From Candidatus Staskawiczbacteria bacterium (GTDB taxonomy: Bacteria; Patescibacteriota; Minisyncoccia; Minisyncoccales; Staskawiczbacteraceae): a DNA stretch of 64,000 nt. The notes beneath the pieces are model-generated. The model did not search any database and was not told the origin of the DNA. It saw only the letters and a program-made list of their open reading frames with translations. How positions within the stretch are numbered: position 1 is the stretch's first letter; each line of letters starts with the position of its first letter. The translations under genes and the position numbers were made by a program. The DNA lies in the NCBI GenBank assembly GCA_026395175.1, contig JAPLZF010000017.1:12017-76016 (forward strand), in the 5' to 3' direction. This document shows positions 1-64,000 of the stretch, one piece after another.

Positions 1-873
1 CTGATGAGGATTGTCAGCAGTAGGCAAGTCAAGATTGGCTGTGCAAGGCAAGCTGTCTGTTCCGCCATCTGAGCCTTGGCATGTCCAAGTCCAGGGACCA
101 GAGCCGGAAACATTGGATGATGCGCCGGTCAAACAAAGGTTGCTGGTTGGAGCAAAAGAAACAATTGAACCATTGGCAGAACCGCAAACGCCGTTTATTT
201 TTGGAAGAAAAGAGAAAGTGGTTGCCACTTTATAATTGGAACTTAAACAAACGCTTTCGCCGTTTGCCCCTCCTTCCAAACAATTGAAAGTTCCCCAGCC
301 GACTACGGCTTGGTTAAGCGCTGAATCCGAGCTGGCAGAACTGCCTCCCCAAGTCCAGTAATGGAATTGAGACGGAGAACCGCTTGCATCTATCCAAAGA
401 TTCGGCAATTTTAGCCAGCCGTCCCATCCGCCTCTGTTTGAGCTTAACGTTCCGCTGCATCCTGATTGAAAAACAGAGCAGGCTCGCACCCAGCCGTTAA
501 TTGGATAACTTGCAGATAAAATTACTTGCGAGGAATAGCATGGCGTAGTTGGATATCCGCAACCAGGATAGGCGGTCAAATCGGGAGCCGGGTCAAATTT
601 AATCCAGCCGATGTTTTCTGACCAAGCATAGCCGGTGATGTCGCCATTTGTTTCAATGTTTGCTCCGTAATCAACATTTCCTCCGCCAGCCGGAATGCCA
701 GCCAGCCCAAGATTGTTAAAACTTATCCAGCCAATGTTTGATGTCCAAGCCCAGCCATAAACATTTCCGCTGGCTTTTATTTCGTTTGCCGGGAAAAAAG
801 AAAAAGCAAAAACTATTACAGCCAAAAATAATATAATTTTTATTTTGTTAAAATTTTTCTTTTTTTCCGGCAT
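1..873 (-). CDS. Secreted Trp/Cys-repeat protein, partial (C-terminus lies beyond window start)
   Basis: Hand translation: the ATG at 873 (complement) stays open for 291 codons to base 1. It is absent from the ORF track because there is no stop in the window. N-terminal signal/anchor MPEKKKNFNKIKIILFLAVIVFAFSFF. Repeats GWAWTSNIGWISF and GYAWSENIGWIKF. Cys-rich module NGVCGSANGS...GSGPWTWTCQGSDGG. Confidence 0.75.
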   Translation of the reverse strand, partial: MPEKKKNFNKIKIILFLAVIVFAFSFFPANEIKASGNVYGWAWTSNIGWISFNNLGLAGIPAGGGNVDYGANIETNGDITGYAWSENIGWIKFDPAPDLTAYPGCGYPTTPCYSSQVILSASYPINGWVRACSVFQSGCSGTLSSNRGGWDGWLKLPNLWIDASGSPSQFHYWTWGGSSASSDSALNQAVVGWGTFNCLEGGANGESVCLSSNYKVATTFSFLPKINGVCGSANGSIVSFAPTSNLCLTGASSNVSGSGPWTWTCQGSDGGTDSLPCTANLDLPTADNPHQ

Positions 874-896
874 AAAAATAAAATTATTGGTTATGA

Positions 897-1755
897 TTAT
901 TGTTGTGACACTGCAATTCCATAAGGATGGTTTCCCACATTATATGTTCCTATTATGATTCCCGAGGAATTAAGTTTTGTAACAGTATTCCCATTGAAAT
1001 TACCAACCCAGACATTTCCAGAAGCGTCAGCTGTAATTCTGTAAAGAGTATTCGCAATATGGTATGTTCCTACTGCGTTTCCCGACGAGTTAAGTTTTAT
1101 AACATTGTTATCACTATTAGTAACCCAAACATTTCCGGAAGAATCAGTTGCAACGCCAGAAGGATTATTTCCCACATCATATGTTCCTATTGTGTTTCCC
1201 GAGGAGCTAAGTTTTGTAACGGTGCCATCTAATCGATTAGCAACCCAGACATTTCCAGAAGCATCAACTGCAACTCCATAAGTTTCGTTCCCTGCCGAAT
1301 ATGTTCCTACCACACTTCCTGCGGAGTTAAGTTTTGTAACAGTATTACCATTTAAACTGCCAACCCAAACATTCCCCGAAGAATCAGTTGCAACTTGCCA
1401 AGTTAAACTTCCCACATTATATGTTCCTATTGTTGCTCCTGTTGAGCCATTAAGTTTTATAACTTTATTTCCGCCCGAACTGGCAACCCAGACATTTCCT
1501 GAAGAATCAGTTGCAATACCAGAAGGATAATATCCTCCTAAACTATATGTTCCCACCACGCTTCCTGAGGAGTTAAGTTTTGTAACAGTGCCATCCATCC
1601 AATTGCCAACCCAGACATTTCCTGAAGAATCAACCGCAACTCCATCAGGATTGTTTCCCACAGGATATGTTCCTAATAAATTTCCGTTTGAACCATCAAG
1701 TTTTGTAACAGTATTATCGCTAAAATTGGCAACCCAGACAAAAATTGAACTTGGA
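897..1755 (-). repeat. C-terminal array of about 7 tandem ~126-nt (42-aa) NHL-like blade repeats
   Basis: I counted seven VTKL/VIKL-centred units by eye between IFVWVANFSDNTVTKL and the C-terminus. Confidence 0.7.
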
Positions 1756-4700
1756 GTTGCAGGCGGAGTTGCAGGCGGAGAGGCAGAACCAGTTGAGCAT
1801 TCTTTCAATGCCTTGGTTCCAGAATTGGTTTGAATTCTTATTCCGGAATCATTTGGGTCTCCCGGATTTACCAAAACCACGCCCCAAATTCCTGAATTTT
1901 CTTTAATTCTTAAAGGAGAAGTTGCAGTTCCCGGAGCTTGGCCTGCAATATGAACTGATTCAGAACCATTCCAAATGCGAAGTCCGCTGTCAGCGCAAAG
2001 AGGCGCTTGAAGAGTGGCAGCGCAAGCAGTGCTATTTCCGCATGACCATGTTGTTGTCGGAGTATTTGTTGTCGGGAAAGTTGGAGTAAATCCTTTGTTA
2101 AAATATTGCAAAGCAAACCCTGTAAAGTCTCCAAAGGAATAAGGTCCTTTTCCTACTGAATATGTTCCTAATCTGCTTCCCGATGAATCAAGTTTTGTAA
2201 CAGTGCGTCCGCCGTTGTTGCCCGCGCCCGAATTGGCAACCCAAACATTTCCATAAGCGTCAACCGCAACTCCGTAAGGATTGTTGCCAAAAGCGCCGAC
2301 TCCTGAAGAATATGTCCCTATCACATTTCCTAATGAATTAAGTTCTGTGACAGTATTATCATCAAAATTAGCAACCCAGACATTTCCTGAAGAATCAACC
2401 GCAATCCCGCGAGGATTATTTCCTACTGGATATGTTCCCAACACATTTCCCGACGAATCAAGCTTTGTGACGCTGTTACTGCCCGCATTGGCAACCCAGA
2501 CATTCCCATAAGCATTAACCGCAATTCCATAGGGATTATTTCCTACAGAAGATATTGCTATAATTGCTCCAGTGGAGCTGTTTAGTTTTGTGACGCTGTT
2601 CCCTCCGCTGTCTGTAACCCAAGCATTCCCGGAAGGGTCAACTGCAATTCCGTAAGCGCCACTTTCTACAGAATATGGGCTTCCTGAATATTGGGTTCCG
2701 TCTGAGTGAAGTTTTGTGACATTATTTCCGCCGGAATTGGCAACCCAAACATTCCCGGCTTCATCAATTGCAATTCCGCGTGGGCCATATCCCACATTAT
2801 ATGTTCCTATTGTGTTTCCCGAGGAGTCAAGTTTTGTGACGCTGTTACCGCCATTATTGGCAACCCAGACATTCCCGGAAGCATCAACCGCAACTTCTTG
2901 GGGATTATTTCCCACATTATATGTTCCAATCACATTTCCGTTTGAAATATTAAGTTTTGTGACGGTATTGTCTCCGGAATTGGCAATCCAAATGTAAGGA
3001 TTAGAAATGGAAACAGGATTTCCGTGGTTGCAGAAGTTTCCTGTGAAAGCAGTAGAACCGGCTGTATAATTTTTAGCCGCCGAACCGCAAGCGTCGGGGC
3101 AAGATATGCTATAATTTTGATGAAGCTGAAGGGTTTCGTAGTAGTTTCCTTCCACAGCGTGAAGATCTAATGTAAAGTTAATAGTGCCAGTGTCGGCAAC
3201 AGGGACCAAAAAAGGCAGGGCTGAACGATCAAAAGTCATGATGCTTTCCGTCGTATGATCAGGAGTAGCAAATGTGTGAATACAATTTTGTCCTAAGCCC
3301 GGAGAAGAGAGGCAAAAATTATAAGATAAATTCTCACAGCCATGCCCTACAGCTGATACTTGCAAATATCCTTGGCTTCCGCAAGTTAATGTGTCTACGG
3401 GACTATTTACGAACACATTAGTAATAATTGCGAAAGTAGTATTAGCTGAGTAAGTCTCGCTGTCTAAGCATGTGTTGCCTACACATTCCATTGCTTCTGC
3501 TTTTCCTGCTTTGCTTATAAAAAAGAAAGCTGTGGCTAAAACAATTAAAATAATAATCAAAATTGCCAGCAGGATTTTTCTTTTGAGAAGTTTTTTTATA
3601 AAAATAATGCCAACAAAAAGTATCAGGACAAAAATAACTGCAAGAATTATTCTTAGAGAGAAATAATCTCTTGCGTCCATTTTGTCGGATTGCTTTGCAT
3701 AGTCAGAAGAAAGGTTTGTTTTGTAGGAAGCCAAAGTTTTACCATCTTTTGACGCGGTTATTTCTGCCCTCATTGCTAAGGCATTTGCCAGGGCTTTTAC
3801 AGAAATGGTTTTTGTGTATCCAGCATTGAAATCTGTCTTGTCTGAATAATTGGCAACAAGCTTGTTGTTTTGGTTGAATATTTTAACATTTAAGTCCGCT
3901 GGTCCTCCGCCGGAAACTTTATTGGTCATAATGTCAGTCGGACTGCCGGCATAATTTATAGTTATGTTTAATGTTTGTCCTTCTGCAATGCTCGATTTGT
4001 CGCTGGCAACAGAATCTATGGTAACAATATCGCCCCCAATTATATATCTGAAATTAACCGTAGTGGCTCTTTTTACATTATTGCTGTCTAAAAATGATAT
4101 TTCGCCAACATACACTTGAGGCGCGTAATTGAAAGCGGGCAAGTCTATGGAAATTTTTGATTCTGCATTTGGATTTATTGTTATTGTTTTGTCTTTGAAA
4201 GATGAAAGTATGTTATTCGGTTCCGGTCTTTTGTAAATATTTACAGAAGGAGTGATGGTAATTTTGTCTGCGGTATTATTTTCTAAAACAACATTCAAAA
4301 CAGCTTTCTGGCCGGCATAAATTGTCGGGCCTTCCTGAACATTGAAAGCAGTGTCTCCCACATAAACGCCGGCGCTTTTAATTTCTGCCATTCCGGTTCC
4401 ACCGGCAATATTGAGCATTGCATCGTCCCAGCCCATAGAACTGCCATTGTCAAGCATTGCCACAACTTCTATCCCAAGATTGGCTCCGCTTATTGACTCT
4501 GGAATTTTGTATGTAAAATTGACAACTTTTTTCTCGTTTCCAGCCAAAAAAATCGGGCCGTACATTATTGAGTTGTCATATTGCTTTTGAGGAATAGTGT
4601 TTTTATAATTTCCCATTAGAAACACTTCATAGCGAACATTCGGAACGCTCAGGTTTTTTGCATTCCAAAGAGTGAAAGTTCCGGTAACGGTTTCACCTGC

Positions 4701-4859
4701 CCTGTAATCTGTTTTTGAAAGTTTGAGGTCTTTTACATAAACCTCTATTGGGTTTACAATCACCAAAGCATTTGCTTTTGAATTTGCCGACAAAAACGTT
4801 GCAAAACAAAACAGGCAAAAAATTATGAAAACAGATACCTTTTTTTTATTCAACAGCAT
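897..4859 (-). CDS. Giant surface protein (1320 aa): signal peptide, Ig/CARDB-like N-terminal region, central TM hairpin, two NHL-type beta-propeller arrays
   Basis: Single ORF. N-terminal signal VSVFIIFCLFCFATFLSANSKANA. Two adjacent hydrophobic helices near aa 400-452. Fourteen ~42-aa repeats of the form GNVWVAN..N.VTKL...G..(I/V)GTY.VG..P.G(I/V)A(V/T)D. Confidence 0.85.
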   Translation of the reverse strand: MLLNKKKVSVFIIFCLFCFATFLSANSKANALVIVNPIEVYVKDLKLSKTDYRAGETVTGTFTLWNAKNLSVPNVRYEVFLMGNYKNTIPQKQYDNSIMYGPIFLAGNEKKVVNFTYKIPESISGANLGIEVVAMLDNGSSMGWDDAMLNIAGGTGMAEIKSAGVYVGDTAFNVQEGPTIYAGQKAVLNVVLENNTADKITITPSVNIYKRPEPNNILSSFKDKTITINPNAESKISIDLPAFNYAPQVYVGEISFLDSNNVKRATTVNFRYIIGGDIVTIDSVASDKSSIAEGQTLNITINYAGSPTDIMTNKVSGGGPADLNVKIFNQNNKLVANYSDKTDFNAGYTKTISVKALANALAMRAEITASKDGKTLASYKTNLSSDYAKQSDKMDARDYFSLRIILAVIFVLILFVGIIFIKKLLKRKILLAILIIILIVLATAFFFISKAGKAEAMECVGNTCLDSETYSANTTFAIITNVFVNSPVDTLTCGSQGYLQVSAVGHGCENLSYNFCLSSPGLGQNCIHTFATPDHTTESIMTFDRSALPFLVPVADTGTINFTLDLHAVEGNYYETLQLHQNYSISCPDACGSAAKNYTAGSTAFTGNFCNHGNPVSISNPYIWIANSGDNTVTKLNISNGNVIGTYNVGNNPQEVAVDASGNVWVANNGGNSVTKLDSSGNTIGTYNVGYGPRGIAIDEAGNVWVANSGGNNVTKLHSDGTQYSGSPYSVESGAYGIAVDPSGNAWVTDSGGNSVTKLNSSTGAIIAISSVGNNPYGIAVNAYGNVWVANAGSNSVTKLDSSGNVLGTYPVGNNPRGIAVDSSGNVWVANFDDNTVTELNSLGNVIGTYSSGVGAFGNNPYGVAVDAYGNVWVANSGAGNNGGRTVTKLDSSGSRLGTYSVGKGPYSFGDFTGFALQYFNKGFTPTFPTTNTPTTTWSCGNSTACAATLQAPLCADSGLRIWNGSESVHIAGQAPGTATSPLRIKENSGIWGVVLVNPGDPNDSGIRIQTNSGTKALKECSTGSASPPATPPATPSSIFVWVANFSDNTVTKLDGSNGNLLGTYPVGNNPDGVAVDSSGNVWVGNWMDGTVTKLNSSGSVVGTYSLGGYYPSGIATDSSGNVWVASSGGNKVIKLNGSTGATIGTYNVGSLTWQVATDSSGNVWVGSLNGNTVTKLNSAGSVVGTYSAGNETYGVAVDASGNVWVANRLDGTVTKLSSSGNTIGTYDVGNNPSGVATDSSGNVWVTNSDNNVIKLNSSGNAVGTYHIANTLYRITADASGNVWVGNFNGNTVTKLNSSGIIIGTYNVGNHPYGIAVSQQ
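2135..3005 (-). repeat. First array of about 7 tandem ~126-nt NHL-like blade repeats
   Basis: Seven VTKL/VTEL-centred units from NPYIWIANSGDNTVTKL to RTVTKLDSSGSRLGTYSVG. A Cys-rich insert and a PPATPPATP linker (1756-2134) separate this array from the second one. Confidence 0.7.
3492..3660 (-). other. Central transmembrane hairpin inside the 1320-aa protein
   Basis: FSLRIILAVIFVLILFVGIIFI, then KKLLKRK, then ILLAILIIILIVLATAFFFISKAGKAEA. This reads as an anchor-like helix, a basic loop, and a signal-peptide-like helix ending in AEA directly before Met457 (codon at 3491-3489). Confidence 0.7.
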
Positions 4860-4867
4860 TTTTTTAT

Positions 4868-6106
4868 TTAAGGATTAATGTCGGTTCTTAACCACAATTG
4901 GCCTGTGGCAGGGCTGGATGGGTCTGACCCATTTCTTGTTTCTATAATTAAACCGCCGGTTGTTTTGGTCAGTCCGCCGACTATTTCAAGTTTTGTTGCC
5001 GGAGTTGCTGTTCCAATTCCAACATTGCCGAAATTTACTGCATTGTGTCCTTCGGCGTTGTCGCCAGCACCAAGCGTGTCGGACAATGTGTCTATGAGAT
5101 TTCCTGTTCCGCTACCAGATGCGTCTGCCCCGCAAATAATATTTCCGCTTGCATCTGTCCACAGCTTATTGTTGCTGGTGGTTCCATTGCAAATAAGGCT
5201 GGTTTTAATTCCGCTTGTTCCGTTGCCGGTATAAATTTCCAGTTTTGCTGATGGCGTTGCTGTTCCAATTCCAACATTGACTGCAAAACCGCCGGTTCCG
5301 CCCAGCACGAGCATATTAGAACCGCCAACTTTAGCATAGTAGCCAATTGCCGTAGCATTGGTGAGGTTGCTCGATAAAACATCAGCGTTGTTGCCAATTG
5401 CCGTGTTATTGCTGCCTGTGGTGTTTGATTGAAGGGAATAATAACCGCTGGCGGTGTTGCCATTGCCTGCGGTGTTGGCGCTAAGAGAGAAAAAACCATC
5501 GGCGGTGTTGTTGGAACCAGTGGTATTGTAATAGAGAGCGCTTTGGCCGTCGGCGATGTTTTGATGTCCTGTGGTGTTGGAAAAGAGAGCATTTTTGCCA
5601 TTGGCGGTGTTTTCCCAACCTGTGGTGTTGGAGAAAAGGGCCTGGTAGCCGTTGGCGGTGTTTTCTGAACCGGTGGTGTTGGAATGCAGAGCCTGATAAC
5701 CAATTGCCAAACTGGTTTTTGCGTCGTCAAAAAAATTGATTAAATCAGCAACCTGCAAAAGGTTATTGGGAGTTGCTGTTCCAATTCCAACTTTGCCCAA
5801 AGGAATAAGCAAAGCATTTACTGCTCCTCCTGTGTTTAATATGGCTCCGCCGGTAGAACCAATAGTTCCTTCTATGTCTAATGTGGTGCCCAAAGTTCCA
5901 TTTCCTCCTATACTCAACGTTCCCAGCTTATATTGTCCTGCACTGCTGACATTCAAGGGAGCAGGGGCATTGTTTCCCGGTGGCGCGGCTGTTGGATTTT
6001 GCCAAGCGGCAAAAGAAACAGAAACAAGCGCAAAGCAGAGAACCGAAATGCTGAAAACCAGATAAGCTGATTTTGCTAATGAAATTTTTTTGTTATTTTT
6101 TTTCAT
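4868..6106 (-). CDS. Secreted fibre/adhesin-like protein (412 aa) with Asn/Thr/Gly repeats
   Basis: N-terminal signal anchor. Six tandem ~17-aa repeats (SNTTGxxNTAxGxxALF). Three copies of VGIGTATPxxxLE(I/V), a motif I associate with phage tail-fibre and trimeric-adhesin proteins. Confidence 0.75.
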   Translation of the reverse strand: MKKNNKKISLAKSAYLVFSISVLCFALVSVSFAAWQNPTAAPPGNNAPAPLNVSSAGQYKLGTLSIGGNGTLGTTLDIEGTIGSTGGAILNTGGAVNALLIPLGKVGIGTATPNNLLQVADLINFFDDAKTSLAIGYQALHSNTTGSENTANGYQALFSNTTGWENTANGKNALFSNTTGHQNIADGQSALYYNTTGSNNTADGFFSLSANTAGNGNTASGYYSLQSNTTGSNNTAIGNNADVLSSNLTNATAIGYYAKVGGSNMLVLGGTGGFAVNVGIGTATPSAKLEIYTGNGTSGIKTSLICNGTTSNNKLWTDASGNIICGADASGSGTGNLIDTLSDTLGAGDNAEGHNAVNFGNVGIGTATPATKLEIVGGLTKTTGGLIIETRNGSDPSSPATGQLWLRTDINP

Positions 6107-6133
6107 ATTTTTATATTTATAATTTTAATATTT

Positions 6134-6442
6134 TTATTTTGGAGCGCTTAAACTTTTTAAAATATCTTCAGAAATTTTTGTCTGCTTTTGATTTTCAGAA
6201 GGAGCGGATAAATTTTTTATAACTTCTTTTAAAACAGGTTGCGGCGTTTCTTTGCTTTCGGGAGCTGAGAGAGATTTTATTATTTCTTCTTTGGTCAGTT
6301 TTTCTTCAGGAGTTTTTGTTTTTGCATTTTTGTTTGAAAAGTAAAAAAACAGCCCGCCAAAAATAAGCAGAGCTATAATTAAAATTGCTCCTACTAATAG
6401 AAGAAGCTTTCTATTTGACCCAATTGATCCGATAGTTTCCAT
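6134..6442 (-). CDS. Small membrane-anchored protein with three (I/L)K(S/N)LSAP repeats
   Basis: TM helix LLLLVGAILIIALLIFGGLFFYF followed by the repeats IKSLSAPESK, IKNLSAPSEN and LKSLSAPK. First gene of the minus-strand surface operon. Confidence 0.6.
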   Translation of the reverse strand: METIGSIGSNRKLLLLVGAILIIALLIFGGLFFYFSNKNAKTKTPEEKLTKEEIIKSLSAPESKETPQPVLKEVIKNLSAPSENQKQTKISEDILKSLSAPK

Positions 6443-6610
6443 TTAGTTATTTTACCTTATTTTTTTATTGCAAGCAAAAGGTCAAGGGTGTGGATAACTT
6501 CGAGGATTCGCTTTAGCGAAGCCGAGACACTGAGCCGTAAGGCGAAGTGCTAGTTGCAAAAAACAATTGCTTGTGTTAAACTGAAAAAGTATAGTTTTAA
6601 TATAAAAAAT

Positions 6611-6853
6611 ATGGCAGTTCCAAGACATAAACATACGAGGTCAAAAGTGGGCCAGAGCCGAATGCACAAGAACATAAAGCATGTGTATTTGAATGTTTGC
6701 CCAAAATGCAAAAAGCCTGTTTTATCGCACACGGTTTGCTTGAATTGCGGGTTTTACAAAGGAAAAGAGGTGATAAACGTTTTGGCAAAACTTACCAAAA
6801 AAGAACAGAAAATAAAGCAAAAGGAAATAAAAACAGCAGAAAACCCAAAGTAA
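6611..6853 (+). CDS. rpmF: 50S ribosomal protein L32
   Basis: [19 protein letters not shown] plus a CPKC...CLNC zinc ribbon. The ORF-track start at 6554 is trimmed to the ATG at 6611. Lys-rich C-terminal tail. Confidence 0.9.
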
Positions 6854-6863
6854 TTTTAAATTT

Positions 6864-7289
6864 ATGGCATCTAGGCATCTTTCAAGAAGCATAGTTTTGC
6901 AAAGTTTATACGAGTGGGATTTTTACAATAAAAAACCAGCTTTAAAAGATATTGTCGAAAGAGATATCAAAGATTTTGGTCCTGGCCTGGAAGAATTAGA
7001 CTTTATATATGCGTTGTCTACAGGAATTGAAAGCCACATAGATAAAATTGATAAAATTATTGAACAGGCAGCTCCCGAGTGGCCAATTGCCCAAATTTCA
7101 ATGGTTGACAGGAATGTTTTGAGAATTGGATTGTTTGAACTTTTATACACAGACAAAAAGGAAGTTCCGCCAAAAGTTGCCATAAACGAATCAATTGAAT
7201 TGGCAAAAACATTTTCCGGGCCAACTTCCGGAAAATTTATTAATGGAGTTTTGGGAACAGTTTACAAACAAATTGAAAATAAAGAATAA
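6864..7289 (+). CDS. nusB: Transcription antitermination factor NusB
   Basis: [17 protein letters not shown] and [25 protein letters not shown] are typical of NusB. Confidence 0.85.
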
Positions 7290-7981
7290 TGATGGATTTT
7301 GAAATTTTTGAAAAAAAATTAGGATTAAAATTTAACAATAAAGACCTTTTAAAGCAGGCATTCACGCACAGGTCTTATTTGAATGAAAATCCCGATTTTA
7401 AATTAGACCACAACGAAAGGCTGGAATTTTTGGGAGACGCAGTTACCGAATTAATTATTACAGACCATTTATATAGAGATTATCCTGAAAAAGCAGAAGG
7501 GGAATTGACCAACTGGCGAGCGGCCTTAGTAAATGCTAAAATGATGACCAGCGTGGCAGAAGAACTTGGGTTTAATGATTTTCTTTTGCTGTCTCGCGGA
7601 GAATCAAAAGAAATGGGCAAGGCAAGAGCATATATTTTGGCAAACACATTTGAAGCATTATTGGGCGCATTATACTTGGATTCCGGATATAAGGCTTGTG
7701 ATGAATTCTTGCAAAAATATTTATTGAAAAATTTGGGAGAAATTATAAAAGACGGTTCGTATAAAGACGCAAAATCAAAATTTCAGGAAAAGGCTCAGGA
7801 AAAAGTTTCTATTACGCCAAATTATAAAGTTGTGAAAGAATCCGGACCTGACCACGACAAAATTTTTATAGTGGGAGTATTTCTTGGAGAACAGATTATT
7901 GCCGAAGGAAAAGGTTCGTCAAAACAAGAAGCAGAAGAATCAGCAGCCAAGTTGGCGCTGGAAGTAAAAAAGTGGAATTAA
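7289..7981 (+). CDS. rnc: Ribonuclease III
   Basis: RNase III signature NERLEFLGDAV. C-terminal dsRNA-binding domain (GPDHDKIFIVGV...GKGSSKQEAEESAA). Confidence 0.92.
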   Translation: MMDFEIFEKKLGLKFNNKDLLKQAFTHRSYLNENPDFKLDHNERLEFLGDAVTELIITDHLYRDYPEKAEGELTNWRAALVNAKMMTSVAEELGFNDFLLLSRGESKEMGKARAYILANTFEALLGALYLDSGYKACDEFLQKYLLKNLGEIIKDGSYKDAKSKFQEKAQEKVSITPNYKVVKESGPDHDKIFIVGVFLGEQIIAEGKGSSKQEAEESAAKLALEVKKWN

Positions 7982-8003
7982 AAAATAAAATAAAATTTAA
8001 AAA

Positions 8004-8405
8004 ATGCTTACAATAAGACTTACACGAAAAGGAAAAAAGAATCAGCCATTTTTTAGGGTGGTTTTAATTGATAAAAGGCGTTCAACAAAAGGCGGAAGAT
8101 CTGTTGAAGATTTGGGTTATGTTGACCCTTTGAAAAAAAGGAAAAGCTTTAACAAAGAAAGAATTTTATACTGGATTTCAAAAGGCGCGCAAACCAGTGC
8201 AACAATACATAATTTACTGGTTTCAGAAAAAATTATTGATGCCAAAAAAATTCACGTTTCAAGATTGTCAAAAAAAGCAGAAGCAAAAATAATTGAAACT
8301 AAAAAAGTTGAAGAAGCATCCGCCTCCGCCAAGGCTTCGGCGGACAAGGAAGCAGAGAAGCCGGTTGAAGAAGTAAAAGCAGAGGAGCCAGCTCCAGCAG
8401 AATAA
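8004..8405 (+). CDS. rpsP: 30S ribosomal protein S16 with charged C-terminal extension
   Basis: MLTIRLTRKGKKNQPFFRVVLIDKRRSTKGGRSVEDLGYVDP. Confidence 0.92.
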   Translation: MLTIRLTRKGKKNQPFFRVVLIDKRRSTKGGRSVEDLGYVDPLKKRKSFNKERILYWISKGAQTSATIHNLLVSEKIIDAKKIHVSRLSKKAEAKIIETKKVEEASASAKASADKEAEKPVEEVKAEEPAPAE

Positions 8406-8420
8406 ATAAAAATATTAAAA

Positions 8421-8445
8421 AAACCAGGACTGCCTGGTTTTTTGT
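8421..8445 (+). terminator. Intrinsic terminator after rpsP
   Basis: Stem aaaccagg / cctggttt with loop actg, followed by a T-run. Confidence 0.75.
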
Positions 8446-8452
8446 TGCGCGC

Positions 8453-8481
8453 TTGACTGGCGTGTTTCAAAGTAATATAAT
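8453..8481 (+). promoter_or_regulatory. Near-consensus sigma70-type promoter (TTGACT-17-TATAAT)
   Basis: ttgact at 8453-8458, a 17-nt spacer, tataat at 8476-8481. Lies about 135 nt upstream of the ATG at 8624. Confidence 0.6.
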
Positions 8482-8623
8482 TCAGTTTGTATTCAGCACA
8501 TTAAAAATTTAAGGGAGCAAGGAAATTGCCTTTTCTCTGAATGCAAATTTGGATGAAAGGTAGTTTCCTTACTCTTTACCGAATAGGCGGTGCGGAGTCA
8601 GGATACGATATTGGAGGTATAGT

Positions 8624-8845
8624 ATGGCCGATAGTATGAAGACAACGCCGTGGGGTCCCGCAGCAATAGAGTGGGCCGAGAAGAAGTTCAAAGAGTGGGA
8701 GAAAAAAGGGGCCAAAAAGACGAGAGCAGAGGTGCTTCTCGTCGGGCTTATTCTCAATAAGGTAGAGTTCCCTTATGAAATAAGCCCGTACACAATGAGC
8801 GTCGATGAGTTGCTCGAGTTTGTAAAGAAAGAGATCGAGGAGTAA
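8624..8845 (+). CDS. Hypothetical 73-aa protein (GC-rich island 1)
   Basis: GGAGG Shine-Dalgarno at 8613-8617, 6 nt before the ATG. About 52% G+C by hand count. Followed by hairpin ttctcgc/gcgagaa (8862-8878) and a terminator. Confidence 0.55.
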   Translation: MADSMKTTPWGPAAIEWAEKKFKEWEKKGAKKTRAEVLLVGLILNKVEFPYEISPYTMSVDELLEFVKKEIEE

Positions 8846-8883
8846 CCCGCAACCTCAAAGTTCTCGCTCGGCGAGAAGTGTAT

Positions 8884-8921
8884 GCTGGCGCGTGTAGCAT
8901 TTTGCGCGCCAGCCTTTTTTT
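8884..8921 (+). terminator. Intrinsic terminator
   Basis: 9-bp GC stem gctggcgcg / cgcgccagc, then T7. Confidence 0.8.
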
Positions 8922-8932
8922 ACGCTAAAATC

Positions 8933-8961
8933 TTGACAAGGTAGTTTATAAATGCTATAAT
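8933..8961 (+). promoter_or_regulatory. Consensus sigma70-type promoter (TTGACA-17-TATAAT)
   Basis: ttgaca at 8933-8938, a 17-nt spacer, tataat at 8956-8961. Confidence 0.65.
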
Positions 8962-8996
8962 AAACAAATTATAGAGTACATTGAAATTAGGACATG

Positions 8997-9115
8997 CCCT
9001 TGTTTCAAATCATTAGGATACCGAATCACTGACTACTAAGAAATAAAATTTGAGTAGAGCTTCAGAATGACAGGATTTAGTGATTTGAAACAAGGGATTG
9101 TGTCCCTCAAATGGA
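8997..9115 (+). promoter_or_regulatory. Structured 5' leader upstream of the DUF4177-like gene
   Basis: A 16-bp long-range stem, cccttgtttcaaatca (8997-9012) with tgatttgaaacaaggg (9081-9096), encloses inner hairpin cuacu/aguag. Hairpin aggga-uugug-ucccu follows immediately. Confidence 0.45.
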
Positions 9116-9172
9116 AATCATTCGCGCCGATGGTCGGTTGCGGATTGGAACCTCTCTGGAAAGGAAAAAGCC

Positions 9173-9427
9173 ATGAGGAAATGGAAATATGACACTCTTT
9201 TGTATTATGAACCTAAGCCCGTGATTGAGGACAATAAAGGACTCCTTGAATTTCTCAATAAGTGGGGGGATTGGGGATGGGAGGTAGTTACGATGCTTCC
9301 GCCTCGGGCAAACGCAGGGAGATTTCTTTTCGAATTTCTCATTAAGAAGCAGGAAATTCCCGAACCGTCGGTATCACCGGCATCGCCGATGACGACGCAA
9401 GAAATTCTCGACGATCCGCGACGGTAG
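9173..9427 (+). CDS. DUF4177-like small protein (84 aa; GC-rich island 1)
   Basis: MRKWKYDTLLYY...LLEFLNKWGDWGWEVVTM fits the W.Y...LN..G..GWE.V pattern I recall for DUF4177. The start was moved from the TTG at 9098 to the ATG at 9173, which follows aaagga. Confidence 0.5.
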   Translation: MRKWKYDTLLYYEPKPVIEDNKGLLEFLNKWGDWGWEVVTMLPPRANAGRFLFEFLIKKQEIPEPSVSPASPMTTQEILDDPRR

Positions 9428-9673
9428 CCGACATCGTCGGCAAAGTTCTTCTGGGGAAGGAGAGCAAGGTCGTAAAACAATTAGAGCCTGACCAGCTCTT
9501 TTTTATTGCAAAAATTAAGTCGTTTGGTGTAGGTTCACAATCTACGCTATCGCGTGATTTATGAACCTAGCTAAAAAGAGTTGATATCCTGAAAGGGTTG
9601 ACATCTTATGTCAGAAGAGTAAGATAAAAATAAAGGTCGCAGAATGAATAAAGATAATTAGACTTAAGAAAAA

Positions 9674-9991
9674 ATGGCAAAAGATAATGACAAAGAGTTT
9701 CTTGAGTACATTGTCAAAGAGTTAGTTGATAATCCTAAAGACGTCAAAGTTGAAAGAAAAGATGACGAAATGGGAGTATTGCTTTCATTGAAAGTTAACC
9801 CGGAAGACATGGGCCAAATCATTGGACGAGAAGGATCAACAGCCAAGGCAATCAGGAACTTAGTCCGAATTGTTGGACTTAAGAACCACGCCAGAGTGAA
9901 CCTCAAAATTGAGGAACCGGAAGGCGGACGTGCTCCAAGACCTGAAAGAACAGCAGTTTCTTCAGACGACATCGACAACATTTCTCTGTAA
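9674..9991 (+). CDS. khpA: KH-domain RNA-binding protein (KhpA/YlqC-like)
   Basis: KH GxxG loop in GQIIGREGSTAKAIRNLV. Sits between rpsP and trmD, as in the conserved rpsP cluster. Confidence 0.8.
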   Translation: MAKDNDKEFLEYIVKELVDNPKDVKVERKDDEMGVLLSLKVNPEDMGQIIGREGSTAKAIRNLVRIVGLKNHARVNLKIEEPEGGRAPRPERTAVSSDDIDNISL

Positions 9992-10040
9992 CCTGCCCGT
10001 CTAAATGCGCGAAGCGTTTTTGTCGGGTTTTACAGAAAGC

Positions 10041-10076
10041 AAAAACCGTGCTATTATAAACGCACGGTTTTTGTTT
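10041..10076 (+). terminator. Intrinsic terminator after the KH-domain gene
   Basis: Stem aaaaaccgtgc / gcacggttttt, followed by a T-run. Confidence 0.7.
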
Positions 10077-10093
10077 ATCGCTCGGCAGAAAAT

Positions 10094-10819
10094 ATGATAA
10101 AGTTTGATGTGATAACAATTTTTCCGGAGATGTTTAGTTCTTATTTAAGAGAGAGCTTGATTTCGCGCGCGCAAGAAAAAAAATTTATAAAAATAAATTT
10201 GCATAATTTAAGAAAGTGGACAAACGATGCGCACAAAACAGTTGACGATAGGCCGTTTGGCGGGGGATTGGGAATGGTTTTAAAAGTAGAGCCAATTTTT
10301 AAAGCAGTAACCCAAATAAAAGGCACTCCTACCCTCCGACGCGTAGGAGTGAGTGAAAAAAAGAAAACAAAGGTGATACTTTTCACGCCAAGAGGAAAAA
10401 AGTTTGACCAAAAGTTGGCATATAAATTTTCAAAGTTAGACCAAATAATTTTTATTTGCGGAAGATATGAAGGCGTTGACGAACGTGTTGCGCAAAAAAT
10501 TGCAGACATGGAAATTTCAATTGGGGATTATGACTTAATGGGTGGGGAATTGCCGGCAATGGTTTGCATTGAAACAATTTCAAGATTGGTGCCCGGAGTT
10601 ATTGGTAAAAAGCAATTGTTGAAAGAAAGAATTTCAAAAACAGGCGGATTTTTAGAATATGCGCAATATACCCGCCCTGAAATATTCAGGGCGAGGCTCG
10701 CCAAAGGCGACAAGGCTAAAACAGAAAGTTGGCGAGTTCCAAAAGTTTTAATATCGGGTAATCACAAAAAAATTGACGAGTGGAAAAAAGCGCACGGAAA
10801 GGTTATTGAAGAAAATTAA
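10094..10819 (+). CDS. trmD: tRNA (guanine37-N1)-methyltransferase
   Basis: MIKFDVITIFPEMF, GRYEGVDERV and DYDLMGGELPAMV. Confidence 0.92.
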   Translation: MIKFDVITIFPEMFSSYLRESLISRAQEKKFIKINLHNLRKWTNDAHKTVDDRPFGGGLGMVLKVEPIFKAVTQIKGTPTLRRVGVSEKKKTKVILFTPRGKKFDQKLAYKFSKLDQIIFICGRYEGVDERVAQKIADMEISIGDYDLMGGELPAMVCIETISRLVPGVIGKKQLLKERISKTGGFLEYAQYTRPEIFRARLAKGDKAKTESWRVPKVLISGNHKKIDEWKKAHGKVIEEN

Positions 10820-10844
10820 ATTTTGTGTTAATGTATTAATTACT

Positions 10845-10926
10845 GGGCGTGTGGCTGAGCAGCAAAGGCAACAGACTGTAAATCTGTCGGGGTAACCCTT
10901 CGTAGGTGCAAGTCCTACCGCGCCCA
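10845..10926 (+). tRNA. tRNA-Tyr (GTA)
   Basis: Hand-folded cloverleaf: acceptor gggcgtg/cgcgccc, anticodon stem acaga/tctgt with loop ctGTAaa, a long variable arm, T-arm gtagg/cctac. CCA is not encoded. Confidence 0.9.
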
Positions 10927-10940
10927 CTTTGCAAGGCAAA

Positions 10941-10965
10941 GTGCCCTGAGCCTGTCGAAGGGCAC
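10941..10965 (+). repeat. GC-rich palindromic element between the two tRNAs
   Basis: gtgccct/agggcac stem. The core cctgagcctgtcgaagg recurs reverse-complemented at 44194-44210 (16 of 17 nt). A related copy with the same 5' flank lies at about 32831-32876. Confidence 0.6.
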
Positions 10966-10969
10966 ATGT

Positions 10970-11041
10970 GCCGGAGTAGTTCAGTGGTAGAACATTTTCT
11001 TGGTAAGAAAAAGGTCATGGGTCCGATTCCCATCTTCGGCT
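10970..11041 (+). tRNA. tRNA-Thr (GGT)
   Basis: Acceptor gccggag/cttcggc, D-stem gttc/gaac, anticodon stem ttttc/gaaaa with loop ttGGTaa, T-stem atggg/cccat. Confidence 0.9.
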
Positions 11042-11129
11042 CAGAAAAAAATTAAAAATATTTAAATAATAAGGCATTCCCTCGCCTTTAGGCTCGGGAT
11101 GATTTTATTCATTTCATTCATAAAATCAC

Positions 11130-11290
11130 ATGGCAGGAAAAAAACCATTTTTGAAAGTTCAGTGCAGTGTTTGCAAGACAACTAATTATTTTACAAAAAA
11201 ATCCAAAAAAGTTGGAGAAAAAAAACTTGAGTTAAAAAAGTTTTGTTCAACCTGCAGAAAGCACAGCGTTCATAAAGAAGGCAAAAAATA
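11130..11290 (+). CDS. rpmG: 50S ribosomal protein L33, interrupted by a -1 frameshift at an A7 run
   Basis: Frame 0 reads MAGKKPFLKVQCSVCKTTNYFTKKSKKVGEKNLS and then stops (taa at 11232-11234). Starting from 11225, the -1 frame reads LELKKFCSTCRKHSVHKEGKK and stops at 11288-11290. Joined, they give a typical Zn-ribbon L33 (CxxC...CxxC). Confidence 0.7.
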
Positions 11291-11371
11291 ATTTGTAAAA
11301 AAAATCGGCGCGCACATCCCATAGTCGCCCGCATTAATTTTAATTTCCAATACTTATTATCTTGAATCTTT

Positions 11372-11830
11372 ATGAATAATTATAATTTTCAGTATTGCCA
11401 AAAAATAATAGTTTTTTCTAATGATTTGAAAAGCGTTCTTTTGTGCAGACGAAAAGGAGAAAGCGATTATGATAAGGTTTATTCCTTTATCGGTGGAAAA
11501 ATGGAAACAACCGATACCTCATTTGTTGAAGGATTGAAAAGAGAAAAAAATGAAGAAGTGGGCGCGGATTTTAAAATTGAAATTTATCCTTTTTTAAGCG
11601 CGAATGTTTTGTTTAAAAAGAACAGCGGAGATTTAATGGTACTTCCGCATTACTACGCAAGACATTTGGAAGGAAAAATAAATTTGAATGAGGAATATGA
11701 TGATTTCAAATGGGTTGGATTAAAGGACCTGAAAGATTTTGGACCAAAAATTCCGACAATTGATGAAATGGTGGAAAAAATATTGGCGCTCAAAAAAATA
11801 ATTTTGCCCGAAGAACTGGTCGTTATATAA
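11372..11830 (+). CDS. NUDIX hydrolase
   Basis: Nudix box GGKMETTDTSFVEGLKREKNEEVG. Confidence 0.8.
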   Translation: MNNYNFQYCQKIIVFSNDLKSVLLCRRKGESDYDKVYSFIGGKMETTDTSFVEGLKREKNEEVGADFKIEIYPFLSANVLFKKNSGDLMVLPHYYARHLEGKINLNEEYDDFKWVGLKDLKDFGPKIPTIDEMVEKILALKKIILPEELVVI

Positions 11831-11872
11831 ATATCTATGGTATAGTAAATAAATAGTAATTTTTATAAAATT

Positions 11873-12298
11873 ATGGCAGAAGAAATTATTCCTCCAGTAA
11901 AACAAAGCGCTCCAGCTTCTAATGCGGGAGCCGGCAAGAAAATTTTAATTGTTGAAGACGACAAGGATATTTTGTTTATTTTTAAAACAAAATTTACCGG
12001 CGAAGGATTTTCCGTTGTTATTGCCCAAGACGGCGAGGAGGGCGCAAATGTTGCTGAAAAAGAAAAGCCGGATTTGATTCTTGCGGATATTTTGCTTCCT
12101 AAAATGGACGGTTTAGCAATGGCGGAAAAAATAAAAAAATCCAACAACACCGCCAAAATCATATTTTTGACTAATATGAAAGACACTGAGTATATAAATA
12201 ATATAAAAAAATCCGGCGAATTCGATTATTTGATAAAATCCGATTTGAGGATTGAAGATATTGTTGACAAGGTAAAAATAAAATTGGGATTAAAATAA
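11873..12298 (+). CDS. Stand-alone response-regulator receiver protein (CheY-like)
   Basis: KKILIVEDD and DLILADILLPKMDG (phospho-acceptor Asp). No output domain. Lies immediately upstream of pilB. Confidence 0.8.
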   Translation: MAEEIIPPVKQSAPASNAGAGKKILIVEDDKDILFIFKTKFTGEGFSVVIAQDGEEGANVAEKEKPDLILADILLPKMDGLAMAEKIKKSNNTAKIIFLTNMKDTEYINNIKKSGEFDYLIKSDLRIEDIVDKVKIKLGLK

Positions 12299-12301
12299 CA
12301 G

Positions 12302-12334
12302 AATAAGCTCGGCTTTCACCGAGCTTATTTTTTT
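12302..12334 (+). terminator. Intrinsic terminator
   Basis: Stem aataagctcgg / ccgagcttatt with loop ctttca, followed by a T-run. Confidence 0.8.
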
Positions 12335-12418
12335 GCTGCAGTTATCCACTTTTTATGTTTTCATTTGATTTATTTTATGTGGTATAATTATAAAAGATAA
12401 TTATGAACTGAAAATTCC

Positions 12419-14173
12419 ATGAAAGTTGAATTACAGAAGCTGAAAAAATTTATTTTGGAAGCCGGCTTGATCGAAGCAAAAAAATTTGATGAAGCCATGG
12501 AAGAAAGCGAAAAATCCAAAAAGGGGATCAGCGAAGTTTTGATTTCCAAGGGTTTGATTACAGAAAAAGAACTGATAAAAATCGAGGCATACATTTTGGG
12601 AATCCCTTTTATAAATTTGGAAGAAGAAATTATTCCGCTGGACGTTTTAAAAATAATTCCTGAAACAATTGCCAGGGCCCACAACATAATTGCTTTCAAT
12701 AAAAAAGAAAACAATCTTGAAGTTGCCATGCTCGACCCGGAAGATTTGAGGACCATTGAGTTTATAAAAAAAGCCGCTCCTTCCCTGAAAATTTTAGCGC
12801 GGCTGACCACTTCAGAGGGCATAAAAAATGCCTTGGCGCAATATCAGGAAACTTTGGAAACGGAATTCGGAGATATTATGAAGAGCGGGGCCGGCGGAAT
12901 CAAGCATATAAAAATTGACGAATCAATCAGCGGAAAGAAAGAAGAATTGCAGAAAGTGGCCGAAGAAGTGTCTATAATAAGAGTTGTCGATACTTTAATG
13001 AAGCACGCCATTCTGCAGAGAACTTCCGATGTGCATATTGAGCCCTTGGAAAAGGAAGTTATTATACGCTATCGAATTGACGGGATTTTGCATGATGTTA
13101 TGTCTTTGCCCATAAATACGGCTTCCGGAATTGTTGCCAGGATAAAAGTTTTGTCCAATTTGAAGCTTGACGAGCACAGGCTTCCGCAGGACGGCAGATT
13201 TAAAATTGAAACAGAGGATTTCAAATATTCTGTCAGGGTTTCTGTTTTGCCTGTTTTGAACGGAGAAAAAATAGTGATGAGGCTTTTGGCGGAAGATAAC
13301 AAAGATTATACTTTGGAAGATTTGGGATTTGCCGGTTTAGGGCTGGAAAAAGTCCGTCACAGCCTGCTGAAAACAACAGGAATGGTGCTGATTACAGGCC
13401 CGACGGGCTCAGGAAAAACAACAACGCTTTACGCCATGATGGGAATTATAAACACAACCAGCGTAAATATTTCCACGGTGGAAGACCCAATTGAATACAG
13501 AATGCCAAGAATCAACCAGACGCAGATTAATGACAAAATAGATTTAACTTTTGCGTCGGGATTAAGGGCTTTGGTGAGGCAGGACCCGAATATTATTATG
13601 GTTGGAGAAATAAGAGACCGCGAAACAGCGGATTTGGCGATTAATGCGGCTTTGACAGGCCACTTGGTTTTGTCGACTTTGCACACAACCGAGGCCGGAG
13701 GAGCCATACCGCGTTTGATTGACATGGGAACAGAACCGTTTTTGCTGTCTTCAACTTTAAACATAATTATTGGGCAGAGGCTGGTGAGAAAATTTTACGG
13801 CGATAAGGAAAAATATAAGCTGAACGCGGCTGATTTGGAAAATCTGCAGAAATATTGCGATATGGAAAGAATCGTAAATTTGTTGAAAGAGGAAAAAATA
13901 TTGAAACAAAAGGACACAATCAAGGATTTGGAACTTTACAGGCCAAAACCTTCTAAAAATTCTTCTTCCGGATACAAGGGCAGAATTGGAATCTTTGAAA
14001 TTTTGTCGGTGAACGACGCGATAAAAAATCTGATAAATAAAAAAGCTTCGACGGTGGAAATCACCAAGCAGGCAATACAGGACGGAATGCGGACGATGGC
14101 GGAAGACGGATTTATAAAAGCCGCCCAAGGAATAACTTCATTGGAAGAAGTTTTGAGGGTGATAATGGATTAA
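12419..14173 (+). CDS. pilB: Type IV pilus assembly ATPase PilB (GspE family)
   Basis: Walker A GPTGSGKTTT, Walker B IIMVGEIRD, His box LTGHLVLSTLHT, and N-terminal T2SSE_N-like region. Confidence 0.9.
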   Translation: MKVELQKLKKFILEAGLIEAKKFDEAMEESEKSKKGISEVLISKGLITEKELIKIEAYILGIPFINLEEEIIPLDVLKIIPETIARAHNIIAFNKKENNLEVAMLDPEDLRTIEFIKKAAPSLKILARLTTSEGIKNALAQYQETLETEFGDIMKSGAGGIKHIKIDESISGKKEELQKVAEEVSIIRVVDTLMKHAILQRTSDVHIEPLEKEVIIRYRIDGILHDVMSLPINTASGIVARIKVLSNLKLDEHRLPQDGRFKIETEDFKYSVRVSVLPVLNGEKIVMRLLAEDNKDYTLEDLGFAGLGLEKVRHSLLKTTGMVLITGPTGSGKTTTLYAMMGIINTTSVNISTVEDPIEYRMPRINQTQINDKIDLTFASGLRALVRQDPNIIMVGEIRDRETADLAINAALTGHLVLSTLHTTEAGGAIPRLIDMGTEPFLLSSTLNIIIGQRLVRKFYGDKEKYKLNAADLENLQKYCDMERIVNLLKEEKILKQKDTIKDLELYRPKPSKNSSSGYKGRIGIFEILSVNDAIKNLINKKASTVEITKQAIQDGMRTMAEDGFIKAAQGITSLEEVLRVIMD

Positions 14174-14183
14174 AATACAGGAT

Positions 14184-14729
14184 ATGGAAAATAAAGTAGA
14201 AAATATTTTAGAAAAATATAAGGGAAAAACTGCTGGTATTTTTGTTGACGAAGCAAATTTATTTTATTCTCAAAAAGAACTCGGTTGGCATATAGATTGG
14301 CAGAAGTTTTCAGACTTTTTGAATAATTTTTGTAAAATAGAAATTAAAAGATACTACATGGGAATGCCACTTGATAAAAAAGCCTATGAACAAAATATTT
14401 TGATAAAAAATCGAATAGAAAGGTCTGGGTTTCAGGTTATTACCAAACCGATAAAAAAGATTTATTTAGACAATAAAAAGATTGATTTTAAAAATAAGTG
14501 TAATTTTGATGTTGAAATTACTAAAGATGTTATCAGAAATTTAGAAAAAGTTGACTTGGTTTTTGTGGCGAGTGGCGACAGCGATTTCGTTGCTTTGAGA
14601 AACGATATAATTTACAATAAAAAAGGTTTTATTTTTATATGCTTCGAGAGAAATGTGGCATGGGAGATAAGAAAATCTTATCACGTGTTTTTTGATGATA
14701 TCAGAAACGACATAGAGTATAAAAAATAA
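14184..14729 (+). CDS. NYN/LabA-like domain protein (putative RNase)
   Basis: GIFVDEANLFY and VFVASGDSDFVAL acidic motifs typical of LabA/NYN. Wedged between pilB and pilC. Confidence 0.65.
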   Translation: MENKVENILEKYKGKTAGIFVDEANLFYSQKELGWHIDWQKFSDFLNNFCKIEIKRYYMGMPLDKKAYEQNILIKNRIERSGFQVITKPIKKIYLDNKKIDFKNKCNFDVEITKDVIRNLEKVDLVFVASGDSDFVALRNDIIYNKKGFIFICFERNVAWEIRKSYHVFFDDIRNDIEYKK

Positions 14730-14845
14730 TAAAAAAAGCCCTGGAAAAAATCCAGGGTGAAGTAACTAAATTAAGTATAGCAAATCGAGAGCCGTTGTCA
14801 AGTTTTTGGCGCTAAAATAAAAATTATTATTAAATTATTAAAACT

Positions 14846-15463
14846 ATGCAGAAAGAAAAACAAAAAGGAATTTCTACTTTAACCGGCATAATAATTATAA
14901 TTGTTGTCGCAGTTGTTCTCTTCGGCGGAGTTTTTGCTTATCAATATTTTACAGCCAAATCACAGCAAAATAGTAAGTTTTTTGGCTCGAGCCAAAAAAC
15001 CAACCAAACACAAACCCAGACCACCGCTGGCTGGAAAACATATACAAATAGTCAGTATGGCTACGAAATTAAATATCCAGAGGATTGGAGAAAAAGTGGG
15101 ATAGAACCTCCAACTTGGATTTCTCCTGTAGAAGGAACCGTATATATCAGCATAGTTTCGTATCCGAAAATCGGATTAGGCACAATTATTAATGGTTGTC
15201 CAAATATTGCCGGCACAGATGTTTCCAGCGAAATAGCAGGAAAAGAAAAAGTAGGCGGTTTAGAATTTTGTAAATATACAGAAATCCAATCAGGTATGGG
15301 CGGAGCAAAATTTCAATCGTTTTCTTATTTTATTACAAATGATAATTACGGATATTTTATTGATTTAACAGCGCCATATAAGCCAAATCAAACAGAAAGC
15401 GATTTTAAATATGAATTGAATATTTTTGACCAAATGGTTTCTACTTTTAAATTTACGAAATAA
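14846..15463 (+). CDS. Hypothetical membrane-anchored extracytoplasmic protein
   Basis: N-terminal TM ISTLTGIIIIIVVAVVLFGGVFAYQYF, then WKTYTNSQYGYEIKYPEDW. Confidence 0.6.
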   Translation: MQKEKQKGISTLTGIIIIIVVAVVLFGGVFAYQYFTAKSQQNSKFFGSSQKTNQTQTQTTAGWKTYTNSQYGYEIKYPEDWRKSGIEPPTWISPVEGTVYISIVSYPKIGLGTIINGCPNIAGTDVSSEIAGKEKVGGLEFCKYTEIQSGMGGAKFQSFSYFITNDNYGYFIDLTAPYKPNQTESDFKYELNIFDQMVSTFKFTK

Positions 15464-15480
15464 TAAATAAAAATTAAATA

Positions 15481-16695
15481 ATGGCAAATTTTTCATATAC
15501 TGCAAAATCGCTCGACGGCGAAATAAAAACAGGAAATTCAGACGCCGAAAACATAAGAGAATTGGCCCAGAGCCTGAAAGGAGAAGGGCTGGTTTTGGTT
15601 AAGGCAAATATTAAAAAAGAGAAAAAGAAAAGCATTTTTAATTTTTCTTTTTTGTCCGGCAAAGTTTCCATATCTGAAAAAATGCTGATGACAAGGAATT
15701 TGTGGATTATGGTTTCCACCGGGCTTTCGCTTGTCAAAGGATTTTCTATTTTGTCGGCGCAGTCAAAAAGCAAAAAAATGAAAGAAGCCCTTTTGGACAT
15801 AGGGCAGGAAGTAAGCAAGGGAAAAACTTTGTCCGACGCCTTCAAAAAATATCCCGATGTTTTTTCCGAACTTTTCCAGAATATGATAAAGGCGGGCGAA
15901 GAATCGGGAACATTGGAAGATGTCCTGAAAGTATTGTCATTGCAGTTGGAAAAGGAAAAAGAGATGAATTCTAAAATAAAGAACGCGCTGATTTATCCGG
16001 CTATTTTAATAACTACAATGCTGATTGTCGGAGTTATGCTGGCAATTTTCGTGCTTCCGAAAATGAACACTTTTTTTATGAGCCTGCATACGAAGCTTCC
16101 CATAACCACAATAATAATATTGGGCTCGGGAAATTTTCTTTTGAAATACTGGTATCTTTTCTTAATAGCGCTGATTATCCTGATTTTTGTTTTTTTGACA
16201 TTGATAAGAACAAAAAAAGGCAGATTTTTTATAGATACAGCTTTGCTGAAAATACCGTTTGTCTCCTCGTTGGTCAAAAAAAGCAACTCGGCTTCATTAA
16301 TCAGGTCGTTAAGCTCGCTTTTGGCTTCGGGAGTTCCTTTAATAAAATGCCTGGAAATAACTTCCGGAACCTTAAGTAATTTTTATTTCAAGCAGGCGCT
16401 TTACGGAGCGTCCAAAAAAATAGAAAAAGGGGAAAAATTATTTGTCAGCTTGAAACCCTATCAGAATCTTTTTCCTTACGGCGCCATAGAAATGATTGAA
16501 ATTGGAGAGGAAACAGGCAAAACTTCCTTAATTTTAAAAAAATTGGCGGAGTTTTACGAAGAAGAAGTATCCAACGCCGCTGAAAACCTCTCTGTGATAA
16601 TTGAGCCGGTTTTGATAGTTTTTATCGGAGCTACAGTCGGCGTTTTCGCGGTTTCCATAATAGGGCCGTTATACTCAAGTTTAGGAAGTATATAA
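15481..16695 (+). CDS. pilC: Type IV pilus platform protein PilC (GspF family)
   Basis: Two T2SSF-type repeats (GEESGTLEDVL and GEETGKTSLIL) and three TM segments. Confidence 0.88.
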   Translation: MANFSYTAKSLDGEIKTGNSDAENIRELAQSLKGEGLVLVKANIKKEKKKSIFNFSFLSGKVSISEKMLMTRNLWIMVSTGLSLVKGFSILSAQSKSKKMKEALLDIGQEVSKGKTLSDAFKKYPDVFSELFQNMIKAGEESGTLEDVLKVLSLQLEKEKEMNSKIKNALIYPAILITTMLIVGVMLAIFVLPKMNTFFMSLHTKLPITTIIILGSGNFLLKYWYLFLIALIILIFVFLTLIRTKKGRFFIDTALLKIPFVSSLVKKSNSASLIRSLSSLLASGVPLIKCLEITSGTLSNFYFKQALYGASKKIEKGEKLFVSLKPYQNLFPYGAIEMIEIGEETGKTSLILKKLAEFYEEEVSNAAENLSVIIEPVLIVFIGATVGVFAVSIIGPLYSSLGSI

Positions 16696-16709
16696 TCCTA
16701 ATTTTAAAT

Positions 16710-26221: not shown

Positions 26222-27297
26222 AAATAAAAAAGAATTTATTTAAAAATATCACTGCGCTGAGGAACAAGGATTTTTCAAAAGTAAACGCAAAATTTTTGAG
26301 AAAAGTTGCGTCGGCAATGGGAGTTATTTTATTGCTGGCGTTCTTTTTCATATGTTTTGAAATTTACGTTCCAATAAATCCCGGTTCTCACGAAACAATC
26401 ACTTACACTGTCCAGAAGGGCTGGGGAGACGATGAAATTGCAGACAATCTGCAGAAATTGAAAATAATCAGAAGCAGTTATTTTTTTAAATTTTATGTCA
26501 TAGCCACTTTGCAGCACTCCAAATTGCAGGCAGGCGAATATAATATATCTCCTAAAATGTCCATATACCAGATTGCCAAAAAAATGGCGCAAGGAGATGT
26601 CATTAAAGACAATGTCATAATTTTGGAAGGCTGGGACATAAATGATATCGGAAAATATTTGGAATCGAAAAATATTTGCCAGCAAAATTATTTTATTTCT
26701 TTAACGCAGAAGGATTACTCGAATGATTTTGATTTTTTGCAGGACAAGCCGAAAAAAGCCGGCCTGGAAGGTTATCTTTTTCCAGATACCTACCAAATTG
26801 CCAGAGGAGAAACCTGCGAAGACATATTAAGCGCAATGCTGGCGAATTTCGACAAAAAATTAACTCCGGATATGAGAGCTGAAATTGCAAAAGATCCAAA
26901 GGGTACCCCAAAATCAATTTTTGACATAGTCACAATGGCTTCCATGATTGAAAAAGAAGTCAGAACTTTAGACGACAAAAAAATTGTTTCAGGAATTTTG
27001 TGGAAAAGAATAGCAATAGGAATGCCTTTGCAATTGGATGCGACAGTCAATTATGTTACAGACAAGAGCGATGCCAGCGTCAAAATAAAGGATACCCGGA
27101 TAGATTCGCCGTATAACACTTATAAATATAAAGGCTTGCCGGCCGGACCGATTTCAAACCCTGGAATTGATTCAATAGTTGCGGCAATTTATCCGAAAGC
27201 CACAAATTATTGGTATTATTTGTCAGACGGAAAAACATATTTCAGTGAAACGCTATCCCAGCACAACGCCGCCGCAGCAAAGTATTTAGGGCACTAA
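26218..27297 (+). CDS. mltG: Endolytic murein transglycosylase MltG (YceG-like)
   Basis: N-terminal TM, LEGYLFPDTY, and ASMIEKE catalytic-Glu motif. Confidence 0.88.
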   Translation: MKIKKNLFKNITALRNKDFSKVNAKFLRKVASAMGVILLLAFFFICFEIYVPINPGSHETITYTVQKGWGDDEIADNLQKLKIIRSSYFFKFYVIATLQHSKLQAGEYNISPKMSIYQIAKKMAQGDVIKDNVIILEGWDINDIGKYLESKNICQQNYFISLTQKDYSNDFDFLQDKPKKAGLEGYLFPDTYQIARGETCEDILSAMLANFDKKLTPDMRAEIAKDPKGTPKSIFDIVTMASMIEKEVRTLDDKKIVSGILWKRIAIGMPLQLDATVNYVTDKSDASVKIKDTRIDSPYNTYKYKGLPAGPISNPGIDSIVAAIYPKATNYWYYLSDGKTYFSETLSQHNAAAAKYLGH

Positions 27298-27300
27298 CTA

Positions 27301-27329
27301 TTGACATATAAAACCAGATAGATTAAGAT
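27301..27329 (+). promoter_or_regulatory. Promoter TTGACA-17-TAAGAT for rplJL
   Basis: ttgaca at 27301-27306 and taagat at 27324-27329. Confidence 0.5.
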
Positions 27330-27349
27330 ATAAACATAATTAAATAAAG

Positions 27350-27429
27350 CCATAGACAGCAGGCCGTAGGTCCCGAGCAAAGCGAGGGATTTGCTATAAG
27401 TCCTGCCCAGGCGAAGCTCTTGTCTGTGG
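27350..27429 (+). promoter_or_regulatory. Ribosomal protein L10 leader-like structure
   Basis: Outer stem ccatagacag / cttgtctgtgg, inner stem gcagg/cctgc, and hairpin cccGAgc-aaa-gcGAggg with tandem G.A. Sits directly upstream of rplJ. Confidence 0.6.
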
Positions 27430-27452
27430 TTAAAAACCGCATTTTTTATTAT

Positions 27453-27950
27453 ATGGCATTAACAAAAATACAAAAAACAAAGCAAATAGACAGCATAAAA
27501 GAAAAGCTTTCAAACCAAAAATCAATAGTTTTTGTTGATTTTAACAAAGTTCCTTCAAAGGAAATGTTTTCCTTGAGAAAAACCTTAAAAGAAGCCGGTT
27601 GCAATTTGAAAATTGCCAAAAAAACATTGGTAAGAGTTGCTTTTGGGCAATCAAACATTTCTTACTGGAATAAAATAAAGTCCAGCATTCCAGGACAATT
27701 GGCACTGGTTTTTGGAGTTGAAGATGAAATTGCCCCGGCAAGAATTGCCAACCAGTTTGCAAAAACTCAGGAAAATCTGAAAATTTTGGGAGGAATTTTT
27801 GAGAACAGATTTATAGACAGAGAAAAAGTATTAGTGTTGGCGAATATACCGCCAAGAAACGAATTATTGGGCAGATTGGTTGGCTCTATTTATAGTCCAG
27901 TTACAAGTTTTGTGAGAGTTTTAAATAAAATAAGTGAAAAAAATAACTAA
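27453..27950 (+). CDS. rplJ: 50S ribosomal protein L10
   Basis: MALTKIQKTKQIDSIKEKLSNQKSIVFVDFNKVPSKEMFSLRKTLKEAG. The start was trimmed from 27420 to the ATG at 27453. Confidence 0.9.
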   Translation: MALTKIQKTKQIDSIKEKLSNQKSIVFVDFNKVPSKEMFSLRKTLKEAGCNLKIAKKTLVRVAFGQSNISYWNKIKSSIPGQLALVFGVEDEIAPARIANQFAKTQENLKILGGIFENRFIDREKVLVLANIPPRNELLGRLVGSIYSPVTSFVRVLNKISEKNN

Positions 27951-27958
27951 TTAAATTT

Positions 27959-28031
27959 CGCTTGGCAATCAAATTTTTTTTCGCTAAGTCCTCGCTTCGC
28001 TGCGGAGCTCAAAAAAATTTATTGCCTCGCT
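27959..28031 (+). repeat. 73-nt palindromic intergenic element, copy 1 (12 nt before the rplL ATG)
   Basis: cgctTggcaatcaaattttttttcgctaagtcctcgcttcgctgcggagctcaaaaaaatttattgcctcgct. Differs from copies 2 and 3 at one base. Confidence 0.9.
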
Positions 28032-28043
28032 ACATTAAATATT

Positions 28044-28439
28044 ATGACAGACGACACAAAAGTTCCAGCTAAATTTGAAAAATTAGTTGGCGAGATAGAA
28101 AAAATGCCAGTTGTAGAATTGGCAGAATTAGTAAAAGTCTTAGAAGAAAAATTTGGCGTTTCGGCAGCAGCTCCAGTTGCAGTAGCAGCCGCCACCGCAG
28201 GACCTGTTGAGGAAAAAACATCTTTCAGTGTTGAATTGAAAGAAGTTGGAGCTCAGAAAATTGAAGTCATTAAAGTTGTTAGAGATGTTACTGCAAAAGG
28301 ATTGAAGGAATCAAAAGACCTGGTTGACGCAGCAGCAGCCGGCACCGCGCAAATGATTAAAGAAGACGTCAAAAAAGAAGAAGCCGATGAAATTGTAAAG
28401 AAATTTACAGCCGCCGGCGCCAAAGTGGAGATAAAATAA
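28044..28439 (+). CDS. rplL: 50S ribosomal protein L7/L12
   Basis: Ala-rich hinge [14 protein letters not shown] and C-terminal domain [24 protein letters not shown]...GAKVEIK. Confidence 0.92.
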
Positions 28440-28443
28440 CAAT

Positions 28444-28482
28444 AAAAAACAGCCCATTCGATTAACTCAGGGCTGTTTTTTT
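28444..28482 (+). terminator. Bidirectional-type terminator hairpin, repeated in inverted orientation at 36499-36537
   Basis: aaaaaacagccc / gggctgtttttt stem around the 14-nt loop attcgattaactca. Confidence 0.8.
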
Positions 28483-28509
28483 ATTACAAAAGTGATAAAA
28501 TTGTTTAAT

Positions 28510-28583
28510 GGACGATTAGCTCAGCTGGTTAGAGCGTTGCATTCACATTGCAAAGGCCGCAGGTTCGAGTCCTGCATCGTCCA
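28510..28583 (+). tRNA. tRNA-Val (CAC)
   Basis: Acceptor ggacgat/atcgtcc, D-stem gctc/gagc, anticodon stem ttgca/tgcaa with loop ttCACat, T-stem gcagg/cctgc. Confidence 0.9.
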
Positions 28584-28593
28584 CAAAAAAATC

Positions 28594-28971
28594 ATGAAAA
28601 TAGTATTTAATACAAAAAAATATTTTTGGACCGAGCATTCAAAAATAAAAATGCGTCAGTATGGGCTTTCAAAACAAAAGTTGCTGGGCATATTAGCCAG
28701 GCCAGAAAGAAAAGAGTTGGGGATTGTGCCGGGAACTTTTGCCATGATGAAAACCAACAAAGTATTTTTTAAGGCAAAACAAATAACTTTGGCAAAGGCC
28801 TGGCAGAAGCCCAAAAAAGCTCCGGGCGAAATTTGGATAATGTATAAAGACACAAAAGATTTTCGCAAAATAATTTCAGCCTGGCGGTATCCTGGAATTT
28901 CAAAACCCGGCGAAGAGATACCAATTCCAGAAGATATTAAAATTTTTTTAAAAAGTAGTATAATAGAATAA
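28594..28971 (+). CDS. Hypothetical 125-aa protein (possibly DUF4258-like)
   Basis: FWTEHSKIKMRQYGLSKQKLLGIL resembles the H-x3-(R/K)M-x3-G-x-S pattern of DUF4258. The ORF-track start at 28492 runs through tRNA-Val, so the start was moved to the ATG at 28594. Confidence 0.45.
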   Translation: MKIVFNTKKYFWTEHSKIKMRQYGLSKQKLLGILARPERKELGIVPGTFAMMKTNKVFFKAKQITLAKAWQKPKKAPGEIWIMYKDTKDFRKIISAWRYPGISKPGEEIPIPEDIKIFLKSSIIE

Positions 28972-29360
28972 TGCAAACAAGCGGAAGGCAAAATATTATA
29001 TCTTTGTGGTTCTTTTGGCATTTTTATGAAATGCCAAAGTTTTTGCTGGCAGTCTGGAAAAACTACATTATGTTTGCTTTGGATTATTTTTCGCTTCCGC
29101 TTTTGTTGAAATCTTTTTTTGCTCCTTGGCGGAAATATAGATGGAATTACCCAAAAGGATTTGACGTTGGAGAATTTTTCAGCACTTTAATTTCCAATAT
29201 ATTTTCCAGAATAATAGGGGCCATAATGCGGATTGTTTTAATTATAGCCGGAATTTTATTTCAAATTTTTGTTGTTCTCGCCGGCTTGATTATTTTTTTG
29301 TTATGGATATTAATTCCATTTATTATAATTGCGGGGTTTTTATTTGTCTTTATCTATTAA
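28971..29360 (+). CDS. Hypothetical membrane protein (129 aa)
   Basis: C-terminal TM helices IVLIIAGILFQIFVVLAGLIIFLLWILIPFIIIAGFLFVFI. Overlaps the preceding stop by 1 nt. Confidence 0.55.
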   Translation: MQTSGRQNIISLWFFWHFYEMPKFLLAVWKNYIMFALDYFSLPLLLKSFFAPWRKYRWNYPKGFDVGEFFSTLISNIFSRIIGAIMRIVLIIAGILFQIFVVLAGLIIFLLWILIPFIIIAGFLFVFIY

Positions 29361-29361
29361 A

Positions 29362-31893
29362 ATGCCATTCAATTTCCAACTAAAACATACAGCAATTTTA
29401 AAAGCAGTAAAAAGGGAAAAATTTCCTTTGTTTCGGTTCGCCAATTTTTTAAAAAATGTTTTTTCATTTTTATTTATTCTTTCCTTTTTGCTTGTTGGTT
29501 TTTCTTTTTTTAATTTTATTTCCGGATATTCAACTGCAAAAATGCTGGTTTTATTTTTATCTTTGTATCTCATTTTTTGGGATGTAGATTTATTTGTTGA
29601 TTCAAAAATAAAAAAGCCGGAAATTAAGCCAGAGGCTGACAACCTGGCGGAATTTTTGAATTTTAATTCAGCAAAAATTGTTTTAGATTCAATAAAATTT
29701 TGCAAAAAAAAGAAAATTATAGTTAATTCTGCTTCTCTTCTTTATTCTGCTATAAAAAACAGCCAAGACGTAAATTTGATTTGTTTTCGGCTGGGACTGG
29801 ATGTAAAAAAATTACAGAATGACCTTAAAAATTATTTGGAAAAAATGCCAAAAAATAATACTGCAGAAGAAGTTTTTTCAGATGATTTTCAAGAAACAAT
29901 AAAATGCGCGCTTTCGGTTTCAGTAGATAGAAAACACAATTATATTGGAGAAAAAGAAATTTTTGTTGGTTTGGCGAGAGAGGATGAATTTTTCAAAAAA
30001 ACTTTAGTTGAATTCGATTTGAAGCCAGAAGACATTGAAAACCTAACTTTGTGGCTGGATTCTGCAGAAGATTTGGCGGATAAAAATAAGGAATTTTGGA
30101 CTTTGGAAAATTTATTGAGAAACGGATCCTTGGGCAAAGATTTTTCTTCAGGGTATACCATAACGCTGGACCGGTTTTCCACTGATTGGAGAAAAGTTGT
30201 TTCAAAATGGAGGTTTCGCGAAATTATTGGCCACAAAAAAGAAATAGAAGAAACCGAAACAATTTTGGCAAAATCTGACATGGCAAATGTTTTGATTGTG
30301 GGAGAGCAGGGGACCGGCAGAAAAAGCATTGTTGAGGCTCTGGCGCAAAAATGTTATTTGGGCACTTCTATGCCCGAGTTAAACAGCAAGAGGGTGGTGG
30401 AGCTTGATTGCGTTTTGTTGGCAGCTCAAATTCCTGATTTTGAAAAATTAGAATCAACTTTAGACCAAATATTTGCAGAAGCGGAAACTGCGGGAAACGT
30501 AATTTTGGTAATTGACGACATTGAAAATTTTGTGGGGCAAAAAATTCAGAAAGCCGGAGCTTTTGATATTTCAGGAATACTTTCAAAATACCTTCCTTTG
30601 CCTAATTTTAAATTTATTGGAATTACATCTTATGAAGGGCTCCACAAAAACGTTGAAGAAAATGCTTCTTTTATAGATTTGTTTGAAAAAGTTGAAGTTT
30701 CAGAAATTACCGAGCAGGAAACAATAAATATTTTGCAGTCTTCGGCTTTGGAATTAGAATATAAGAATAAGGTTTTGGTTTTGTACCCAAGCATAAGGGA
30801 AATTGTAAATTTGACGGCAAGATATATGCCAAGCCTTCCTTTCCCAAAAAAAGCTTTGGACGTTTTAGACGAATCAGTTGTTTATGTCCGACGCCTGAAA
30901 GAAAAAGTTGTTTTGCCACATCACATTGCTGAAATTATTTCTAAAAAAACCGATATTCCGGTTGGAAAAATGGAAGTCAAAGAAAAAGAAGTTTTGCTTA
31001 ATTTGGAAAATTTAATTCATGGCAGAATTGTAAATCAGGAAGAGGCGGTAAAAGAAATATCAATTGCAATGAGGCGGGCAAGAATGGGAATTGGCTCAAA
31101 AACCCGCCCAATGGGAACATTTTTGTTCTTGGGCCCCACAGGAGTCGGCAAAACAGAAACAGCAAAAGCCTTGGCTCAAATTTATTTTGGCTCAGAACAA
31201 AAAATGATTCGGCTTGATATGTCTGAGTTCCAGTCCATTTCAGACATTCCACGACTAATTGGCGCAACCTCGCCCGTTGAAATGCAGGGGCTTTTGACAA
31301 CGCCTGTCAGAGAAACTCCATTTTCTTTGGTTTTGCTTGATGAAATTGAAAAAGCCCATCCAAATATTTTAAATTTATTTTTGCAGGTTTTAGACGAAGG
31401 CCACATAACAGACGGCCAGGGCAGAAAAGTTATTTTTACAAACACAATTATTATTTGCACGTCAAACGCCGCAGCAGACATGATTTTCAAACAAGTTGAG
31501 GCAAACCAGCCGTTAGAAAAGGAAAAGTTGCTGGATTCTCTTTTTGAAAAAAATATATTTCGACCGGAATTTATAAATCGTTTTGATGCTTCTGTGGTTT
31601 TTCATCCTTTAACAAAAGATAATTTAATGAAAATAGCCCAGCTGTCTTTGCAAAGCCTGCAGAAAAGTTTGAAAGAAAAAGATATTGATTTTATAATTAC
31701 CGAGCCCTTGAAAGAAAAAATTGTCGGGCTTTCTTACAAACCAGAATACGGCGCAAGAGAAATGAGAAGGGTTATTCAGGACAAAGTTGAAAATGCCGTG
31801 GCTCAGGCTCTTTTGACCGACTCAATAAAAAAAGGCGACAAATTTGAAGTCAATTCTGAAACCTTTGAAATAATAGCCAACCCCGTAGAATAA
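29362..31893 (+). CDS. Membrane-anchored Clp/Hsp100-type AAA+ ATPase with degenerate first nucleotide-binding domain
   Basis: Two N-terminal TM helices and two Clp_N-like repeats. D1 P-loop is GEQGTGRKS (canonical GEPGVGKT) and D1 Walker B is ILVIDDIENF. D2 is canonical (GPTGVGKTETAKALA, VLLDEIEKAHP). Confidence 0.8.
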   Translation: MPFNFQLKHTAILKAVKREKFPLFRFANFLKNVFSFLFILSFLLVGFSFFNFISGYSTAKMLVLFLSLYLIFWDVDLFVDSKIKKPEIKPEADNLAEFLNFNSAKIVLDSIKFCKKKKIIVNSASLLYSAIKNSQDVNLICFRLGLDVKKLQNDLKNYLEKMPKNNTAEEVFSDDFQETIKCALSVSVDRKHNYIGEKEIFVGLAREDEFFKKTLVEFDLKPEDIENLTLWLDSAEDLADKNKEFWTLENLLRNGSLGKDFSSGYTITLDRFSTDWRKVVSKWRFREIIGHKKEIEETETILAKSDMANVLIVGEQGTGRKSIVEALAQKCYLGTSMPELNSKRVVELDCVLLAAQIPDFEKLESTLDQIFAEAETAGNVILVIDDIENFVGQKIQKAGAFDISGILSKYLPLPNFKFIGITSYEGLHKNVEENASFIDLFEKVEVSEITEQETINILQSSALELEYKNKVLVLYPSIREIVNLTARYMPSLPFPKKALDVLDESVVYVRRLKEKVVLPHHIAEIISKKTDIPVGKMEVKEKEVLLNLENLIHGRIVNQEEAVKEISIAMRRARMGIGSKTRPMGTFLFLGPTGVGKTETAKALAQIYFGSEQKMIRLDMSEFQSISDIPRLIGATSPVEMQGLLTTPVRETPFSLVLLDEIEKAHPNILNLFLQVLDEGHITDGQGRKVIFTNTIIICTSNAAADMIFKQVEANQPLEKEKLLDSLFEKNIFRPEFINRFDASVVFHPLTKDNLMKIAQLSLQSLQKSLKEKDIDFIITEPLKEKIVGLSYKPEYGAREMRRVIQDKVENAVAQALLTDSIKKGDKFEVNSETFEIIANPVE

Positions 31894-31900
31894 TATTTTA

Positions 31901-31928
31901 AAAAGCCGAGTTTATAACTCGGTTTTTT
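31901..31928 (+). terminator. Intrinsic terminator
   Basis: Stem ccgagtt/aactcgg with loop tat, then T6. Confidence 0.7.
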
Positions 31929-32029
31929 GATTGCGTAAAATATTGCGGTATTTTTTAAAATATGGTATATTATTCGTAGCACAAGGGGCAGGGGATTCCC
32001 CTCTGCATTACAACCTAAGGAGCAGGAAG

Positions 32030-32563
32030 ATGAAGACTTTTTGGAAGTTAGCGACATTGTTTCTGTTTGTTGTCATTGTTACGGGGTTTTACTACGAAGC
32101 CCGGTGGTCTAACCAGCCGGTCGCTGCAGTTTCACTGCAGTTGCCGGCGTTCCAAGGACGGATTATGGAACTGGGGCAAGTTCGTCCGGGGATGTTCTTG
32201 ATAGAACGCCCGTTCAGCGAGATTTCGGGTTGGGGCAAAGATGGCATTATGACCTACGGCGCTTCGATAAAAGGCAAAGCGGTATGTATCGAGGCATGGA
32301 GGCCTGACCCTCTTTCATCGGCTGTGTTTGAGCACTCTGAGGAAATATTTGATATTAATTTTCCTCGCTTGTATTTGATAGACAAAGTGAAGAGGGATGA
32401 CGGACGGCTGATAATCACGCCACAGAAAGATATTTTCGGAGTTTTTATCTGCTGTGTCTCACCCTTGGTACTCCTGTTCCTTGGCATCCATTCCACTTTC
32501 AGAGCAGGCTGGCCAAAACAATGTCGTGGCAAAGAGAGAAAGGACTTCTCATGCAGATACTGA
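32030..32563 (+). CDS. Hypothetical membrane protein (177 aa; GC-rich island 2)
   Basis: AAGGAG Shine-Dalgarno 7 nt before the ATG at 32030. N-terminal and C-terminal TM helices. Hand count gives 59 G+C in 32101-32200. Confidence 0.55.
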   Translation: MKTFWKLATLFLFVVIVTGFYYEARWSNQPVAAVSLQLPAFQGRIMELGQVRPGMFLIERPFSEISGWGKDGIMTYGASIKGKAVCIEAWRPDPLSSAVFEHSEEIFDINFPRLYLIDKVKRDDGRLIITPQKDIFGVFICCVSPLVLLFLGIHSTFRAGWPKQCRGKERKDFSCRY

Positions 32564-32823
32564 AAGCAAGCGACGATGAGTTTCAGAATTGGGCCATACA
32601 AGAGAAACTCGGGTTGGACTACGATTTGAGGATGGCGTTGTTGGAGGAATTGACAGCGTCGCCAAGGACTGCCTTGGCAAGAATCCACGACTTGTTACGT
32701 TCCTGGGTTTTAGAATATTCTCGCGTTTATCGCGTAGAAATCGAAACTGCTCTGGATCGCGATTCGCTTGAACTGGCGGATATGATAAGAGAACGTTTCG
32801 CAGAGGAGTTAGATGCAATCTAA
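32551..32823 (+). CDS. Hypothetical acidic 90-aa protein (GC-rich island 2)
   Basis: In the ORF 32521-32823, the ATG at 32551 is preferred because gagaaagga precedes it. Overlaps the upstream gene by 13 nt. Confidence 0.45.
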   Translation: MQILKASDDEFQNWAIQEKLGLDYDLRMALLEELTASPRTALARIHDLLRSWVLEYSRVYRVEIETALDRDSLELADMIRERFAEELDAI

Positions 32824-32996
32824 AGGTTTTCCTTTGCAAGGAAAGCAAGTGCCCTGAGTAGAAAACGAAAGGGGCTTTTTTATTGCGTTAGTTTGTGGAT
32901 AACCTTATTGTGCGACAGATTTTAAACAGCAGGGTGTGGATAACTAGTGTAAATTTACCCTATTTTACGACTAAAATGGGCATTTGGGGCAAGGTG

Positions 32997-33026
32997 TTGA
33001 CGAGGTGCTATGAAGTGGACTATAAA
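32997..33026 (+). promoter_or_regulatory. Putative mraZ/dcw promoter (TTGACG-18-TATAAA)
   Basis: ttgacg at 32997-33002 and tataaa at 33021-33026. Confidence 0.45.
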
Positions 33027-33060
33027 TAAGGAGAAGTGGGCAGAAGTGGATAAGTGTGGT
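33012..33060 (+). promoter_or_regulatory. MraZ-box-like direct repeats (GTGG with 10-nt periodicity)
   Basis: gaaGTGGac begins at 33012. It is followed by gaaGTGGgca, gaaGTGGata and agtGTGGtaa, with GTGG starting at 33036, 33046 and 33056. Confidence 0.55.
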
Positions 33061-33102
33061 AAAACTGCCATAAAGGGTGCATAACTTCTATACACAAATT
33101 TT

Positions 33103-33534
33103 ATGTTGATAGGGCAATATGAGCATACAATTGACGCAAAAAAGCGCTTGGCTTTGCCGGTAAAATTCAGGGGCGAGCTGGGCGACAAAGTAATTGTAAC
33201 AAAGGGAATAGAAAATTGCCTGGTTGTTTATACAGAAACAGAATTTAAAATAATGTCGGAGAAAATAAGCAATTTAACAATTAGCCAAGCAGAAGCAAGA
33301 AGCTTTACCAGAACCATGCTGGCTTCAGCAATGGAGGTTAATTTGGACAAGCTGGGAAGAATATTGGTGCCGGATTATTTAAAAAAATATGCCGGCCTGA
33401 ATAAAAATGTTGTTATATGCGGTTTGTCCAACAGACTGGAAATATGGGATTCTGAAAATTGGAATATTTTGACAAAAGAAGACGAAAAAGGAGTAAGCGA
33501 TATTGTTTCAAAATTAGGAGGGCTTGGAATTTAA
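33103..33534 (+). CDS. mraZ: Transcriptional regulator MraZ
   Basis: MLIGQYEHTIDAKKRLALPVKFR plus a second repeat, KLGRILVPDYLKKYAGL. Confidence 0.92.
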   Translation: MLIGQYEHTIDAKKRLALPVKFRGELGDKVIVTKGIENCLVVYTETEFKIMSEKISNLTISQAEARSFTRTMLASAMEVNLDKLGRILVPDYLKKYAGLNKNVVICGLSNRLEIWDSENWNILTKEDEKGVSDIVSKLGGLGI

Positions 33535-33541
33535 AATAATT

Positions 33542-34432
33542 ATGATACATTCGGCAGTTCTTAAAAAAGAAGTTTTAGAATATCTTGACCCAAAAACAAA
33601 TGAAAATTTTGTTGATTGCACAATAGGCGAGGGCGGGCACGCAGAAGATATTCTCAATAAAAATGGTCCGGAAGGAAAAGTTTTGGGAATTGATTTAGAC
33701 CCTTTGCAAATTGCGGCAAGCCAATGGCTTCACGTGCAGTTTAAAGACAGGATAATTTTGGTAAACGATTCTTATACTAATTTGCAAAATATTATTGAAA
33801 GAAAAGAATTTGGTCAGGTTAACGGAATTTTGCTGGACTTGGGAATGTCATCGGCTCAACTGGAAGGCACGCACAAAGGATTTTCTTTCCAGGTAGACCA
33901 AAGCCTGGACATGAGATATAACGACGAAGGCGGATACCATTTGACGGCAGAAAAAATTGTCAACGAATGGCCGGAAGAAAAAATTGAAGAAATGCTGGAA
34001 AATTACGGCGAAGAAAAATTTGCCAGAAAAATTGCAAAAAATATTGTGGAGCAGAGAAAGCAGGGAAGAATTAAAACCACATTTCAACTTATAGAAATTA
34101 TAAAAGACGCAACGCCATCATCATATTGGAGAGGAAAAATTCATTATGCAACAAGAACATTCCAGGCGCTGAGGATTGCGGTTAACGACGAATTGGAAAA
34201 TGTAAAACACGTTTTGCCAGATGCGCTTTCAATTTTAGCTCCGCAAGGAAGATTGGCTGTAATATCATTTCATTCTTTAGAAGACAGGATTGTTAAAAAT
34301 TTTTTGGCAAGCGAAGCAAAAAAAGGAACAATAAAAATATTAACTAAAAAACCAATAACAGCAAGCAGAGACGAGCTGGCGAAAAATGCGCGGGCAAGGT
34401 CTGCAAAACTGCGGGCAGTAATAAAATTATGA
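33542..34432 (+). CDS. rsmH: 16S rRNA (cytosine1402-N4)-methyltransferase RsmH (MraW)
   Basis: DCTIGEGGHAE, GILLDLGMSS and SFHSLEDRIVK. The ATG at 33542 is preferred over 33524. Confidence 0.9.
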   Translation: MIHSAVLKKEVLEYLDPKTNENFVDCTIGEGGHAEDILNKNGPEGKVLGIDLDPLQIAASQWLHVQFKDRIILVNDSYTNLQNIIERKEFGQVNGILLDLGMSSAQLEGTHKGFSFQVDQSLDMRYNDEGGYHLTAEKIVNEWPEEKIEEMLENYGEEKFARKIAKNIVEQRKQGRIKTTFQLIEIIKDATPSSYWRGKIHYATRTFQALRIAVNDELENVKHVLPDALSILAPQGRLAVISFHSLEDRIVKNFLASEAKKGTIKILTKKPITASRDELAKNARARSAKLRAVIKL

Positions 34433-34794
34433 CAACAATAGCGCTGAATTATTCAATAGTTCAGAAAAAAATACAGGCAAAAGTTGATTCGGTGGAAGTT
34501 CCTTCAGTAAATTGGAAAGCAATTTGCTTTGCAGGATTTTTTATGAGCTTATTTTTATTGGTTTTTTATGTCTGGCAGATAAACGATTTAACTAAAGGCT
34601 CTTATTTAATGAACACCTATGAAAAACAAATCAGCCAGCTTTCTGACGAAAATAAAAATTTGCAAATTTCTTCTGCCGAAAGCAGTTTTCTTGGCCAGGC
34701 AGTTGTAAAAATACAAGCATTGAATTTTCAAAAAACCAGTTCGGTAAAATATATGCAGATTCCAGACAGCTCGGTTGCTGTCAACATTAAATGA
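34429..34794 (+). CDS. ftsL: FtsL-like cell-division protein
   Basis: Single TM (ICFAGFFMSLFLLVFYVW) plus a coiled-coil segment. Lies between rsmH and ftsI. Confidence 0.6.
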   Translation: MTTIALNYSIVQKKIQAKVDSVEVPSVNWKAICFAGFFMSLFLLVFYVWQINDLTKGSYLMNTYEKQISQLSDENKNLQISSAESSFLGQAVVKIQALNFQKTSSVKYMQIPDSSVAVNIK

Positions 34795-36500
34795 AAAGGC
34801 ATATTGATTGGCGAATAATCATAATTTTAATTTTGATTTTTATTATTGGGGCAGCTATTATTGGCCGCCTATTTTTTCTGCAGATTTTGGAGCGCAAACT
34901 TTTCGAGGCTCAGGCTTTAGGCCAGCAGATGGATTTTAATAATGTTGTCGGTTCGAGAGGTCAGATTTTATGCGCAGGTTCGCAGGAAACCAAAGAAAAA
35001 AGTCTGGCAATAAATAAAGACAGCTGGACAATTTCTGTGAACCCGAAAGACATCAAAGACAAGCCGGCTTTTGCGGAAGCGTTGAGCAAAGCTATAAGCC
35101 AGACAAAAGAACAGATAATTTCAGAATTGGAAAGCGCGGATTCTTATGTTGTCATACAAAAAAATTTGCCGTCTGATGATTATAACAAGATTAAAGCGCT
35201 GAATCTTAAAGGATTGTCTTTTGAAAATATTCCGCAAAGATTTTATCCGCAAGGACAAATGCTGTCTCAGGTTTTGGGGTTTTTAGGAGGGCAGGGCTCG
35301 GGGCAATATGGAGTTGAAGGCTATTATGAGGATGTTTTGAAAGGCAAATCCGGAGTTACAGAAGAATCATCGGGAATAAATTTTCTTTTTTCAAATGACA
35401 GCCAAATTTCTTTGAACGGTTCGGATGTTTATTTGACGATTGATTATAATATACAATTTCAGGCGGAACAATTGCTTGTAGCCGAACAGAAGAAGGACGG
35501 CATAGACGCGGGCCAGATAATTGTTATGAAGCCCGACACCGGAAAAATTTTGGCTTTGGCAAATTTTCCTAATTTTGACCCAAATAATTATTCCAAAGAA
35601 AAAGATTTGGGAATTTTCCAAAATTCAGCGGTGCAAAAACTTTTTGAGCCGGGTTCCATAATGAAATCGTTTACAATGGCGGCCGCTTTAAACGAAGGAA
35701 AAATAACTCCCGACACGACTTATGTGGATACCGGAACTGCAACATTCGGTTCCCAAACAATCCATAATTTTGCAAACGAAGTCTACGGCAAGCAGACGAT
35801 GACTCAGGTTTTGGAAAGCTCAATTAACACCGGAGCTGTTTTTGCCGAACAGCAAATTCCGCACAAAATATTTTTTGATTATATTGACAAATTCGGTTTC
35901 AATGAAAAAACAGGAATTGATTTACAGGGAGAAGTTTATTCGCGCAATGACTTGCTTAAAAACGGGCCGGACATTGAATTTGCCACAGCTGCTTTTGGCC
36001 AGGGAATTGAATTGACTCCCATGCAAATTGCCGTGGGTTATTGCGCCATTGCCAATGGAGGAAAATTGGTTAAGCCATATATAGTTGAAAAAATTGCCAA
36101 TGGAAAAGATGCAACTTATACAAAGCCGAATGTTTCCCAGCCAATTGTTTCGCAACAAACTATTACGCAATTAAATTCAATGTTAATCAATGTTGTTGAT
36201 AAGGGTTTTAACGGCGTTGCCAAAATTCCGGGTTATTATTTTGCCGGCAAAACAGGCACAGCTCAAATTCCTCTTAAAAACGGGAAAGGATATATGCCAG
36301 ACAACAACACAATCCAAAGTTTTGTGGCTTACGGCCCGGCTTTTAACCCGCAATTTTTAATATTGGTAAAATTGGACAATCCAAAGGTTCCAAAGTCATC
36401 TCTTTCAGCTGTTCCTGTTTATAAGCAACTGGCGCAGTATATAATCAATTATTGGCAAATCCCGCCCGACTACGATGCAAATGCTAAACCAACAAATTAA
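34791..36500 (+). CDS. ftsI: Penicillin-binding protein / peptidoglycan D,D-transpeptidase FtsI
   Basis: N-terminal TM and transpeptidase motifs SIMK (SxxK), SIN (SxN) and KTGTA. Confidence 0.88.
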   Translation: MKRHIDWRIIIILILIFIIGAAIIGRLFFLQILERKLFEAQALGQQMDFNNVVGSRGQILCAGSQETKEKSLAINKDSWTISVNPKDIKDKPAFAEALSKAISQTKEQIISELESADSYVVIQKNLPSDDYNKIKALNLKGLSFENIPQRFYPQGQMLSQVLGFLGGQGSGQYGVEGYYEDVLKGKSGVTEESSGINFLFSNDSQISLNGSDVYLTIDYNIQFQAEQLLVAEQKKDGIDAGQIIVMKPDTGKILALANFPNFDPNNYSKEKDLGIFQNSAVQKLFEPGSIMKSFTMAAALNEGKITPDTTYVDTGTATFGSQTIHNFANEVYGKQTMTQVLESSINTGAVFAEQQIPHKIFFDYIDKFGFNEKTGIDLQGEVYSRNDLLKNGPDIEFATAAFGQGIELTPMQIAVGYCAIANGGKLVKPYIVEKIANGKDATYTKPNVSQPIVSQQTITQLNSMLINVVDKGFNGVAKIPGYYFAGKTGTAQIPLKNGKGYMPDNNTIQSFVAYGPAFNPQFLILVKLDNPKVPKSSLSAVPVYKQLAQYIINYWQIPPDYDANAKPTN

Positions 36501-36537
36501 AAAACAGCCCTGAGTTTATCGAATGGGCTGTTTTTTA
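36499..36537. terminator. Bidirectional terminator hairpin (inverted copy of 28444-28482) serving convergent ftsI and tRNA-Glu
   Basis: aaaaacagccc / gggctgttttt stem. The loop tgagtttatcgaat is the reverse complement of the other copy's loop with 1 mismatch. Confidence 0.8.
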
Positions 36538-36540
36538 TTG

Positions 36541-36615
36541 TGGCCCCAACCAGATTTGAACTGGTGTTACTTGCTTGAGAAGCAAATGTCCTAGACCAGG
36601 CTAGACGATGGGGCC
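36541..36615 (-). tRNA. tRNA-Glu (CTC)
   Basis: The reverse complement folds with acceptor ggcccca/tggggcc, anticodon stem tttgc/gcaag with loop ttCTCaa, and T-stem accag/ctggt. Confidence 0.88.
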
Positions 36616-36681
36616 CTTTCTATATATTTATCATAAAAATAGCTTGTTGTCTATCGATATATTTAATGATAAAATATAATA

Positions 36682-37806
36682 ATGCTGAAAAATATTTTTA
36701 AAGATTATATCTATCCCATTTCTGCTTTTGCCGGCGGGATGATTGGCGTTGGTTTTTTGTCTTTGCCTTATATTGCGATGCAAGCAGGCATTTGGCTGAT
36801 GCTTTTGTATTTTTTAGTTTTAACAGCTTTAACAATTGCAATCAATTTGATTTTTTGCGACATAAGCTTGAAAACTCCTGACTTTAAAAGATTCCCAGGA
36901 TTCGTTGGGCATTATTTGGGGAAATGGCCGCAGGCTTTTACGATGATTTTAATGATTTTAGGAAGTTTCGGAGTGCTTTTGGTTTATTTGCTGATTGGCG
37001 GGGAATTTTTGACTTCAGTTTTTCAGCCGATATTTTCCGGAAGCAATTTGATTTACGTTCTAATTTATTTTTGCGCGGTAAGCATAATCGTTTACCTCGA
37101 TATAAAAATAATTGCCAGAGTGGAATTTTGGGTCATAGTTTTGCTTTTTATATCTATATTTTTAGTTTTCATAGAAGGTTTTTCCCACATAAAATTAAGC
37201 AATATTTTTATTCCAAATTCGAAATTTGAAATTCAAAATTTATTCCTGCCATACGGACCTTTGCTGTTTTCATTATGGGGAATCGGGCTGATACCGGAGA
37301 TAGAAGAAATGCTTATCGGAAAGAAAAAACATCTTAAAAAAATAGTTGTGATATCTACCATAGCAATTTCAGTTTTTTATTTTTTATTTGTTTTGCTGAT
37401 ATTGGGAATTACAGGAATCAAAACAGACCAAACCGGGCTTACAGGACTCAAAGATTTCTTGGGGGGAAATATGGTTTCAGTGTCGCTTTTGGTGGGAATT
37501 ATGGCAACCTTCACCGCTTTTGTCACGCAGGGAATTGTTTTTAAAAAAGTTTTAATGTTTGACCTTGGCATTAAGCATTGGCAGGCGTTTGTCATAACCT
37601 GCTTTACTCCAATGATACTTTTTTTGCTGGGACTGAAATCTTTTGTGACATTAATATCATTGACAGGAGGAGTTTTGCTGGGAATCGACGGAATTTTAAT
37701 TTTACTGATATACAAAAAGGTTGGAGGGAAAAATATCATAATTTATCCTTTGTCATTAGTATTTTTGCTGGGAATAATTTATGAAATAATATACTTTATC
37801 AAATAA
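36682..37806 (+). CDS. Putative amino-acid permease (Trp/Tyr-permease / AAAP-like), about 11 TM
   Basis: N-terminal GGMIGVGFLSLPYIAMQAGIWLMLL motif and polytopic hydrophobic profile. Confidence 0.5.
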   Translation: MLKNIFKDYIYPISAFAGGMIGVGFLSLPYIAMQAGIWLMLLYFLVLTALTIAINLIFCDISLKTPDFKRFPGFVGHYLGKWPQAFTMILMILGSFGVLLVYLLIGGEFLTSVFQPIFSGSNLIYVLIYFCAVSIIVYLDIKIIARVEFWVIVLLFISIFLVFIEGFSHIKLSNIFIPNSKFEIQNLFLPYGPLLFSLWGIGLIPEIEEMLIGKKKHLKKIVVISTIAISVFYFLFVLLILGITGIKTDQTGLTGLKDFLGGNMVSVSLLVGIMATFTAFVTQGIVFKKVLMFDLGIKHWQAFVITCFTPMILFLLGLKSFVTLISLTGGVLLGIDGILILLIYKKVGGKNIIIYPLSLVFLLGIIYEIIYFIK

Positions 37807-37812
37807 TTTAAA

Positions 37813-38775
37813 ATGGTTATTGAAATTACAATATTTTTAGCATCGTGTTTCGTTCTGTCGTGGCTCAGCTCGAAATTCATCAAAACTCTTACGGAAGTTG
37901 CCAAATATTTAGGCTGGAAAGAATTTATTGTCGCTTTTTTCGTGATGGGTTTTGCCGCTTCTCTGCCGAATTTATTTGTTGATTTGAACGCAGCTTTCCG
38001 CGGACTTCAGCAAATTTCCTTCGGAGACATTATGGGCGGAAATTTAATCGATTTGTCGCTTTCCATGGCAATAGTGGTTTTATTTAGCGGCAGTTTTGTT
38101 TCCACTGAAAGCAAAACAGTGCAGAGCAGCGCTGTTTTCACAACAATGATTGCTTTTTTGCCGTGGATTTTGGTGCTGAGGACAGGAGGATTGGACAGGT
38201 TGGACGGAGTGATATTGATTGCAGCATTTTTTATTTATGCTTTCTGGCTTTTTTCAAACGACGACAGGTTTAGGAAAGTTTACAGGAATAAAAAATTAAA
38301 AGATATCACGAAAAAATCCACTTTGATATGGGACTTAATTAAAATAATTGCCATACTCGCCATGCTTTTGGCGGCTTCTTACGCCGTAGTTTACACTGCC
38401 CAATATTTTGCCGCGACCATGAATGTTTCTCTGGCACTGGTCGGAGTTTTGATTGTTGCTTTGGGAAATTGCTTTCCCGAAATATATTTTGGAGTTATTT
38501 CCGCCAGGAAAAAAGAAAATTGGATGGTTTTGGGAGATATGATGGCTTCTGTGATTGTCTGCGCAACTCTTGTTTTGGGAATTGTCGCTCTTGTTGCGCC
38601 GTTTAAAATAAATGATTTTTCTCCGTTTCTGATAGCCAGGATTTTTATGGTGATAGCCTGCGCGCTTTATTTTTTCTTCATTGCCTCGGATAAAAAAATA
38701 ACCAAAAAAGAAGGATTGCTACTGCTTTTTGTATATGTTGCATTTTTGCTGACAGAAATATTTTTGCCTCGTTAA
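37813..38775 (+). CDS. Ca2+/cation antiporter (CaCA, YrbG-like)
   Basis: Alpha-repeat-like motifs GFAASLPNLFVDL and ALGNCFPEIYFGVIS. About 10 TM. Confidence 0.7.
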   Translation: MVIEITIFLASCFVLSWLSSKFIKTLTEVAKYLGWKEFIVAFFVMGFAASLPNLFVDLNAAFRGLQQISFGDIMGGNLIDLSLSMAIVVLFSGSFVSTESKTVQSSAVFTTMIAFLPWILVLRTGGLDRLDGVILIAAFFIYAFWLFSNDDRFRKVYRNKKLKDITKKSTLIWDLIKIIAILAMLLAASYAVVYTAQYFAATMNVSLALVGVLIVALGNCFPEIYFGVISARKKENWMVLGDMMASVIVCATLVLGIVALVAPFKINDFSPFLIARIFMVIACALYFFFIASDKKITKKEGLLLLFVYVAFLLTEIFLPR

Positions 38776-38781
38776 ATAAAA

Positions 38782-41319
38782 ATGGCATTTTCTCAATTCA
38801 CAAATAAATCTCCAGAAGAAGTTTTCAAGATTTTTAAAACTTCCGGCGGCGGCCTCTCAAAAAAAGAGGCGAATTTTGCTTTGGCAAAATTCGGTCTGAA
38901 CGAGGTGAAGACCAAAAATATCAATGCCCTGGAAATTTTTGTCAGGCAATTGAAATCTCCTTTTGCCTATTTGCTTTTAATTGCGGCGATAGTGTCTGTT
39001 TTTATCGGCCAGCCGGTTGACAGCATTGCAGTTTTGGCTTTTATTTTTATCAATGTTTCCATCGGATTTTTTCAGGAATATAGGGCGGAGAGAGCGGTGA
39101 TTCTTTTGCAAAGATTCATTCCCCAAAAAGTAAAAGTTTTGCGCGATTCAAAAGAAGAAGTCATCGATAAAAAATTTTTGGTGCCGGGTGATGTTGTTTT
39201 ATTGGAGGCCGGCGACAATGTTCCTGCCGACTTGCGGGCGATAAATCTGGAAAACTTTTTAGCCGACGAATCGGCTTTGACCGGCGAATCTGTTCCGGCT
39301 TCTAAAATTATAGAAGCTTTGCCAAGCGAAGAAAAAGAAATTTTCAAGGCAAAGAATATTATTTTTTCAGGCACTTCTGTTATTTCCGGCAAAGCCCGGG
39401 CTATTGTTGTGGCTGCCGGCAAAGACACGGTTTTTGGCAACATTGTCAAAATAATTTCCGGCATAAAAAGAGAATCAGCCTACGAAAAAAGCATCATATA
39501 TTTTTGCAAGCTGATTTTAAGGATTGTCGCCACCACAATAATCTTAATTTTTATTGCCAATATTCTGCTGAAAGGAATAAATGATATTTTGGAGCTTCTT
39601 TTGTTTTCTGTTGCCTTAATAGTGAGCATTCTGCCGGAAGCCCTGCCGGCCGTTGTGACTTTTGCGCTTTCTGAAGGAAGCTTGAAAATGGCGCGGCAAA
39701 AAGTTGTTGTGAAAAGATTGTCGGCAATTGAAGATTTGGGCAACATAGAAGTTTTATGCGCCGACAAAACAGGAACGCTGACTCAGAATAAATTATCTTT
39801 GGAAGAAATTGTTTCCTCTGACAAGAAAAAATGTTTTTTGTACGGAATTTTGACTTCGGGAGCCAAAGACAAAGACGACAAAATTTTGAATCCGTTTGAC
39901 TCGGCTTTATTTGCTCGTGTTCCGGATGATGTTTTGAGGCAGTCAAAAAAGTTTGAAATAATTTCAGAATTGCCGTTTGATTCTTACAGAATGAGGTCTG
40001 CATTTTTGGCGCAATCATCTAAAAACGAGAGATTTTTAATTGTTAAGGGAGCTCCGGAATCAATTTTGAAAAACTGCTCGAAGTTTGGCGGGAATTTTGA
40101 CAAAAAAGAGATTAAGGAAGATGTGGAAAAAGAAGGACTGGAAGGAAAAAGAGTTTTGGCGCTGGCGTTTAAAAAAGTTGATAAAGAAAAAAATAATTTA
40201 AAAGTTGAAGATGAAAAAGGGCTTACTTTTTTGGGATATTTTGTTTTTGAAGACCCTCTGAAAAATACAGCCAAAGAGGCGATAGAATTGTCAAAAAAAT
40301 TAGGAGTCCAAATTAAAATTATTACAGGAGATTCAAAAGAAGTTGCAGGATATGTCGCCAGAAAAACCGGCTTGGCTTCAAGCGAGCAGGATATTATTTC
40401 AGGCCAGGAATTGGAAAAATTGACAAAAGAAGAATTTGACGACGCCTGTCAGGAAAAATCTGTTTTTGCCAGAATTTCTCCGGACGTAAAGCACAATATA
40501 ATAAAATCTCTGCAGAAAAAATACGAAGTCGGATTTTTGGGAGAAGGAATAAATGACGCGCCGGCGCTAAAAACAGCCGATGTGGGAATTGCCGTTGTCG
40601 AGGCGTCTGATGTTGCCAGGGAAGCCGCAGATGTTGTGCTTTTGCAGAAAGATTTGCGGGTTATTGTAAATGGGATTAAAGACGGCAGAATGATTTTTGC
40701 CAATATCAACAAATATATAAAGTGCGCTTTGGCGAGCAATTTTGGTAATTTTTATTCAATTGCCGTAATTTCCTTGTTTATAAATTACTTGCCAATGCTT
40801 CCGGTGCAAATTTTATTGGGGAATATTTTGTCTGATTTTCCTTTAATTTCTGTTGCCACAGATTCGGTTGACATCGACGAATTAAGAAAGCCAAAATTGT
40901 ACCAGCTTCATAATATTTTGCCGTTAATAATTTCTTTAGCCTTGGTAAGCACAGTTTTTGATTTTATATTTTTTGCCATTTTTTTTAGGCAGGCGCCGGC
41001 GACCATACAAACTTTGTGGTTTATTGAAAGCATTTTAACCGAGCTTTTGCTGATATTCATCATTAGGACAAGGGGAAAATTTTGGCAGGCAAAAAGGCCG
41101 AGCGCTTGGATGATATGGCTAGCTGCAATTGACGCAATTTTTATTGTTGCTTTGCCATTTTTAAAAATTGGGCAGAGCTGGTTTCACTTTGTTGCTTTGC
41201 CAATTTTGCCGCTACTGATTGTGTTTTTGGAAATTGTTGCATATTTTTGGGTCAGCGAATTTGTAAAATTAATTTATTTCCATTATTGGAAAATTCCAAA
41301 TAGTGGTAATATCAAATAA
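38782..41319 (+). CDS. Cation-transporting P-type ATPase (Ca2+/Mg2+ type)
   Basis: CADKTGTLTQN phosphorylation site, LTGESVP actuator motif, GEGINDAPALKTADVGIA hinge, and N-terminal Cation_ATPase_N-like segment. Confidence 0.9.
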   Translation: MAFSQFTNKSPEEVFKIFKTSGGGLSKKEANFALAKFGLNEVKTKNINALEIFVRQLKSPFAYLLLIAAIVSVFIGQPVDSIAVLAFIFINVSIGFFQEYRAERAVILLQRFIPQKVKVLRDSKEEVIDKKFLVPGDVVLLEAGDNVPADLRAINLENFLADESALTGESVPASKIIEALPSEEKEIFKAKNIIFSGTSVISGKARAIVVAAGKDTVFGNIVKIISGIKRESAYEKSIIYFCKLILRIVATTIILIFIANILLKGINDILELLLFSVALIVSILPEALPAVVTFALSEGSLKMARQKVVVKRLSAIEDLGNIEVLCADKTGTLTQNKLSLEEIVSSDKKKCFLYGILTSGAKDKDDKILNPFDSALFARVPDDVLRQSKKFEIISELPFDSYRMRSAFLAQSSKNERFLIVKGAPESILKNCSKFGGNFDKKEIKEDVEKEGLEGKRVLALAFKKVDKEKNNLKVEDEKGLTFLGYFVFEDPLKNTAKEAIELSKKLGVQIKIITGDSKEVAGYVARKTGLASSEQDIISGQELEKLTKEEFDDACQEKSVFARISPDVKHNIIKSLQKKYEVGFLGEGINDAPALKTADVGIAVVEASDVAREAADVVLLQKDLRVIVNGIKDGRMIFANINKYIKCALASNFGNFYSIAVISLFINYLPMLPVQILLGNILSDFPLISVATDSVDIDELRKPKLYQLHNILPLIISLALVSTVFDFIFFAIFFRQAPATIQTLWFIESILTELLLIFIIRTRGKFWQAKRPSAWMIWLAAIDAIFIVALPFLKIGQSWFHFVALPILPLLIVFLEIVAYFWVSEFVKLIYFHYWKIPNSGNIK

Positions 41320-41320
41320 T

Positions 41321-41782
41321 ATGAAAATCAAATCTTTTTTAGTAATATCTTTTTTAGCAATAATAATTTTATGTTCTGCCAGTTTTGCCACGGCTCAAAC
41401 TGCAGATAATTCAACGCTAATTGCCCAGCTTCAGGCAGAAATTGAACAGTTGTCAGCGCAATTGGCTCAGCTTCAGGCAAAGCAAGAATCGTCGCCCGCG
41501 TCATCAGTTTGGTGCTACACTTTTTCTGATAATTTGAAAGCCGGAAATGCAGGTCCTGCGGTTTTGGCATTGCAGACAGCTCTTTTGAAAGAGGGTTTGT
41601 TTTCTGTTTCTGCCACAGGAACTTTCGGTCCAAAAACCGCTTTGGCTGTTGCAAGCTTCCAAGAAAAATATGCCAGCGACATTTTAACTTCAAGCGGATT
41701 AACAAAAGGCACAGGCTATGTTGGCCCGGCAACAAGAACAAAATTAAATGCGCTGTATGGTTGCGCAACAATTCCTAAATAA
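41321..41782 (+). CDS. Secreted peptidoglycan-binding-domain protein (153 aa)
   Basis: Signal peptide MKIKSFLVISFLAIIILCSASFATAQ and PG_binding_1-like GNAGPAVLALQTALLKEGL...FGPKTALAVASFQEKY...YVGPATRTKLNALYGC. Confidence 0.7.
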   Translation: MKIKSFLVISFLAIIILCSASFATAQTADNSTLIAQLQAEIEQLSAQLAQLQAKQESSPASSVWCYTFSDNLKAGNAGPAVLALQTALLKEGLFSVSATGTFGPKTALAVASFQEKYASDILTSSGLTKGTGYVGPATRTKLNALYGCATIPK

Positions 41783-41794
41783 TTTTTCAAACCC

Positions 41795-41824
41795 TTGCAT
41801 AACTCTGCTGGGGGGGGGTATTAT
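41795..41824 (+). promoter_or_regulatory. Putative promoter TTGCAT-18-TATTAT whose spacer contains a G9 homopolymer
   Basis: ttgcat at 41795-41800, spacer aactctgctgggggggg with G9 at 41810-41818, tattat at 41819-41824. Confidence 0.5.
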
Positions 41825-41854
41825 TAGATAATATAATTAAAATAATTAAAAACC

Positions 41855-43144
41855 ATGAAAATTAAGTCTATTATATTCACAGCTGTTTTAGCAACAGCAG
41901 TTTTGTGTTCGCCATTTATTGCTTCAGCCGCCAGTTTAACAAGCTCGCAAATATCTGCAATAATGAACCTGCTTTACGCATTTGGAGCAGATTCAGCAAC
42001 AATTGCCAATGTGCAAACCTCGTTAACCGGCGGAACGCCAAATATTTTGTCTAATTCTTGGTGCCACACTTTTAATGCAAATTTAGGAGTTGGCAATGCC
42101 GGCAACGAAATAGCCGCGTTACATGCAGCTTTAACTAAAGAAGGTTTTACTAGCACCTCATGGAGAGCCGACAATTTTACAGAAACTACGGCTTCAGCAG
42201 TAGTCCAGTTTCAACAGAAATATGGAATTAGCCGAACAGGTTATGTTGGTCCATTAACCCGAGCAAAATTAAATGCTTTATATGGATGTAGAATAATAAC
42301 CCCGCAAAATATTACAATTAATTCTGTTTCTGGGCCAAACTCGCTTAATGTTGGGCAAACAGGAACCTGGACAGTAAACGCAACAGCTCCAAGCGGAACA
42401 AATTTAACATACAGAGCAGCGTGGGGCGAATATGATGGCTATATGGGAATTTCTTCCCAAGCAATCCCAACTGGCTTAATTAATCAAACCGGCACATTCA
42501 CTCATTCTTATGCCAATGCAGGCACCTACACCGCAACATTTATTGTTTACAGCGGATATAATTGCGTAAATTATTCCACCGGAGCGCTAAATTCTGCTTG
42601 CAGCTCTACTCAAACCAGCCTAACTGTTGTTGTGGGAGCAGTTAATGGCAATTTATCAATAACTTATCCTTCCGACCCGGCTAATTGGCATGATTATGTT
42701 GGCGGAAATTATTCCAAAGTTTTTAGTGTTGTAAACTCATCGGCTAGCCGGCATTATTCGTGGTCAATTACCAGCGGTTCTTTGCCATCGGGTCTAAATT
42801 TAACTAATCAGTTGGTTGCCTGTGCTACATATGCTTGCGTTGTTGGCCAATATTGTCCGCCTTGCCCAGATGGTTCTAGTCAAATAATTATTACCGGCAC
42901 TCCAACTCAAGCCGGCAATTTTCCATTTACTTTGACTGTTCGCGACGACCTGGGCAACACCGGCTTAGTAAACCTCAACATTTACATTGAAACAATGTCA
43001 GGATGCGCTAACCTATATTGGGCAGACAATACAAATAGAAGCTGTCAGACAATGAGACAATTTTGCGGAGCATATATGTATTATGGTTTGTATACATTTA
43101 ATACCCAGCAAGATTGTATAAATGCAGTCACGTCTGGGCATTAA
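41855..43144 (+). CDS. Secreted protein: PG-binding domain plus PKD-like and Ig-like domains (429 aa)
   Basis: Signal peptide. PG_binding_1-like segment paralogous to the previous gene (YVGPLTRAKLNALYGC). PKD-like GQTGTWTVNA...HSYANAGTYTATFIV. Ig-like SLPSGLNL...ITGTPTQAGNFPFTLTVRD. Confidence 0.75.
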   Translation: MKIKSIIFTAVLATAVLCSPFIASAASLTSSQISAIMNLLYAFGADSATIANVQTSLTGGTPNILSNSWCHTFNANLGVGNAGNEIAALHAALTKEGFTSTSWRADNFTETTASAVVQFQQKYGISRTGYVGPLTRAKLNALYGCRIITPQNITINSVSGPNSLNVGQTGTWTVNATAPSGTNLTYRAAWGEYDGYMGISSQAIPTGLINQTGTFTHSYANAGTYTATFIVYSGYNCVNYSTGALNSACSSTQTSLTVVVGAVNGNLSITYPSDPANWHDYVGGNYSKVFSVVNSSASRHYSWSITSGSLPSGLNLTNQLVACATYACVVGQYCPPCPDGSSQIIITGTPTQAGNFPFTLTVRDDLGNTGLVNLNIYIETMSGCANLYWADNTNRSCQTMRQFCGAYMYYGLYTFNTQQDCINAVTSGH

Positions 43145-43158
43145 AAAATAGAATAAAA

Positions 43159-43185
43159 AGGCGGGAAGAAATTCTCGCCTTTTTT
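43159..43185 (+). terminator. Intrinsic terminator
   Basis: Stem aggcgggaa / ttctcgcct with loop gaaa, followed by a T-run. Confidence 0.7.
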
Positions 43186-43240
43186 AGTGGGATATAATAA
43201 CAAATGGTTGAATATAGTAACAAGAATATATAAGGAACAT

Positions 43241-43280
43241 ACCGGTAGCGTTTTTGCCTCCAGGCAAAAACGCTACCGGT
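43241..43280 (+). repeat. Perfect 18-bp-stem palindrome, copy 1 (upstream of PaaX-like gene 1)
   Basis: accggtagcgtttttgcc tcca ggcaaaaacgctaccggt. Confidence 0.9.
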
Positions 43281-43328
43281 AACATTAAATTCTTTTGTTG
43301 TGATATAATAGAAATATATAATAAAGAT

Positions 43329-43883
43329 ATGAGTTCTGTAACGGAAAAAATATTGTTGCATTTATATGATTGCGTTGATTATGGTTTTAGTTATCGGGCG
43401 AAGAAGGGGTTTTTTATTTCGGAATATTTTGACCACTGGAAAAATGAAATTAGTCCCAGTAAAATTAAAGACGGCATAAGGGATTTAAACAAGCAGAAAT
43501 TTATCAGGAAGAAAGAAAAATATGACGGTTCGGTGTTTGTCTCGCTTACAGAGAAGGGCAGGCTGAGAGCTCTTAACCTTAAATTCAGGTGCCTTGGGAA
43601 CAAAAAAGAAAAATGGGATGGAAAATGGCGGATGGTGGCTTTTGATATTCCCGATAAATATAAAAAAGGAAGAAGTGCATTAAGATACAGACTGAAAATG
43701 GCGGGCTTCTACGAACTTCAGGAAAGCTTATTTTTATATCCTTATGATTGCCAAGAAGAGATGAAAAATCTTGTAAATTTATTTAATTTGCGAAAGTATG
43801 TATGTTTTGCAGTAATCACCAGTATAGACGACGAAAGAATTATAAGAGTAGAGCAAAGAATAAAAAAGCTTAAAACGTCGTAA
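43329..43883 (+). CDS. PaaX-like regulator (winged helix plus Cas2-fold PaaX_C-like domain), paralog 1
   Basis: WDGKWRMVAFDIPDKYKKGRSALRYRLKMAGFYELQESLFLYPYD matches the W.G.W..V.FD.P...R..LR..L...GF..LQ.S pattern. The ATG at 43329 follows an extended -10, tgaTATAAT (43301-43309). Confidence 0.6.
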   Translation: MSSVTEKILLHLYDCVDYGFSYRAKKGFFISEYFDHWKNEISPSKIKDGIRDLNKQKFIRKKEKYDGSVFVSLTEKGRLRALNLKFRCLGNKKEKWDGKWRMVAFDIPDKYKKGRSALRYRLKMAGFYELQESLFLYPYDCQEEMKNLVNLFNLRKYVCFAVITSIDDERIIRVEQRIKKLKTS

Positions 43884-43889
43884 TTTGTG

Positions 43890-43933
43890 ATACTGGTAGC
43901 GTTTTTGCCTCCAGCCAAAAACGCTACCAGTAT
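43890..43933 (+). repeat. 18-bp-stem palindrome, copy 2 (downstream of PaaX-like gene 1)
   Basis: atactggtagcgtttttg cctccagc caaaaacgctaccagtat. Shares the core ggtagcgtttttgcctccag.caaaaacgctacc with copy 1. Confidence 0.9.
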
Positions 43934-43950
43934 ACCAGTAATATATTGGG

Positions 43951-44050
43951 TTTAGTTTAGTTTAGTTTAGTTTAGTTTAGTTTAGTTTAGTTTAGTTTAG
44001 TTTAGTTTAGTTTAGTTTAGTTTAGTTTAGTTTAGTTTAGTTTAGTTTAG
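43951..44050 (+). repeat. Pentanucleotide microsatellite (TTTAG)x20
   Basis: I counted 100 nt of perfect tttag units. Degenerate T/G-rich sequence follows to about 44100. Intergenic, upstream of rmuC. Confidence 0.95.
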
Positions 44051-44112
44051 TATTGTTCTGTTGTTTCTTGGTAAATTTTGCGTTGGGTTTAGTTTTGAGG
44101 TAGAATAATATT

Positions 44113-45132
44113 ATGGACATTACAACAATACTTTTAATTGTAATTGCGGTGGGGGTGGTGACGGCGATTTTTTTGTTGGTTGTGCGGAGAAGTCCTTCGA
44201 CGGGCTCAGGACAAAAGCAAGACGATAACTCGTTCTTGCTTTTGCATCAGCAGATAAATCAAATTGCGCAGGCAGTTGATTCAAAGTTGTCCGAGTCAAA
44301 TAAAAATGTTCAGGAGCAATTTAAGCATTCAGCCGACATTATTAGAAATGTTACCGAAAAATTAACCAAGCTGGACGAAACAAACAGGCAAGTGGTTGGG
44401 TTTGCCGACCAGTTGAAAGGCTTGCAGGACATTTTGAAAAATCCAAAACAGCGGGGGATTTTGGGCGAATATTATTTGGAAACTGTTTTAAAAAATGTTT
44501 TACCGCCGGGTTCTTACCAAATGCAATATGGGTTTTCAAACGGAGAAATTGTTGACGCGGTTGTTTTTGTGGACAAAAGAATAATTCCAATTGACTCAAA
44601 ATTTTCTTTAGATAACTACAACCGAATGCTTCAGACAAATGACCCTTTAGAGAAAAAAAGACTTGAAACAGCTTTTGTTAATGATTTAAAATTAAGAATT
44701 GATGAAACCTCAAAATATGTACGGCCAGAAGAAAAAACAATGGATTTTGCTTTTATGTTTATTCCGTCTGAAGCTGTTTATTATGACTTGCTGATAAACA
44801 AAGTGGGAGTTGTTTCTGAAGACACAAATAATTTAATTTATTATGCCGGCAAGAAAAAAGTTATTGTTGTTTCGCCAACTTCATTTTTGGCATATTTGCA
44901 GACGGTTTTGCAGGGGCTGAGAAATCAAAAAATTTCAGACCAGGCGCAGACAATAATTAAAGAAGTTGAAAGGCTGGGCAAACATTTGTTTACGTATTCA
45001 GAACATTTTAACCGGCTGGGCACGCATTTGGAAGCAACAACAAGCAGCTTTAACAAGGCAAAAGTTGAATTTGGCAAAATTGACAAAGACGTTGTAAAAC
45101 TTACGGGCAGCAACCCAACGCTTGACGAATAA
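44113..45132 (+). CDS. rmuC: DNA recombination protein RmuC
   Basis: N-terminal TM, coiled coil, GILGEYYLETVLKNVLP...VDAVVFVDKRIIPIDSKFSLDNY and FMFIPSEAVY. The -10 tagaat (44101-44106) ends 6 nt before the ATG, so the mRNA may be leaderless. Confidence 0.8.
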   Translation: MDITTILLIVIAVGVVTAIFLLVVRRSPSTGSGQKQDDNSFLLLHQQINQIAQAVDSKLSESNKNVQEQFKHSADIIRNVTEKLTKLDETNRQVVGFADQLKGLQDILKNPKQRGILGEYYLETVLKNVLPPGSYQMQYGFSNGEIVDAVVFVDKRIIPIDSKFSLDNYNRMLQTNDPLEKKRLETAFVNDLKLRIDETSKYVRPEEKTMDFAFMFIPSEAVYYDLLINKVGVVSEDTNNLIYYAGKKKVIVVSPTSFLAYLQTVLQGLRNQKISDQAQTIIKEVERLGKHLFTYSEHFNRLGTHLEATTSSFNKAKVEFGKIDKDVVKLTGSNPTLDE

Positions 45133-45160
45133 GCCATTTTTTGCTAAACTATATCTATTA

Positions 45161-45233
45161 CGCTCGGCAATCAAATTTTTTTTCGCTAAGTCCTCGCTTC
45201 GCTGCGGAGCTCAAAAAAATTTATTGCCTCGCT
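45161..45233 (+). repeat. 73-nt palindromic intergenic element, copy 2 (9 nt before the rplU ATG)
   Basis: Identical to copy 3 and 1 nt different from copy 1. Confidence 0.9.
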
Positions 45234-45242
45234 TATACTTAC

Positions 45243-45548
45243 ATGTTAGCTATTATAAAAACCGGAGGTAAGCAATATATTGTTAAACCCGGAGACAAAT
45301 TAAAAGTGGAAAAATTGGACAAGAAAGAAGGTGAAGCCTTTTATTTTTCAGATGTTTTATTGGTTGAAAAAAATAAAAAAATTGAAATTGGAACTCCTTT
45401 AGTAAAAGCAGAAGTGCAGGCAAAAGTTGTAAGCCATGGGAAAGGAGACAAAATAATTGTTTATAAATACAAACCGAAAAAAAGAGAAAGCAGAAAAATT
45501 GGCCACAGACAGCCATATACAGAAATAGAAATTATTGGCATTAAGTAA
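45243..45548 (+). CDS. rplU: 50S ribosomal protein L21
   Basis: MLAIIKTGGKQYIVKPGDKLKVEKL...GHRQPYTEIEI. The ORF-track start at 45141 runs through the repeat, so the start was moved to the ATG at 45243. Confidence 0.9.
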   Translation: MLAIIKTGGKQYIVKPGDKLKVEKLDKKEGEAFYFSDVLLVEKNKKIEIGTPLVKAEVQAKVVSHGKGDKIIVYKYKPKKRESRKIGHRQPYTEIEIIGIK

Positions 45549-45565
45549 ATTTATTTAAAAATTTT

Positions 45566-45588
45566 AAACCCGCAAAGGCGGGTTTTTT
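45566..45588 (+). terminator. Intrinsic terminator after rplU
   Basis: Stem aaacccgc / gcgggttt with loop aaag, followed by a T-run. Confidence 0.8.
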
Positions 45589-45718
45589 GTTGCATGCAAA
45601 AATGGAAAAGGCTTGACAAGGTTTTTGGTTGGAGTAGCATAGAAAAACCAATATAAAGAATGGTTTAGGACAAGAATTATTCTTTAATGATTTATTATTA
45701 AAAGTAATTTTTAATTAC

Positions 45719-47734
45719 ATGAGCAAAACATTTCATAAGAGTTTTGTATTTTTGTTTGCCGCAATTTTTGCAATGTGCGGTTTTTTTATTGCCAGCGATG
45801 TACTCGCAGCAAGAACCCTTAATTCTGTAACGATTAATGGGGTAAGCAGTGTTTTTGTTAAGGGAGGACAAGCAGTTACCATCGCCGTAACCGTTACATT
45901 GTCTGGTACATCCTCAAACTCATGGTATTCCACGAGGTATCAGATTGGTACTTTGGGATGGGTTTGTGTTGATACTCCCGATCATCTTTCTGGTCACAAT
46001 GGAACCTATACAGAGACGTTTTCAATAACAGCACCAGTAGCACAAGGAAACTATAATCTTGCTATTACCGCACACGGTCGAGATAATACCTGTAATACTT
46101 CTTACAGCACAAACCAGATCACATTAACGAATGGAATTATTGTTGATAATACCGCGCCGACGCTGAATTTACCTGCCGATATAATCCAGCAGGCAACGGG
46201 GATAACTGGTAAAATAATAGATTACACAGCAACCGCCAATGATTCCTATCCAGCACATCCTGCAGTAAATTGCACTCCGCCGTCTGGCTCAGTCTTTCCA
46301 ATTGGACTAACAACTGTGAATTGTTCTGCGACCGATAATGCAGGCAATATTTCAAATGGCAGTTTTAAGGTTGAAATAACAAAATTAGACCAGACAATTT
46401 CTGTGACAAAATCTGCGCCGGTGAGCGCGATTTATGGAGATAATTTTGATGTTTCGGCGAGTGCGACTTCAGGATTAGATGTTGTCATCACAACTTCGGG
46501 TTCTTGTTTTGGTGATGGGACAAATTCTGCGACAATCACAATGACAAGTGGCGCAGGAACTTGCGCAGTGCATTATAATCAAGCGGGTGATCCGTCTTAT
46601 AATCCTGCTCCCGAAGTTATAGAAAATACAACAGCTCAACCAAAAATTATAAATGTTACCGCTGATGCTAAAGGCAAAAATTACGGCGACGCCGGCTCGG
46701 CTTTGACTTATGTAAATGATCCGTTAGTCGGCAGTGATTCTTTTACCGGCGACCTATCCCGCGACCCTGGCGAAGATGTTGGTGTCTACGCCATCACGCA
46801 AGGAACATTAGCTTTAAGCGGTAATTATACTTTAAATTATGTTCCAGCAAACTTAACGATTTCGCAGTTTATTCCTGTCATCAATGTTATAATTGAAGCT
46901 AAAAACAAAACCTACGGCGATGCCGACCCTGCTTTGACTTATACTTTTTCTCCTGCGTTGTATGACGGAGATACTTTCAGCGGTTCGTTGAGCCGGGCAA
47001 GCGGAGAAGATGTCGGTTTTTATGTCATTGCTCAAGGCACTTTAACGGCTGGTCCTAATTATAATTTAAGTTTTGCAGGAGCCGACCTAACAATTAATCA
47101 GAAAGATATTACCACAACCGCCGATGTCAAAAACAAAACCTACGGCGATGCCGACCCGGCATTTACTTACCAAATTACCAGCGGTTCGTTGGTCGGTAGT
47201 GATGCTTTTTCCGGTGACCTAACTCGCAATGCAGGTGAAGATGTCGGCATTTACGCTATCACGCAAGGAACGTTGTCTGCCGGTCCTAATTATAATTTAA
47301 GTTTTGCAGGAGCCGACCTAATAATTAATCAGAAAGATATTACTGTTACTGCCAATCCTAAAAATAAAATTTACAATGATGCCGACCCGGCTTTGACTTA
47401 CACCAGTGACCCGTTAGCTTTTGGCGATTCTTTTACTGGCGCGTTAATCCGCGATGACGGCGAAAGCGTTGGCAGTTATGCTATCAACCAAGGAACATTA
47501 AGCGCTGGGACAAATTATAATATAACATTTGTTCCTTCTATTTTTACTATTATGCCTTTGACAGGCGGAAGCGGAGGCAACGGATACAACAAACCATCGG
47601 AAATCAAAACTAATGATTTTGATATGTTGATTGCAGATTGGGGCAAAAATGGATCAAGCGCAGAGGATTTAAATCATGACGGCGTGGTTGATGAATATGA
47701 TTTGGCATTATTAATGTCCAATTGGAGCTTATAA
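45719..47734 (+). CDS. Secreted adhesin-like protein: HYR-like domain, five MBG-type repeats, C-terminal dockerin-like module
   Basis: Signal peptide. HYR-like DNTAPTLNLPADI...CSATDNAGN. Five ~75-aa repeats (KNKTYGDADPALTY...GEDVG.YAI.QGTL....NY.L.....LTI), with near-identical ~60-nt stretches starting about 47051 and 47282. C-terminal DLNHDGVVDEYDLALLMSNW. Confidence 0.75.
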   Translation: MSKTFHKSFVFLFAAIFAMCGFFIASDVLAARTLNSVTINGVSSVFVKGGQAVTIAVTVTLSGTSSNSWYSTRYQIGTLGWVCVDTPDHLSGHNGTYTETFSITAPVAQGNYNLAITAHGRDNTCNTSYSTNQITLTNGIIVDNTAPTLNLPADIIQQATGITGKIIDYTATANDSYPAHPAVNCTPPSGSVFPIGLTTVNCSATDNAGNISNGSFKVEITKLDQTISVTKSAPVSAIYGDNFDVSASATSGLDVVITTSGSCFGDGTNSATITMTSGAGTCAVHYNQAGDPSYNPAPEVIENTTAQPKIINVTADAKGKNYGDAGSALTYVNDPLVGSDSFTGDLSRDPGEDVGVYAITQGTLALSGNYTLNYVPANLTISQFIPVINVIIEAKNKTYGDADPALTYTFSPALYDGDTFSGSLSRASGEDVGFYVIAQGTLTAGPNYNLSFAGADLTINQKDITTTADVKNKTYGDADPAFTYQITSGSLVGSDAFSGDLTRNAGEDVGIYAITQGTLSAGPNYNLSFAGADLIINQKDITVTANPKNKIYNDADPALTYTSDPLAFGDSFTGALIRDDGESVGSYAINQGTLSAGTNYNITFVPSIFTIMPLTGGSGGNGYNKPSEIKTNDFDMLIADWGKNGSSAEDLNHDGVVDEYDLALLMSNWSL

Positions 47735-47762
47735 ATCTAATATAAATTAAAAAAACATAACT

Positions 47763-48500
47763 ATGAAAAAAATAATTTTATTAGCATTGATAATTGCTGG
47801 GACATTGTCATTGTCAGTAGGACAAATAGTTTTAGCCGATGCTTCAACATTGTCTGTGTCGCCTGCATCAGCCAATAATTCTGTTGGCGCAGAGTTTGAT
47901 GTTTTAGTCCAGCTGAATCCGGCCAATAATAAAGTTTGCGTTGTTAAGGGAACAATAGACCTGACAAATTTGTCTTGCCAAAGCATTACTCTTGCAAGTG
48001 GCGTTATGGCTCAAACAACTCCAACTTGCGCTTCTCCAAACTTTGTTTTAGGAATTCCAAAATGTTCAGCAGTTGAACAAAATCTTTTTTCAGTATCAGT
48101 TCAAGGAATTCAAGCCGGACCGGCAACTTTGTCTATTGAAGGAGCAAAAGTCATTGGAGCAGGAGCGGATGTGGCTTCCACTTTACAGAACGGAACATAT
48201 AACATTACAGCTGTAATTCCAACGCCAGTTTTGGCGCCAATTGTTGCGCCAAAAACGCCTAAACCTGTTCAGCCAGTTGCTCAGCAAGAATTGCAACCGG
48301 CTCAAGAATCTCAAACTTTTATTGAGCAGACAACAACTCCTGAAAATTCTGAAAATAATGTCCCAACAACTGCTGGGACAGCCGGCTTGTCGTCAATAGT
48401 TAAATCTGTTTATTTTTGGCCGATATTAATCATACTTATTATTGTTTTGGCAGGATACGGCATTTATTATTTCTTGGAAAGAAAAAAGGAGAAAAAATAA
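47763..48500 (+). CDS. Membrane-anchored cohesin-like protein
   Basis: Signal peptide. LSVSPASANNSVGAEFDVLVQLNP...VKGTIDL...FSVSVQGIQAGPATLSIEGAKV resembles a cohesin beta-sandwich. Pro-rich linker and C-terminal TM VYFWPILIILIIVLAGYGIYYF followed by ERKKEKK. Confidence 0.55.
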   Translation: MKKIILLALIIAGTLSLSVGQIVLADASTLSVSPASANNSVGAEFDVLVQLNPANNKVCVVKGTIDLTNLSCQSITLASGVMAQTTPTCASPNFVLGIPKCSAVEQNLFSVSVQGIQAGPATLSIEGAKVIGAGADVASTLQNGTYNITAVIPTPVLAPIVAPKTPKPVQPVAQQELQPAQESQTFIEQTTTPENSENNVPTTAGTAGLSSIVKSVYFWPILIILIIVLAGYGIYYFLERKKEKK

Positions 48501-48524
48501 TTGTTTATTGCCACAAAGCAAACG

Positions 48525-48549
48525 AAAGCCCGCAAAAGCCGGGCTTTTT
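48525..48549 (+). terminator. Intrinsic terminator
   Basis: Stem agcccg/cgggct with loop caaaagc, followed by a T-run. Confidence 0.7.
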
Positions 48550-48560
48550 AGTTATCCACA

Positions 48561-48588
48561 TTGACATTGTTTTTGATGAGAGTAGAAT
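48561..48588 (+). promoter_or_regulatory. Promoter TTGACA-16-TAGAAT abutted by a TTATCCACA box
   Basis: ttatccaca at 48552-48560 directly precedes ttgaca at 48561-48566. tagaat is at 48583-48588. Confidence 0.55.
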
Positions 48589-48684
48589 TAGAAAAAATGT
48601 GTCTGAATTCTAAATAAGGATAGAGGCGAAAGCCCTTTTCCAATATAACATAACCGGAACCAAGTCAACGAGGAGGAATTAGCT

Positions 48685-49641
48685 ATGAGCAAGTACTTTG
48701 ATGGATGGCCACATGTTATTGAATCGCAGCAGTTTTCGCGGGAATGGCTTGAAAGGGAATTTTTGCCGCTTGGCGATGAAATGCAAGTTATTTTTGAACA
48801 AGGAGGATGTGATATTCTGCATGGCAAAAAGATGGTATCGTTTTTTTATAAGCCGTCAACAAGGACAAGAATGTCTTTTCAGATGGCAATGGAATATCTT
48901 GGCGGACGAACTGTTTTTGCGACAGAGAACGCCAGGGAATTTTCATCGGCAAGGAAAGGCGAAACCCTGTCCGATACCATCAAGGTAATCAGCCGATACC
49001 GTCCAGATGTTATTGTAATCCGGTACGATTTCGAGCTTGGCGCGAAATTCGCTTCCGAAGTTTCCACTGTGCCAATTCTTAATGCCGGCGACCGCGAACC
49101 GGGTCAGCATCCAACGCAGGCATTGCTGGACTGGCGCACGATTTATAAGCGCCGTGGAGCCATTGACGGATTGCGAATTGCCATGGTCGGCGACTTGAAA
49201 AATGGACGCACTGTCCGGTCGCTATGCTATCTGCTCGGCAAGTTCAAAGGCGTGATTATCGATTTCATCTCTCCGCCGGAAATGATAATGGGAAGTGATG
49301 TGAAGGCCTATCTTAGTCGCCATGGAGTAGGGTTTACAGAGTCGACCGATCTGCGCGAAATTGCGCCACATGTTGGCGCGATTTATCAAACTCGCACTCA
49401 GGCAGAGTGCGGAGCGGCGCTGGACAGAAACGACCATGAGCTGGGTTATTTCACCGTTGATGCCGAGATTGTTATGGCAATGAAGAAAGATGCGATTATT
49501 ATGCATCCTTTGCCTCGCGTAGACGAGATTGCCACCGAAGTTGACTCAGACCCTCGCGCGGTTTACCTAACCGAGCAAATCGATAGCGGGCTGGTCACTC
49601 GGATGGCGCTACTTGATATGATATTGGTTCCTGATTCATAG
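48685..49641 (+). CDS. pyrB: Aspartate carbamoyltransferase catalytic-subunit-like protein (GC-rich island 3)
   Basis: FYKPSTRTRMSF (STRTR), HPTQALLD, and MHPLPRVDEI (HPLPR is the ATCase type; OTCase has HCLP). GAGGAGG Shine-Dalgarno. Hand count gives 57 G+C in 49021-49120. Confidence 0.8.
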   Translation: MSKYFDGWPHVIESQQFSREWLEREFLPLGDEMQVIFEQGGCDILHGKKMVSFFYKPSTRTRMSFQMAMEYLGGRTVFATENAREFSSARKGETLSDTIKVISRYRPDVIVIRYDFELGAKFASEVSTVPILNAGDREPGQHPTQALLDWRTIYKRRGAIDGLRIAMVGDLKNGRTVRSLCYLLGKFKGVIIDFISPPEMIMGSDVKAYLSRHGVGFTESTDLREIAPHVGAIYQTRTQAECGAALDRNDHELGYFTVDAEIVMAMKKDAIIMHPLPRVDEIATEVDSDPRAVYLTEQIDSGLVTRMALLDMILVPDS

Positions 49642-49671
49642 AACCAATTAAGCTTCGGCTTTCTTGGTTGT

Positions 49672-49697
49672 GGGGCAACGAAAGTTGCCCCTTTTTA
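49672..49697 (+). terminator. Intrinsic terminator (GNRA-loop hairpin)
   Basis: ggggcaac gaaa gttgcccc, then T5. Confidence 0.85.
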
Positions 49698-49725
49698 TTT
49701 TTAGAAAATTTGGTAAGGTATAAAT

Positions 49726-50418
49726 ATGGCAGATATAAATCAGGAGATAAAATGGCTTTTGAGGGATAAATACTTTGGGAACCTGACTGCCGGCAGGCAG
49801 GGCCAAAAAAATTTTATAAAAGATGTTAAACGGCTCAAGGCGGGTGAGCCGTTGGATTATGTAATTGGTTTTACTGAGTTTTTGGGATGCAAAATTGATT
49901 TGTCAAAAAAGCCTTTAATTCCCAGGCAAGAAACCGAGTATTGGGTGGAGGAAGCGATGAAAAAAATAAAAGGCGGAAAAGTTTTGGACTTATTTGCCGG
50001 TTCCGGATGCATTGGAATTGCTATTTCACGCCACGTGAAAAAAGCTAAAGTTGATTTTGCAGATAAGCGCCAATATTTTAAAAATAAAAATTTTATTAAG
50101 TCAGATGTTTTTTCTAATATTCATGAAAAATACGATTATATCTTTGCCAATCCTCCGTATATTCCAAAAACAAGAAAAAACAAATTGCCAAAGTCGGTTT
50201 TAAATTTTGAACCGCATAATGCATTGTTTGCAGGAAAGGACGGACTTTTTTATATCAGGAAATTTTTAAAAGACGCCAAAAAATATTTGAATGCCGGCGG
50301 GAAAATTTTCATGGAATTTGATTGCGCGCAGAAGAAAGAAATAGAAAAGCTATTAAAACCCCCTTATGAATTTCACAAAGACCAGTTTGCCCGCTGGCGC
50401 TGGGTTGAAATATCTTAA
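49726..50418 (+). CDS. prmC: Release-factor glutamine N5-methyltransferase PrmC (HemK)
   Basis: [15 protein letters not shown] motif and FANPPYI (NPPY). Confidence 0.8.
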
Positions 50419-50515
50419 TTAAACAGGTAGTATAAAATAATAAGCCCGGTGGTCGGGTTTTTTGCCCTTTGAAATTTAATAAGCGAGGAATCGCTTAAAC
50501 GATAAGGAGATGATT

Positions 50516-51013
50516 ATGAATACCGTAAAACCTGTAAAGAATGTTCTGATAATTTGCGGCAGAGACATAGACTTGCGCCAAGTCATGGAGATGAGCGCTG
50601 ATTCTGTAGTAAAAGACCGCATCAACATTCATGTAATGAACTGCCACAGAAACCTTTGGTCGATAATGAACTTTGTCGGGCGCAACGATTTGTCCACGTA
50701 TAGCGTGGTAATCGGCATTGCCACAAAAGCGCTGCCCGTGCCTACTGTTGTTGATACTTGGGTTCGTTTTTACAAGCGGAATGTCCGGGTTGTTGGAGTT
50801 GCCTTCGGCGCGCCGGACAGCAGAGATTTAAGGATAGCACAGATTTATATTAAGCGAATTCCCGGCCAGTCTGATGTTTTGGACGCAACCGGCAATGTTT
50901 ACAGCAATTCTGAGGGATTGGCCGAACTGCTTTTGCGCATCAGCAATGAAGACTTGCCACAAATTGCGCCAAGAGAAGAAAAGTCAGCCAAGACAAGATG
51001 CTGGCTGGGCTGA
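50516..51013 (+). CDS. Divergent PurE (AIR carboxylase)-fold protein with degenerate active-site motifs (GC-rich island 4)
   Basis: By-eye alignment to PurE: LIICGRDID vs IMGSKSD, IHVMNCHRN vs VVSAHRT, VVIGIATKALPVP vs IIAGAGGAAHLPG, VVGVAF vs VIGVPV. AAGGAG Shine-Dalgarno 6 nt before the ATG at 50516. Confidence 0.4.
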   Translation: MNTVKPVKNVLIICGRDIDLRQVMEMSADSVVKDRINIHVMNCHRNLWSIMNFVGRNDLSTYSVVIGIATKALPVPTVVDTWVRFYKRNVRVVGVAFGAPDSRDLRIAQIYIKRIPGQSDVLDATGNVYSNSEGLAELLLRISNEDLPQIAPREEKSAKTRCWLG

Positions 51014-51059
51014 AAGCTGTGTGGATAATGTTCATTGAAAAGGAAGGAGGTGTTTGCGC

Positions 51060-51209
51060 ATGTCTGAGATGATTAAGGATCTGCGAGATTCCGATCAAAT
51101 AATGAAGTTGTTGCTACAACTTCTAAATGAGAGCCGTATTACAAAAGAGGAGTATGAAATTTTGGTAGACGCCGTAGAACGGCGCTGCGAAGCTTACAGC
51201 ATGGCGTGA
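51060..51209 (+). CDS. Small hypothetical protein (49 aa; GC-rich island 4)
   Basis: MSEMIKDLRDSDQIMKLLLQLLNESRITKEEYEILVDAVERRCEAYSMA. GGAGG lies 9 nt before the ATG. Below the ORF-track size cutoff. Confidence 0.45.
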   Translation: MSEMIKDLRDSDQIMKLLLQLLNESRITKEEYEILVDAVERRCEAYSMA

Positions 51210-51240
51210 AGGCGTGAATCGGTCATGAATCGGCTATTAT

Positions 51241-51277
51241 GTCCTTTGGAATCTTTTAGAAACCAAGGGACTTTTTT
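51241..51277 (+). terminator. Intrinsic terminator
   Basis: Stem gtcctttgg / ccaagggac, then T6. Confidence 0.7.
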
Positions 51278-51310
51278 ATTATTTTAATTTTTATGATATA
51301 ATAACTAAAC

Positions 51311-52000
51311 ATGGCTGATGAGAAACCAATAAAACTTTCACCCAATTCCTTGAATTTATTTTTAGAATGTCCGCATTGCTTTTGGCTGGACAAAAAACAG
51401 GGAATTAAACGGCCCCAGCCGTTTCCTTATGCTTTAAATTCTGCAGTGGATGCCTTGCTAAAAGAAGAGTTTGACACATACAGAACAAAAAATTTGCCGC
51501 ACCCGTTGTTAAAAGACAACAACATAAAAGCGCATTTATTTTCAAACCAAAAATTACTAAACCAGTGGAGAAATAATTTGGCAGGCATAAGATATTTTGA
51601 TGAAGAATTACAGGCAACGCTTTTTGGCGCAGTAGACGATGTTTTGGAATTTTCTGACGGGAAAATAGCTCCGCTTGATTATAAATCAACCGGAAGCACA
51701 GCTGCCAATGTTTACGACAGATTCCAATTGCAACTTGATACGTATACATTCTTAATGGAGAAAAACGGATATCAGACTGCGCGAAAAGGATACTTGGCAT
51801 TTTATATTGTAGACAAGAGTAGGGGATTTATTGACCGCTTGCCCTTTAGAAAAGAAATAATGGAAATTGAAACAAACCCATCTGACGTATACGAAATTTT
51901 TAAAGATGGAGTTGAGTGCTTAAGAAAAGAAACTCCGCCAAAACATAGCCAAGATTGCAAATTTAAAAAATGGATGGACGGAGCAATAAAATATAATTAA
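51311..52000 (+). CDS. PD-(D/E)XK nuclease family protein (Cas4/RecB-like fold)
   Basis: GAVDDVLEFSDGKIAPLDYKS (D...D/ExK). Four Cys: N-terminal CPHC plus two C-terminal (VECLRKE, QDCKFKKW). Confidence 0.6.
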   Translation: MADEKPIKLSPNSLNLFLECPHCFWLDKKQGIKRPQPFPYALNSAVDALLKEEFDTYRTKNLPHPLLKDNNIKAHLFSNQKLLNQWRNNLAGIRYFDEELQATLFGAVDDVLEFSDGKIAPLDYKSTGSTAANVYDRFQLQLDTYTFLMEKNGYQTARKGYLAFYIVDKSRGFIDRLPFRKEIMEIETNPSDVYEIFKDGVECLRKETPPKHSQDCKFKKWMDGAIKYN

Positions 52001-52011
52001 AAATAAAAAAT

Positions 52012-53568
52012 ATGAAAATCAAAGTACCGAAATTTTTAAAGAACCTGCCTGCCGGTAGGCATGGAAAAAGAAACATCTGGATTACTGCAATTCTGGCACT
52101 AATTTTAATTATTATTTTGTATTTTATTTTTGGCAGGGGAAATAATCCTGGTTCTATCCAGACAGGTTTTGCCACAAAACAGAATTTGCAGGAAACCGTG
52201 CTGTCAACCGGACAGGTTGTCAGCGGAACAGACCTTAGTTTGAGTTTCCAGGGAAGCGGAGTTGTCAGGCGAGTTTCGGTTAAAGAAGGCGACAAAGTAT
52301 ATCAGGGGCAGGTTTTGGCTTCGCTCGACCAGTCGTCGGCTCTTGCCACTTTAACTTCGGCTAAAGGAGCTTTGGCGCAGGCTCAGGCAAGTTATGACAA
52401 ACTGGTAAACGGATTGTCTCAAAGCGACATACAAGTTTATCAAAATGCCGTTTCATCGGCGCAGGTGAATTTAAACAACACATACAACAGCGCCTTGATA
52501 ACTTTGAACAATTCGTACACGGCAATTTATAATGCTTATTCTAATGTGGCAAATCTTCAGATCAATTATTTTTCAGCAAGCGACCAGCAGGGAATTGTGG
52601 TGCAGGAAAATAGAAATAGTATAGGCAATAATTTGGCAAATGCCAAAGCCAGCATCAGCCAGGCAAATAATCCGGGCAATATAGATTTGGCAATTTCCAA
52701 TATGCAGAATTATTTAAACAGTGCTTTTAATTCTTTGCAAATTATACGCGACCAGTGCGACCAGGCAGCTTATTATTCTAATGTTCCGGCTGCTGACAAA
52801 GCATCTTTAGACGCCCAAAAAACAGCCATAATAACCGCCACCACCAGCATTAACACTTTGCAAAGCAGTATTGCTTCTTATAAGACAGCCCTTCAGACAG
52901 CGCAGGATAATTTGTCTGCAAAACAGGCAAAACCCCGGCAGGAAGATGTTGATTTGGCAGAAGGCCAGGTGCTTTCGGCACAAGGCCAGGTTGAATCGGC
53001 TCAGGCTGTTTTGAACAATTCAATTGTTGCAGCTCCCACATCGGGCACAATCACGCAAGTTGACATTAAAGTCGGCGAATTGGCAACTCCGTCAAAAGAA
53101 GTAATAGTTTTGCAAGACATCGGAAATTTGCATGCAGAGGCCGATGTGTCGGAAGCCAATGTTGCGTCTTTGCAAATTGGACAGCCAATTGATTACACAT
53201 TTGACGCGCTGGGTCCTGACCGGCATTTTGCCGGAAAGGTTTTGACAATTAATCCTGCTTCAACGGTTATTTCCGGAGTTGTTGATTATAAAGTTACAGG
53301 CAGTTTGGACAATGTGCCGGATATTAAGCCGGGAATGACGGCAAACATGACAATTTTAGTTGCCAAAAAAGACAATGTTTTGGCGGTTCCGTCTACTGCA
53401 ATAATAAACAGTAACAGCAAGCAGTATGTAAAGGTTATTGATGACCCAAAAAAGAAAACCTATCATCAGGTGCAGGTGCAGACAGGATTGCAAGCAGACG
53501 GGGGATTGGTTGAAATAATTTCCGGAATAACAGATGGGCAAGAAATTGTAACTTATATAAAACCATGA
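52012..53568 (+). CDS. Efflux-transporter periplasmic adaptor (HlyD/MacA family)
   Basis: N-terminal TM, lipoyl-like GDKVYQGQVLASLD, a long Ala/Gln/Asn coiled coil, and a C-terminal beta-barrel. Confidence 0.8.
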   Translation: MKIKVPKFLKNLPAGRHGKRNIWITAILALILIIILYFIFGRGNNPGSIQTGFATKQNLQETVLSTGQVVSGTDLSLSFQGSGVVRRVSVKEGDKVYQGQVLASLDQSSALATLTSAKGALAQAQASYDKLVNGLSQSDIQVYQNAVSSAQVNLNNTYNSALITLNNSYTAIYNAYSNVANLQINYFSASDQQGIVVQENRNSIGNNLANAKASISQANNPGNIDLAISNMQNYLNSAFNSLQIIRDQCDQAAYYSNVPAADKASLDAQKTAIITATTSINTLQSSIASYKTALQTAQDNLSAKQAKPRQEDVDLAEGQVLSAQGQVESAQAVLNNSIVAAPTSGTITQVDIKVGELATPSKEVIVLQDIGNLHAEADVSEANVASLQIGQPIDYTFDALGPDRHFAGKVLTINPASTVISGVVDYKVTGSLDNVPDIKPGMTANMTILVAKKDNVLAVPSTAIINSNSKQYVKVIDDPKKKTYHQVQVQTGLQADGGLVEIISGITDGQEIVTYIKP

Positions 53569-54281
53569 GCCTGATTGAAATAGAAAATCTTAAAAAAAAT
53601 TATGTAAATGACGAAGTTGTCACCCATGTTTTGCATGACATAAATTTTAAAATTGAAGAAGGGGAGTTTGTGGCAATTATGGGGCCGTCGGGCTCTGGCA
53701 AATCAACTTTAATGCATATTTTGAGTTTTTTGGACAGGCCGACTTCCGGAATTTATAAATTTGAAGGCGAAAACACAAAAGATTTTGACGACAATTATTT
53801 GGCAAAATTAAGAAATGAAAGAGTTGGTTTTGTTTTTCAATCTTTTAATTTGCTGGCGAGGACATCTGTTTTAGACAACGTTAGGTTGCCTTTGGTTTAC
53901 AGCAAAAAAAAAGACCCCGATGAATTAGCGGAAAAAGCGCTGGAGTCGGTTGGGTTGTCTCACAGGTTGGAATATTTTACCAATCAAATTTCCGGCGGAG
54001 AAAAACAGCGCGTGGCAATTGCCAGAGCTTTGGTGAATAACCCTGCTGTAATTTTTGCCGATGAGCCAACCGGAAATTTGGATTCAAAATCAGGAAATAC
54101 GGTAATGCATATTTTGCAAAAATTAAACGCAGACGGCCATACAATCATTTTAGTGACTCACGAAACCGACACGGCAAATCATGCAAAAAGAATTATCCGC
54201 ATTAAAGATGGCAACATAATTTCCGACGAAAGGGTGCACACCCGAACAATTGCTAAAACCGACGCCGATTTAGTAAAATAA
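53565..54281 (+). CDS. ABC transporter ATP-binding protein (MacB/LolD-type)
   Basis: Walker [10 protein letters not shown], signature [15 protein letters not shown], Walker [13 protein letters not shown]. Confidence 0.92.
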
Positions 54282-54347
54282 TTTTTTACAAAAAAAGAGA
54301 GCGACAATGTGTGCAGCTCATGTCTGATTGCCTGATGGTAGCGAGAG

Positions 54348-54443
54348 TTATCCTTGTGGTTTTCCCACGAAAAACGTGCCGAAAACGAGGGCGATAATCA
54401 CCGCCACCAACAAAATCAATCCAAGCGCAATGATCATTTTCAT
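54348..54443 (-). CDS. 31-aa hydrophobic peptide (GC-rich island 5)
   Basis: MKMIIALGLILLVAVIIALVFGTFFVGKPQG. AAGGAG lies 7 nt upstream. Its ATG overlaps the upstream gene's TGA (ATGA). Below the ORF-track cutoff. Confidence 0.5.
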   Translation of the reverse strand: MKMIIALGLILLVAVIIALVFGTFFVGKPQG

Positions 54444-54715
54444 AGTATTTCTCCTTTCGAGAAAACGTGTTGATTGTCAATTTGCTGCGGGGCGATGCGG
54501 ACTTTGATCAGTTTCCCGACATTGAACTTGACGACGGTAATTCGGTTCAGGAAGCATTGATCTGCGAAAAAGCCTTTGCCACCGAAGGCATAGCCGATTC
54601 CTGCCAACAGATTGACGCATCTGGTTGGCATTGCCACAGGACTTTCACCTTCAATTTCGACTACAAACCCTTCTGGGCATGGAGTCTTCTGCAAATCTAC
54701 GTATGTTGCATACAT
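54440..54715 (-). CDS. Hypothetical 91-aa protein (GC-rich island 5)
   Basis: In the ORF 54440-54733, the ATG at 54715 is preferred because it gives 8-nt spacing from AAGGAG. No family recognised. Confidence 0.5.
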   Translation of the reverse strand: MYATYVDLQKTPCPEGFVVEIEGESPVAMPTRCVNLLAGIGYAFGGKGFFADQCFLNRITVVKFNVGKLIKVRIAPQQIDNQHVFSKGEIL

Positions 54716-54763
54716 GGGCATTTCTCCTTTCAAAAGAAATGAGCCTAAGTGTCAATAATAAAT

Positions 54764-54790
54764 ATTATAACAAAATTATTTTATTGTCAA
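54764..54790 (-). promoter_or_regulatory. Putative minus-strand promoter TTGACA-15-(TGT)TATAAT for island 5
   Basis: Reverse complement of 54785-54790 is ttgaca. Reverse complement of 54764-54772 is tgttataat (extended -10). Confidence 0.4.
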
Positions 54791-54800
54791 ATATTTTTCT

Positions 54801-56072
54801 ATGGATTTTGTTGGAACCATAAAATTAGTTTTTAGGACATTGCTTGCCAGGAAAGGCAGGTCATTTTTAACTATACTGGGAATTGTTATTGGAGTTGCCG
54901 GAGTGATTATTATAATTGCCTTGGGAGCAGGAGCTCAAAGTTTAATTTTGGGGCAGGTAACAAAATTGGGCTCCAACCTTTTGAGTGTTTCTCCCGGAGG
55001 CGGAAGCGCCAATGGCCCACCATCGGCAATTTATGGAATTACGGTTACAACTTTGGTAAATTCCGATGCAGATGGGTTGCGGAGCAAATCCCAAGTTCCA
55101 CACGCTGTTGGTGTAAACGCCATAGTTCGGGGACCTGCAACAGTTATGTGGCAGAACAAAAGTGTTGATACTAATTTTGCCGGCACCGACAGCTATTATC
55201 CAAGTGTGGTGAGTTTTACAATGCAGGAAGGGCAATTTTTTGACCAACAGGATGCGCAGGGTAATGCTAATGTTGCTGTTTTGGGCTCTACAGTTGCAAC
55301 AGAATTATTTGCCAATACCGGCGTTGACCCAATTGGTCAGGTTATAAAAGTAAAAAATTCTTCGCAGTCGCAGCCGGGCGGAATTCCTTTGCGGGTTATA
55401 GGAGTTATATCTCCCCGCGGCTCTTCTTTTTTCCAGGACAATGACGACCAGGTTTTTTTGCCTTTGGTTATTGGCCAGCAACAATTGCTTGGCATACATT
55501 ATTTGCAAGCAATAAATATAAAAGTTGATTCAGCAGATAATATTGACCAAACAACAGCTGACATTAAAAGAGTTTTAGACCAAAATCACCACATACAGCG
55601 CGCTGTTGACGAAGATTTCACTATTTATAGCATTGCCGACGCAGTAAAAGTTTTGAGCACAATTACAGACGCTTTAAGATTATTTTTAACTGCAATGGCG
55701 GCAATTGCCTTGGTTGTGGGCGGAATTGGAATTTTAAATATTATGCTTGCAACAGTAGCAGAACGCACAAGAGAAATTGGTTTAAGAAAAGCAGTGGGAG
55801 CAACAAACAGGGCAGTAATGGACCAATTTTTACTTGAAGCGGGAATGCTGACTTTTTTGGGTGGAGTAATAGGAATTGTTATCGGCACAATAATTTCTTA
55901 TTTGATAAGCGTTTTGATGCATTACCTGGGGTACGACTGGGCTTTTGTGGTTTCCATACTTTCTATTTTATTGGCAGTTTCGGTTTCAATTTTAACAGGC
56001 GTAATTTTTGGATTATATCCGGCGCTAAAAGCATCAAGATTAAATCCAATCGACGCATTACGTTACGAATAA
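54801..56072 (+). CDS. ABC transporter permease 1 (FtsX/MacB type with large extracytoplasmic domain)
   Basis: N-terminal TM, an extracytoplasmic domain of about 250 aa, three C-terminal TMs, and ERTREIGLRKAVGAT. Confidence 0.85.
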   Translation: MDFVGTIKLVFRTLLARKGRSFLTILGIVIGVAGVIIIIALGAGAQSLILGQVTKLGSNLLSVSPGGGSANGPPSAIYGITVTTLVNSDADGLRSKSQVPHAVGVNAIVRGPATVMWQNKSVDTNFAGTDSYYPSVVSFTMQEGQFFDQQDAQGNANVAVLGSTVATELFANTGVDPIGQVIKVKNSSQSQPGGIPLRVIGVISPRGSSFFQDNDDQVFLPLVIGQQQLLGIHYLQAINIKVDSADNIDQTTADIKRVLDQNHHIQRAVDEDFTIYSIADAVKVLSTITDALRLFLTAMAAIALVVGGIGILNIMLATVAERTREIGLRKAVGATNRAVMDQFLLEAGMLTFLGGVIGIVIGTIISYLISVLMHYLGYDWAFVVSILSILLAVSVSILTGVIFGLYPALKASRLNPIDALRYE

Positions 56073-56082
56073 TATAAAACGA

Positions 56083-56120
56083 TATACCACAAATTATACA
56101 GGTGCATAAATTATGGTATA
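56083..56120 (+). promoter_or_regulatory. 38-nt palindromic operator-like site A (TATACC-N26-GGTATA) upstream of PaaX-like gene 2
   Basis: tataccacaaattatacaggtgcataaattatggtata. The right half overlaps a -10-like tatagt. Confidence 0.55.
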
Positions 56121-56144
56121 GTTAAAAAAGAAACAAAATTATTG

Positions 56145-56666
56145 ATGAAGCTACCAATAACGGATCAATTTTTATGGGATATCTATAATATAGCAAGCAA
56201 AGCAGGTAATGCTTTTGATTTTAAATCTATAAATATGGCAAATTATCTTCCTGGAGTACAAAATCCTGTTTTCAAAAAATATAGAAGCGATAGAGATAAA
56301 GCAAAATTTGCGAAATTAATTTATTATTTAAAAACTAATAACTATATACAGGTTAAAGATTTACAGGGTAAGAAAGCTATTATTTTAACGAAAGAAGGAT
56401 TCAGCAAGGCGTTAAAGGCAAGCTTTGCAATGGAAGGGAAGAAAAAAAGAAAAGATGGTAAGTGGACAATGTTGATTTTCGATATGCCATCGAAAAATCG
56501 ACAGAGGCGAACCCTGATGCGAAGTATTTTACAAAATTTAGGCTATAAAATGTTCCAGCAAAGCGTTTGGATAACCCCTTATGACGTTTCAGATAAAACA
56601 GAATCATATTTACAAATTTATTCGTTAGACAAGTACGTCAAAATATTTTTAATAGAGGAAATATGA
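56145..56666 (+). CDS. PaaX-like regulator, paralog 2
   Basis: DGKWTMLIFDMPSKNRQRRTLMRSILQNLGYKMFQQSVWITPYD parallels the motif in 43329-43883. Confidence 0.6.
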   Translation: MKLPITDQFLWDIYNIASKAGNAFDFKSINMANYLPGVQNPVFKKYRSDRDKAKFAKLIYYLKTNNYIQVKDLQGKKAIILTKEGFSKALKASFAMEGKKKRKDGKWTMLIFDMPSKNRQRRTLMRSILQNLGYKMFQQSVWITPYDVSDKTESYLQIYSLDKYVKIFLIEEI

Positions 56667-56668
56667 AA

Positions 56669-56706
56669 TATACCATAAATATAGTAGGTGCTGAAATTAG
56701 GGTATA
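56669..56706 (+). promoter_or_regulatory. 38-nt palindromic operator-like site B, a direct repeat of site A, upstream of the 194-aa gene
   Basis: tataccataaatatagtaggtgctgaaattagggtata. The right half overlaps tataat (56703-56708). Confidence 0.55.
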
Positions 56707-56729
56707 ATTAAAAAATAATAAATAAAATT

Positions 56730-57314
56730 ATGAGTGAAATAAATTTTAAAATTGGTTTTTGGCATCCATTCGGTCCGCACGGTTATAAGGAAAACGGTGA
56801 AGTGGAAAGTCGCGAAGAAATAATAGATAGAAAGGAAAAGGAAATAAAGAAGAATAAAGGGTGGACGCTATGGGCTTTCTCAGAAAAAAGGGATGAAACA
56901 ATAAATCAATGGCGTAAAGAGATCGGAAAAAACAAGCGAGTTTTTGTTTTATGCTCGGACAGCAAAACAACAAAAAATCCCACTGGCGATTGTTTGTATG
57001 CGAAGTATTTAATAGAAAATGGAAAACCACAAGAAATTTCTAAAAAGATAAAAGTTAGTTTTTTCGGCAAGAAAGAATCGGCTTGTGCATTTAAGGTAAA
57101 AGCTGTTTATAAGCCAGAAATGATAAAAATACCAAACAATATTAAATGGTTTAAAACAACAAGTGGGGAGTGGAAAGACGGATCCAGCCCAAGTTTTGGC
57201 GGTTTGCCTACTATCAGTGAATCTTTGATAAAGTCGGGAGGAAAATCGAAGCTGAGAAAAGTTTTTTTAGTTTTAGAATTAGAATATCCGTATGTTGTTA
57301 AAATTAAAAAATAG
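56730..57314 (+). CDS. Hypothetical 194-aa cytoplasmic protein
   Basis: Intact ORF with no TM helix and no motif I recognise. Preceded by operator-like site B. Confidence 0.55.
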   Translation: MSEINFKIGFWHPFGPHGYKENGEVESREEIIDRKEKEIKKNKGWTLWAFSEKRDETINQWRKEIGKNKRVFVLCSDSKTTKNPTGDCLYAKYLIENGKPQEISKKIKVSFFGKKESACAFKVKAVYKPEMIKIPNNIKWFKTTSGEWKDGSSPSFGGLPTISESLIKSGGKSKLRKVFLVLELEYPYVVKIKK

Positions 57315-57353
57315 GAAAAGGAAAATATATTTTTATTGTGCGACTAAAATAAA

Positions 57354-58604
57354 ATGAATAGTAAAGCATTGCAACAATCAATAAGGGCGCTGTCGGCAAA
57401 TCCTGTGAGGACGGTTTTGACAACACTTGGAATTGTGATTGGAATTGCCACGGTAATTATGGTTTTGTCGGCTGGCGCCGGATTTCAAAGCTTAATAAAC
57501 GACCAAATAAAATCTTTGGGAAGCGATACTTTATTTATAAAAACAAAAGTTCCGCCAACAACAAAAAACCGGGCGGCAGGTTCTTCTTTAACTCCGGGAA
57601 TTGCGGTTGGAATTACAACTTTCAAACAACGCGATTTGGACGACATAAAAAAATTGAATAATGTTGTAAACGATTATGGTTTGGTAACCGGAATGGCAGT
57701 TGCAAGCTATCGGGACAACCAAAAAAATTCAATTTATTACGGCTCATCCGCTGAAAAATTTTCAATTGACCAACACACATTAAAAGAGGGCAGATTTTAT
57801 ACTCCAGCCGAAGATTCAGGGGCCGCTCAGGTTGTAATTTTGGGAAGCAATATTGCAAGCAAATTATTTTTGCAGGATGATCCGTTGGGAAAATTAATGC
57901 GCATTGGCAATTTAAATTTTCAGGTTATTGGAATTTATAATCCTCAAAGCGGAGGAATTGGCGGATCGGGTCCCGATGACATTCTTTACATGCCTTTGCA
58001 GACCGCGCAGAAAAAAATGTTGGGAATAGATTACATGACAGTTGGAGTTGTGCAGTTAAAAGATACAAATTTGGCTGACGCAACATCTGCGCAAATAAGC
58101 CTGACTTTGATGAGAAACCACAACATAACAGACCCTGCAAAAGATGATTTTATGATTATGACGCAGGCGCAGACTCTAGATACTTTCAACACAATTTTTA
58201 GCGGAATTACTATTTTGCTCATTTGCATTGCCTCAATTTCTTTGGTTGTGGGCGGGGTGGGAATTATGAATATTATGTATGTTGTTGTTACAGAAAGAAC
58301 TGCAGAAATTGGATTGAAAAAAGCTTTAGGAGCCACTAACTCTGATGTTTTGAAGGAATTTTTAATTGAGTCAGTTTTGGTTACGGTTTTGGGCGGAATT
58401 ATTGGAATTTTGCTGGGAGCTTTATTGAGCTGGTTTGTATCTTTGGCGGCGGGATACGCCGGTTTAACTTGGACGTTTGTTGTGCCAATTTATGCAATAG
58501 TAATTGCGGTGGCGGTTTCGGCTGCAATTGGAATTTCTTTTGGAGTTTTGCCGGCAAGGTCTGCTGCAAAACTTGACCCCATTGAAGCCTTGCGCTATGA
58601 ATAG
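57354..58604 (+). CDS. ABC transporter permease 2 (FtsX/MacB type), paralog of 54801-56072
   Basis: Same architecture. ERTAEIGLKKALGAT and C-terminal LDPIEALRYE (compare LNPIDALRYE in permease 1). Confidence 0.85.
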   Translation: MNSKALQQSIRALSANPVRTVLTTLGIVIGIATVIMVLSAGAGFQSLINDQIKSLGSDTLFIKTKVPPTTKNRAAGSSLTPGIAVGITTFKQRDLDDIKKLNNVVNDYGLVTGMAVASYRDNQKNSIYYGSSAEKFSIDQHTLKEGRFYTPAEDSGAAQVVILGSNIASKLFLQDDPLGKLMRIGNLNFQVIGIYNPQSGGIGGSGPDDILYMPLQTAQKKMLGIDYMTVGVVQLKDTNLADATSAQISLTLMRNHNITDPAKDDFMIMTQAQTLDTFNTIFSGITILLICIASISLVVGGVGIMNIMYVVVTERTAEIGLKKALGATNSDVLKEFLIESVLVTVLGGIIGILLGALLSWFVSLAAGYAGLTWTFVVPIYAIVIAVAVSAAIGISFGVLPARSAAKLDPIEALRYE

Positions 58605-58659
58605 TTGCTATTTATTTTTAAAATAGTAAAATTAGATAATATTATTATTTATAAAAAAT

Positions 58660-59286
58660 ATGTTCAAATTCAATAAATCGGCCGGGCAGGCGTCAAGACT
58701 GCTTTTGGTTTTGGCGGTTGTAGTTTTTGTTGCCGTAATAATAACTTTTTTAATTATGAAAATGGCGACAAAACCGCCAGCTCCCAGCAACCCTGCAACA
58801 ACCGTTCCTTTGCCGGTTTACGAGCAGACTTTGGGCGACATAAGATTTGTTTTTGAATCTGCGCTGGACAAAGGAAATGTTTTAAGGGCGTCTGAAATTG
58901 CAAACACTCAATATAATTATTCCGGGCAGAAAGATTTTGTCATCGACAACTTGGGGGCAAAATTTATAGAGGTTACGGTTGGCGCGCAGAATATGGGCAC
59001 GGAAAATACGGCACAAAACGCGTGGGACATAGAAAATATTGTTGATTCAAAAGGCAGAAATTTTGTTCCATTGGAGAATGGCGCGGTCAACCCCTGGCTT
59101 CCTAACCCTGATTTGTGCGGCTCATTGTTAAAGCCGGCATTTGACCCGACTCCGTGCACCAAAATATACGAAGTTTCAAAAGCATCAACAGGGCTTAAAA
59201 TAAGAGTCGTATCCGGAAAAGATAATAAATCTGTTTCTTCCGGTTCCGGCAATATGGAATTTTTATTAGATTTAATAGTCAAATAA
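58660..59286 (+). CDS. Hypothetical membrane-anchored extracytoplasmic protein (208 aa)
   Basis: TM LLLVLAVVVFVAVIITFLIM, then a Pro-rich linker and a beta-rich domain. Confidence 0.55.
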   Translation: MFKFNKSAGQASRLLLVLAVVVFVAVIITFLIMKMATKPPAPSNPATTVPLPVYEQTLGDIRFVFESALDKGNVLRASEIANTQYNYSGQKDFVIDNLGAKFIEVTVGAQNMGTENTAQNAWDIENIVDSKGRNFVPLENGAVNPWLPNPDLCGSLLKPAFDPTPCTKIYEVSKASTGLKIRVVSGKDNKSVSSGSGNMEFLLDLIVK

Positions 59287-59290
59287 TTTT

Positions 59291-59677
59291 ATGGCAGACG
59301 ATAAAAATGAAGAAAATATAGTTCCCGAAAAAAGAGTTTCTCCTCCAGAAGAAGCCGGGCATTTTGATTGGAAGCAGGAGAAGGGAATTGAAAAAAAAGA
59401 AATTTCGCCGGATGATGAAAGAGTTTCAAAAGAGTTGAGACAGGAAATAGAAAAAATGGAACTTGATGACAATGCAAAAGCTGAAGCGGAAAAAAAAGCT
59501 CAAAAAATTGAATTTTTGGGCGAAAAAGAAAAAATCGAGCATCTTTTGCAGATGGCGCGCGAAAAAGGAGTGGTTTTTGCAATTCAGGTTGCCAGAAGAA
59601 TGAACGAGCCGTATCTTTTGGATATTTTACACGACACTTTGGCGCAGGAAGGATTTTACAAAGATTTTACAAAATAA
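59291..59677 (+). CDS. Hypothetical charged 128-aa protein
   Basis: Glu/Lys-rich N-terminal half and conserved-looking C-terminus GVVFAIQVARRMNEPYLLDILHDTLA. Confidence 0.5.
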   Translation: MADDKNEENIVPEKRVSPPEEAGHFDWKQEKGIEKKEISPDDERVSKELRQEIEKMELDDNAKAEAEKKAQKIEFLGEKEKIEHLLQMAREKGVVFAIQVARRMNEPYLLDILHDTLAQEGFYKDFTK

Positions 59678-59681
59678 ATAT

Positions 59682-59754
59682 CGCTCGGCAATCAAATTTT
59701 TTTTCGCTAAGTCCTCGCTTCGCTGCGGAGCTCAAAAAAATTTATTGCCTCGCT
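59682..59754 (+). repeat. 73-nt palindromic intergenic element, copy 3 (11 nt before the ATG at 59766)
   Basis: Identical to copy 2. Confidence 0.9.
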
Positions 59755-59765
59755 TTATTTCAGAC

Positions 59766-62246
59766 ATGTCTATAATTATTCCGGGTTTAATTTTAGTTTT
59801 TCTTTTGATTGTTTTGGCTTTTATTATGGTTTTAAATGCCGAAACAAACGAGAAAAATTCGGTTTTTGGAGGACTGGAGATGATTTTGTTTTTGGTTATG
59901 ATGCCAAAAAATCCTCCTAAAAAAGAAGGAGAAGCGCAAAAAGAGCAAAAAATTATGATTGCCCAGATGGAGCAGGTTTTTGCCAATTTTTTGTATTTGA
60001 AAAAACCGAGAATTTTTCAAGACTCGCCGGCAATCGCTTTTGAAATTGCCTCGCAAATTGGAAGCGCTGACATATCTTTTTATGTTGCGGTTCCAAAATA
60101 CTTGGAATCTGTTTTTGAAAAATATGTGCAGGGCGTTTATCCTAATGCCGTGGTTGACAAGGTTCCGCAGGATTACACAATTTTCGAGCCACAGGGAGCT
60201 TCAGCGGCCGCTTATTTAAAACTTTCAGAAAGCCCGCTTTTTCCAATAAGCACTTACCAAACCTTGGAAATGGATCCTCTGTCTTTGATAACAAATACTC
60301 TAAGCAAAATTTCAGCCAACGAAGGCGGAGCAGTTCAGGTTTTGATTAGGCCTTTGTCAAAATCAAATTTCAGGAAAAAAGGAGAAAAAGCCTTGAGAAA
60401 AATCAGGGAAGGAAAAGCTTTGAGAGTTGCTGTGCGCTGGGCAACTTATGGTTTTTTTATGCAGATAGTCGATGAATTGATATTAAATCCGCCGAAAGAT
60501 CCAAAAAAAGATCCTTCAAATCCAACCGCCAATCCAATGATGAGAAGAGAGCAGGGATTCGACCAAAAAGGTTACGACGCCATACAAAGCAAAATTCAAA
60601 AACAGCCTTTTGAAGTTGACATAAGAGTTGTTGCATCCGCCCAATCAGAAGGAAGAGCTGAAGAAATTTTAGACCATTTGGCGTCGGCTTTCAGCCAATT
60701 TTCTTTGTCGGCAATAAACAGCTTGGAACCAAAAAAAGTTTCTAAAAGGGAATTGCGAAAATTAATTTACGATTATAGCTTTAGGAATTTCAACCAAAGC
60801 CATTCAAACATTTTAAATTTGGAAGAACTGGCGAGCATCTATCATTTTCCGTCGCATTATGTTGAAACTCCGTACATCAAAGCTGCAAAATCAATAACAG
60901 CGGCTCCGCCGACTGATTTGCCCGAGCAAGGCGAAATTTGCATTGGAAAAGTTAATTTTAGGAACGAAGAGAAAAAAGTTTATTTTGCCGACAAGCAGGA
61001 CAGACGAAGGCATTTATATATTATTGGGCAAACTGGCACCGGCAAATCTGCTTTTATGGAAGGAATGATTGCTCAAGATATTTTAAATGGCGAAGGAGTT
61101 GCCGTGGTTGACCCGCATGGAGAGCTGGTTGAGCATGTTTTGGCAATGATTCCAAAAGAAAGAATTGATGATGTTGTAATTTTTGAGCCTTCGGACATAG
61201 AAAGGCCGTGCGGTTTGAATATGTTAGAATACGACAGTCCCGAGCAAAAAGATTTTGCGGTGCAGGAAATGATTGCAATTTTTATGAAACTTTTTCCGCC
61301 CGAAATTATTGGGCCAATGTTTGAGCATTATATGAGAAACGCAATGCTGGCGTTGATGGCAGACAAAAATAATCCCGGAACTTTGGTTGAAATTCCAAAA
61401 ATGTTTACCGATCCGACGTTTTTGCAGACACGATTGGCAAAAGTTTCAGACCCCATTGTGCGAAGTTTTTGGACAAAAGAATGGGCGCAGACAACCGGAA
61501 GCACAAGGTCTGATATGTTGGGATATGTTGTTTCAAAACTTGGCAGATTTATTGAAAATGAAATGATGAGAAATATAATTGGACAGTCGCATTCCGGGTT
61601 TGACTTGGCTGAAATTATGGATAAGAAAAAAATATTTTTGGCAAATTTGTCCAAAGGTTTAACCGGAGAAGTAAACAGCTCTTTGTTGGGTCTAATTCTA
61701 ATTTCAAAAATACAAATGGCGGCAATGCGACGCGCAAGAGTTGCAGAAGAGTTGAGAACAGATTTTTATTTGTATGTTGACGAATTCCAAAATTTTACAA
61801 CCGATTCAATTTCCACAATTTTGTCTGAGGCCAGAAAATACAAATTGAATTTGATAATGGCGCACCAATATATGCCTCAGTTGAAGCAAGAAATTAGAGA
61901 CGCTGTTTTGGGAAACGTGGGCACGATTGGCGCGTTTCGCATTGGCGCTGAAGATGCCGAAAATCTGCAAAAGCAATTCGAGCCCGGGTTTTCAAGGTTT
62001 GACTTGGTGAATTTGGACAACTTCAACGTGATAATCAAAATGATGATAAATAATAAAACTTCCACTCCGTTTAAAATGCAGACTTTGCCTCCGCCGAAAG
62101 GCAAACCGGAAATTGTTGAGGCAATCAAGAAAATTTCAAAACTAAAATATTCCCGCGCCAAAGCAATTGTAGAGGAAGAAATCACCCAGCGTTCTTTTGC
62201 CGAATTGCCACCCATGCAACCGCCAGTTCCTCCGCCTAAGCAATAG
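59766..62246 (+). CDS. Type IV secretion coupling-protein-like ATPase (VirD4/TraG/TraD family), membrane-anchored
   Basis: N-terminal TM IIIPGLILVFLLIVLAFIMVL, Walker A IIGQTGTGKSAF, DPHGELVEHVL, Walker B-like FYLYVDEFQNF, and LIMAHQYMPQL. The start was trimmed to the ATG at 59766, outside the repeat. Confidence 0.75.
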   Translation: MSIIIPGLILVFLLIVLAFIMVLNAETNEKNSVFGGLEMILFLVMMPKNPPKKEGEAQKEQKIMIAQMEQVFANFLYLKKPRIFQDSPAIAFEIASQIGSADISFYVAVPKYLESVFEKYVQGVYPNAVVDKVPQDYTIFEPQGASAAAYLKLSESPLFPISTYQTLEMDPLSLITNTLSKISANEGGAVQVLIRPLSKSNFRKKGEKALRKIREGKALRVAVRWATYGFFMQIVDELILNPPKDPKKDPSNPTANPMMRREQGFDQKGYDAIQSKIQKQPFEVDIRVVASAQSEGRAEEILDHLASAFSQFSLSAINSLEPKKVSKRELRKLIYDYSFRNFNQSHSNILNLEELASIYHFPSHYVETPYIKAAKSITAAPPTDLPEQGEICIGKVNFRNEEKKVYFADKQDRRRHLYIIGQTGTGKSAFMEGMIAQDILNGEGVAVVDPHGELVEHVLAMIPKERIDDVVIFEPSDIERPCGLNMLEYDSPEQKDFAVQEMIAIFMKLFPPEIIGPMFEHYMRNAMLALMADKNNPGTLVEIPKMFTDPTFLQTRLAKVSDPIVRSFWTKEWAQTTGSTRSDMLGYVVSKLGRFIENEMMRNIIGQSHSGFDLAEIMDKKKIFLANLSKGLTGEVNSSLLGLILISKIQMAAMRRARVAEELRTDFYLYVDEFQNFTTDSISTILSEARKYKLNLIMAHQYMPQLKQEIRDAVLGNVGTIGAFRIGAEDAENLQKQFEPGFSRFDLVNLDNFNVIIKMMINNKTSTPFKMQTLPPPKGKPEIVEAIKKISKLKYSRAKAIVEEEITQRSFAELPPMQPPVPPPKQ

Positions 62247-62260
62247 TAAAATAAAATTTT

Positions 62261-64000
62261 ATGACCAAAATCCCAAAGACAATAAAAATAAACGCATTTT
62301 TGTTTTGCGCTGTTTTTTTGTTTTTAGGACTGGCTGGACAAGCTTTCGCCGCCACTTATTACGTGGCTAAAACCGGCAGTGATTCTGCCGACGGTTCACA
62401 AGGCAGTCCATGGCTGACCATTCAGCATGCGGTTAACATTGCTGACGCAGGAGATACCGTCAATGTGCTTTCAGGCACATATTATGAAAAAGTAAATTTT
62501 ACAAAAAGCGGAACCGCTGGAAATCCCATAACCTTTCAAAGCAGTCCCGAAGGCGCCGCGATTATTGACGGCACCGGACTAACGTTTGTATCATGGGAAG
62601 GTCTGGTGACGATAACAGGCGCTAGTTACATTACAATATCGGGGTTTGAAATACGCAATTCAGGCTGGTATAACATCCTTCTCAAAGGGGATGCCACGCA
62701 CACCAGGCTGCTGAACCTTGATGTGCATAATGACTTAGGCGAAGACCAAATAGACATTAACGGACCTATCACAAAACCAGCCTTTTCGGTAATATCGGGT
62801 TGTAAAGTGCACGACGGTCCAGGCGGCGGAATCAATTTGTGGCAGGGCGGAGGCGGTTATTGGCTGGTAGAGAATAATGAAGTTTACAATAATGCCGGCG
62901 CCGGCAACTACGACGGTATACAGGTAGAGGGCGGTGGCAATATGCACCACATAATTATCAAGAACAACTTAATTCATGACAATGCTTCGTCGGATAATGG
63001 TGAAGGAGGAGCCGACAATCTTGACCTGACGAGTGGCCGATTAACTCATCATTATTTGGTGGAAGGCAATGATATTTACGGAAGCGAGGGATCGTTCAAG
63101 CTTCACAGCGGCGCTAAATACACGCCGGGCGTATCATCTTTTCATATAGCCCGATTTAATCGGTTAACGGGCTTAGAATATGTGTGCTATGGTTTCCCAA
63201 ATCCAATAGTCCTCTATAACAACACTTTTGTCGATGCCGGCCAGTTTGTGCATTTTTCCGGAGATGGGGGGTCAAAGGTTAACACCATGGGCGACTCAAC
63301 CTATACCGGTGGCGATACCGGCAGGATGAACTTCAAGAATAATATCTTTTTCCAGGAGAAACCCAGTTATGCCTATGCGCTTATTGTAGAGCCAGATGGG
63401 TGGAACGTAAACGTTACTTACGCGTCTGTGCGTATGCAGCATTCGCTTTATAGAATGACAAACAACCAGTGGGGTTGGGGTACAGTTTTCGATTTATACG
63501 AACCAATGACTCCAGAGTTTTTTGCCGATTTTCAAGCCTCCGGCGCCCCGGATTATCCCGACACCGGAAGCATTCTCACCACCACCGACGCTTCCCAGAA
63601 CTTCGTCGGTTACGCCACCAAAGACTACCACCTTACATCCACCAGCCCCGCAATTGACGCAGGAATGGCTTTAACCACAGCAACCAGCTCTGGCACCAAC
63701 TCCACAACATTAGTTGTTGACCGAGCCAGCTATTTCTTCGACGGCTATTGCGTCAACGGAGAGTGTTTGGACACCCCAGACTCCATTGTAGTCGGAAGCA
63801 ACCTTACTCCTGTCCAAATTGTTTCTATCACAGATTCCACCAACACCATCACATTAGCTTCACCAAGGACATGGTCTTCAGGCGACCCTGTTACTTTAGC
63901 TTACAGCGGTTCAGCCCCGGACATTGGAGCATTCGAGTATGATTCAGGATATGTATACACTCCACCTGCTTGCACCCCCAGCTGGTCGTGCGGTTCATGG
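62261..64000 (+). CDS. Secreted right-handed beta-helix (pectin-lyase-fold) protein, partial (continues beyond window end)
   Basis: Hand translation: the ATG at 62261 stays open for 580 codons to base 64000; not in the ORF track. Signal peptide ...LGLAGQAFA. ATYYVAKTGSDSADGSQGSPWLTIQHAVNIADAGDTVNV is a typical beta-helix N-cap. DYHLTSTSPAIDAG. Confidence 0.75.
   Translation, partial: MTKIPKTIKINAFLFCAVFLFLGLAGQAFAATYYVAKTGSDSADGSQGSPWLTIQHAVNIADAGDTVNVLSGTYYEKVNFTKSGTAGNPITFQSSPEGAAIIDGTGLTFVSWEGLVTITGASYITISGFEIRNSGWYNILLKGDATHTRLLNLDVHNDLGEDQIDINGPITKPAFSVISGCKVHDGPGGGINLWQGGGGYWLVENNEVYNNAGAGNYDGIQVEGGGNMHHIIIKNNLIHDNASSDNGEGGADNLDLTSGRLTHHYLVEGNDIYGSEGSFKLHSGAKYTPGVSSFHIARFNRLTGLEYVCYGFPNPIVLYNNTFVDAGQFVHFSGDGGSKVNTMGDSTYTGGDTGRMNFKNNIFFQEKPSYAYALIVEPDGWNVNVTYASVRMQHSLYRMTNNQWGWGTVFDLYEPMTPEFFADFQASGAPDYPDTGSILTTTDASQNFVGYATKDYHLTSTSPAIDAGMALTTATSSGTNSTTLVVDRASYFFDGYCVNGECLDTPDSIVVGSNLTPVQIVSITDSTNTITLASPRTWSSGDPVTLAYSGSAPDIGAFEYDSGYVYTPPACTPSWSCGSW

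Follow-up and report, generated by a model that had tools for sequence, protein, structure and literature searches.

The signal-peptidase-cleaved glycoprotein polyproteins of enveloped viruses include prM-E and E1-E2 of flaviviruses and pestiviruses, Gn-Gc of bunyaviruses and PE2-6K-E1 of alphaviruses. The cytochrome b-c1 precursor FbcH of Bradyrhizobium japonicum, said to have been described by Thony-Meyer et al. in about 1989-1991, is reportedly cleaved by signal peptidase at an internal signal peptide lying behind transmembrane segments, which yields two subunits, both associated with the membrane. In most other bacteria these subunits are encoded by two adjacent genes. Two-part surface layers are known from Sulfolobus, with SlaB as the anchor and SlaA as the outer protein, and from Clostridioides difficile, in which the SlpA precursor gives rise to LMW and HMW subunits. 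Patescibacteria are ultrasmall, abundant and mostly host-attached, and their mode of attachment is poorly understood.

The gene studied here lies in a stretch of 64,000 nucleotides from a Candidatus Staskawiczbacteria bacterium (hereafter the window). It is a complete CDS of 1320 aa plus stop codon, with an ATG start, at 897..4859 on the (-) strand, as an earlier note on this DNA had claimed and as the ORF list and translation confirmed; all features below are on the same strand. The protein, identical to an entry of a public representative library (P0014), runs from a signal peptide through three beta-sandwiches, a first transmembrane helix (TM1), the loop KKLLKRK, a second helix (TM2) and AGKAEA to two sets of seven NHL/YVTN blades. 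It resembles the viral envelope polyproteins in having two predicted same-side ectodomains on a helical hairpin whose second helix reads as the internal signal of the downstream part, with a (-3,-1) site after it; the viral proteins yield a stoichiometric pair from one translation product, and the same is proposed for the window family. Unlike those proteins, which belong to eukaryotic viruses and depend on the signal peptidase complex of the ER for their processing, it is bacterial, its cleavage is predicted, and the two share no sequence or fold relationship. Like FbcH, it is a bacterial single-gene precursor with a putatively cleaved internal signal peptide after a transmembrane segment; FbcH, however, belongs to a respiratory complex, has a polytopic upstream part and is not homologous. 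The proposed combination of a membrane- or wall-anchored stalk with an exported outer subunit, from adjacent genes or from one precursor cleaved after export, recalls SlaB/SlaA and SlpA, but SlpA is cut by the cysteine protease Cwp84 and not at an internal signal peptide, and the window family has neither homology to these proteins nor evidence of a lattice. Finally, the blades share a period of ~40-42 aa and, as predicted here, an extracytoplasmic location with 1L0Q (Methanosarcina mazei S-layer protein) and 1RWI (Mycobacterium tuberculosis PknD sensor domain), whereas the window protein carries two propellers per chain on a hairpin core, of seven units each compared with the six-bladed PknD propeller.

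Hydropathy and family columns identified a Sec-type signal peptide at the N-terminus (aa 1-31; 4767..4859), in agreement with the earlier note. The segment, MLLNKKKVSVFIIFCLFCFATFLSANSKANA, has a KKK n-region, an h-region of 18 residues and the c-region SKANA/L. An AlphaFold model computed from a 13-sequence alignment showed that the conserved N-domain (3714..4742) consists of three beta-sandwich (Ig-like) domains, at aa 40-152, 158-274 and 280-382, with pLDDT mostly between 75 and 95. Some 390 aa of this part had been described as Ig/CARDB-like. The three-beta-sandwich fold of the model upholds the general description but CARDB does not stand, since residues 1-620 matched no Pfam family above threshold (the top one, fn3_5, had E=0.016, under its cut-off). 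Foldseek matched the N-domain to generic macroglobulin/Ig arrays only, and CARDB or any other named Ig-like family was rejected as a label for aa 32-390, the fold being a generic beta-sandwich. A further conserved beta-sandwich domain follows the hairpin (aa 457-592; 3084..3491) and was delimited in alignments A1 and A2, with C508 and N510 invariant. The AlphaFold model had lower confidence here, and the domain also occurs directly after the signal peptide in stand-alone C-halves.

Two strong hydrophobic segments, at ~400-421 and 429-448, reach Kyte-Doolittle 19-residue means of 3.2-3.3. Between them stands KKLLKRK, and SKAGKAEA and Met457 (codon 3489-3491) come after the second; hydropathy and translation thus reproduced the previously noted succession of an anchor-like helix, basic loop, signal-peptide-like helix, AEA motif and Met457. 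TM1 (aa 400-421; 3597..3662), the putative stop-transfer anchor of the N-half, is a helix in the model, which shows the whole as a regular helical hairpin, and its hydrophobic columns 399-416 are conserved across 156 sequences. The loop (aa 422-428; 3576..3596), predicted to be cytoplasmic, has a net charge of +5; loops in the family have a median length of 8 aa and a median net charge of +3, with +2 or more in 145 of 151 sequences. An A7 homopolymer (3591-3597) mostly overlaps the loop codons, starting one base upstream in the last codon of TM1. TM2 (aa 429-448; 3516..3575), conserved at columns 424-443, resembles the h-region of an internal signal peptide and aligns with the signal peptide at the N-terminus of a stand-alone C-half gene (L001). 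The c-region SKAGKAEA (aa 449-456; 3492..3515) contains two overlapping (-3,-1) sites, A454/E455 and A456/M457. In the family, the -3 column after TM2 was occupied by A (54), V (36), T (20), L (12), I (6) or S (4) in 132 of 144 sequences, and the -1 column by A in 97 and G in 9 of 146. At their N-terminal cleavage site, these proteins show nearly the same composition, with Ala at -1 in 108 of 142 and A/V/T at -3; the background frequency of Ala is 7.2%. The (-3,-1) rule was satisfied at the aligned column in 70% of the sequences, versus 25% at random positions. The hairpin therefore combines the stop-transfer helix, short positive loop, h-region and small -3/-1 residues that characterize internal-signal-peptide precursors, and residues 400-456 have the order typical of the family, TM1, short Lys/Arg loop, TM2 and A/V-x-A.

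A profile of residues 1-592 retrieved 1885 cluster representatives with E<=1e-3, of which 538 reached E<=1e-30. With clustering at 50% identity, the family thus numbers 1885 clusters or more. The window protein matched profile A2 with E=3.9e-240 over profile positions 1-584 and contains family invariants such as R271-Y272-I273, C508 and N510. Relatives are labelled Paceibacterota, Kaiserbacteria, Taylorbacteria or Patescibacteria. Judged by these profile matches, the window gene belongs to a very large and as yet unnamed family of Patescibacteria cell-surface proteins. An alignment of orthologues, suggested earlier as a way of finding two-gene forms, gave a mixed answer: N-domain and hairpin were in a single chain, with the same anchor-like and signal-like features, in 150 of 156 sequences examined, and in rare relatives the halves are separate adjacent genes, an anchor-ended N-half and a signal-peptide-led C-half, with the break exactly in the basic loop. 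At L010/L011 the junction reads ...KTGKNNK-stop-IMKRINLLLIL...VGA/T, with an in-frame TAA and an ATG two codons on; at L012 the split is a frameshift within an A8 run. The N-half P0123 ends in a C-terminal anchor, and a stand-alone C-half paralogue has its own N-terminal signal peptide, aligned to the loop, TM2 and AxA.

The C-terminal part consists of propeller 1 (aa 617-909; 2133..3011), with the cap motif SFGDFTGFALQYF at its end, a small domain (aa 941-1022, C955...C1021; 1794..2039), the Pro/Thr linker PPATPPATP (aa 1028-1036; 1752..1778) and propeller 2 (aa 1037-1320; 900..1751), which is devoid of the cap motif and terminates just past the closing strand. The cap motif is common to P0157 and P0158. 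Consistent with the 7+7 blades of ~42 aa counted before, 14 units were found, each 38-45 aa long and built around the anchor [VIA]W[VI]...V[TI][KE]L; seven lie at 623-909 and seven at 1041-1320. Pfam NHL (PF01436) matched with E=2e-31 and 106.8 bits (cut-off 20), so that repeats of this clan score above the gathering threshold. A structure prediction of the propellers, recommended in the earlier note, was obtained with AlphaFold from the single sequence and gave two closed propellers, each built of 28 strands (pLDDT ~85-93, and ~90 for propeller 2). Foldseek superposed propeller 1 on 1l0q_A, an archaeal S-layer YVTN propeller, with an rmsd of 1.6 A over 299 columns; propeller 2 is 57% identical to propeller 1 in BLASTP. 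For the region between them, the coordinates and the PPATPPATP linker given earlier were correct, but four Cys per ~130 aa do not make it Cys-rich. In phmmer searches, the closest relatives proved to end in a domain homologous to aa 941-1022 (residues 895-978 of 980 in P0002, 717-804 of 806 in P0004 and 918-997 of 1001 in P0005). Propeller 2 thus appears to have been added after the ancestral C-terminus, and its junction appears younger than the hairpin seam. NHL blades were found in none of the 155 other family sequences, and the family module in none of 120 propeller homologues among the matches listed, several of which are pilin (N_methyl) fusions. Across the 156 aligned sequences, the C-terminal payload is highly variable between relatives, and propellers occur in the window member only.

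These features suggest how the protein may be made. The N-domain would be exported by the N-terminal signal peptide, transfer would halt at TM1, and the Lys/Arg loop would be kept cytoplasmic according to the positive-inside rule. TM2 would then restart export as an internal signal peptide, as its homology to the N-terminal signal peptides of stand-alone C-halves indicates, and the entire C-terminal part would consequently also be outside the cell. That both large domains are outside, as had been predicted, agrees with the charge of the loop and with each half having its own export signal. The conserved A/V-x-A site past TM2 would probably be cut by signal peptidase I to leave a hairpin-anchored N-terminal subunit and a C-terminal subunit, freed or non-covalently held, the same pair as that predicted for the rare split two-gene relatives. 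Since the second hairpin helix resembles an internal signal peptide, one gene probably yields both a membrane anchor and an exported two-propeller binding part.

The hairpin could alternatively be the trace of a recent fusion, or of an assembly or sequencing artefact, in the window genome, in which an anchor-ended gene lost its stop codon and joined a secreted propeller gene at Met457. The local sequence does look like an anchor followed by a signal peptide and a Met, and the split relatives show that two-gene forms are possible. However, the one-gene layout extends over diverse sequences down to 25-30% identity, the domain past TM2 is part of the conserved core and not of the propeller payload, and the identical library protein argues against an artefact. 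Met457, in this view a former start codon, falls in a column dominated by other residues (V40/I21/A16). This explanation, contradicted by the family-wide layout, was rejected as scarcely credible. What survives of the earlier fusion reading is that the hairpin marks the join of an anchor module and a signal-peptide module, not that it is particular to the window gene. In the family alignments the seam is real in evolutionary terms, an anchor-ended module meeting a signal-peptide-led one, and it is a conserved seam, not a recent fusion scar. A stronger competitor, which we consider possible although somewhat unlikely, keeps the same architecture and topology but makes TM2 a permanent, uncleaved reverse signal-anchor; a single chain would then tether the ectodomains side by side, and the small residues past TM2 would serve helix-end packing instead of a peptidase. 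The regular hairpin of the model fits this, as do the 46 of 151 sequences (30%) that break the (-3,-1) rule when the aligned column itself is scored. The TM2 hydrophobic stretch of ~20 residues is also of anchor-typical length, and long h-regions favour uncleaved signal-anchors in eukaryotic model systems, as one study reports (PMC2120157). By contrast, this protein's own N-terminal signal peptide, itself not in dispute, is about equally long at 18 residues, the internal site matches the N-terminal cleavage site in its composition at -3 and -1, and the homologous segment is an ordinary N-terminal signal peptide in split relatives and in the stand-alone C-half. TM2 is thus probably an internal signal peptide that is cleaved, the cut being predicted solely from the conserved motif.

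The nature of the payload was weighed in a similar way. Pfam Vgb_lyase (E=1.9e-39, 135.6 bits, cut-off 50) and SGL (137.8 bits) also match the propellers, and homologues bear database names such as 'streptogramin lyase', which would be consistent with surface-displayed enzymes, streptogramin-lyase-like or lactonase-like, instead of binding modules. Yet the NCBIfam models for Vgb(A) and Vgb(B), whose cut-off is 600 bits, scored 60.4 and 62.5; only the broad Pfam model passes, and these scores do not support an assignment as streptogramin B (virginiamycin B) lyase Vgb. The closest solved sequences are 'Pizza' designs derived from the PknD sensor, the PknD sensor domain itself (1rwi, E=3.3e-28) and the S-layer protein (1l0q, 2.4e-33), with Vgb much weaker at 1.6e-17. 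The blade repeats are near-idealised, with no obvious singular active-site blade, and homologues include, besides the pilin fusions, many adhesin-like architectures. An enzymatic role is therefore regarded as very unlikely, and the likeliest role of the two propellers is to bind ligands or cells.

Type IV pilus genes are frequent neighbours of the family. PilB is encoded immediately downstream of the family gene in the P0003, P0008, P0007, L003 and L004 loci, and pilus genes lie ~1-5 kb away in L007, L012 and L016. In the window, housekeeping genes separate the family gene from PilB, which is 7.5 kb off on the opposite strand. P0010 and P0011 had no pilus genes inside 8 kb, and homologues of PilB, PilC and PilM were not detected at any point of the L005, L006 and L008 loci. 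The pilus-adjacent cases may share ancestry and are thus not independent. The frequent linkage suggests that the family may take part in adhesion, with pili, to host cells or to surfaces. Taken as a whole, the reading of a family core with both halves exported, TM2 acting as an internal signal peptide with a probable cut after it, a two-propeller payload and pilus-associated adhesion seems to us reasonably probable.

The surface-protein family so defined is covered by no Pfam or NCBIfam model and pairs a fixed membrane-anchoring core with a swappable outer payload, often with pilus genes adjoining. If the internal site is used, it would be an unusually widespread bacterial case of a processing best known from enveloped viruses, and the naturally split relatives provide a built-in control that makes the idea directly testable. 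In annotation, mid-protein anchor and signal pairs of this family should not be taken for mis-assemblies or recent fusions. More speculatively, the family might be a bacterial 'polyprotein' in which signal peptidase I generates a 1:1 pair of a hairpin-anchored Ig-like stalk and an exchangeable adhesin, in the window a double propeller, for pili-aided attachment to host cells, with the A-tract switching the adhesin or toggling between fused and split forms; we put this forward as a tentative and rather doubtful proposal.

At the DNA level, blade-coding repeats of ~126 nt had been called near-identical and thought able to support copy-number variation. The periods that TRF gave were 120-123 nt, at 66-73% matches, and the top pair of blades was 78% identical without gaps; the repeats are not near-identical, and copy-number variation on this basis is unsupported. 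The longest exact repeat was 33 nt (2372-2404 and 1607-1639), and TRF also detected a 12-nt repeat at 1753-1780, in the linker. The Lys-codon A-tract of the cytoplasmic loop is A7 in the window versus A8 at the frameshifted L012 split.

The open reading frame at 897–4859 of the minus strand starts with ATG and encodes a protein of 1320 amino acids containing three strong hydrophobic stretches (Kyte-Doolittle, 19-residue windows), at the N-terminus, at ca. residues 400–421 (hereafter TM1) and at ca. 429–448 (TM2). The N-terminus, MLLNKKKVSVFIIFCLFCFATFLSANSKANA/LV, is a textbook n-h-c signal peptide. TM1 and TM2 are separated by the basic loop KKLLKRK, and TM2 is followed by SKAGKAEA and then by Met457, whose codon occupies positions 3489–3491, as the earlier note gave. 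An AlphaFold model of residues 1–592, computed with a 13-sequence alignment (mean pLDDT 72), comprised three beta-sandwich domains at 40–152, 158–274 and 280–382 with pLDDT mostly of 75–95, a helical hairpin at 402–448 and, at lower confidence, a further beta-sandwich at 478–584. A Foldseek comparison of this core model with the PDB returned only generic macroglobulin-type Ig arrays with TM-scores of about 0.2, uninformative for function. Since Pfam and NCBIfam contain no model for residues 1–620 of the target and a Pfam scan of nine relatives was almost blank, the conserved core is an uncharacterised family.

The hairpin had been interpreted in the earlier note as a scar left by in-frame fusion of a gene ending in a membrane anchor to one starting with a signal peptide. 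A search with residues 1–621 recovered 13 proteins of 800–1000 amino acids and 28–52% identity, one of them labelled Candidatus Paceibacterota, and all 13 carried the hairpin within a single chain. A profile of residues 1–592 (A2) matched 1885 of 1.84 billion cluster representatives at E ≤ 1e-3, of which 538 at E ≤ 1e-30, the top match being the window protein itself, present in the representative library as an identical sequence, although an exact match was absent from the contig index. In the 156 sequences aligned to this profile for family statistics, N-domain and both helices were found on one polypeptide in 150, 123 of these with the full post-hairpin domain, a proportion to be read knowing that the inspected matches were the best 150 of 1885, in which lower-scoring genes for an N-half or a C-half only are under-sampled. 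Median values for the loop were 8 residues in length and +3 in net charge, the charge being at least +2 in 145 of 151 sequences. Met457 was rejected as an internal start codon, its column not being conserved and reading V40/I21/A16 across the aligned family. The anchor-plus-signal reading of the motif stands but a scar peculiar to the target genome does not, as the single-chain layout is family-wide and the event at the seam is ancient or recurrent rather than local; the original observation was mostly right, correct as to the nature of the seam and mistaken on its age and specificity. The target gene adds a new payload to a large uncharacterised family, and the processing hypothesis that it raises is unusual and testable.

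Relatives divided into two genes do exist, although the single chain predominates. Three short profile matches, P0091, P0118 and P0123, are complete genes within their contigs. P0091, found in two independent samples (loci L010 and L011), ends in ...LVYVTVKTGKNNK followed by TAA, and two codons past this stop an ATG in the same frame opens a 1002-amino acid gene that starts MKRINLLLILAITIILSGVAIQPEKVGA/T and has payload domains in common with family members; one base change at the stop codon of P0091 would restore a typical basic loop. P0118 (locus L012, on five contigs) ends in ...LVGWKIKKRYA and is overlapped by 8 nt by the following gene, with the frame shift within an A8 run; this second gene starts MRRYRV...APIATHA/F and matches profile positions 437–559 (E=3e-7). 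P0123 comprises an N-half whose C-terminus forms an anchor, and the sequence downstream of it is unrelated. In the genome of the relative P0008, a stand-alone C-half of 692 amino acids lies directly upstream of the full-length member; its N-terminus, MKFLVKSNFLNKQAFLISASSFCAILIICLTLFVNINKSDA/YVID, aligns to loop, TM2 and AxA motif (profile positions 420–584, E=1.5e-25), and the protein is collinear with the entire C-half of six family members. A search for further stand-alone C-halves with a profile of the post-hairpin domain (A4) against 5.8 billion sequences gave no match at E ≤ 1e-5. Combined, the split genes and the stand-alone C-half indicate that the TM2 homologue acts as an ordinary N-terminal signal peptide, which would independently place the C-half outside the cell. 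In the target, an A7 homopolymer (3591–3597, minus strand) runs from the final codon of TM1 into the initial lysine codons of the loop (I-K-K), at the place equivalent to the A8 run inside which the L012 gene changed from fused to split. Loss of one A would stop the protein 13 codons on, after TM1; the payload half might thus be switched by slippage in the A7 run.

Composition around the end of TM2 resembled that of a signal peptidase site. In the family, the -3 column, 5–6 residues past the TM2 hydrophobic core, reads A54/V36/T20/L12/I6/S4 (of 144) and the -1 column A97/G9 (of 146), against an alanine background of 7.2% in these proteins. As an internal positive control, the signal-peptide site at the N-terminus of these proteins reads A37/V36/T26/I10 at -3 and A108 at -1 (of 142), almost alike. 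The (-3,-1) rule was satisfied at 70% for the aligned internal column versus 25% for random positions, and the target has two overlapping sites that fit, between A454 and E455 and between A456 and M457. What mainly speaks for caution on cleavage is the TM2 h-region of ca. 20 residues, a length that favours signal-anchors in model systems (PMC2120157). The accepted N-terminal signal peptide of the target, of 18 residues, is similar in length to this h-region.

In the proposed pathway, the N-terminal signal peptide would direct export of the N-domain, and TM1 would act as a stop-transfer segment leaving the basic loop in the cytoplasm, as the positive-inside rule predicts family-wide. TM2 would then restart export with the C-half, as its homology to genuine N-terminal signal peptides supports, and signal peptidase I may cut after TM2, a step suggested by the conserved motif. 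The same logic operates in the flavivirus prM-E and bunyavirus Gn-Gc precursors and, in bacteria, in the Bradyrhizobium FbcH cytochrome b-c1 precursor, and the pairing of anchor and outer subunit resembles SlaB/SlaA and the LMW/HMW subunits of SlpA; none of these is homologous to the target. In the literature searched, no work came up on internal signal peptides or polyproteins in bacteria or on FbcH, and for NHL proteins or pili of Patescibacteria there were only papers on Saccharibacteria pili.

The payload consists, as previously described, of two seven-unit arrays, with 14 units of 38–45 amino acids, seven in 623–909 and seven in 1041–1320, and a PPATPPATP linker at residues 1028–1036 (nt 1752–1778). 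A single-sequence model of residues 612–1320 bore out the two propellers, with 28 strands each and pLDDT of about 85–93, the region between them not being resolved. The propellers are 57% identical to each other. Pfam gave NHL (E=2e-31) together with SGL and Vgb_lyase, the latter aligning residues 622–876 with profile positions 25–282 of 290, and a lyase role was weighed on this account. The top single-domain structural match was 1l0q_A, a YVTN propeller with seven blades from an S-layer protein of Methanosarcina (rmsd 1.6 Å over 299 columns). By sequence, the nearest solved chains were the 'Pizza' designs derived from PknD, 1l0q and the sensor domain of PknD, with a far weaker match to Vgb lyase, and NCBIfam Vgb models reached 60 bits where their cut-off is 600; on these grounds, the propellers resemble binding modules more than lyases. 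They may function in adhesion or ligand binding, possibly linked to pili, as fold relatives, payload variability and synteny suggest.

Among the 156 family sequences, NHL blades occurred in the target only, and the family core was absent from the 120 propeller homologues listed of more than 2,700 matches, several of which, among those listed, are fused to a prepilin N-terminal methylation motif. P0157 and P0158 (the latter labelled Minisyncoccia) are two-propeller proteins of the same bacterial class, 50–52% identical, and have the cap motif SFGDFTGFALQYF with which propeller 1 of the target closes. The insert at residues 941–1022 corresponds by homology to the domain at the very C-terminus of P0002, P0004 and P0005, the closest relatives, and on this basis the PT-linker and propeller 2 seem to be additions behind an ancestral C-terminus, at a junction that looks more recent than the hairpin. 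A tail resembling ...GG.V.E[QHRN], exemplified by GGAVQEQ, GGSVEH and GGNGREI, closes many members (P0001, P0003, P0006, P0007, P0008 and, in L010, gene B); it may be the end of a shared C-terminal domain or a sorting signal; the target ends in GIAVSQQ, unlike this tail, and its closest relatives in CPCP. The near-identical DNA repeats of ca. 126 nt proposed earlier were not borne out: TRF periods were 120–123 nt with 66–73% matches, and the top blade pair is 78% identical. Blade copy-number change by recombination had no support beyond a single exact repeat of 33 nt, the longest in the gene (2372–2404 versus 1607–1639), recombination across which would remove 255 amino acids with the frame kept.

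By its gene content, the window is that of a Patescibacteria genome. Its plus strand carries rpmF, nusB, rnc, rpsP and trmD and then a type IV pilus cluster (12419–24245) with PilB (12419–14173), an NYN-domain protein, PilC (15481–16695), a LamG/DUF2341 protein of 1091 amino acids, an N_methyl pilin (20001–20612), a 461-amino acid unknown protein, a 365-amino acid NHL-repeat protein (22018–23115) and PilM (23178–24245). The NHL-repeat protein is not closely related to the target propellers (BLASTP E=0.01), and its gene was ruled out as their donor. Family genes lie immediately upstream of pilB-pilC-pilins at the P0003, P0008, P0007, L003 and L004 loci and 1–5 kb from pilus genes at L007, L012 and L016; P0010 and P0011 have no pilus genes within 8 kb, and the loci L005, L006 and L008 yielded no homologue of PilB, PilC or PilM. 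The linkage is suggestive, not universal, and the adjoining cases may share ancestry.

The family grows through local duplication and payload divergence. Tandem full-length paralogues occur upstream of pilB in L013 (4220–7873 and 8001–10913; P0017 and P0007), and a tandem pair in L006, a Kaiserbacteria contig (5126–8188 and 8265–10421). Parts of a diversity-generating retroelement, bAvd plus reverse transcriptase, lie 4–7 kb upstream of the family gene at the P0003 and P0008 loci (L001 481–1864), and no such element was present among the ORFs scanned in the window. In L012, a bAvd gene (10156–10512) separates pilC from a pilin-like gene of N_methyl type; the latter has homology to the first ca. 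290 residues of the LamG protein in the window.

The target belongs to a run of minus-strand genes for secreted proteins. Its upstream neighbour (4868–6106, minus strand, 8-nt gap) encodes 412 amino acids with a signal peptide and tandem repeats of ca. 17 residues, NTTG..NTA.G (TRF period 51 at 5501–5695), has no match in Pfam or NCBIfam, and resembles a repeat protein of fibres or adhesin heads. The downstream neighbour (1 to ca. 880, minus strand, running past the window start) is secreted, with a signal peptide, repeats of the form GWAWS.NIGWI.F and a small cysteine motif, GVCGSANG...SGSGPWTWTC, similar to one in the relative P0001; the target itself has a cysteine-containing stretch at residues 585–620. 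Elsewhere on the plus strand, a surface protein of 671 amino acids with MBG/HYR domains is encoded at 45719–47734 and, towards the end of the window, a coupling ATPase resembling VirD4/TraG (T4SS-DNA_transf, DUF87) at 59745–62246.

Follow-up and report, generated by a model that had tools for sequence, protein, structure and literature searches.

A sense-biased modular palindromic repeat, mostly placed between co-directional genes, in Candidatus Staskawiczbacteria and related Parcubacteria

The 73-nt palindrome that occurs three times in the window (the whole stretch of DNA that was analysed, 64,000 nt of a Candidatus Staskawiczbacteria contig) is one genome-specific subfamily of a large superfamily present in Candidatus Staskawiczbacteria and related Parcubacteria. 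We propose, with a probability of roughly 0.7, that the element is a non-autonomous palindromic interspersed repeat of the REP/MITE/RPE-like kind, which spreads or is homogenised in genomes and is co-transcribed as a hairpin. The unit consists of CGCTC, paired A/T-rich inverted-repeat arms of 16 bp with a single bulge, a core hairpin that is GC-rich and variable, and TCGCT; there are many copies per genome, and these are near-identical inside one genome. Since the element lies within transcription units, it is expected to be co-transcribed as a sense-strand stem-loop. No description of the repeat family was found in the literature searched, and we consider it probable that it represents a previously undescribed, sense-biased and modular palindromic repeat superfamily of Parcubacteria.

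The three copies in the window are all on the + strand (Table 1). From GGCAAT to ATTGCC their 63-nt bodies are the same, and 0 of 100 shuffles of the window produced a match. Copy 1 deviates from copies 2 and 3 at base 5 only (CGCTT instead of CGCTC); an earlier note on this DNA, made from the letters alone, had reported the positions and a one-base difference in copy 1. The spacing that it gave to the downstream ATG, 12, 9 and 11 nt before rplL, rplU and the VirD4-like gene, was also confirmed. Its description of the element as lying just after the previous stop holds for copies 1 and 3 (8 and 4 nt) but not for the rmuC|rplU copy, where the co-directional upstream stop is 28 nt away. By Pfam, the flanking genes encode L10|L7/L12, RmuC|L21 and an unknown 128-aa protein followed by a T4SS coupling-protein-like ATPase. 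When folded as + strand RNA, the element forms two GC pairs, a 2x2 loop, the 6-bp GGCAAU:AUUGCC helix, a bulged C and a 10-bp A/U helix, and the GC-rich core forms its own small hairpin inside the A/U stem. The fold energy of -22 kcal/mol (z = -3.6) supports the approximately 16-bp A/U-rich stem with a bulged C around a GC-rich core that the earlier note had proposed. The 16-nt imperfect inverted arm pair (GGCAATCAAATTTTTT / AAAAAATTTATTGCC) constitutes terminal inverted repeats. In an Rfam 15 scan no family fitted the element; only tRNAs reached the gathering score, and the best sub-threshold matches were chance miRNA and lncRNA models with E >= 0.7.

Table 1. Coordinates of the element copies, the parts of copy 2 and associated features in the window.
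Feature	Position	Strand	Context
Copy 1	27959..28031	+	rplJ (stop 27948-27950) / rplL (ATG 28044); CGCTT variant at 5' end
Copy 2	45161..45233	+	rmuC (stop 45130-45132) / rplU (ATG 45243)
Copy 3	59682..59754	+	128-aa ORF (stop 59675-59677) / VirD4-like gene (ATG 59766)
Copy 2, left end motif CGCTC	45161-45165	+	
Copy 2, GGCAAT	45166-45171	+	
Copy 2, bulged C	45172	+	
Copy 2, AAATTTTTTTT	45173-45183	+	
Copy 2, GC-rich core	45184-45212	+	
Copy 2, AAAAAAATTTATTGCC	45213-45228	+	
Copy 2, right end motif TCGCT	45229-45233	+	
Extended -10-like TGCTAAACT	45142..45150	+	10 nt upstream of copy 2; kept in L039 and L065
Possible decayed left end CGCTCGGCAG	10079..10088	+	5 nt before trmD ATG; compare left-arm-only copy in L061
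Possible decayed right arm AAATATTTTTGCCTCGTT	38756..38773	+	overlaps Na/Ca-exchanger stop; 8 nt before P-type ATPase ATG

A pattern in which both arms were fixed and the core was left free was run on metagenomes and returned 63 more stretches, from low-GC Parcubacteria in aquifer and groundwater samples, so that the search for related copies recommended by the earlier note did yield a family. The GC content of all loci is 29-41%. A Candidatus Staskawiczbacteria MAG has a protein that matches the RplL of the window at 100% identity, and the lineage is Parcubacteria/Patescibacteria. Conservation of the arms in the metagenome set is partly by construction, the pattern requiring exact arms; the outer five positions next to the arms, which the pattern did not cover, read CGCTC in 46/63 and TCGCT in 51/63. 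Where these end bases change they do so as pairs (CACTC..TCGTT, CGCTA..TAGCT). The possibility that the CGCT ends are a target duplication was rejected, since the ends covary as pairs and the empty orthologous sites are without CGCT. The cores fall into several types of 20-60 nt, and the core type of the window was found again only in L038. A core 20-mer gave only chance matches against 185,579 species genomes (in GC-rich Actinomycetota and similar), which means that the window core is common to no species representative. The element was without a match in viral, plasmid and phage collections, and a protein-database search with the concatenated element-encoded peptide gave none at E<=1. Arm variants with compensatory changes (GGCAGT/ACTGCC, AGCAAT/ATTGCT, GAATTTTTT/AAAAAATTC, CTTTTT/AAAAAG), taken near exact copies or at sites picked via RplL homology, indicate that the arms do vary across the lineage. 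In L104-L107, contigs like Staskawiczbacteria RIFOXYD1_FULL_39_28, the rplJ|rplL spacer (approximately 9925-10000) holds an unrelated palindrome (GGGTATAG...CTAAACCC repeats) instead of the element.

Placement was assessed with a covariance model from the largest subfamily, which was applied to 0.53 Mb (the window together with all loci) and combined with the pattern matches; copy 1 scored 62.3 bits on the + strand and 28.4 on the - strand. The resulting census comprises 77 distinct copies, with L042 moved by hand into the coding class. A stop and a start, both co-directional and no more than 30 nt away, flank 56 sense copies, while 4 sense copies adjoin a start only, 4 adjoin a stop only and 5 lie in frame within an ORF; 5-6 are antisense or in a mixed context and 2-3 are unclassified. 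Across the 77 copies this amounts to a sense:antisense ratio of about 68:5. The upstream stop is 0-8 nt away in 42/55 cases (exact-arm subset), and the downstream start is 6-26 nt away for all sense copies, mostly 7-15 nt. Ribosomal proteins account for 17/51 downstream genes (L21, L7/L12, L15, L11, L16, L24, S7, S11, S18). Many of the others encode EF-G, RbfA, Map, SecY, Adk, GroEL and DnaJ, and there are also genes for LemA, HIT, aldolase, NifU and membrane proteins. According to the earlier note, random orientation and position relative to genes would mark the element as a plain mobile repeat; with about 68 sense against about 5 antisense copies, the family is not a plain random repeat by that standard.

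The usual co-directional spacers in the window genome are 4-22 nt, and therefore any surviving intergenic insert must be a few bases from both codons. The antisense copies (L094, L040/L067, L097, L073-8776) likewise abut a stop and lie 5-11 nt from a start, and since they occupy spacers of the same sort, position reflects tolerance of the insert whatever the orientation. Placement is thus largely what a compact genome with such spacers imposes on a tolerated insertion. The sense bias of about 68:5 is nevertheless real, and tolerance alone is insufficient to account for it. In the window the + strand is both G-rich (leading) and coding, so that replication and transcription are confounded there. 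The few loci that are informative on this point disagree: the L073-8776 copy stays on the DNA strand of its neighbour although the orientation of the genes is reversed, L053 carries one copy in either direction, both of them sense to their respective host genes, and the L094 copy is antisense to genes syntenic with the window + strand.

One strand of the element shows conserved folding. The largest subfamily comprises 34 distinct sequences, and 100% of the cells of its apical 7-bp helix are paired, with compensatory change in 5/7 apical pairs (46 cells). The apical covariation score was reached by no shuffle, and slid controls fell to 35-52% paired. The wobbles in this helix are 4 G.U vs 0 A.C, and since G.U is present and A.C absent, it is the sense strand that folds.

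Syntenic relatives, which share 74% (L073) to 86% (L064) identity with the window in the flanking genes, provided four filled/empty orthologous site pairs, at VirD4, a 208-aa gene, rplJ|rplL and the rplL 3'UTR. The VirD4 site is filled in the window and reads TAA-ATTAA-ATG (5 nt) in L073; conversely, the 208-aa gene is preceded by a copy in L073 but not in the window. The rplJ|rplL site is filled in the window, L074, L078 and L101-103 and is a 12-nt spacer in L064; L064 carries a copy between the rplL stop and the terminator, in the 3'UTR, without a start codon after it. Three genomes have the rmuC|rplU site occupied, and the core type found there is in every case the one specific to the genome, which implies homogenisation or re-insertion within genomes. 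The three copies of the window are identical in body at unrelated loci, and vertical conservation of such copies is impossible. Decay is also evident: there are intergenic core-less minis of 41-42 nt (L070, L080) before map and another gene, left-arm-only copies in L061, one of them before an aldolase gene, a 12-nt footprint (TCGCTTGCTCGC) in L108 and an arms-only copy within MnmA (L110). In 63 copies, examined at offsets of 0-3 and for repeat lengths of 3-8, no direct repeat that could be a target-site duplication was found (best z 2.6, at most 1 exact match). The left flank is A/T-rich, with T at position -1 in 39/63 and no fixed tetramer. All copies seen are solitary, and no IS with the ends of the element was seen in 0.5 Mb of loci. 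The earlier note had favoured an intercistronic RNA element over a random MITE. The part of this claim that stands is the hairpin on the transcribed strand and the non-random placement (about 68 vs about 5); the filled and empty sites, the identical copies at unrelated loci and the 3'UTR, in-frame, decayed and antisense copies speak against the opposition to a mobile repeat.

The window itself has no coding copy, but full-length copies are inserted in frame in the MnmA genes of L071, L042 and L052 and in a MiaB-family gene of L053. In L071 the 75-nt unit encodes 25 aa of the MnmA loop (GHYAR...KDQSYFL). The copies of L042 and L052 occupy this position too and have other cores, that of L042 with a length difference of 3 nt. 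The L053 copy lies in the linker between the UPF0004 and radical-SAM domains of the MiaB-family enzyme. The MnmA loop could be read in 112 of the best 120 homologues and was 12 aa (KNGKLLKGKDKE) in 47 and 17-54 aa in 65. Approximately 12 of the expanded loops read SLGNQIF...KNLLPRL and so correspond to the element, and more are arm variants or other palindromes. This loop (GHYAR/KDQSYFL, P0121-P0240) is an insertion hot spot, where different genomes also show at least four further types of peptide derived from repeats (RSATNFF...AKSLLPR, GREIPNPKSQIP, SSLRGRSVATDEAI..., SFASARRQRRLAQ...). At L053 10394-10406 a convergent miaA-like gene takes its TAA from the antisense strand of the right arm of the element (...AKQ*), which means that the repeat has remodelled the C-terminus of the miaA-like protein. 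Among RplL homologues, the public calls for P0072, P0098 and P0099 start with (M/L)PGNKLLKTKSLLPRLKN or ...KKSIASLNKN before the true Met; judging from the sequences, these extended starts appear to be an annotation artefact in which the call reads through a related element upstream.

SD sequences are missing before nearly all genes of the window, where the leaders are A/T-only, which agrees with the view of the earlier note that the genome mostly lacks them. An SD motif (GGAGG-like, 5-10 nt before the start) is likewise absent after the element, the post-element spacers being A/T-only, and the motif of the element nearest to the ATG is CCUCGCU. None of the loci, which were checked for a 16S 3' end with an altered anti-SD, contains rRNA. 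Window promoters resemble extended -10 boxes (TGGTATAAT; TGGTATAGT/TATAAT) 20-30 nt before the ATG, a position that implies very short leaders. The window promoter scan found no promoter inside or after the element, and a plausible -10 box lies upstream only for the rplU, L073-4510 and L080-8822 copies. If the box upstream of copy 2, TGCTAAACT, is the rplU promoter, this copy would lie at the 5' end of the rplU leader and not intercistronic. TAAT-rich motifs to the left of the element were considered as -10 boxes and rejected, as they are the TAA stop codons of the upstream genes. No intrinsic terminator was called at the element. On both strands a T-run precedes and an A-run follows the core hairpin, and since this order is the reverse of a GC-rich stem followed by a U-tract, the element does not have the form of a terminator. 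The organism encodes a complete RNase III.

The main alternative is that the element is a host cis-regulatory RNA kept by selection in SD-less operons. A ribosome terminating 0-8 nt upstream might melt the 5' arm and free the A/U-rich 3' arm near the AUG, the hairpin might enhance or position initiation, or an RNase site or stabiliser might set cistron levels (L10 vs L7/L12, GroES vs GroEL, NusG vs L11). In its favour are the sense bias, the SD-like spacing of 6-26 nt to the ATG in 60/77 copies, the sense-strand covariation with G.U and without A.C, the enrichment before ribosomal-protein, chaperonin and EF-G genes, the combination of an SD-less genome with a full RNase III, the occupation of some sites in several related genomes, and the unrelated palindrome in the rplJ|rplL spacer of L104-L107, as if a hairpin were wanted there. 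Some of these observations tell against our repeat reading: the bias of about 68:5 is far stronger than that of REP, ERIC or Correia, and copies are enriched before highly expressed genes (17/51 ribosomal). Furthermore, rmuC|rplU and rplJ|rplL are occupied across genomes in which the coding DNA is 70-80% identical and the arms are identical, which could reflect purifying selection for a host function. From sequence, the element may have a regulatory part in translation coupling or in RNA processing, and its spacing and the highly translated genes agree with coupling or positioning, though no observation requires such a role. However, orthologous sites are empty without a substitute (L064 rplJ|rplL, 12 nt; L073 VirD4 site, 5 nt), copies also occur in the 3'UTR, inside ORFs and antisense in equivalent spacers, remnants that are halved or lack the core remain in front of genes, the functions of the downstream genes are mixed (LemA, HIT, aldolase, VirD4-like), and the lower stem, only 16 bp long and with a large internal loop, is ill suited as a canonical substrate of RNase III. 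The empty sites, remnants and coding copies argue against coupling or positioning as the primary explanation, and we regard a selected host RNA as unlikely. It is rather more doubtful still that a mobile hairpin has been domesticated as an intercistronic expression module of SD-less Parcubacteria, in which the conserved base helix (GC / GGCAAU:AUUGCC / GC), with its end 6-26 nt before the AUG, would sit at the SD:anti-SD position and serve ribosome positioning or reloading once translation has terminated 0-8 nt upstream, or specific endonuclease cleavage, with the cores co-evolving with a trans-acting partner.

A DDE-type MITE, with the 16-nt arms acting as TIRs bound by the transposase of a related IS and moved by cut-and-paste, would fit arms that are far more conserved than the interior and an element that is small, non-coding, present in many copies and polymorphic in its sites. 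Yet the family fails the definition of such a MITE: TIRs and insertion polymorphism are present, but a target-site duplication is absent at every offset and length tested. The CGCTC/TCGCT ends are not inverted copies of one another and covary as base pairs, the orientation bias is strongly to a single strand, the bulge and the G.U asymmetry point to a folded single strand, and the 0.5 Mb of loci hold no IS bearing the ends of the element; we consider this origin very unlikely. Least probable by far is a signal at the DNA level, be it a promoter, an intrinsic terminator, or a palindromic protein-binding or cruciform site. An intergenic palindrome with an A/T-rich tract beside TTGCCT, which resembles a -35 box, might suggest one, but extended -10 boxes (TGGTATAAT) are recognisable in the genome and none lies in or after the element, the T-run/A-run order is that of a reversed terminator and the scan calls none, the arm halves are 20-60 nt apart with a variable core between them, and the in-frame coding copies together with the wobble covariation indicate folding of a single strand.

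For the interspersed repeat that we favour, the copies would multiply by transposition, or by copy-and-convert between copies, through a strand-specific route. Single-strand mobilisation (HUH/Y1-type, REP/RAYT- or IS200/IS605-like) would fit better than DDE cut-and-paste, since there is no target duplication, one strand is folded and the CGCT ends are conserved and non-palindromic. An insertion would survive only where 6 nt or more of the native A/U-rich leader remain ahead of the ATG, and this may produce the SD-like spacing. Effects on expression, such as protection of the upstream cistron, RNase cleavage or coupling, would then be a by-product or a later exaptation.

Among known systems, REP/BIME and REPIN-RAYT elements are imperfect hairpins in transcribed extragenic DNA, with no target duplication and with species-specific variants, and REP sequences are thought to move as single-stranded hairpins via a Y1 HUH transposase. 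The element resembles them in lacking a target duplication and in having conserved non-palindromic bases at the hairpin foot. It differs in that the REP tag GTAG/CGTC is absent, the ends being CGCTC / TCGCT, in its A/T-rich rather than GC-rich stem, in its solitary copies as against the inverted pairs and clusters of REP, and in its near-single orientation to genes; without the tag, the family falls outside the definition of REP. IS200/IS605-derived elements also make no target duplication, are strand-specific and have folded hairpins with short cleavage motifs at both ends. The absence of duplication and the strand bias are shared with the element, but in IS200/IS605 elements the two subterminal hairpins differ from each other and insertion takes place 3' of a fixed 4-5-nt target, whereas here there is one hairpin and a left flank that is merely A/T-rich. 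MIRUs, in work attributed to Supply et al. in 1997, reportedly lie in operon spacers in the direction of the flanking genes and beside stop and start codons. They would be comparable as sense-oriented intercistronic repeats, but they are tandem direct repeats with small ORFs that overlap the neighbouring stop and start, and form no hairpin. ERIC/IRU and Correia (CREE) sequences are, like the element, conserved imperfect palindromes that are co-transcribed with the flanking genes; they differ in sitting in both orientations, and Correia also in its TA duplications, its IHF motifs and its promoter motifs. RNase III cleaves the RNA hairpin of Correia and RNase E that of ERIC, and the levels of the neighbouring cistrons change (PMC10969869). 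Palindromic elements inserted in frame and RNase-processed MITEs thus have precedents (PMC10969869). The RPE are short palindromes of a reduced genome that lie between genes and also in frame in housekeeping genes, where they are translated, their coding insertions falling at surface or linker positions of unrelated proteins (PMC10969869). The likeness is in the in-frame insertion with the ORF preserved, here in the MnmA loop and the MiaB linker. RPE are, however, approximately 100-150 nt, as against 41-96 nt for the Staskawiczbacteria element, which is mostly intercistronic, has a strong sense bias and a modular variable core; their hosts belong to an unrelated phylum, and it is by description that the element is set apart from them. 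By analogy, RPE, REP/REPIN and ERIC/Correia would be the closest relatives in kind, with MIRU as a possible precedent for sense intercistronic placement.

Bacteria of the candidate phyla radiation have genomes of <1 Mb that are assumed to be stripped of selfish DNA. Here, hairpin repeats riddle the most highly expressed operons (ribosomal proteins, groESL, EF-G) as well as tRNA-modification enzymes. They are an annotation hazard, as gene callers run ORFs through the element and some public RplL entries appear N-terminally extended, and they offer a ready marker of strain-level variation. They also present a natural experiment: a 70-nt stem-loop stands 10 nt ahead of a start codon in polycistronic mRNAs that lack SDs and either tolerate or exploit it. 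A mechanistic sense bias would suggest that insertion in this uncultivated phylum is into single strands and coupled to transcription or replication; a selective one would suggest a new kind of intercistronic signal.

The window contains further repeats. A pure (GTTTA)n tandem array of approximately 20 units lies at 43950-44054 between a PaaX-like gene and rmuC. Inverted repeats of 60 nt at 43225-43284 and 43888-43947 bracket a 209-aa ORF with a PaaX central Cas2-like domain, and each holds its own palindrome (ACCGGTAGCGTTTTTGCC..GGCAAAAACGCTACCGGT), belonging to a hairpin family distinct from the 73-nt element. A 47-nt terminator-like hairpin (AAAAAACAGCCC...GGGCTGTTTTTT) occurs at 28439-28485 and, inverted, at 36495-36541, the two being 96% complementary; one copy follows rplL and the other is beside tRNA-Glu. 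Positions 1-6550 of the window may be a replication origin or terminus region: gene orientation flips at approximately 6.45-6.55 kb and the GC skew changes sign between 4 and 8 kb. In the same region, a 1320-aa ORF (897-4859, - strand) is made up of repeats of approximately 120 nt (40 aa) in many diverged copies.

Follow-up and report, generated by a model that had tools for sequence, protein, structure and literature searches.

A poly-G tract in a promoter-like spacer upstream of a secreted PG-binding protein gene of Candidatus Staskawiczbacteria: a candidate phase-variation switch

The locus and its G9 tract

The analyzed window was a 64-kb stretch of DNA (GC 39%) from a Candidatus Staskawiczbacteria MAG. 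A homopolymer of nine G residues, read directly from the sequence at 41810-41818, was found between two genes for secreted PG-binding proteins, 36 nt upstream of the second one, which encodes a protein of 429 aa. The features of the locus are as follows.

41321-41782, + strand: upstream paralog, a 153-aa secreted protein with signal peptide, coiled coil and PG_binding_1
41795-41800, + strand: -35-like hexamer TTGCAT, 3 of 6 positions matching TTGACA; the identical box occurs in the ortholog at locus L215 (CCTTGCATAACT)
41801-41809, + strand: non-repeat part of the spacer, AACTCTGCT, 9 nt
41810-41818, + strand: G9, the proposed slippage tract
41819-41824, + strand: -10 hexamer TATTAT (5 of 6), directly adjoining the tract
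41819-41834, + strand: block TATTATTAGATAATAT, comprising the -10 and the likely start-site region, conserved in related promoters
41832-41837, + strand: second -10-like hexamer, TATAAT, without a TG extension; the tract sits at its -35 position
41855-43144, + strand: 429-aa secreted protein with signal peptide, PG_binding_1, PKD, He_PIG and a Cys-rich C-terminal module
43155-43185, + strand: hairpin terminator closing the transcription unit, 13-bp stem, -17.3 kcal/mol, z = -4.1

The gene for the 153-aa protein begins 1 nt past the stop codon of a P-type ATPase gene (38782-41319). The N-terminus of the 429-aa protein (MKIKSIIFTAVLATAVLCSPFIASA) reads as a Sec signal peptide and, together with PG_binding_1 (Pfam PF01471, E = 5e-9), PKD and He_PIG, characterizes it as a predicted secreted or surface product. 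It belongs to the Patescibacteria family of secreted PG_binding_1 proteins and carries the invariant columns C70...Q120...G129...R136...C145 of alignment A1. The N-terminal 150 residues of the two proteins were 43% identical (E = 4e-28), and the flanking genes proved to be the paralogous secreted PG-binding pair that had been proposed, with the domains as described.

The tract had also been claimed to be the only long G/C homopolymer of the window, and the census agreed, since no other G or C run longer than six was present in the 64 kb. The next longest homopolymers of this kind were three G6 runs, and the longest C run was five. The G6 runs were read as coding and without a promoter-like setting (the ORF list was compared only for 37461-37466). 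The number of runs of at least nine G expected in the window was 0.04 under independent bases and 0.14 under a first-order model, so that the single G9 observed is more than chance would give. It is also the sole run in the 64 kb that reaches the length associated with slippage (about 7 nt or more).

TTGCAT and TATTAT are separated by 18 nt, exactly as originally predicted, and the tract lies between them. The pair matches the consensus at 8 of 12 positions; moving the -35 by one (TGCATA) gives an equal score with a 17-nt spacer. The promoter was not listed by the consensus promoter scan, the -35 being only 3/6, and relatives were therefore used as evidence. Downstream of TATTAT, the sequence continues with TAGATAATATAATTAAAATAATTAAAAACC up to the ATG at 41855. 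The second -10-like hexamer was present as predicted, although at 41832-41837 and not at 41833-41838. The tract ends at 41818 and TATTAT begins at 41819, so a tract lying over a hexamer, of the opc or tprL type, does not describe this promoter. TATAAT as an alternative -10, with the tract over its -35, had no support from the relatives.

No terminator-like site was found by the pattern scan in the 72-nt gap separating the two genes (41783-41854). The hairpin at 43155-43185, whose stem is flanked by A and T runs, was missed by the same scan. A role at the RNA level was considered, in which the gap would terminate or attenuate transcription of the upstream gene or would give the downstream gene a 5' leader that is structured or rich in G. 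CCC at 41792-41794 could pair with part of the G run, but the fold of the gap was no better than that of shuffles (z = +0.56), and the Rfam search of the gap returned no family match beyond a chance hit (E = 0.75). The tract lies upstream of the -10 in relatives and would thus not be transcribed from that promoter. The terminator and riboswitch readings were rejected because of the missing hairpin and U-run site, the z value and the lack of an Rfam match, and an RNA-level element as a whole is very improbable.

The 429-aa gene has no Shine-Dalgarno sequence. Across the whole window, a Shine-Dalgarno-like core preceded 4 of the 47 ORFs of at least 150 aa, and the leaders were A/T-rich; the gene at 41855 is therefore no exception in this genome, and translation initiation in the window seems, judging by these leaders, largely SD-independent. 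Neither mutS nor mutL was found among the large ORFs of the 64-kb window, a span that cannot show genome-wide absence. The interval 43240-43281 is a perfect 42-nt palindrome, TACCGGTAGCGTTTTTGCCTCCAGGCAAAAACGCTACCGGTA. It precedes a PaaX_M-like gene (43329-43883) by about 48 nt and could serve as an operator or as a site of recombination.

Tract length among near-identical contigs

Exact-protein look-ups yielded eleven Logan contigs from two studies carrying these genes. Identity to the window was 100% in all eleven, as far as the end of the 429-aa gene or of the contig (0.9-4 kb), and an additional G in one of them was the only internal difference. Six contigs (L001, L003-L006 and L011) carried G9, the same as the window, while L002 (ERR15302197) carried G10 as its sole difference from the window in 2430 nt. 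The remaining four contigs, originating from four runs (L007-L010), started exactly at 41811, that is, with G8 and the following 23 nt. Because Logan assemblies use 31-mers, a contig start at G8 plus 23 nt corresponds to a 31-mer branch between T-G8 and G-G8, and suggests that alleles of G8 and of at least G9 share a sample.

Tract length was thus polymorphic with unchanged flanks (G9, G10 and breaks at the G8 boundary), and the fixed G9 that would speak against the original prediction was not what the comparison among assemblies gave. The pattern is that expected of a hypermutable site. Library PCR or sequencing can also produce one-G differences at a G9, and what the breaks in the contigs record is read heterogeneity, whatever its cause. 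Poly-G artefacts exist on two-colour instruments, and a chimeric join would be a further way to produce a false run. The tract was, however, found with the same flanks inside seven independent contigs from two studies in addition to the MAG, and the homologous promoters of many other assemblies carry it as well; an artefact of sequencing or assembly was accordingly rejected, its probability being practically negligible.

L007 departs from the window only from 43191, downstream of the 429-aa gene. At 1381-1826 this contig holds a 436-nt cassette, encoding a 92-aa MarR/HTH_5-like protein, in place of 43191-44109 with its PaaX_M-like gene, the gene side being identical. Since most Logan contigs of this strain stop at 43171-43255, the samples seem to contain two alleles of the cassette. 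With at least two strain variants present in the samples, the tract alleles could be strain-fixed differences and not the product of rapid switching.

Within-species variation was also sought for four further homologs, where one or two contigs each were available and G8 was unchanged or the contig was the same record. In three pairs of independent assemblies of relatives (L216/L106, L218/L013 and L219/L021) the consensus length was equal, G8 in both members, which indicates that consensus states are fairly stable.

Recurrence of the tract in promoters of related genes

Homologs of the 429-aa protein numbered 246, nearly all from Patescibacteria, and outside this strain none exceeded about 63% identity. 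The scan was restricted to one genome per species and covered 80 loci with homologs (573 kb), or 637 kb with the window included. The loci were located with a 7-sequence alignment, a 29-sequence alignment having no sufficiently conserved stretch. For each of the 88 family genes, the sequence within 450 nt 5' of the PG-binding domain was defined as the upstream zone, and these zones make up 3% of the strand-sequence.

On both strands of the window and the 80 loci, 16 of the 18 runs of at least eight G were located inside upstream zones (binomial p ≈ 8e-23). For G6 runs, none was inside compared with 63 outside. Zone runs comprised two of length 7, nine of length 8, six of length 9 and one of length 10. 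Most G/C runs of at least seven in the 80 loci lay a few tens of nt 5' of the homolog; in these, the sense strand carried the G residues and a -10-like hexamer followed immediately. A sense-strand run of at least seven G was observed at 18 of the 88 family genes, and a C7 run at two more (L031 and L048). About 20 of the 88 family genes, or about a quarter, thus carry a G7-G10 or C7 tract at the promoter. Relatives lacking any tract at this position, the other outcome that had been named as contrary to the prediction, were not the result obtained.

The setting of these tracts was promoter-like. At 12 of the 20 tract sites, at least 9 of 12 positions matched TTGACA/TATAAT with a spacing of 15-19 nt; for positions drawn at random from these loci the figure was 1.3%. 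Spacers measured 15 nt at three sites, 16 at seven, 17 at five, 18 at one and 19 at four, and in the relatives the tract lay 0-3 nt from the -10. A perfect TTGACA was found at the corresponding place in L106, L214, L074, L078 and L088, and it was in AT-rich relatives that the textbook promoter layout was seen around the tract, as in the following examples.

L078: TTGACA-cggtgtt-G9-TATTAT, spacer 16 nt
L074: TTGACA-taggagtt-G9-TATTAT, spacer 17 nt
L088: TTGACA-attatatta-G7-TATTAT, spacer 16 nt
L214: TTGACA-tggcttgc-G9-TATTAT, spacer 17 nt
L021: TTGACA-cagaatta-G8-ag-TATTAT, spacer 18 nt

The block at 41819-41834 was identical in L044 and L106, was kept in L067 through TATTATTAGATAATA and had one change in L215; TATTATTAGATAAT on the 3' side of the tract is common to the window, L044, L067 and L106.

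Two observations were made in the GC-richer loci L020, L025 and L026. Three bases (TGG, TTG or TGA) separate the tract from the -10, and the arrangement in L026 fits an extended -10 (TGn). A motif resembling GCGCTGTCC was also present 20-28 nt upstream of the tract (L020, 3313-3342; L025, 3925-3954; L026, 940-969 and 3924-3953).

These results bear on the possibility that the run is a neutral homopolymer in an operon spacer, in which case the ATPase gene and both paralogs would be co-transcribed, the hexamers would be chance matches in AT-rich sequence and the run would have no function. Such a reading is in keeping with the lack of a terminator between 41782 and 41855, with the weak -35 and with the number of promoter-like sites in the region (9, compared with 7.4 in shuffles), -10-like hexamers being common in AT-rich spacers. 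It does not account for the enrichment of tracts upstream of homologs, for the relatives with a consensus TTGACA at canonical spacing or for the conservation of the block G(n)TATTATTAGATAAT across species, and an unselected G9 would be expected to decay quickly. A neutral spacer was therefore regarded as improbable.

Five closer relatives share all or part of the gene order, consisting of the P-type ATPase, one or more secreted PG-binding genes, RmuC and ribosomal protein L21. In the window this order occupies 38782-45548, and it is wholly or partly kept in L212-L215 and in L106/L216. The C-terminal modules of the PG-binding orthologs (PKD, He_PIG, Kre9_KNH and the Cys-rich module) were shuffled between them. 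The spacer measures 16 nt, with G8, in L106/L216 (P0003) and 17 nt, with G9, in L214 (P0013), whose flanks are identical, a second instance of a length difference between unchanged flanks. In L214, a leader of about 190 nt (about 1340-1500) with the GC-rich, palindromic repeat-like sequence CGTCATTGCGAGGAGCCACAGCGACGAAGCAATC lies between the G9 promoter and the gene and is absent from other family promoters.

The tract was absent from three of the six positional orthologs (L212, L213 and L215), and since half of the closest positional orthologs are without it, it has evidently been gained and lost. L215 (P0022) keeps the window promoter, from the -35 box to TATCATTAGATAAT, with AACTGTGTAAATAGAGAG replacing the window's AACTCTGCTGGGGGGGGG. 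Its spacer is 18 nt, as in the G9 state, with AAATAGAGAG in place of the G run, and the alignment gives it the appearance of a tract that has been interrupted and locked. If L215 is locked at 18 nt, the geometry of G9 has been fixed elsewhere by evolution and G8 need not be the optimum; the original expectation that loss of one G, giving 17 nt, would produce the optimal spacer was thus not upheld.

The comparison with relatives also bears on a second alternative, a static promoter element, in which the G run would act by its sequence, for example as a spacer or extended -10-like polymerase contact or as a regulator site, and differences of one G would be noise or neutral drift. Strand bias is consistent with it, G being on the sense strand in 18 of the 20 tracts compared with two C tracts. 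The same holds for position (nearly all tracts touch the -10, and they are nearly always within 0-3 nt of it), for the equal consensus lengths in the three assembly pairs and for the absence of G6 from upstream zones, which implies that the tracts are kept long. Common descent explains the strand bias and the contact with the -10; a sequence-specific role would fit them too. A fixed site is, on the other hand, hard to reconcile with lengths of 7-10 and spacers of 15-19 among homologous promoters, with the G10 consensus in one otherwise identical assembly and with L215, which retains the whole promoter after replacement of the run. A long homopolymer would also be a poor encoding of a fixed site at 39% GC. 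The C-tract versions (L031 and L048) count against it as well and are as expected if length, and not sequence, matters. Overall, the static element was considered unlikely, although it is the alternative to be taken most seriously.

The layout itself was then considered independently of the gene family. Metagenome contigs were scanned for TTGACA-N5-10-G7-TATTAT with the downstream gene unconstrained. At least 121 matches were obtained, forming at least 85 sequence clusters. Among the matches listed, spacers were concentrated at 16-17 nt (51 of 85 clusters), the pattern allowing six gap lengths equally and a maximum spacer of 17, and 8 of the 17 multi-member clusters were polymorphic in the number of G residues. 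Signal-peptide-like downstream ORFs accounted for 60% among the matches listed, compared with 25% of background ORFs, as determined by a crude rule. The layout is a recurrent device beyond this family or phylum. That it might be specific to this gene family was rejected, as 6 of 121 among the matches listed precede a family gene.

Further observations concern individual contigs of this and the preceding scan. In human-gut contigs (GC 0.5-0.57), which we take to be from Firmicutes, TTGACA-N-Gn-TATTAT was present upstream of lipoprotein genes (MRLILMSNISRRKFLKGAG... and MRLFKKAAVCLLAAAMAVSMLTAC...). One group comprised L093, L097, L101, L132, L137, L139, L159, L163, L170, L191 and L197, and another L099, L120, L128, L152, L153, L172, L195 and L196. 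Among near-identical flanks, G7/G8 or G7/G8/G9 were found, and by their sequence these lipoprotein promoters look phase-variable. On CPR-like contigs, G-tract promoters were also observed before genes outside the family (L014, 156-164; L126, two sites; L130; L146). The two sites of L126 precede adjacent paralogs, with G7 and G8, respectively, whose proteins start MxxExGPKYTPxxQAEIEKSRTLSDA. A gene for a membrane-anchored periplasmic-binding-like protein lies behind a G10 promoter on a CPR-like contig.

The proposed switch model and known systems

The preferred reading is that G9 is a slipped-strand promoter-spacer switch for the gene of the 429-aa protein, to which a probability of roughly 60% was assigned. 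The polymorphism among contigs and the tracts in relatives both support the original designation of the run as a candidate phase-variation switch. According to this model, G9 would form the slippery part of the spacer in a sigma-70-type promoter extending from TTGCAT (or TGCATA) to TATTAT, and this promoter would drive the gene for the secreted PG-binding/PKD/Ig-like protein. Slipped-strand mispairing during replication would add or remove one G, the -35 and -10 would come to lie 17 nt apart with G8, 18 nt with G9 and 19 nt with G10, and promoter strength would shift with it. The population would then consist of cells making different amounts of the surface or secreted protein. We infer from the patterns described above that the hexamers are a real promoter, that tract length alters transcription and that the changes are reversible and frequent. 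With no terminator between the paralog and the promoter, read-through probably gives a basal level of expression, and graded volume control is thus more likely than strict ON/OFF switching.

A wider claim is that poly-G, rarely poly-C, spacers are a conserved contingency device by which Patescibacteria of many classes vary modular secreted PG-binding Ig/PKD proteins. This is a tentative proposal, held at slightly less than even odds. Such proteins are plausible host-cell-wall adhesins of episymbionts. Nearly all known cases of phase variation by simple repeats come from pathogens that are cultured and adapted to a host. Patescibacteria live as ultra-small episymbionts and depend on attachment to other bacteria. 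A slippery promoter before a secreted PG-binding gene leads to the hypothesis of population bet-hedging in host attachment, with phage or host evasion as an alternative benefit, and this hypothesis gains weight from the finding that, across the phylum, about one homolog in four has a tract at the same place in the promoter. If true, slippage-driven surface variation would be part of the CPR lifestyle. Given the gut contigs that carry the layout, with G7/G8/G9, before lipoprotein genes, uncultured bacteria may also use the device far more often than work on pathogens would lead one to expect. In practical terms, the tracts mark a class of site where MAG assemblies break or mis-call length.

In the literature searched, no phase variation, homopolymer or slippage switch was described for Patescibacteria/CPR. 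The only related paper on CPR slippage found there concerns a Gracilibacterium, in which a hypervariable 9-mer coding for a PTD repeat array was linked to slipped-strand mispairing (PMC6851277). That repeat is coding and no expression switch was proposed for it, whereas the tract of the window is a promoter homopolymer. The mechanism proposed here is classical; what appears to be new is its occurrence in this phylum and this gene family, together with a tract position conserved throughout the family.

The closest known systems are found in Treponema pallidum, where the effect of poly-G was shown with reporters and tract length varies within isolates (PMC7864442). In tp0126 the poly-G lies between -35 and -10 and activity peaks at a spacing of 17 nt; for tprE/G/J, eight G or fewer are permissive; and tprL carries 7-11 G, mostly nine, with 8 G more active than 10 G (PMC7864442). 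The resemblance to tp0126, tprE/G/J, tprF/I and tprL consists in tracts of about 7-11 G in sigma-70-type promoters, a putative one in the window, of surface or outer-membrane genes, several of them paralogous. The differences are that Treponema is a spirochaete pathogen with other gene families, and that an effect of the tract in the window is a prediction. The tprL tract, moreover, extends into the -10 region, with transcription starting 4 nt downstream, while in the window the tract ends where the -10 begins.

In Neisseria meningitidis porA, poly-G in the spacer alters the distance between the hexamers and sets expression of a surface protein from high to none (PMC7864442). The window resembles it in having a homopolymer in a promoter-like spacer before the gene of a predicted surface or secreted protein, the effect in the window being predicted. 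In Neisseria opc, the tract is a poly-C located over the -35, a mechanism that would apply to the window only if TATAAT (41832-41837) were the real -10. The original Neisseria work is reportedly that of van der Ende in 1995 and Sarkari in 1994. Both porA and opc differ from the present case in being single genes of a host-restricted pathogen, without family-wide conservation across a phylum.

The vlp genes of Mycoplasma hyorhinis are said to carry a poly-A tract just 5' of the -10 of each gene, with the paralogs switching independently, as reportedly described by Yogev in 1991 and by Citti and Wise in 1995. Here too a surface multigene family, a homopolymer 5' of the -10 and a small-genome, host-dependent bacterium are combined, but the vlp tract is poly-A of about 17 nt and serves lipoproteins, whereas the tracts described here are G7-G10 and are carried by only about a quarter of the family members.

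Follow-up and report, generated by a model that had tools for sequence, protein, structure and literature searches.

A truncated PaaX-like gene with a Cas2-like domain in Candidatus Staskawiczbacteria, flanked by two copies of a long palindrome that are probably its own operators

The window (the whole 64-kb stretch of Candidatus Staskawiczbacteria DNA that was analysed) contains a gene for a 184-aa protein located between a PG-binding/PKD gene and rmuC and flanked on both sides by a long palindrome. The features of this locus are given below by their positions in the window.

43155..43184, plus strand: canonical intrinsic terminator of the upstream PG-binding/PKD gene (41855-43144), with 13-nt arms followed by a T run; conserved in the related locus L002
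43240..43281, no strand: palindrome 1, the proposed upstream operator (O_U); its arm reads, toward the dyad, GGTAGCG (outer block), TTTTT (A/T tract) and GCCTC (inner block)
43301..43322, plus strand: promoter region read from the sequence, with an extended -10 element TGATATAAT (43301-43309) and a second TATAAT (43317-43322)
43329..43883, plus strand: gene for the 184-aa protein, with an N-terminal winged helix and a Cas2-like (PaaX_M) domain (Pfam, AF2, Foldseek, NCBIfam)
43890..43933, no strand: palindrome 2, the proposed auxiliary operator (O_D), anchored at the stop codon, with homologous sites in relatives
43950..44052, no strand: (GTTTA) microsatellite of about 20 units (period 5, 20.4 copies), between O_D and the rmuC promoter
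44113..45132, plus strand: rmuC, the downstream neighbour (Pfam RmuC, 1.3e-55), with its own TAGAAT -10 box about 5 nt ahead of the ATG

The initial annotation described the gene as PaaX-like with a Cas2 fold, and this was borne out by profile and structure searches. Pfam matched PaaX_M (PF20803) at residues 94-164 (E=4.7e-20, 71.9 bits vs the cut-off of 24), and the best PDB match in Foldseek was E. coli PaaX (8a39, 188 columns aligned). The profile check of the PaaX domains succeeded for PaaX_M only: the PaaX_C effector (phenylacetyl-CoA) domain had no Pfam match in the protein, which ends at residue 184. The score against TIGR02277 was 37.8 bits, below the equivalog cut-off of 264.55. The winged helix is seen in the AF2 model as helices and a beta-hairpin across residues 3-73, and the Pfam match to HTH_27 is weak (E=0.12). 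Many MarR-type regulators were also matched by the model in Foldseek, the N-terminal domain resembling the MarR, ZitR and AdcR folds. The Cas2-like domain is built, according to the AF2 secondary structure, of E100-105, H109-124, E128-131, E134-137, H142-151 and E158-163, and Cas2 5zyf matches this C-terminal domain (Foldseek probability 1.00; TM-score normalised to the target 0.59-0.63).

A Candidatus Staskawiczbacteria MAG encodes an identical protein (P0001). The family forms a CPR-centred radiation of proteins of about 180 aa, in which 2327 clusters at 50% identity reach E<=1e-10, while a sequence search of the PDB with the family profile gave marginal matches only. Regulators are very scarce in CPR bacteria, where next to nothing is known of gene control; the family identified here is a large one, joins a winged helix to a Cas2-like domain and counts thousands of 50%-identity clusters. 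We found no literature linking PaaX with CPR or with Cas2-like proteins. The protein had no relatives in 2.9 million viral contigs, and a phage origin was rejected on these grounds.

Two motifs, FDIP and Q-x-S-x-F, are invariant in the family alignment; they resemble YDI and Q-x-S-x-F in Cas2. Also invariant is D106, which corresponds in position to the catalytic Asp of Cas2, where strand beta-1 ends. With the NCBIfam Cas2 model (TIGR01573, cut-off 24.5), the 184-aa protein scores 21.5 bits, under the cut-off, and a second gene of the window (paralog 2, described below) passes with 27.7 bits; PADLOC Cas2 models also match. These Cas2 scores and the invariant motifs could speak for a Cas2-type nuclease or defence protein that cleaves or nicks the palindromes or some similar nucleic acid, with the copies on either side serving as self-targets or immunity sites, and a PD-(D/E)XK nuclease gene does lie downstream in two contexts (rmuC here, and a Cas4-like PDDEXK_1 gene in loci L119, L005, L013 and L115). 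We regard this role as highly improbable. PaaX has the same fold yet acts as a repressor, and the winged helix and the location at the promoter point to regulation. No CRISPR-like array is present in the direct- and inverted-repeat lists of the window, and most contexts of the gene consist of ordinary housekeeping genes, such as tpiA, ftsK, a prepilin peptidase gene and aminoacyl-tRNA synthetase genes.

Two palindromes flank the gene where the initial annotation had placed them, palindrome 1 being slightly longer than it stated. In the inverted-repeat listing of the window, palindrome 1 consists of fully (100%) complementary 20-nt arms with a 2-nt centre, and palindrome 2, which begins at the 7th nucleotide past the stop codon, can be described as 18 perfect pairs or as 21-nt arms at 95%. 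Their shared 20-mer, GGTAGCGTTTTTGCCTCCAG, is confined to these two sites within 64 kb, where shuffles expect 0. The longest other perfect stem in the window is 12, and the maximum in 20 Markov resamplings was 13. With only two copies in 64 kb there is no pattern of a dispersed repeat, and a REP- or MITE-like element was rejected on the basis of the window search and a scan of one genome per species. Rfam at gathering thresholds gave only five tRNAs in the window and no known RNA family at the palindromes.

The element TGATATAAT starts 19 nt past the end of palindrome 1, so that the -35 position abuts the right arm of the palindrome. The second TATAAT lies 6 nt ahead of the ATG; the mRNA of the gene is therefore probably leaderless or nearly so. 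No paa catabolic genes adjoin the gene, which has the PG-binding/PKD gene and rmuC on its two sides in the window and lies among housekeeping genes in 80 related loci. The (GTTTA) microsatellite is missing from L002 and L129, which makes it a strain-specific expansion lying outside the module formed by the gene and its two palindromes. Tandem repeats near the downstream palindrome are enriched only about 2-fold over the rest of the loci; as the spacers are AT-rich, this was unconvincing, and the idea that the palindrome induces such repeats was rejected.

The same layout recurs in related loci. Under a strict test, 38 of 65 non-redundant metagenome loci with both flanks carried both palindromes, 19 carried one and 8 none, and most of the palindromes that failed were present as less perfect copies under a relaxed test. 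Taken separately, homologous sites were found upstream of the gene in 49/72 loci by the strict test (more by the relaxed one) and at the stop codon in 51/75 loci (strict), against a background of only 6 family-type palindromes in the remaining 230 kb of the loci. A fixed-geometry detector of block palindromes performed no better than a plain palindrome scan, since the A/T tract varies from 5 to 7 nt. The motif scan of one genome per species returned 36 loci, with a single locus in each of four gene-carrying genomes; in four CPR genomes the match directly adjoins a homolog of the 184-aa gene, and the remaining matches are mostly single and lie in unrelated phyla. The palindromes are specific to the gene and are neither generic terminators nor dispersed repeats.

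The positions of the two sites differ in kind. In about 45 loci, TGnTATAAT is found 1-25 nt past the upstream site, the centre of which lies ~30-36 nt upstream of the -10 box. The downstream site is anchored at the stop codon, at offsets between about -21 and +52 nt that mostly fall between 0 and +25; the distance from the site to the next -10 box varies from 26 to 80 nt with no fixed register, and it is kept even where the neighbouring gene is convergent. For these reasons, general control of the downstream gene, which the initial annotation had raised for rmuC, is not supported. The distance between the upstream and downstream sites is 568-759 bp across loci and shows no 10-11-bp periodicity, so that looping is not specifically supported by helical phasing. 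No conserved partner gene was found, the 241 neighbour proteins falling into 138 clusters.

Within a locus the two copies match each other, and between loci they differ. Upstream and downstream copies share an identity of 0.84 when taken from one locus and of 0.49 when taken from different loci; at the outer positions 11-17 it is 0.88 vs 0.33, and at positions 18-24, outside the palindrome, it drops to 0.39 vs 0.31. Close relatives alter both arms of both copies together (GCC in the window, GTC in L001 and TTTTCGTC in L002). Every member of the family has a predicted binding site on either side of its gene.

Across about 60 loci the protein and the palindrome co-vary, which is in line with the cognate pair proposed by the initial annotation. 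The six strongest residue-base couplings join residues 109, 112, 116 and 119 with DNA positions 1-5. D116 pairs with C at position 5 (a CAC or CGC triplet) in 16/17 cases, K116 with GCC in 13/13 and E109 with G at position 2 in 24/26. When the inner bases are predicted leave-one-out from residues 109, 112 and 116, the score is 0.69, against a mean of 0.36 and a maximum of 0.51 for 400 random triples of variable residues, phylogeny being corrected for only in part in all these covariation figures. Rules set beforehand were matched in full in 4 of 7 new loci and in one arm only in 2, and failed in 1; in two sites among these loci the arms carry different inner blocks. In 30 nearest-pair contrasts, the key pairs reached only p=1e-4 to 1e-2 before correction and did not stand alone among 2975 tests. 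The three residues 109, 112 and 116, which lie on helix alpha-1 of the Cas2-like domain, predict the five bases beside the dyad better than any of the random triples, and this gives a testable residue-to-base hypothesis. For the outer block, no residue stands out in residue-base prediction.

The symmetry of the sites is 0.48 at the central position and >=0.91 at positions 2-17. Asymmetries in the A/T tract retain A/T in 21/23 cases, and conserved hybrid sites of the type GGTAGCG-TTTTT-GTCG..CGAC-AAATTT-GCTACC recur in several genomes. There is no excess of G-U pairs in the palindrome arms. The unconstrained centre, the tolerated A/T-tract swaps and the absence of a G-U excess fit a protein on duplex DNA and not a hairpin. 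It was also considered that the palindromes act as RNA or DNA stem-loops (terminators, mRNA stabilisers or RNase III sites) that insulate the gene at either end, without any sequence-specific protein. As RNA they fold with -34.2 and -31.6 kcal/mol (z-scores -8.1 and -5.9), the downstream copy occupies a terminator-like location, some relatives have A-run and T-run flanks, and a terminator scan gives palindrome 1 a terminator-like score, with a weak T-rich tail, on the minus strand only. On the coding strand, however, there is no U tract in the window, and the scan gives no plus-strand terminator at either palindrome. Palindrome 1 is unnecessary for termination because of the canonical terminator at 43155..43184 ahead of it, and canonical terminators also lie past the downstream palindrome in L036 and L039. 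The upstream copy precedes the promoter and would thus be outside the gene's own transcript. The reading leaves unexplained the match of copies within loci and their difference between loci, the residue-base covariation, the non-complementary A/T-tract swaps and the palindromy across the would-be loop. Structural hairpins are therefore very improbable, and a generic terminator was rejected, given the missing U tract, the adjoining canonical terminators and the locus-specific palindrome sequences.

We suggest, as the probable interpretation, that the two palindromes are cognate duplex-DNA operators of the encoded protein, a truncated PaaX-like autoregulator. A dimer of the 184-aa protein would occupy the 34-44-bp site. 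Its central core would be formed by two Cas2-like domains, the residues 109-124 helix of each reading the five bp that flank the dyad; the A/T tract (positions 6-10) would serve as a spacer, and the winged helices may read the variable outer heptamer (positions 11-17). The gene's extended -10 promoter has its -35 region under the upstream site, so that occupancy of this site should repress the gene, and the autoregulation proposed earlier fits this arrangement. The downstream site is a putative auxiliary operator, for which the likeliest roles would be looping with the upstream site or a protein roadblock insulating the gene from its neighbours. In L099, an orphan site of the window type lies on the promoter of an unrelated 97-aa gene, which fits a transcription factor that may act in trans. 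Several points count against the operator model: the only clear targets of the regulator flank its own gene, with no obvious physiological purpose; the PaaX effector domain is missing; and the inner block is perfectly palindromic throughout, beyond what most operators need.

The closest known system is PaaX, the repressor of phenylacetate catabolism in E. coli W and Pseudomonas (PDB 8a39, 3l09), in which a Cas2-like middle domain likewise comes after an N-terminal winged helix. PaaX is a repressor of its own promoter, where it hinders RNA polymerase, and its E. coli operator, TGATTC-N27-GAATCA, spans 39 bp (PMC9493321), so that the earlier objection that 18-bp stems are too long for an operator loses its force. 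Both systems have a long inverted repeat at the regulator's own promoter, here the predicted 34-44-bp palindrome on the -35 region. In contrast to PaaX, the 184-aa protein has no PaaX_C domain and no paa genes nearby, its candidate operator is palindromic over the full length and not in the outer hexamers only, and a second copy follows the stop codon. No structure of a PaaX-family DNA complex was reported in a 2022 review (PMC9493321). If the Cas2-like helix does read bases, the PaaX family would gain a first DNA-recognition model, and the Cas2 fold would be seen in a new function.

The ferredoxin-like fold and similar motifs are found in Cas2, the scaffold dimer of the CRISPR Cas1-Cas2 integrase. 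The Cas2 dimer lies on DNA and contacts the protospacer duplex via R14, R16, R77 and R78 (PMC8390960). R14 and R16 lie just past strand beta-1, in the region equivalent to the covarying residues 109-116. Unlike in Cas2, the domain is fused here to a winged helix, in a window whose repeat lists show no CRISPR-like array; Cas2 contacts DNA without sequence specificity, whereas the covariation suggests that the helix of the 184-aa protein reads bases. MarR-type autoregulators resemble the protein in the N-terminal fold and in the palindromic operators over their own promoters, but dimerisation would occur here via the Cas2-like domain and not the MarR helical bundle, and the candidate operator is about twice as long.

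In LacI (O1/O2), GalR and DeoR systems, the promoter operator is accompanied by a second cognate operator, located within the regulated gene or past it at a distance of a few hundred bp. The primary site at the promoter and a second one at a similar distance are found here too; the differences are that the second site is fixed at the regulator's own stop codon, that no tetramerisation domain is evident and that helical phasing is absent. A stop-codon-anchored second operator would be an unusual design, and it may be a general insulation or looping device in compact genomes.

The gene and both palindromes evolve as one unit. Close relatives lack the module upstream of rmuC, so that it was gained there as a unit, and in this respect the cassette envisaged by the initial annotation stood, although its delimitation by attC-like or terminator-like hairpins did not. 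Integron attC cassettes are similar in having a short promoter-proximal gene with a site of imperfect to perfect palindromy at the 3' end and in occurring as units in varied contexts. In contrast, both flanking sites of the present module have the same sequence and differ between loci together with the protein; the stems are perfect, with no R/L boxes or extrahelical bases seen; there is no integrase among the neighbours and there are no arrays, and each module has its own promoter.

A mobile or selfish cassette of another kind may be considered, in which the palindromes are recombination sites delimiting a palindrome-promoter-gene-palindrome unit that moves between intergenic sites. The protein would mark or process the ends or recruit a recombinase, and a circular form with one palindrome, inserted at a palindrome-like target, would yield two flanking copies. 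At least 7 distinct housekeeping contexts harbour the module, and the protein tree departs from synteny; yet many divergent genomes share each of these contexts, a sign of stable inheritance. In L127 and L128 (RmuC 88-90% identical), there is no module upstream of rmuC, but the two PG-binding genes are missing from this empty site too, and the difference does not amount to a cassette-precise insertion. In L129 and L001, the edge of palindrome 1 is exactly the left junction: it is joined to a duplicate of the first ~50 nucleotides of rmuC, at a point where the palindrome arm matches the rmuC coding sequence at 14/17 positions; this could also be explained by homology-facilitated illegitimate recombination after transfer of a window-shaped block. 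The two copies of L011 are identical down to asymmetric details, while in general the copies are alike only as far as the palindrome edges and their centres vary in orientation, which fits selection on a binding site better than copy-paste. Orphan single palindromes in L115 and L072 and the invariant D106 at the Cas2 catalytic position would suit a mobile unit. No degraded regulator pseudogene was detected beside the L115 orphan. On the other side, no recombinase or transposase is linked to the module among the neighbour genes of the loci, and the protein has no viral relatives in the contigs mentioned above. Overall, such a cassette is unlikely, and the operator model is preferred.

A further reading, which we consider decidedly doubtful, is that the Cas2-fold domain has become a sequence-reading module, its first helix specifying the five bp beside the dyad by a simple residue-to-base code, and that the gene with its two palindromes duplicates and relocates whole in reduced CPR genomes, integrating at palindrome-like pseudo-sites, for which the rmuC junction gives a hint. 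The candidate code would be D116 for CAC, K116 with V119 for GCC, N116 with R112 for GTC, and E109 for G. If true, a Cas2 relative would recognise palindromic repeats around its own gene, which bears on the origin of the association of Cas2 with CRISPR repeats.

A second gene of the same family lies further along the window, with the following features.

56084..56122, no strand: upstream imperfect palindrome of paralog 2, ATACCACAAATTATAC-AGGT-GCATAAATTATGGTAT, overlapping the gene's own -10 box TATAGT
56142..56666, plus strand: paralog 2, a 174-aa protein with a winged helix and a Cas2-like domain (PaaX_M, E=4.7e-19)
56670..56708, no strand: downstream copy of the paralog 2 repeat, overlapping the -10 box TATAAT of the next gene (56730-57314)

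Paralog 2 is 36% identical to the 184-aa protein across the Cas2-like part. The initial annotation held that it is bracketed in the same way, which proved correct as regards repeat copies with inverted repeats on both sides; these are imperfect, though, with 13/16 and 11/16 positions pairing by reading, and belong to a direct repeat of ~50 nt with a mean column identity of 84%. The right arms of the inverted repeats overlap the -10 boxes at 56117-56122 (TATAGT) and 56703-56708 (TATAAT).

The two palindromes that the initial annotation placed on either side of the 184-aa PaaX-like regulator gene are present in the sequence. The gene and its surroundings comprise the following features:

43155-43184, canonical terminator of the upstream gene, preceding palindrome 1
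43240-43281, palindrome 1, with fully complementary 20-nt arms and a 2-nt centre
43301-43309, extended -10 box TGATATAAT, after palindrome 1
43329-43883, plus strand, regulator ORF of 184 aa, bracketed by palindromes 1 and 2
43890-43933, palindrome 2, with 18 perfect pairs

Palindrome 2 starts at the seventh nucleotide past the regulator stop codon. The 20-mer common to both palindromes has no other occurrence in the 64 kb (0 expected from shuffles), and the longest other perfect stem in the window has 12 pairs (maximum of 13 in 20 Markov resamplings). The predicted RNA folds of palindromes 1 and 2 are very stable (-34.2 and -31.6 kcal/mol, respectively). A pentanucleotide array, (GTTTA) × about 20, separates palindrome 2 from the rmuC promoter (43950-44052). 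Since the related metagenome loci L002 and L129 have an ordinary T/G-rich spacer there, it represents a microsatellite expansion specific to the strain. Short tandem repeats after the downstream palindrome also occur in L029, L044, L007 and L024, the overall enrichment being only about 2-fold.

In the Pfam search, residues 94-164 of the regulator matched PaaX_M (4.7e-20), which is the Cas2-like domain in the middle of PaaX, and its N-terminus gave weak matches to winged-helix models. No PaaX_C match was obtained. In NCBIfam, the regulator scored 37.8 bits against the PaaX equivalog (cut-off 264.55) and 21.5 bits against the Cas2 model (cut-off 24.5). The top Foldseek PDB match was E. coli PaaX (8a39, E = 2.3e-5, both domains covered); below it ranked MarR-type regulators, which match the N-terminal domain, and Cas2 5zyf, which matches the C-terminal one. 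Given these domain, score and fold results, the first two domains of the regulator are PaaX-like, and the protein is neither a PaaX orthologue nor Cas2 in the functional sense. The second PaaX-like gene of the window (paralog 2, 56142-56666) exceeds the NCBIfam Cas2 cut-off (27.7 vs 24.5 bits), so that automated annotation may call it Cas2; no CRISPR-like array was present in the repeat lists of the window. An identical regulator protein was found in a Candidatus Staskawiczbacteria MAG. About 400 close homologs of ~180 aa exist, and a profile searched against 1.84 billion cluster representatives yielded 2327 clusters at E ≤ 1e-10, nearly all of 170-210 aa.

Eighty metagenome loci with homologs 46-82% identical were fetched, and their flanks were scanned for palindromes. 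Most carried a near-perfect 30-46-bp palindrome 10-170 nt before the start codon and a matching copy at the stop codon. Under a strict criterion, both palindromes were found in 38 of the 65 non-redundant loci with both flanks available, one in 19 and none in 8, and a relaxed scan showed that most apparent gaps hold recognisable, less perfect copies. Only six palindromes of the same type occurred in the other 230 kb of these loci. The palindrome bracket is thus confirmed and is a property of the family. All sites share a single geometry, given here as half-site positions counted outward from the dyad:

positions 1-5, inner block, e.g., GCCTC, GTCGA, CACTC or TGCGG
positions 6-10, A/T tract, TTTTT or AAATT
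positions 11-17, variable outer block, e.g., GGTAGCG, TACGGC or GTACGG

The identity of the upstream and downstream copies was 0.84 within a locus and 0.49 between loci (0.88 vs 0.33 for the outer block), and the similarity stops at the palindrome edge (0.39 within vs 0.31 between loci at positions 18-24). Among the closest relatives, the palindromes read ...TTTTTGCC... in the window, ...TTTTTGTC... in L001 and ...TTTTCGTC... in L002; the differences affect both arms and, in L002, both copies. In L121 (9900-9939 and 10575-10616) and L124 (690-723), the two arms differ in the inner block (TGCTG vs GCCTC); such palindromes may be specificity-switch intermediates or sites common to two paralogs. 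Very long perfect palindromes of another type, with stems of 18-25 nt, lie near some loci (L013, about 2297-2347 and about 3890-3938; downstream regions of L016, L062 and L060), for example AAAATACAAAAATACGGCTCACACA.TGTGTGAGCCGTATTTTTGTATTTT, and others contain GGTCCGAC or GTCCGAC.

Despite the very stable RNA fold, several features of the sites argue for recognition of double-stranded DNA rather than of a hairpin. Symmetry is kept in 48% of sites at the central position and in at least 91% at positions 2-17; asymmetries in the A/T tract retain A/T in 21 of 23 cases; and 10 of 89 sites have two or more non-complementary A/T-tract positions with the blocks intact. Hybrid TTTTT/AAATTT sites are kept across genomes, and G-T asymmetries in downstream sites are not commoner than A-C ones (9 vs 8). 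In about half of the sites the palindromy continues through the would-be hairpin loop, and the upstream copy lies outside the transcript of the regulator gene itself. Canonical terminators follow the downstream palindrome in L036 and L039. The attC-like and terminator-like readings, put forward earlier as the alternative to operators, are not supported.

Protein-DNA covariation was assessed in 61 loci through the mutual information that alignment columns share with half-site positions. All six top couplings join residues 109, 112, 116 and 119 to DNA positions 1, 2, 4 and 5; the spacing of these residues (i, i+3, i+7, i+10) places them on one face of helix 109-124. The pairing of residues with bases is nearly deterministic: D116 occurs with C at position 5 (16/17; CAC or CGC triplets) and K116 with GCC (13/13, V119 usually alongside); N116 is paired with GTC in combination with R112 and with TGC in combination with K112; and position 2 is G in 24 of 26 cases with E109 and T with N or D109. 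The window and L001/L002 differ at residues 110, 111, 112 and 116 and in the inner triplet (GCC vs GTC). On an NJ tree built without the coupled columns, D116 was gained about six times, five of them with C at position 5, and this C was never found without D116. In leave-one-out tests, residues 109, 112 and 116 predicted the inner bases with a score of 0.69; no triple among 400 drawn at random from equally variable residues exceeded 0.51, which serves as a partial control for shared ancestry. The nearest-pair contrast test was weaker (p from 1e-4 to 1e-2, uncorrected), the key pairs not being unique among 2975 tests.

The residue-base rules were fixed in writing before seven additional loci were fetched. 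Four of the seven homologs matched fully (P0012 with TGCTG, P0082 with CACTC, P0007 with TGCTC and P0064 with GTCGG), P0081 and P0044 matched in one arm, and P0017, with GGCGT, failed. P0012 and P0082 are encoded on one contig, and their helices and inner blocks differ as predicted. By mutual information, outer positions 14-17 are coupled to residues 49-56, 61 and 74 of the winged helix; residue-base prediction gave no clean recognition code for the outer block. The family is large and unstudied, its layout is very regular, and these rules are directly testable.

The E. coli PaaX operator is TGATTC-N27-GAATCA (PMC9493321), so a palindromic operator of 34-44 bp is of normal length for the PaaX family, which answers the earlier concern that 18-bp stems are unusually long for an operator. 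PaaX represses its own promoter through steric hindrance, and no structure of a PaaX-DNA complex is known (PMC9493321). In Cas1-Cas2, the Cas2 dimer sits on the protospacer duplex with contacts from R14, R16, R77 and R78 (PMC8390960); R14/R16, just past strand β1, lie in the region equivalent to residues 109-116 of the regulator. By these precedents and the covariation, the Cas2-like core would contact the palindrome centre and the winged helices would grip the outer blocks.

In about 45 loci, an extended -10 box lies 1-25 nt past the right end of the upstream palindrome, so the palindrome centre falls about 30-36 nt before the box, with the -35 region covered by the right arm. Several genomes in which the context is MetAP-tpiA have AAATTT in place of AAAAA in the right arm, which creates a -35-like TTGCTA hexamer 16 nt from the -10 box. 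The upstream operator would mediate autoregulation. In many loci only 6-7 nt lie between the -10 box and the ATG; over the about 45 related loci and the window the distance is 5-7 nt, for regulator genes and also for rmuC (window 43317-43331 and 44103-44115). Such proximity suggests that mRNAs of these CPR bacteria have little or no leader.

Relative to the stop codon, the downstream palindrome is placed at about -21 to +52 nt (in most loci 0 to +25), and it is 26-80 nt from the -10 box of the next gene without a fixed register; it is also kept where the next gene is convergent. For these reasons it belongs to the regulator gene and not to the neighbour, and control of the downstream gene, suggested as a possibility in the initial annotation, is not supported as a general rule. 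Paralog 2 differs in that each repeat copy overlaps a -10 box, that of its own gene or of the following gene. Looping or a roadblock are the leading candidate roles for the second operator.

We consider it likely that the regulator protein binds these palindromes. The best-supported reading as a whole, which we hold with moderate confidence, is that they are cognate operators of a truncated PaaX-like dimer with a Cas2-like core, the upstream site being autoregulatory and the second site anchored at the stop codon.

The pattern GTAGCGTTTT-N6-18-AAAACGCTAC was scanned for in one genome per species (185,579 species) and gave 36 loci, mostly single matches in unrelated phyla. Four matches in CPR genomes directly adjoin a regulator homolog (L091, L105, L117 and L118), with one locus per genome, and two more are orphan sites (L099 and L115). 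A generic element, which further copies across genomes would have indicated, was rejected on this scarcity and on the position of four CPR matches beside homolog genes. Three family-type palindromes have no adjoining regulator gene. That of L099 (3819-3850) coincides with the promoter of a 97-aa gene of unrelated type, just 3' of ychF; that of L115 (989-1020) is flanked by rpsI and a gene for a Cas4-like nuclease, at a position that in other genomes holds the regulator with its palindromes; and that of L072 (3715-3754) follows an S1-domain gene. They could be members of a trans-acting regulon or remnants left by lost modules.

The neighbours in the related loci include no conserved partner gene. 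The module (regulator gene plus both palindromes) is found repeatedly in several housekeeping contexts. It follows map, at the end of the ribosomal protein cluster, and precedes tpiA; it separates pilin genes from the prepilin peptidase gene, trpS from the RNase J gene, and rpoC from ftsK; and it precedes an aminoacyl-tRNA synthetase gene, a Cas4-like PD-(D/E)XK nuclease gene, or rmuC (the last in the window and in L002). The type of the protein does not follow its position. Among the recurrent downstream neighbours, two are nucleases of the PD-(D/E)XK type, namely Cas4-like PDDEXK_1 (229 aa, C-terminal Cys cluster; L119 10656-11345, L005 3158-3847, L115 1646-2320) and RmuC (window 44113-45132). 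The adjacency of a Cas2-like and a Cas4-like gene is suggestive, and the pattern is not common to the other contexts.

Comparison with relatives showed that the module is missing before rmuC in two of them. In L127 and L128 (RmuC 88-90% identical), rmuC lies 4 nt past a P-type cation ATPase gene (3496-3501), with neither the module nor the PG-binding genes; the window has about 2.8 kb extra there, comprising two PG-binding/PKD surface-protein genes (41303-43144) and the module. In L129 and L001 (regulator 80% and 82% identical), the upstream PKD gene is separated by 6 nt from a second copy of the rmuC 5' end (nucleotides 1 to about 50), which is joined to the left arm of palindrome 1 (duplication footprint at L129 1609-1660 and 2381-2440; L001 2771-2822). 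In L129 the regulator gene comes next, then palindrome 2 and, beyond a spacer of 78 nt, complete rmuC; the L001 contig ends 34 nt past the regulator stop codon. The joint falls within a stretch where the palindrome arm matches rmuC codons 14-19 (TGGTGGTGGCGATTTTG) at 14 of 17 positions, and looks like the footprint of module arrival at the rmuC locus. Because of the absence in relatives and this junction, the module was gained before rmuC as a unit, with the joint at the palindrome edge, which is the main support for the alternative that it is a mobile cassette moving as a unit. Homology-facilitated illegitimate recombination of an incoming window-shaped block and pseudo-site recombination both fit as routes of arrival.

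Other repeats were also found in the window. A ~73-nt element, CGCTyGGCAATCAAATTTTTTTTCGCTAAGTCCTCGCTTCGCTGCGGAGCTCAAAAAAATTTATTGCCTCGCT, is present in three copies (27961-28033, 45163-45235 and 59684-59756), identical except at one C/T position. The copies end about 10-13 nt before an ATG, in one case that of rplU and in another that of an 833-aa ORF (59745-62246). The element folds into a hairpin (-22 kcal/mol, z = -2.9), had no Rfam match at gathering thresholds and is missing from every one of the 129 loci fetched; a MITE-like or 5'-leader element is possible. Long periodic coding repeats occur near the left end of the window (900-3000, minus strand; 7-12 copies of ~120-nt units) and, as ~231-nt units at 46649-47551, within the gene for a 671-aa surface protein (45719-47734); these regions probably encode repeat-domain proteins.

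Follow-up and report, generated by a model that had tools for sequence, protein, structure and literature searches.

A perfect (TTTAG)20 array upstream of rmuC in a Staskawiczbacteria genome and the palindrome-flanked gene cassette beside it

Why would a small bacterial genome carry twenty uninterrupted TTTAG units directly upstream of the promoter of a conserved gene, and does such a tract do anything there? With 100 nt in 20 units and not a single interruption, the array is extreme in length and purity for a small bacterial genome, and an earlier note on the same DNA had put forward a contingency locus modulating rmuC expression, a protein-binding array or a relic of a phage or replicon terminus as its possible roles. 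Here we address the question from the sequence of the window (the whole stretch of DNA analysed, 64,000 nt), from related loci and from a second assembly of the same strain.

The array, the rmuC promoter and the adjoining cassette

The (TTTAG)20 array occupies positions 43951-44050 of the + strand, both by direct reading of the sequence and by Tandem Repeats Finder, which delimits a perfectly periodic stretch of 102 nt at 43950-44051 (period 5, 20.4 copies, 100% matches, 0 indels). The perfect array described in the earlier note is therefore confirmed, and it is exceptional in the window as well as in 838 kb of related DNA: a three-unit 15-mer probe finds 20 matches in the window, all of them in the array, where dinucleotide-preserving shuffles give an expectation of 0.33 and a maximum of 2; apart from the array, no simple repeat of the 64 kb exceeds 15 nt; and the longest perfect simple repeat in the 838 kb of related Parcubacteria loci measures 28 nt. 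A search for TTTAG arrays in 80 rmuC loci (one per species' genome, from a GTDB-based collection) together with other Parcubacteria loci, about 838 kb in all, returned none. By the same 80 loci, the organism belongs to the Patescibacteria/Paceibacteria. The tract is 80% A+T, has G and no C on the + strand, and closes each of the six reading frames with a stop every 15 nt. A repeat driven by secondary structure is excluded by a single-stranded DNA minimum free energy of 0 kcal/mol on both strands, and an Rfam scan of the locus gave nothing above threshold, only sub-threshold hairpin-type matches.

Tandem repeats of another kind, long and imperfect, occur elsewhere in the window at 1063-2939, 22373-22760 and 46649-47551; their periods are 120-123/246, 180 and ~231 nt. 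The last of these corresponds to MBG-domain repeats in the open reading frame at 45719-47734, and the others are presumed to be coding domain repeats of large surface proteins.

Downstream, the array is followed by a T/G-rich spacer, TATTGTTCTGTTGTTTCTTGGTAAATT (44051-44077, + strand), which reaches to the -35 element of the candidate rmuC promoter TTGCGT-17-TAGAAT (44078-44106, + strand), with TTGCGT at 44078-44083, TAGAAT at 44101-44106 and the ATG at 44113. The geometry given in the earlier note, with 27 nt from the array end to the promoter and 6 nt from the -10 to the rmuC start codon, is exact. Its promoter call likewise holds: although the element falls below the threshold of a consensus scanner, TTGCGT matching the consensus at 3/6 positions, it has counterparts in two relatives, TTGCGT-17-TAATAT in locus L103 and TTGCGT-17-TAAGAT in locus L111, and the block TTTTGCGTTGG(G/A)TT(T/A)AGTTTTGAGGTA is near-identical in all three genomes, with the -10 keeping TAnnnT. 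Judged by the alignment of the window with L103 and L111, the rmuC promoter is under constraint and the array is not conserved. A leaderless rmuC mRNA, also proposed previously, is plausible in the window and in L111, where 6 and 8 nt, respectively, separate the -10 from the ATG; in L103 the leader would be 31 nt. The roughly 50 nt of T/G-rich sequence after the array had been regarded as degenerate, and this view we revise: the sequence is present in, and aligns with, the array-less L103 and L111, and it therefore represents ancestral spacer rather than decayed repeat. The gggtttag motif that it contains lies at 44085-44092, within the promoter spacer.

The gene itself (44113-45132, + strand) encodes a 339-aa protein with an N-terminal transmembrane segment and an RmuC family domain, and is followed by rplU. 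With 189 bits (cut-off 26) and an E of 1.3e-55, the match to Pfam PF02646 places the protein in the RmuC family, while its 40.6 bits miss the 810 bits of the E. coli RmuC equivalog model NF007686. rmuC is a syntenic core gene beside rplU, and its -10 region is the same in two relatives (L002 and L003) that have neither the array nor the cassette described below.

Upstream, the genes of the + strand are a P-type ATPase (38782-41319) and two secreted PG_binding-domain proteins (41303-41782 and 41855-43144), then a terminator, a first palindrome, a PaaX_M-like gene, a second palindrome, two copies of TACCAGTA, ATATATTGGG, the array, the 27-nt spacer, the promoter, rmuC and rplU. Palindrome 1 (pal1, 43239-43281) is a perfect 20+2+20 repeat that folds at -24 kcal/mol (z about -10.5), and 22 nt downstream of its right edge lies the TATAAT hexamer of an extended -10, TGATATAAT (43301-43309, + strand), belonging to the PaaX_M-like gene (43329-43883, + strand). 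The product of this gene, a PaaX_M/Cas2-like protein of 184 aa, has the same sequence as MCX6718609.1, which comes from a Candidatus Staskawiczbacteria MAG. It is short, without the C-terminal region of full-length PaaX; against the PaaX equivalog it scores 37.8 bits over residues 50-165 (E 1.5e-9), where the cut-off is 264.55, and its similarity to Cas2 is weak and confined to one domain. Palindrome 2 (pal2, 43890-43933, about 21+2+21 nt) begins 7 nt past the stop codon of this gene and folds as DNA at -19.2 kcal/mol (z = -10.5); it is 93% identical to pal1, with one compensatory change in the arms, and has equivalents in L103 and L111. We take it as a candidate operator for the PaaX_M-like protein and/or a candidate terminator hairpin. 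In L103 and L111 the downstream palindrome is followed by a U-rich tail and thus probably also terminates transcription. At the right edge of pal2 in the window lies the 8-nt tandem duplication TACCAGTA x2 (43925-43940, + strand), absent from both relatives, and together with ATATATTGGG it moves the T-rich tail away from the hairpin. The duplication may therefore weaken termination of the PaaX_M-like transcript, and read-through into the array and rmuC becomes conceivable.

The paired palindromes recur at other such cassettes in Parcubacteria. All eight that we examined on both sides, the window cassette and seven others, consist of a short PaaX_M/Cas2-like gene with a copy of its own palindrome on either side: besides the one upstream of rmuC these are a paralog in the window (gene 56142-56666, palindromes 56082-56143 and 56668-56729), L103 (1703-1738 and 2415-2450), L111 (1655-1688 and 2268-2301), the L105-110 group (3913-3946 and 4552-4585 in L105) and, with approximate borders, L112 (1753-1800 and 2382-2418), L235 (9896-9933 and 10569-10606) and L236 (2921-2954 and 3560-3593). 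The palindromes measure 34-42 nt and are specific to the genome or paralog, their arms changing symmetrically, in compensatory fashion, and diverging along with the protein, and the upstream copy ends 16-22 nt before the extended -10 of the PaaX_M-like gene. They plausibly fit operators of an autoregulating, DNA-binding PaaX_M-like protein, where we infer both the binding and a winged helix-turn-helix (wHTH), the latter from full-length PaaX, and the palindrome-gene-palindrome unit looks like a self-contained operator-gene-operator module. A literature search for a description of a paired-palindrome PaaX_M/Cas2-like module found none.

What follows such a cassette is a nuclease gene in two contexts, namely rmuC in the window (44113-45132) and, in L235 (10656-11345), a gene for a ~229-aa protein with a weak PDDEXK_1 (Cas4/RecB-like) match and an apparent counterpart in L112 (2486-3169); in a third context it is tpiA, and the association with nucleases may thus be chance. 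A PADLOC scan of the locus returned only a domain-level match of RmuC to the RmuC-domain model of a DRT system and weak Cas2 matches. With no reverse transcriptase or cas genes among the neighbouring genes scanned, a reading of the locus as a defence system is unsupported.

Relatives without the array

The two relatives with the closest arrangement carry the same cassette before rmuC and lack the array. Identity to the window proteins is 88% for RmuC and 79% for the PaaX_M-like protein in L103, and 80% for the PaaX_M-like protein in L111. Aligned with each other, the three loci have in common pal2, the spacer TATTGTT(C/T)T... and the promoter block, and the array is found in the window only: where L103 has TTGTTTTTGG, the window has an extra ACCAGTAATATATTGGG and the 100-nt array, so that ...CCAGTA TTGTTTTTGG TATTG... 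in the former corresponds to ...CCAGTA[TACCAGTAATATA]TTGGGTTTAG(TTTAG)19 TATTG... in the latter. Measured from the pal2 centre, the -35 lies 58.5 nt away in L111, 76.5 nt away in L103 and 167.5 nt away in the window, with neither length nor helical phase conserved. Since the flanks are contiguous and the array absent in both relatives, the alignment indicates that the array expanded in place, in the lineage of the window, from a TTTGG/TTTAG-like seed. Absence of positional conservation in relatives had been named in the earlier note as one of two outcomes that would speak against a role for the array, and it is the outcome obtained with L103 and L111.

In two further relatives, L002 and L003, whose RmuC proteins are 84-86% identical, rmuC comes right after the P-type ATPase gene. 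A window segment of 2.8 kb, which comprises the PG_binding genes, the cassette and the array, therefore represents an insertion or deletion within the clade. When window positions 41320-44095 are set against positions of about 4960-5003 in L002 and L003, both borders resemble the ancestral junction G(T/A)GGTA...ATAAT-ATG, a likeness of doubtful significance in such A/T-rich sequence. A duplicate of the first ~46-57 nt of rmuC (ATG...GGTGGT) stands directly upstream of palindrome 1 in L111 (1609-1660) and in the related locus L104 (2768-2825), with weak traces in the window (43188-43238) and in L103 (1653-1700), and it merges into the palindrome arm at a GGTGGT(A/G)GCG(T/A)TTTT microhomology. 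The duplicate and the microhomology suggest that the cassette was inserted at the rmuC 5' end, with duplication of the start of the gene.

Slippage, switching and the copy number

In light of these comparisons, we consider it rather probable that the array is a young, lineage-private slippage microsatellite in a length-tolerant spacer, and that its effect on rmuC is graded at most. A TTTGG/TTTAG-like seed in the T/G-rich spacer between pal2 and the rmuC core promoter would have grown by replication slippage. The DNA thus added, some 100 bp that are unstructured and 80% A+T, would span about -63 to -162 from the expected rmuC start, and each 5-bp unit would amount to about half a helical turn between pal2 and the promoter. 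The array may further ride on read-through RNA from the PaaX_M-like gene, whose terminator tail is disrupted in the window. Little or only a graded effect on rmuC transcription would be expected, not an evolved ON/OFF switch. That all 20 units are uninterrupted suggests a tract that is young or still turning over, and its copy number is hence probably polymorphic in the population; that the spacer tolerates changes in length is indicated by the lengths that already differ between L103 and L111. Simple-repeat slippage does occur in Parcubacteria populations, as seen from an intergenic (AG)n tract in a related Parcubacteria species (L105-L110), whose copy number is 11 in some samples and 12 in others.

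The (AG)n tract lies at 6364-6385 in L105, at 6364-6387 in L106 and L107, at 4264-4287 and 5308-5329 in L108 and at 4368-4389 in L110. In L108 a ~110-nt element holding (AG)n is present twice, around an inserted Bro-N gene (4429-5259), and may be an insertion site. The tract resembles the TTTAG array in being an intergenic simple repeat with a one-unit difference between samples, and differs from it as a dinucleotide repeat that is much shorter, sits inside the duplicated ~110-nt element and is unrelated to rmuC. With neutral intergenic microsatellites of bacteria in general, the array shares a slippage origin from a proto-repeat, restriction to one lineage, a position in a non-coding spacer and the lack of both structure and conserved position, whereas its 100 nt in 20 uninterrupted units set it apart, no other simple repeat in about 900 kb of related DNA exceeding 28 nt.

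Against a neutral reading it can be held that the array has a likely repressor site directly on one side and a conserved promoter on the other, an arrangement that is suggestive, as at nadA of Neisseria meningitidis; that gain or loss of a 5-bp unit flips the helical phase, and the purity of the 100 nt could reflect selection for mutability; and that a neutral insert of 100 bp is somewhat unexpected if the genome is of ~0.9 Mb, the size of a candidate, unconfirmed source MAG. The alternative is an evolved contingency locus or rheostat for rmuC, in which slippage would alter the distance and phase between pal2 and the promoter in half-turn steps, the PaaX_M-like protein at pal2, or read-through from its gene, would act on the rmuC promoter, and levels of the RmuC nuclease would differ between subpopulations. 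Phase variation often affects nucleases, restriction systems among them. The tract is moreover perfect, long and just upstream of a conserved core promoter; as an uninterrupted simple sequence repeat of 20 perfect units it is long enough for frequent slippage; and the upstream palindrome has the properties of an operator cognate to the neighbouring wHTH/Cas2-like protein, given that 7/7 other cassettes are bracketed in the same way and that their arms co-vary. We nevertheless regard such a switch as unlikely. L103 and L111 have the same cassette and no array, so that the tract does not recur in relatives, and with no similar repeats around it, one long simple repeat in 64 kb does not make a family of phase-variable loci. 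The pal2-promoter distance varies 9-18 nt among relatives without keeping phase, the tract lies neither inside an open reading frame nor between the -35 and the -10, and rmuC, the syntenic neighbour of rplU, has the same -10 region where the cassette is missing altogether. Nor is there a second operator-like site on the promoter side: the tract lies 27 nt upstream of the -35 with one palindrome upstream and nothing operator-like downstream, and a scan for operator half-sites from the array to early rmuC coding sequence (43931-44300) yielded 2 weak 8-mer matches against 1.6 expected, which is chance level. The contingency locus of the earlier note thereby survives in a weakened form, with positional conservation, a promoter-side operator, a maintained spacing and a further long simple repeat all speaking against it by their absence.

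Upstream tandem repeats are found as (GAA)n before the vlhA genes of Mycoplasma gallisepticum and as 7-bp repeats before hmw1A/hmw2A of Haemophilus influenzae. The likeness lies in tandem repeats in the 5' flank in small-genome bacteria, with repeat number tuning or gating transcription in vlhA and hmw; these, however, are multigene surface-protein families and polymorphic among strains, whereas the locus here is a single one upstream of a conserved DNA-metabolism gene. Closer in layout is nadA of N. meningitidis, where a TAAA tract upstream of the promoter changes in copy number and thereby shifts the spacing of distal elements, and where operators of NadR flank the tract and their spacing sets expression (PMC2791445). 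The two loci have in common a short A/T-rich tandem repeat upstream of a core promoter, outside both the open reading frame and the -35/-10 interval, with a likely repressor site on the distal side of the repeat. They differ in that nadA has units of 4 nt, with 6-9 repeats in the promoter variants studied (PMC2791445), against 20 units of 5 nt here, and in that its operators are mapped on both sides of the tract and accompanied by an IHF site, against one palindrome, pal2, on the upstream side only, in a locus known from sequence alone and with relatives that have no tract. That the array would be the first simple-repeat contingency locus in ultra-small CPR/Patescibacteria, with 5-bp steps flipping the phase between a PaaX_M/Cas2-like repressor and a leaderless rmuC promoter, is the most far-reaching version of the argument and one that we consider improbable.

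A different objection concerns the number of units rather than their function: the array could be real and its 20 copies an assembly product, the true tract being longer or a mixture of lengths that was collapsed in a de Bruijn loop or by the popping of bubbles. The periodic stretch of 102 nt would, by our own reasoning, fit the collapse of a loop at k = 98-102; five (TTTAG)n arrays that lie no more than a few nt from the ends of metagenome contigs each measure exactly 100 nt, which points to limits set by assemblers; and the contig of the second assembly breaks within the tract. This contig, from the Logan assembly of SRR20698651 (L001), is an independent assembly of the same strain with an identical left flank, and it stops after 6 units, a stop that reflects the k=31 limit and is uninformative on copy number. 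Its left junction does establish that the reads of another data set contain the array as well; this set stems from the Lac Pavin water column at 90 m (LacPavin_0419_WC90, 150-nt paired reads, PRJNA852163). The default k-mer list of MEGAHIT reaches 141. The Lac Pavin study was assembled with MEGAHIT at default settings (PMC9875498). If the MAG of the window belongs to that study, a tract of 102 nt is shorter than both the k of 141 and the 150-nt reads, which can span it, and 20 copies are plausibly supported by reads; a collapse under the defaults would instead have left about 141-145 nt. As each flank of the array is also unique and corresponds to sequence that runs on without a break in L103 and L111, we think it doubtful, though worth keeping in mind, that the copy number is an artefact. 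Look-ups for further assemblies of the locus gave no match with the exact RmuC and L21 proteins and, with the PaaX_M-like protein, only the Logan contig that ends within the array, and the exact right junction of the array is absent from JGI metagenomes.

Much less credible still is a functional protein-binding or upstream-activating array, recognized by a nucleoid protein, by the alpha subunit of RNA polymerase or as iterons. The tract is indeed 80% A+T and stands at about -63 to -162, within the reach of upstream elements, and at nadA both NadR and IHF contact the TAAA tract (PMC2791445). Relatives with the same promoter, however, have no array, which leaves the binding role suggested earlier without support; a 5-bp period is too short for iterons, and T3 tracts at every half turn should cancel intrinsic bending. 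TTTAG arrays elsewhere, which the earlier note had proposed to search for, bring no help: the related DNA held none, and those in at least 120 metagenome loci with at least 8 units and in 21 viral loci with at least 6 units stand in unrelated contexts and reveal no common motif. Most of these contigs have a low coding density or a low G+C content, and we take them to be eukaryote- or giant-virus-like; none encodes a relative of RmuC or of the PaaX_M-like protein, and the flanking genes, among them those for ankyrin proteins, a T9SS-sorted protein and an AHAS small subunit, share no theme.

To the remaining suggestion, a telomere-like remnant of a mobile-element, phage or linear-replicon end, we attach next to no credence: the array does lie inside the 2.8-kb segment missing from L002 and L003, in L111 and L104 the 5' end of rmuC bears traces of the cassette having been inserted there, and GGGTTTAG resembles TTTAGGG, the plant telomere unit, yet the same junction occurs without the array in L103 and L111, where the flanks are contiguous and the array must accordingly post-date the insertion, no integrase or transposase adjoins it, searches of the locus for phage matches in DNA and protein found none, and no GC-skew inflection was detected at 44 kb, the cumulative skew climbing steadily across 24-62 kb. 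Over the window as a whole, GC skew starts at about zero or below (1-6 kb), turns strongly positive (6-16 kb), dips slightly below zero (16-24 kb) and then stays positive up to 62 kb; the changes within 1-24000 probably reflect changes of gene strand, and none is near the array.

Two more classes of repeat were considered and rejected. A CRISPR, which the earlier note had already dismissed, would show repeats of ~24-48 nt with unique spacers of similar length, as opposed to 5-nt units set head to tail without spacers. Iterons or a DNA-unwinding element of a replication origin are at odds with the missing skew inflection, with a period of 5 nt as against ~17-22 bp and with neighbours that are a PaaX_M-like gene and rmuC.

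Meaning for Staskawiczbacteria and other CPR bacteria

The array is an intergenic bacterial microsatellite upstream of a promoter, of a kind not previously noted in CPR bacteria, and a literature search for work linking Patescibacteria with simple-repeat phase variation found no paper. Should its length prove invariant or without effect, it would be an unusually long neutral microsatellite and an ordinary finding. Were the contingency reading true, subpopulations would differ in a membrane-anchored PD-(D/E)xK recombination nuclease and thus in their handling of foreign or palindromic DNA. The paired, co-varying palindromes around PaaX_M/Cas2-like genes may turn out to be a more reusable result than the array itself. 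If, on the other hand, the length of the array varies, it would provide a strain marker for an uncultivated Staskawiczbacteria population across depth and time in Lac Pavin, as well as a cheap first test of whether CPR bacteria use repeat-driven stochastic variation.
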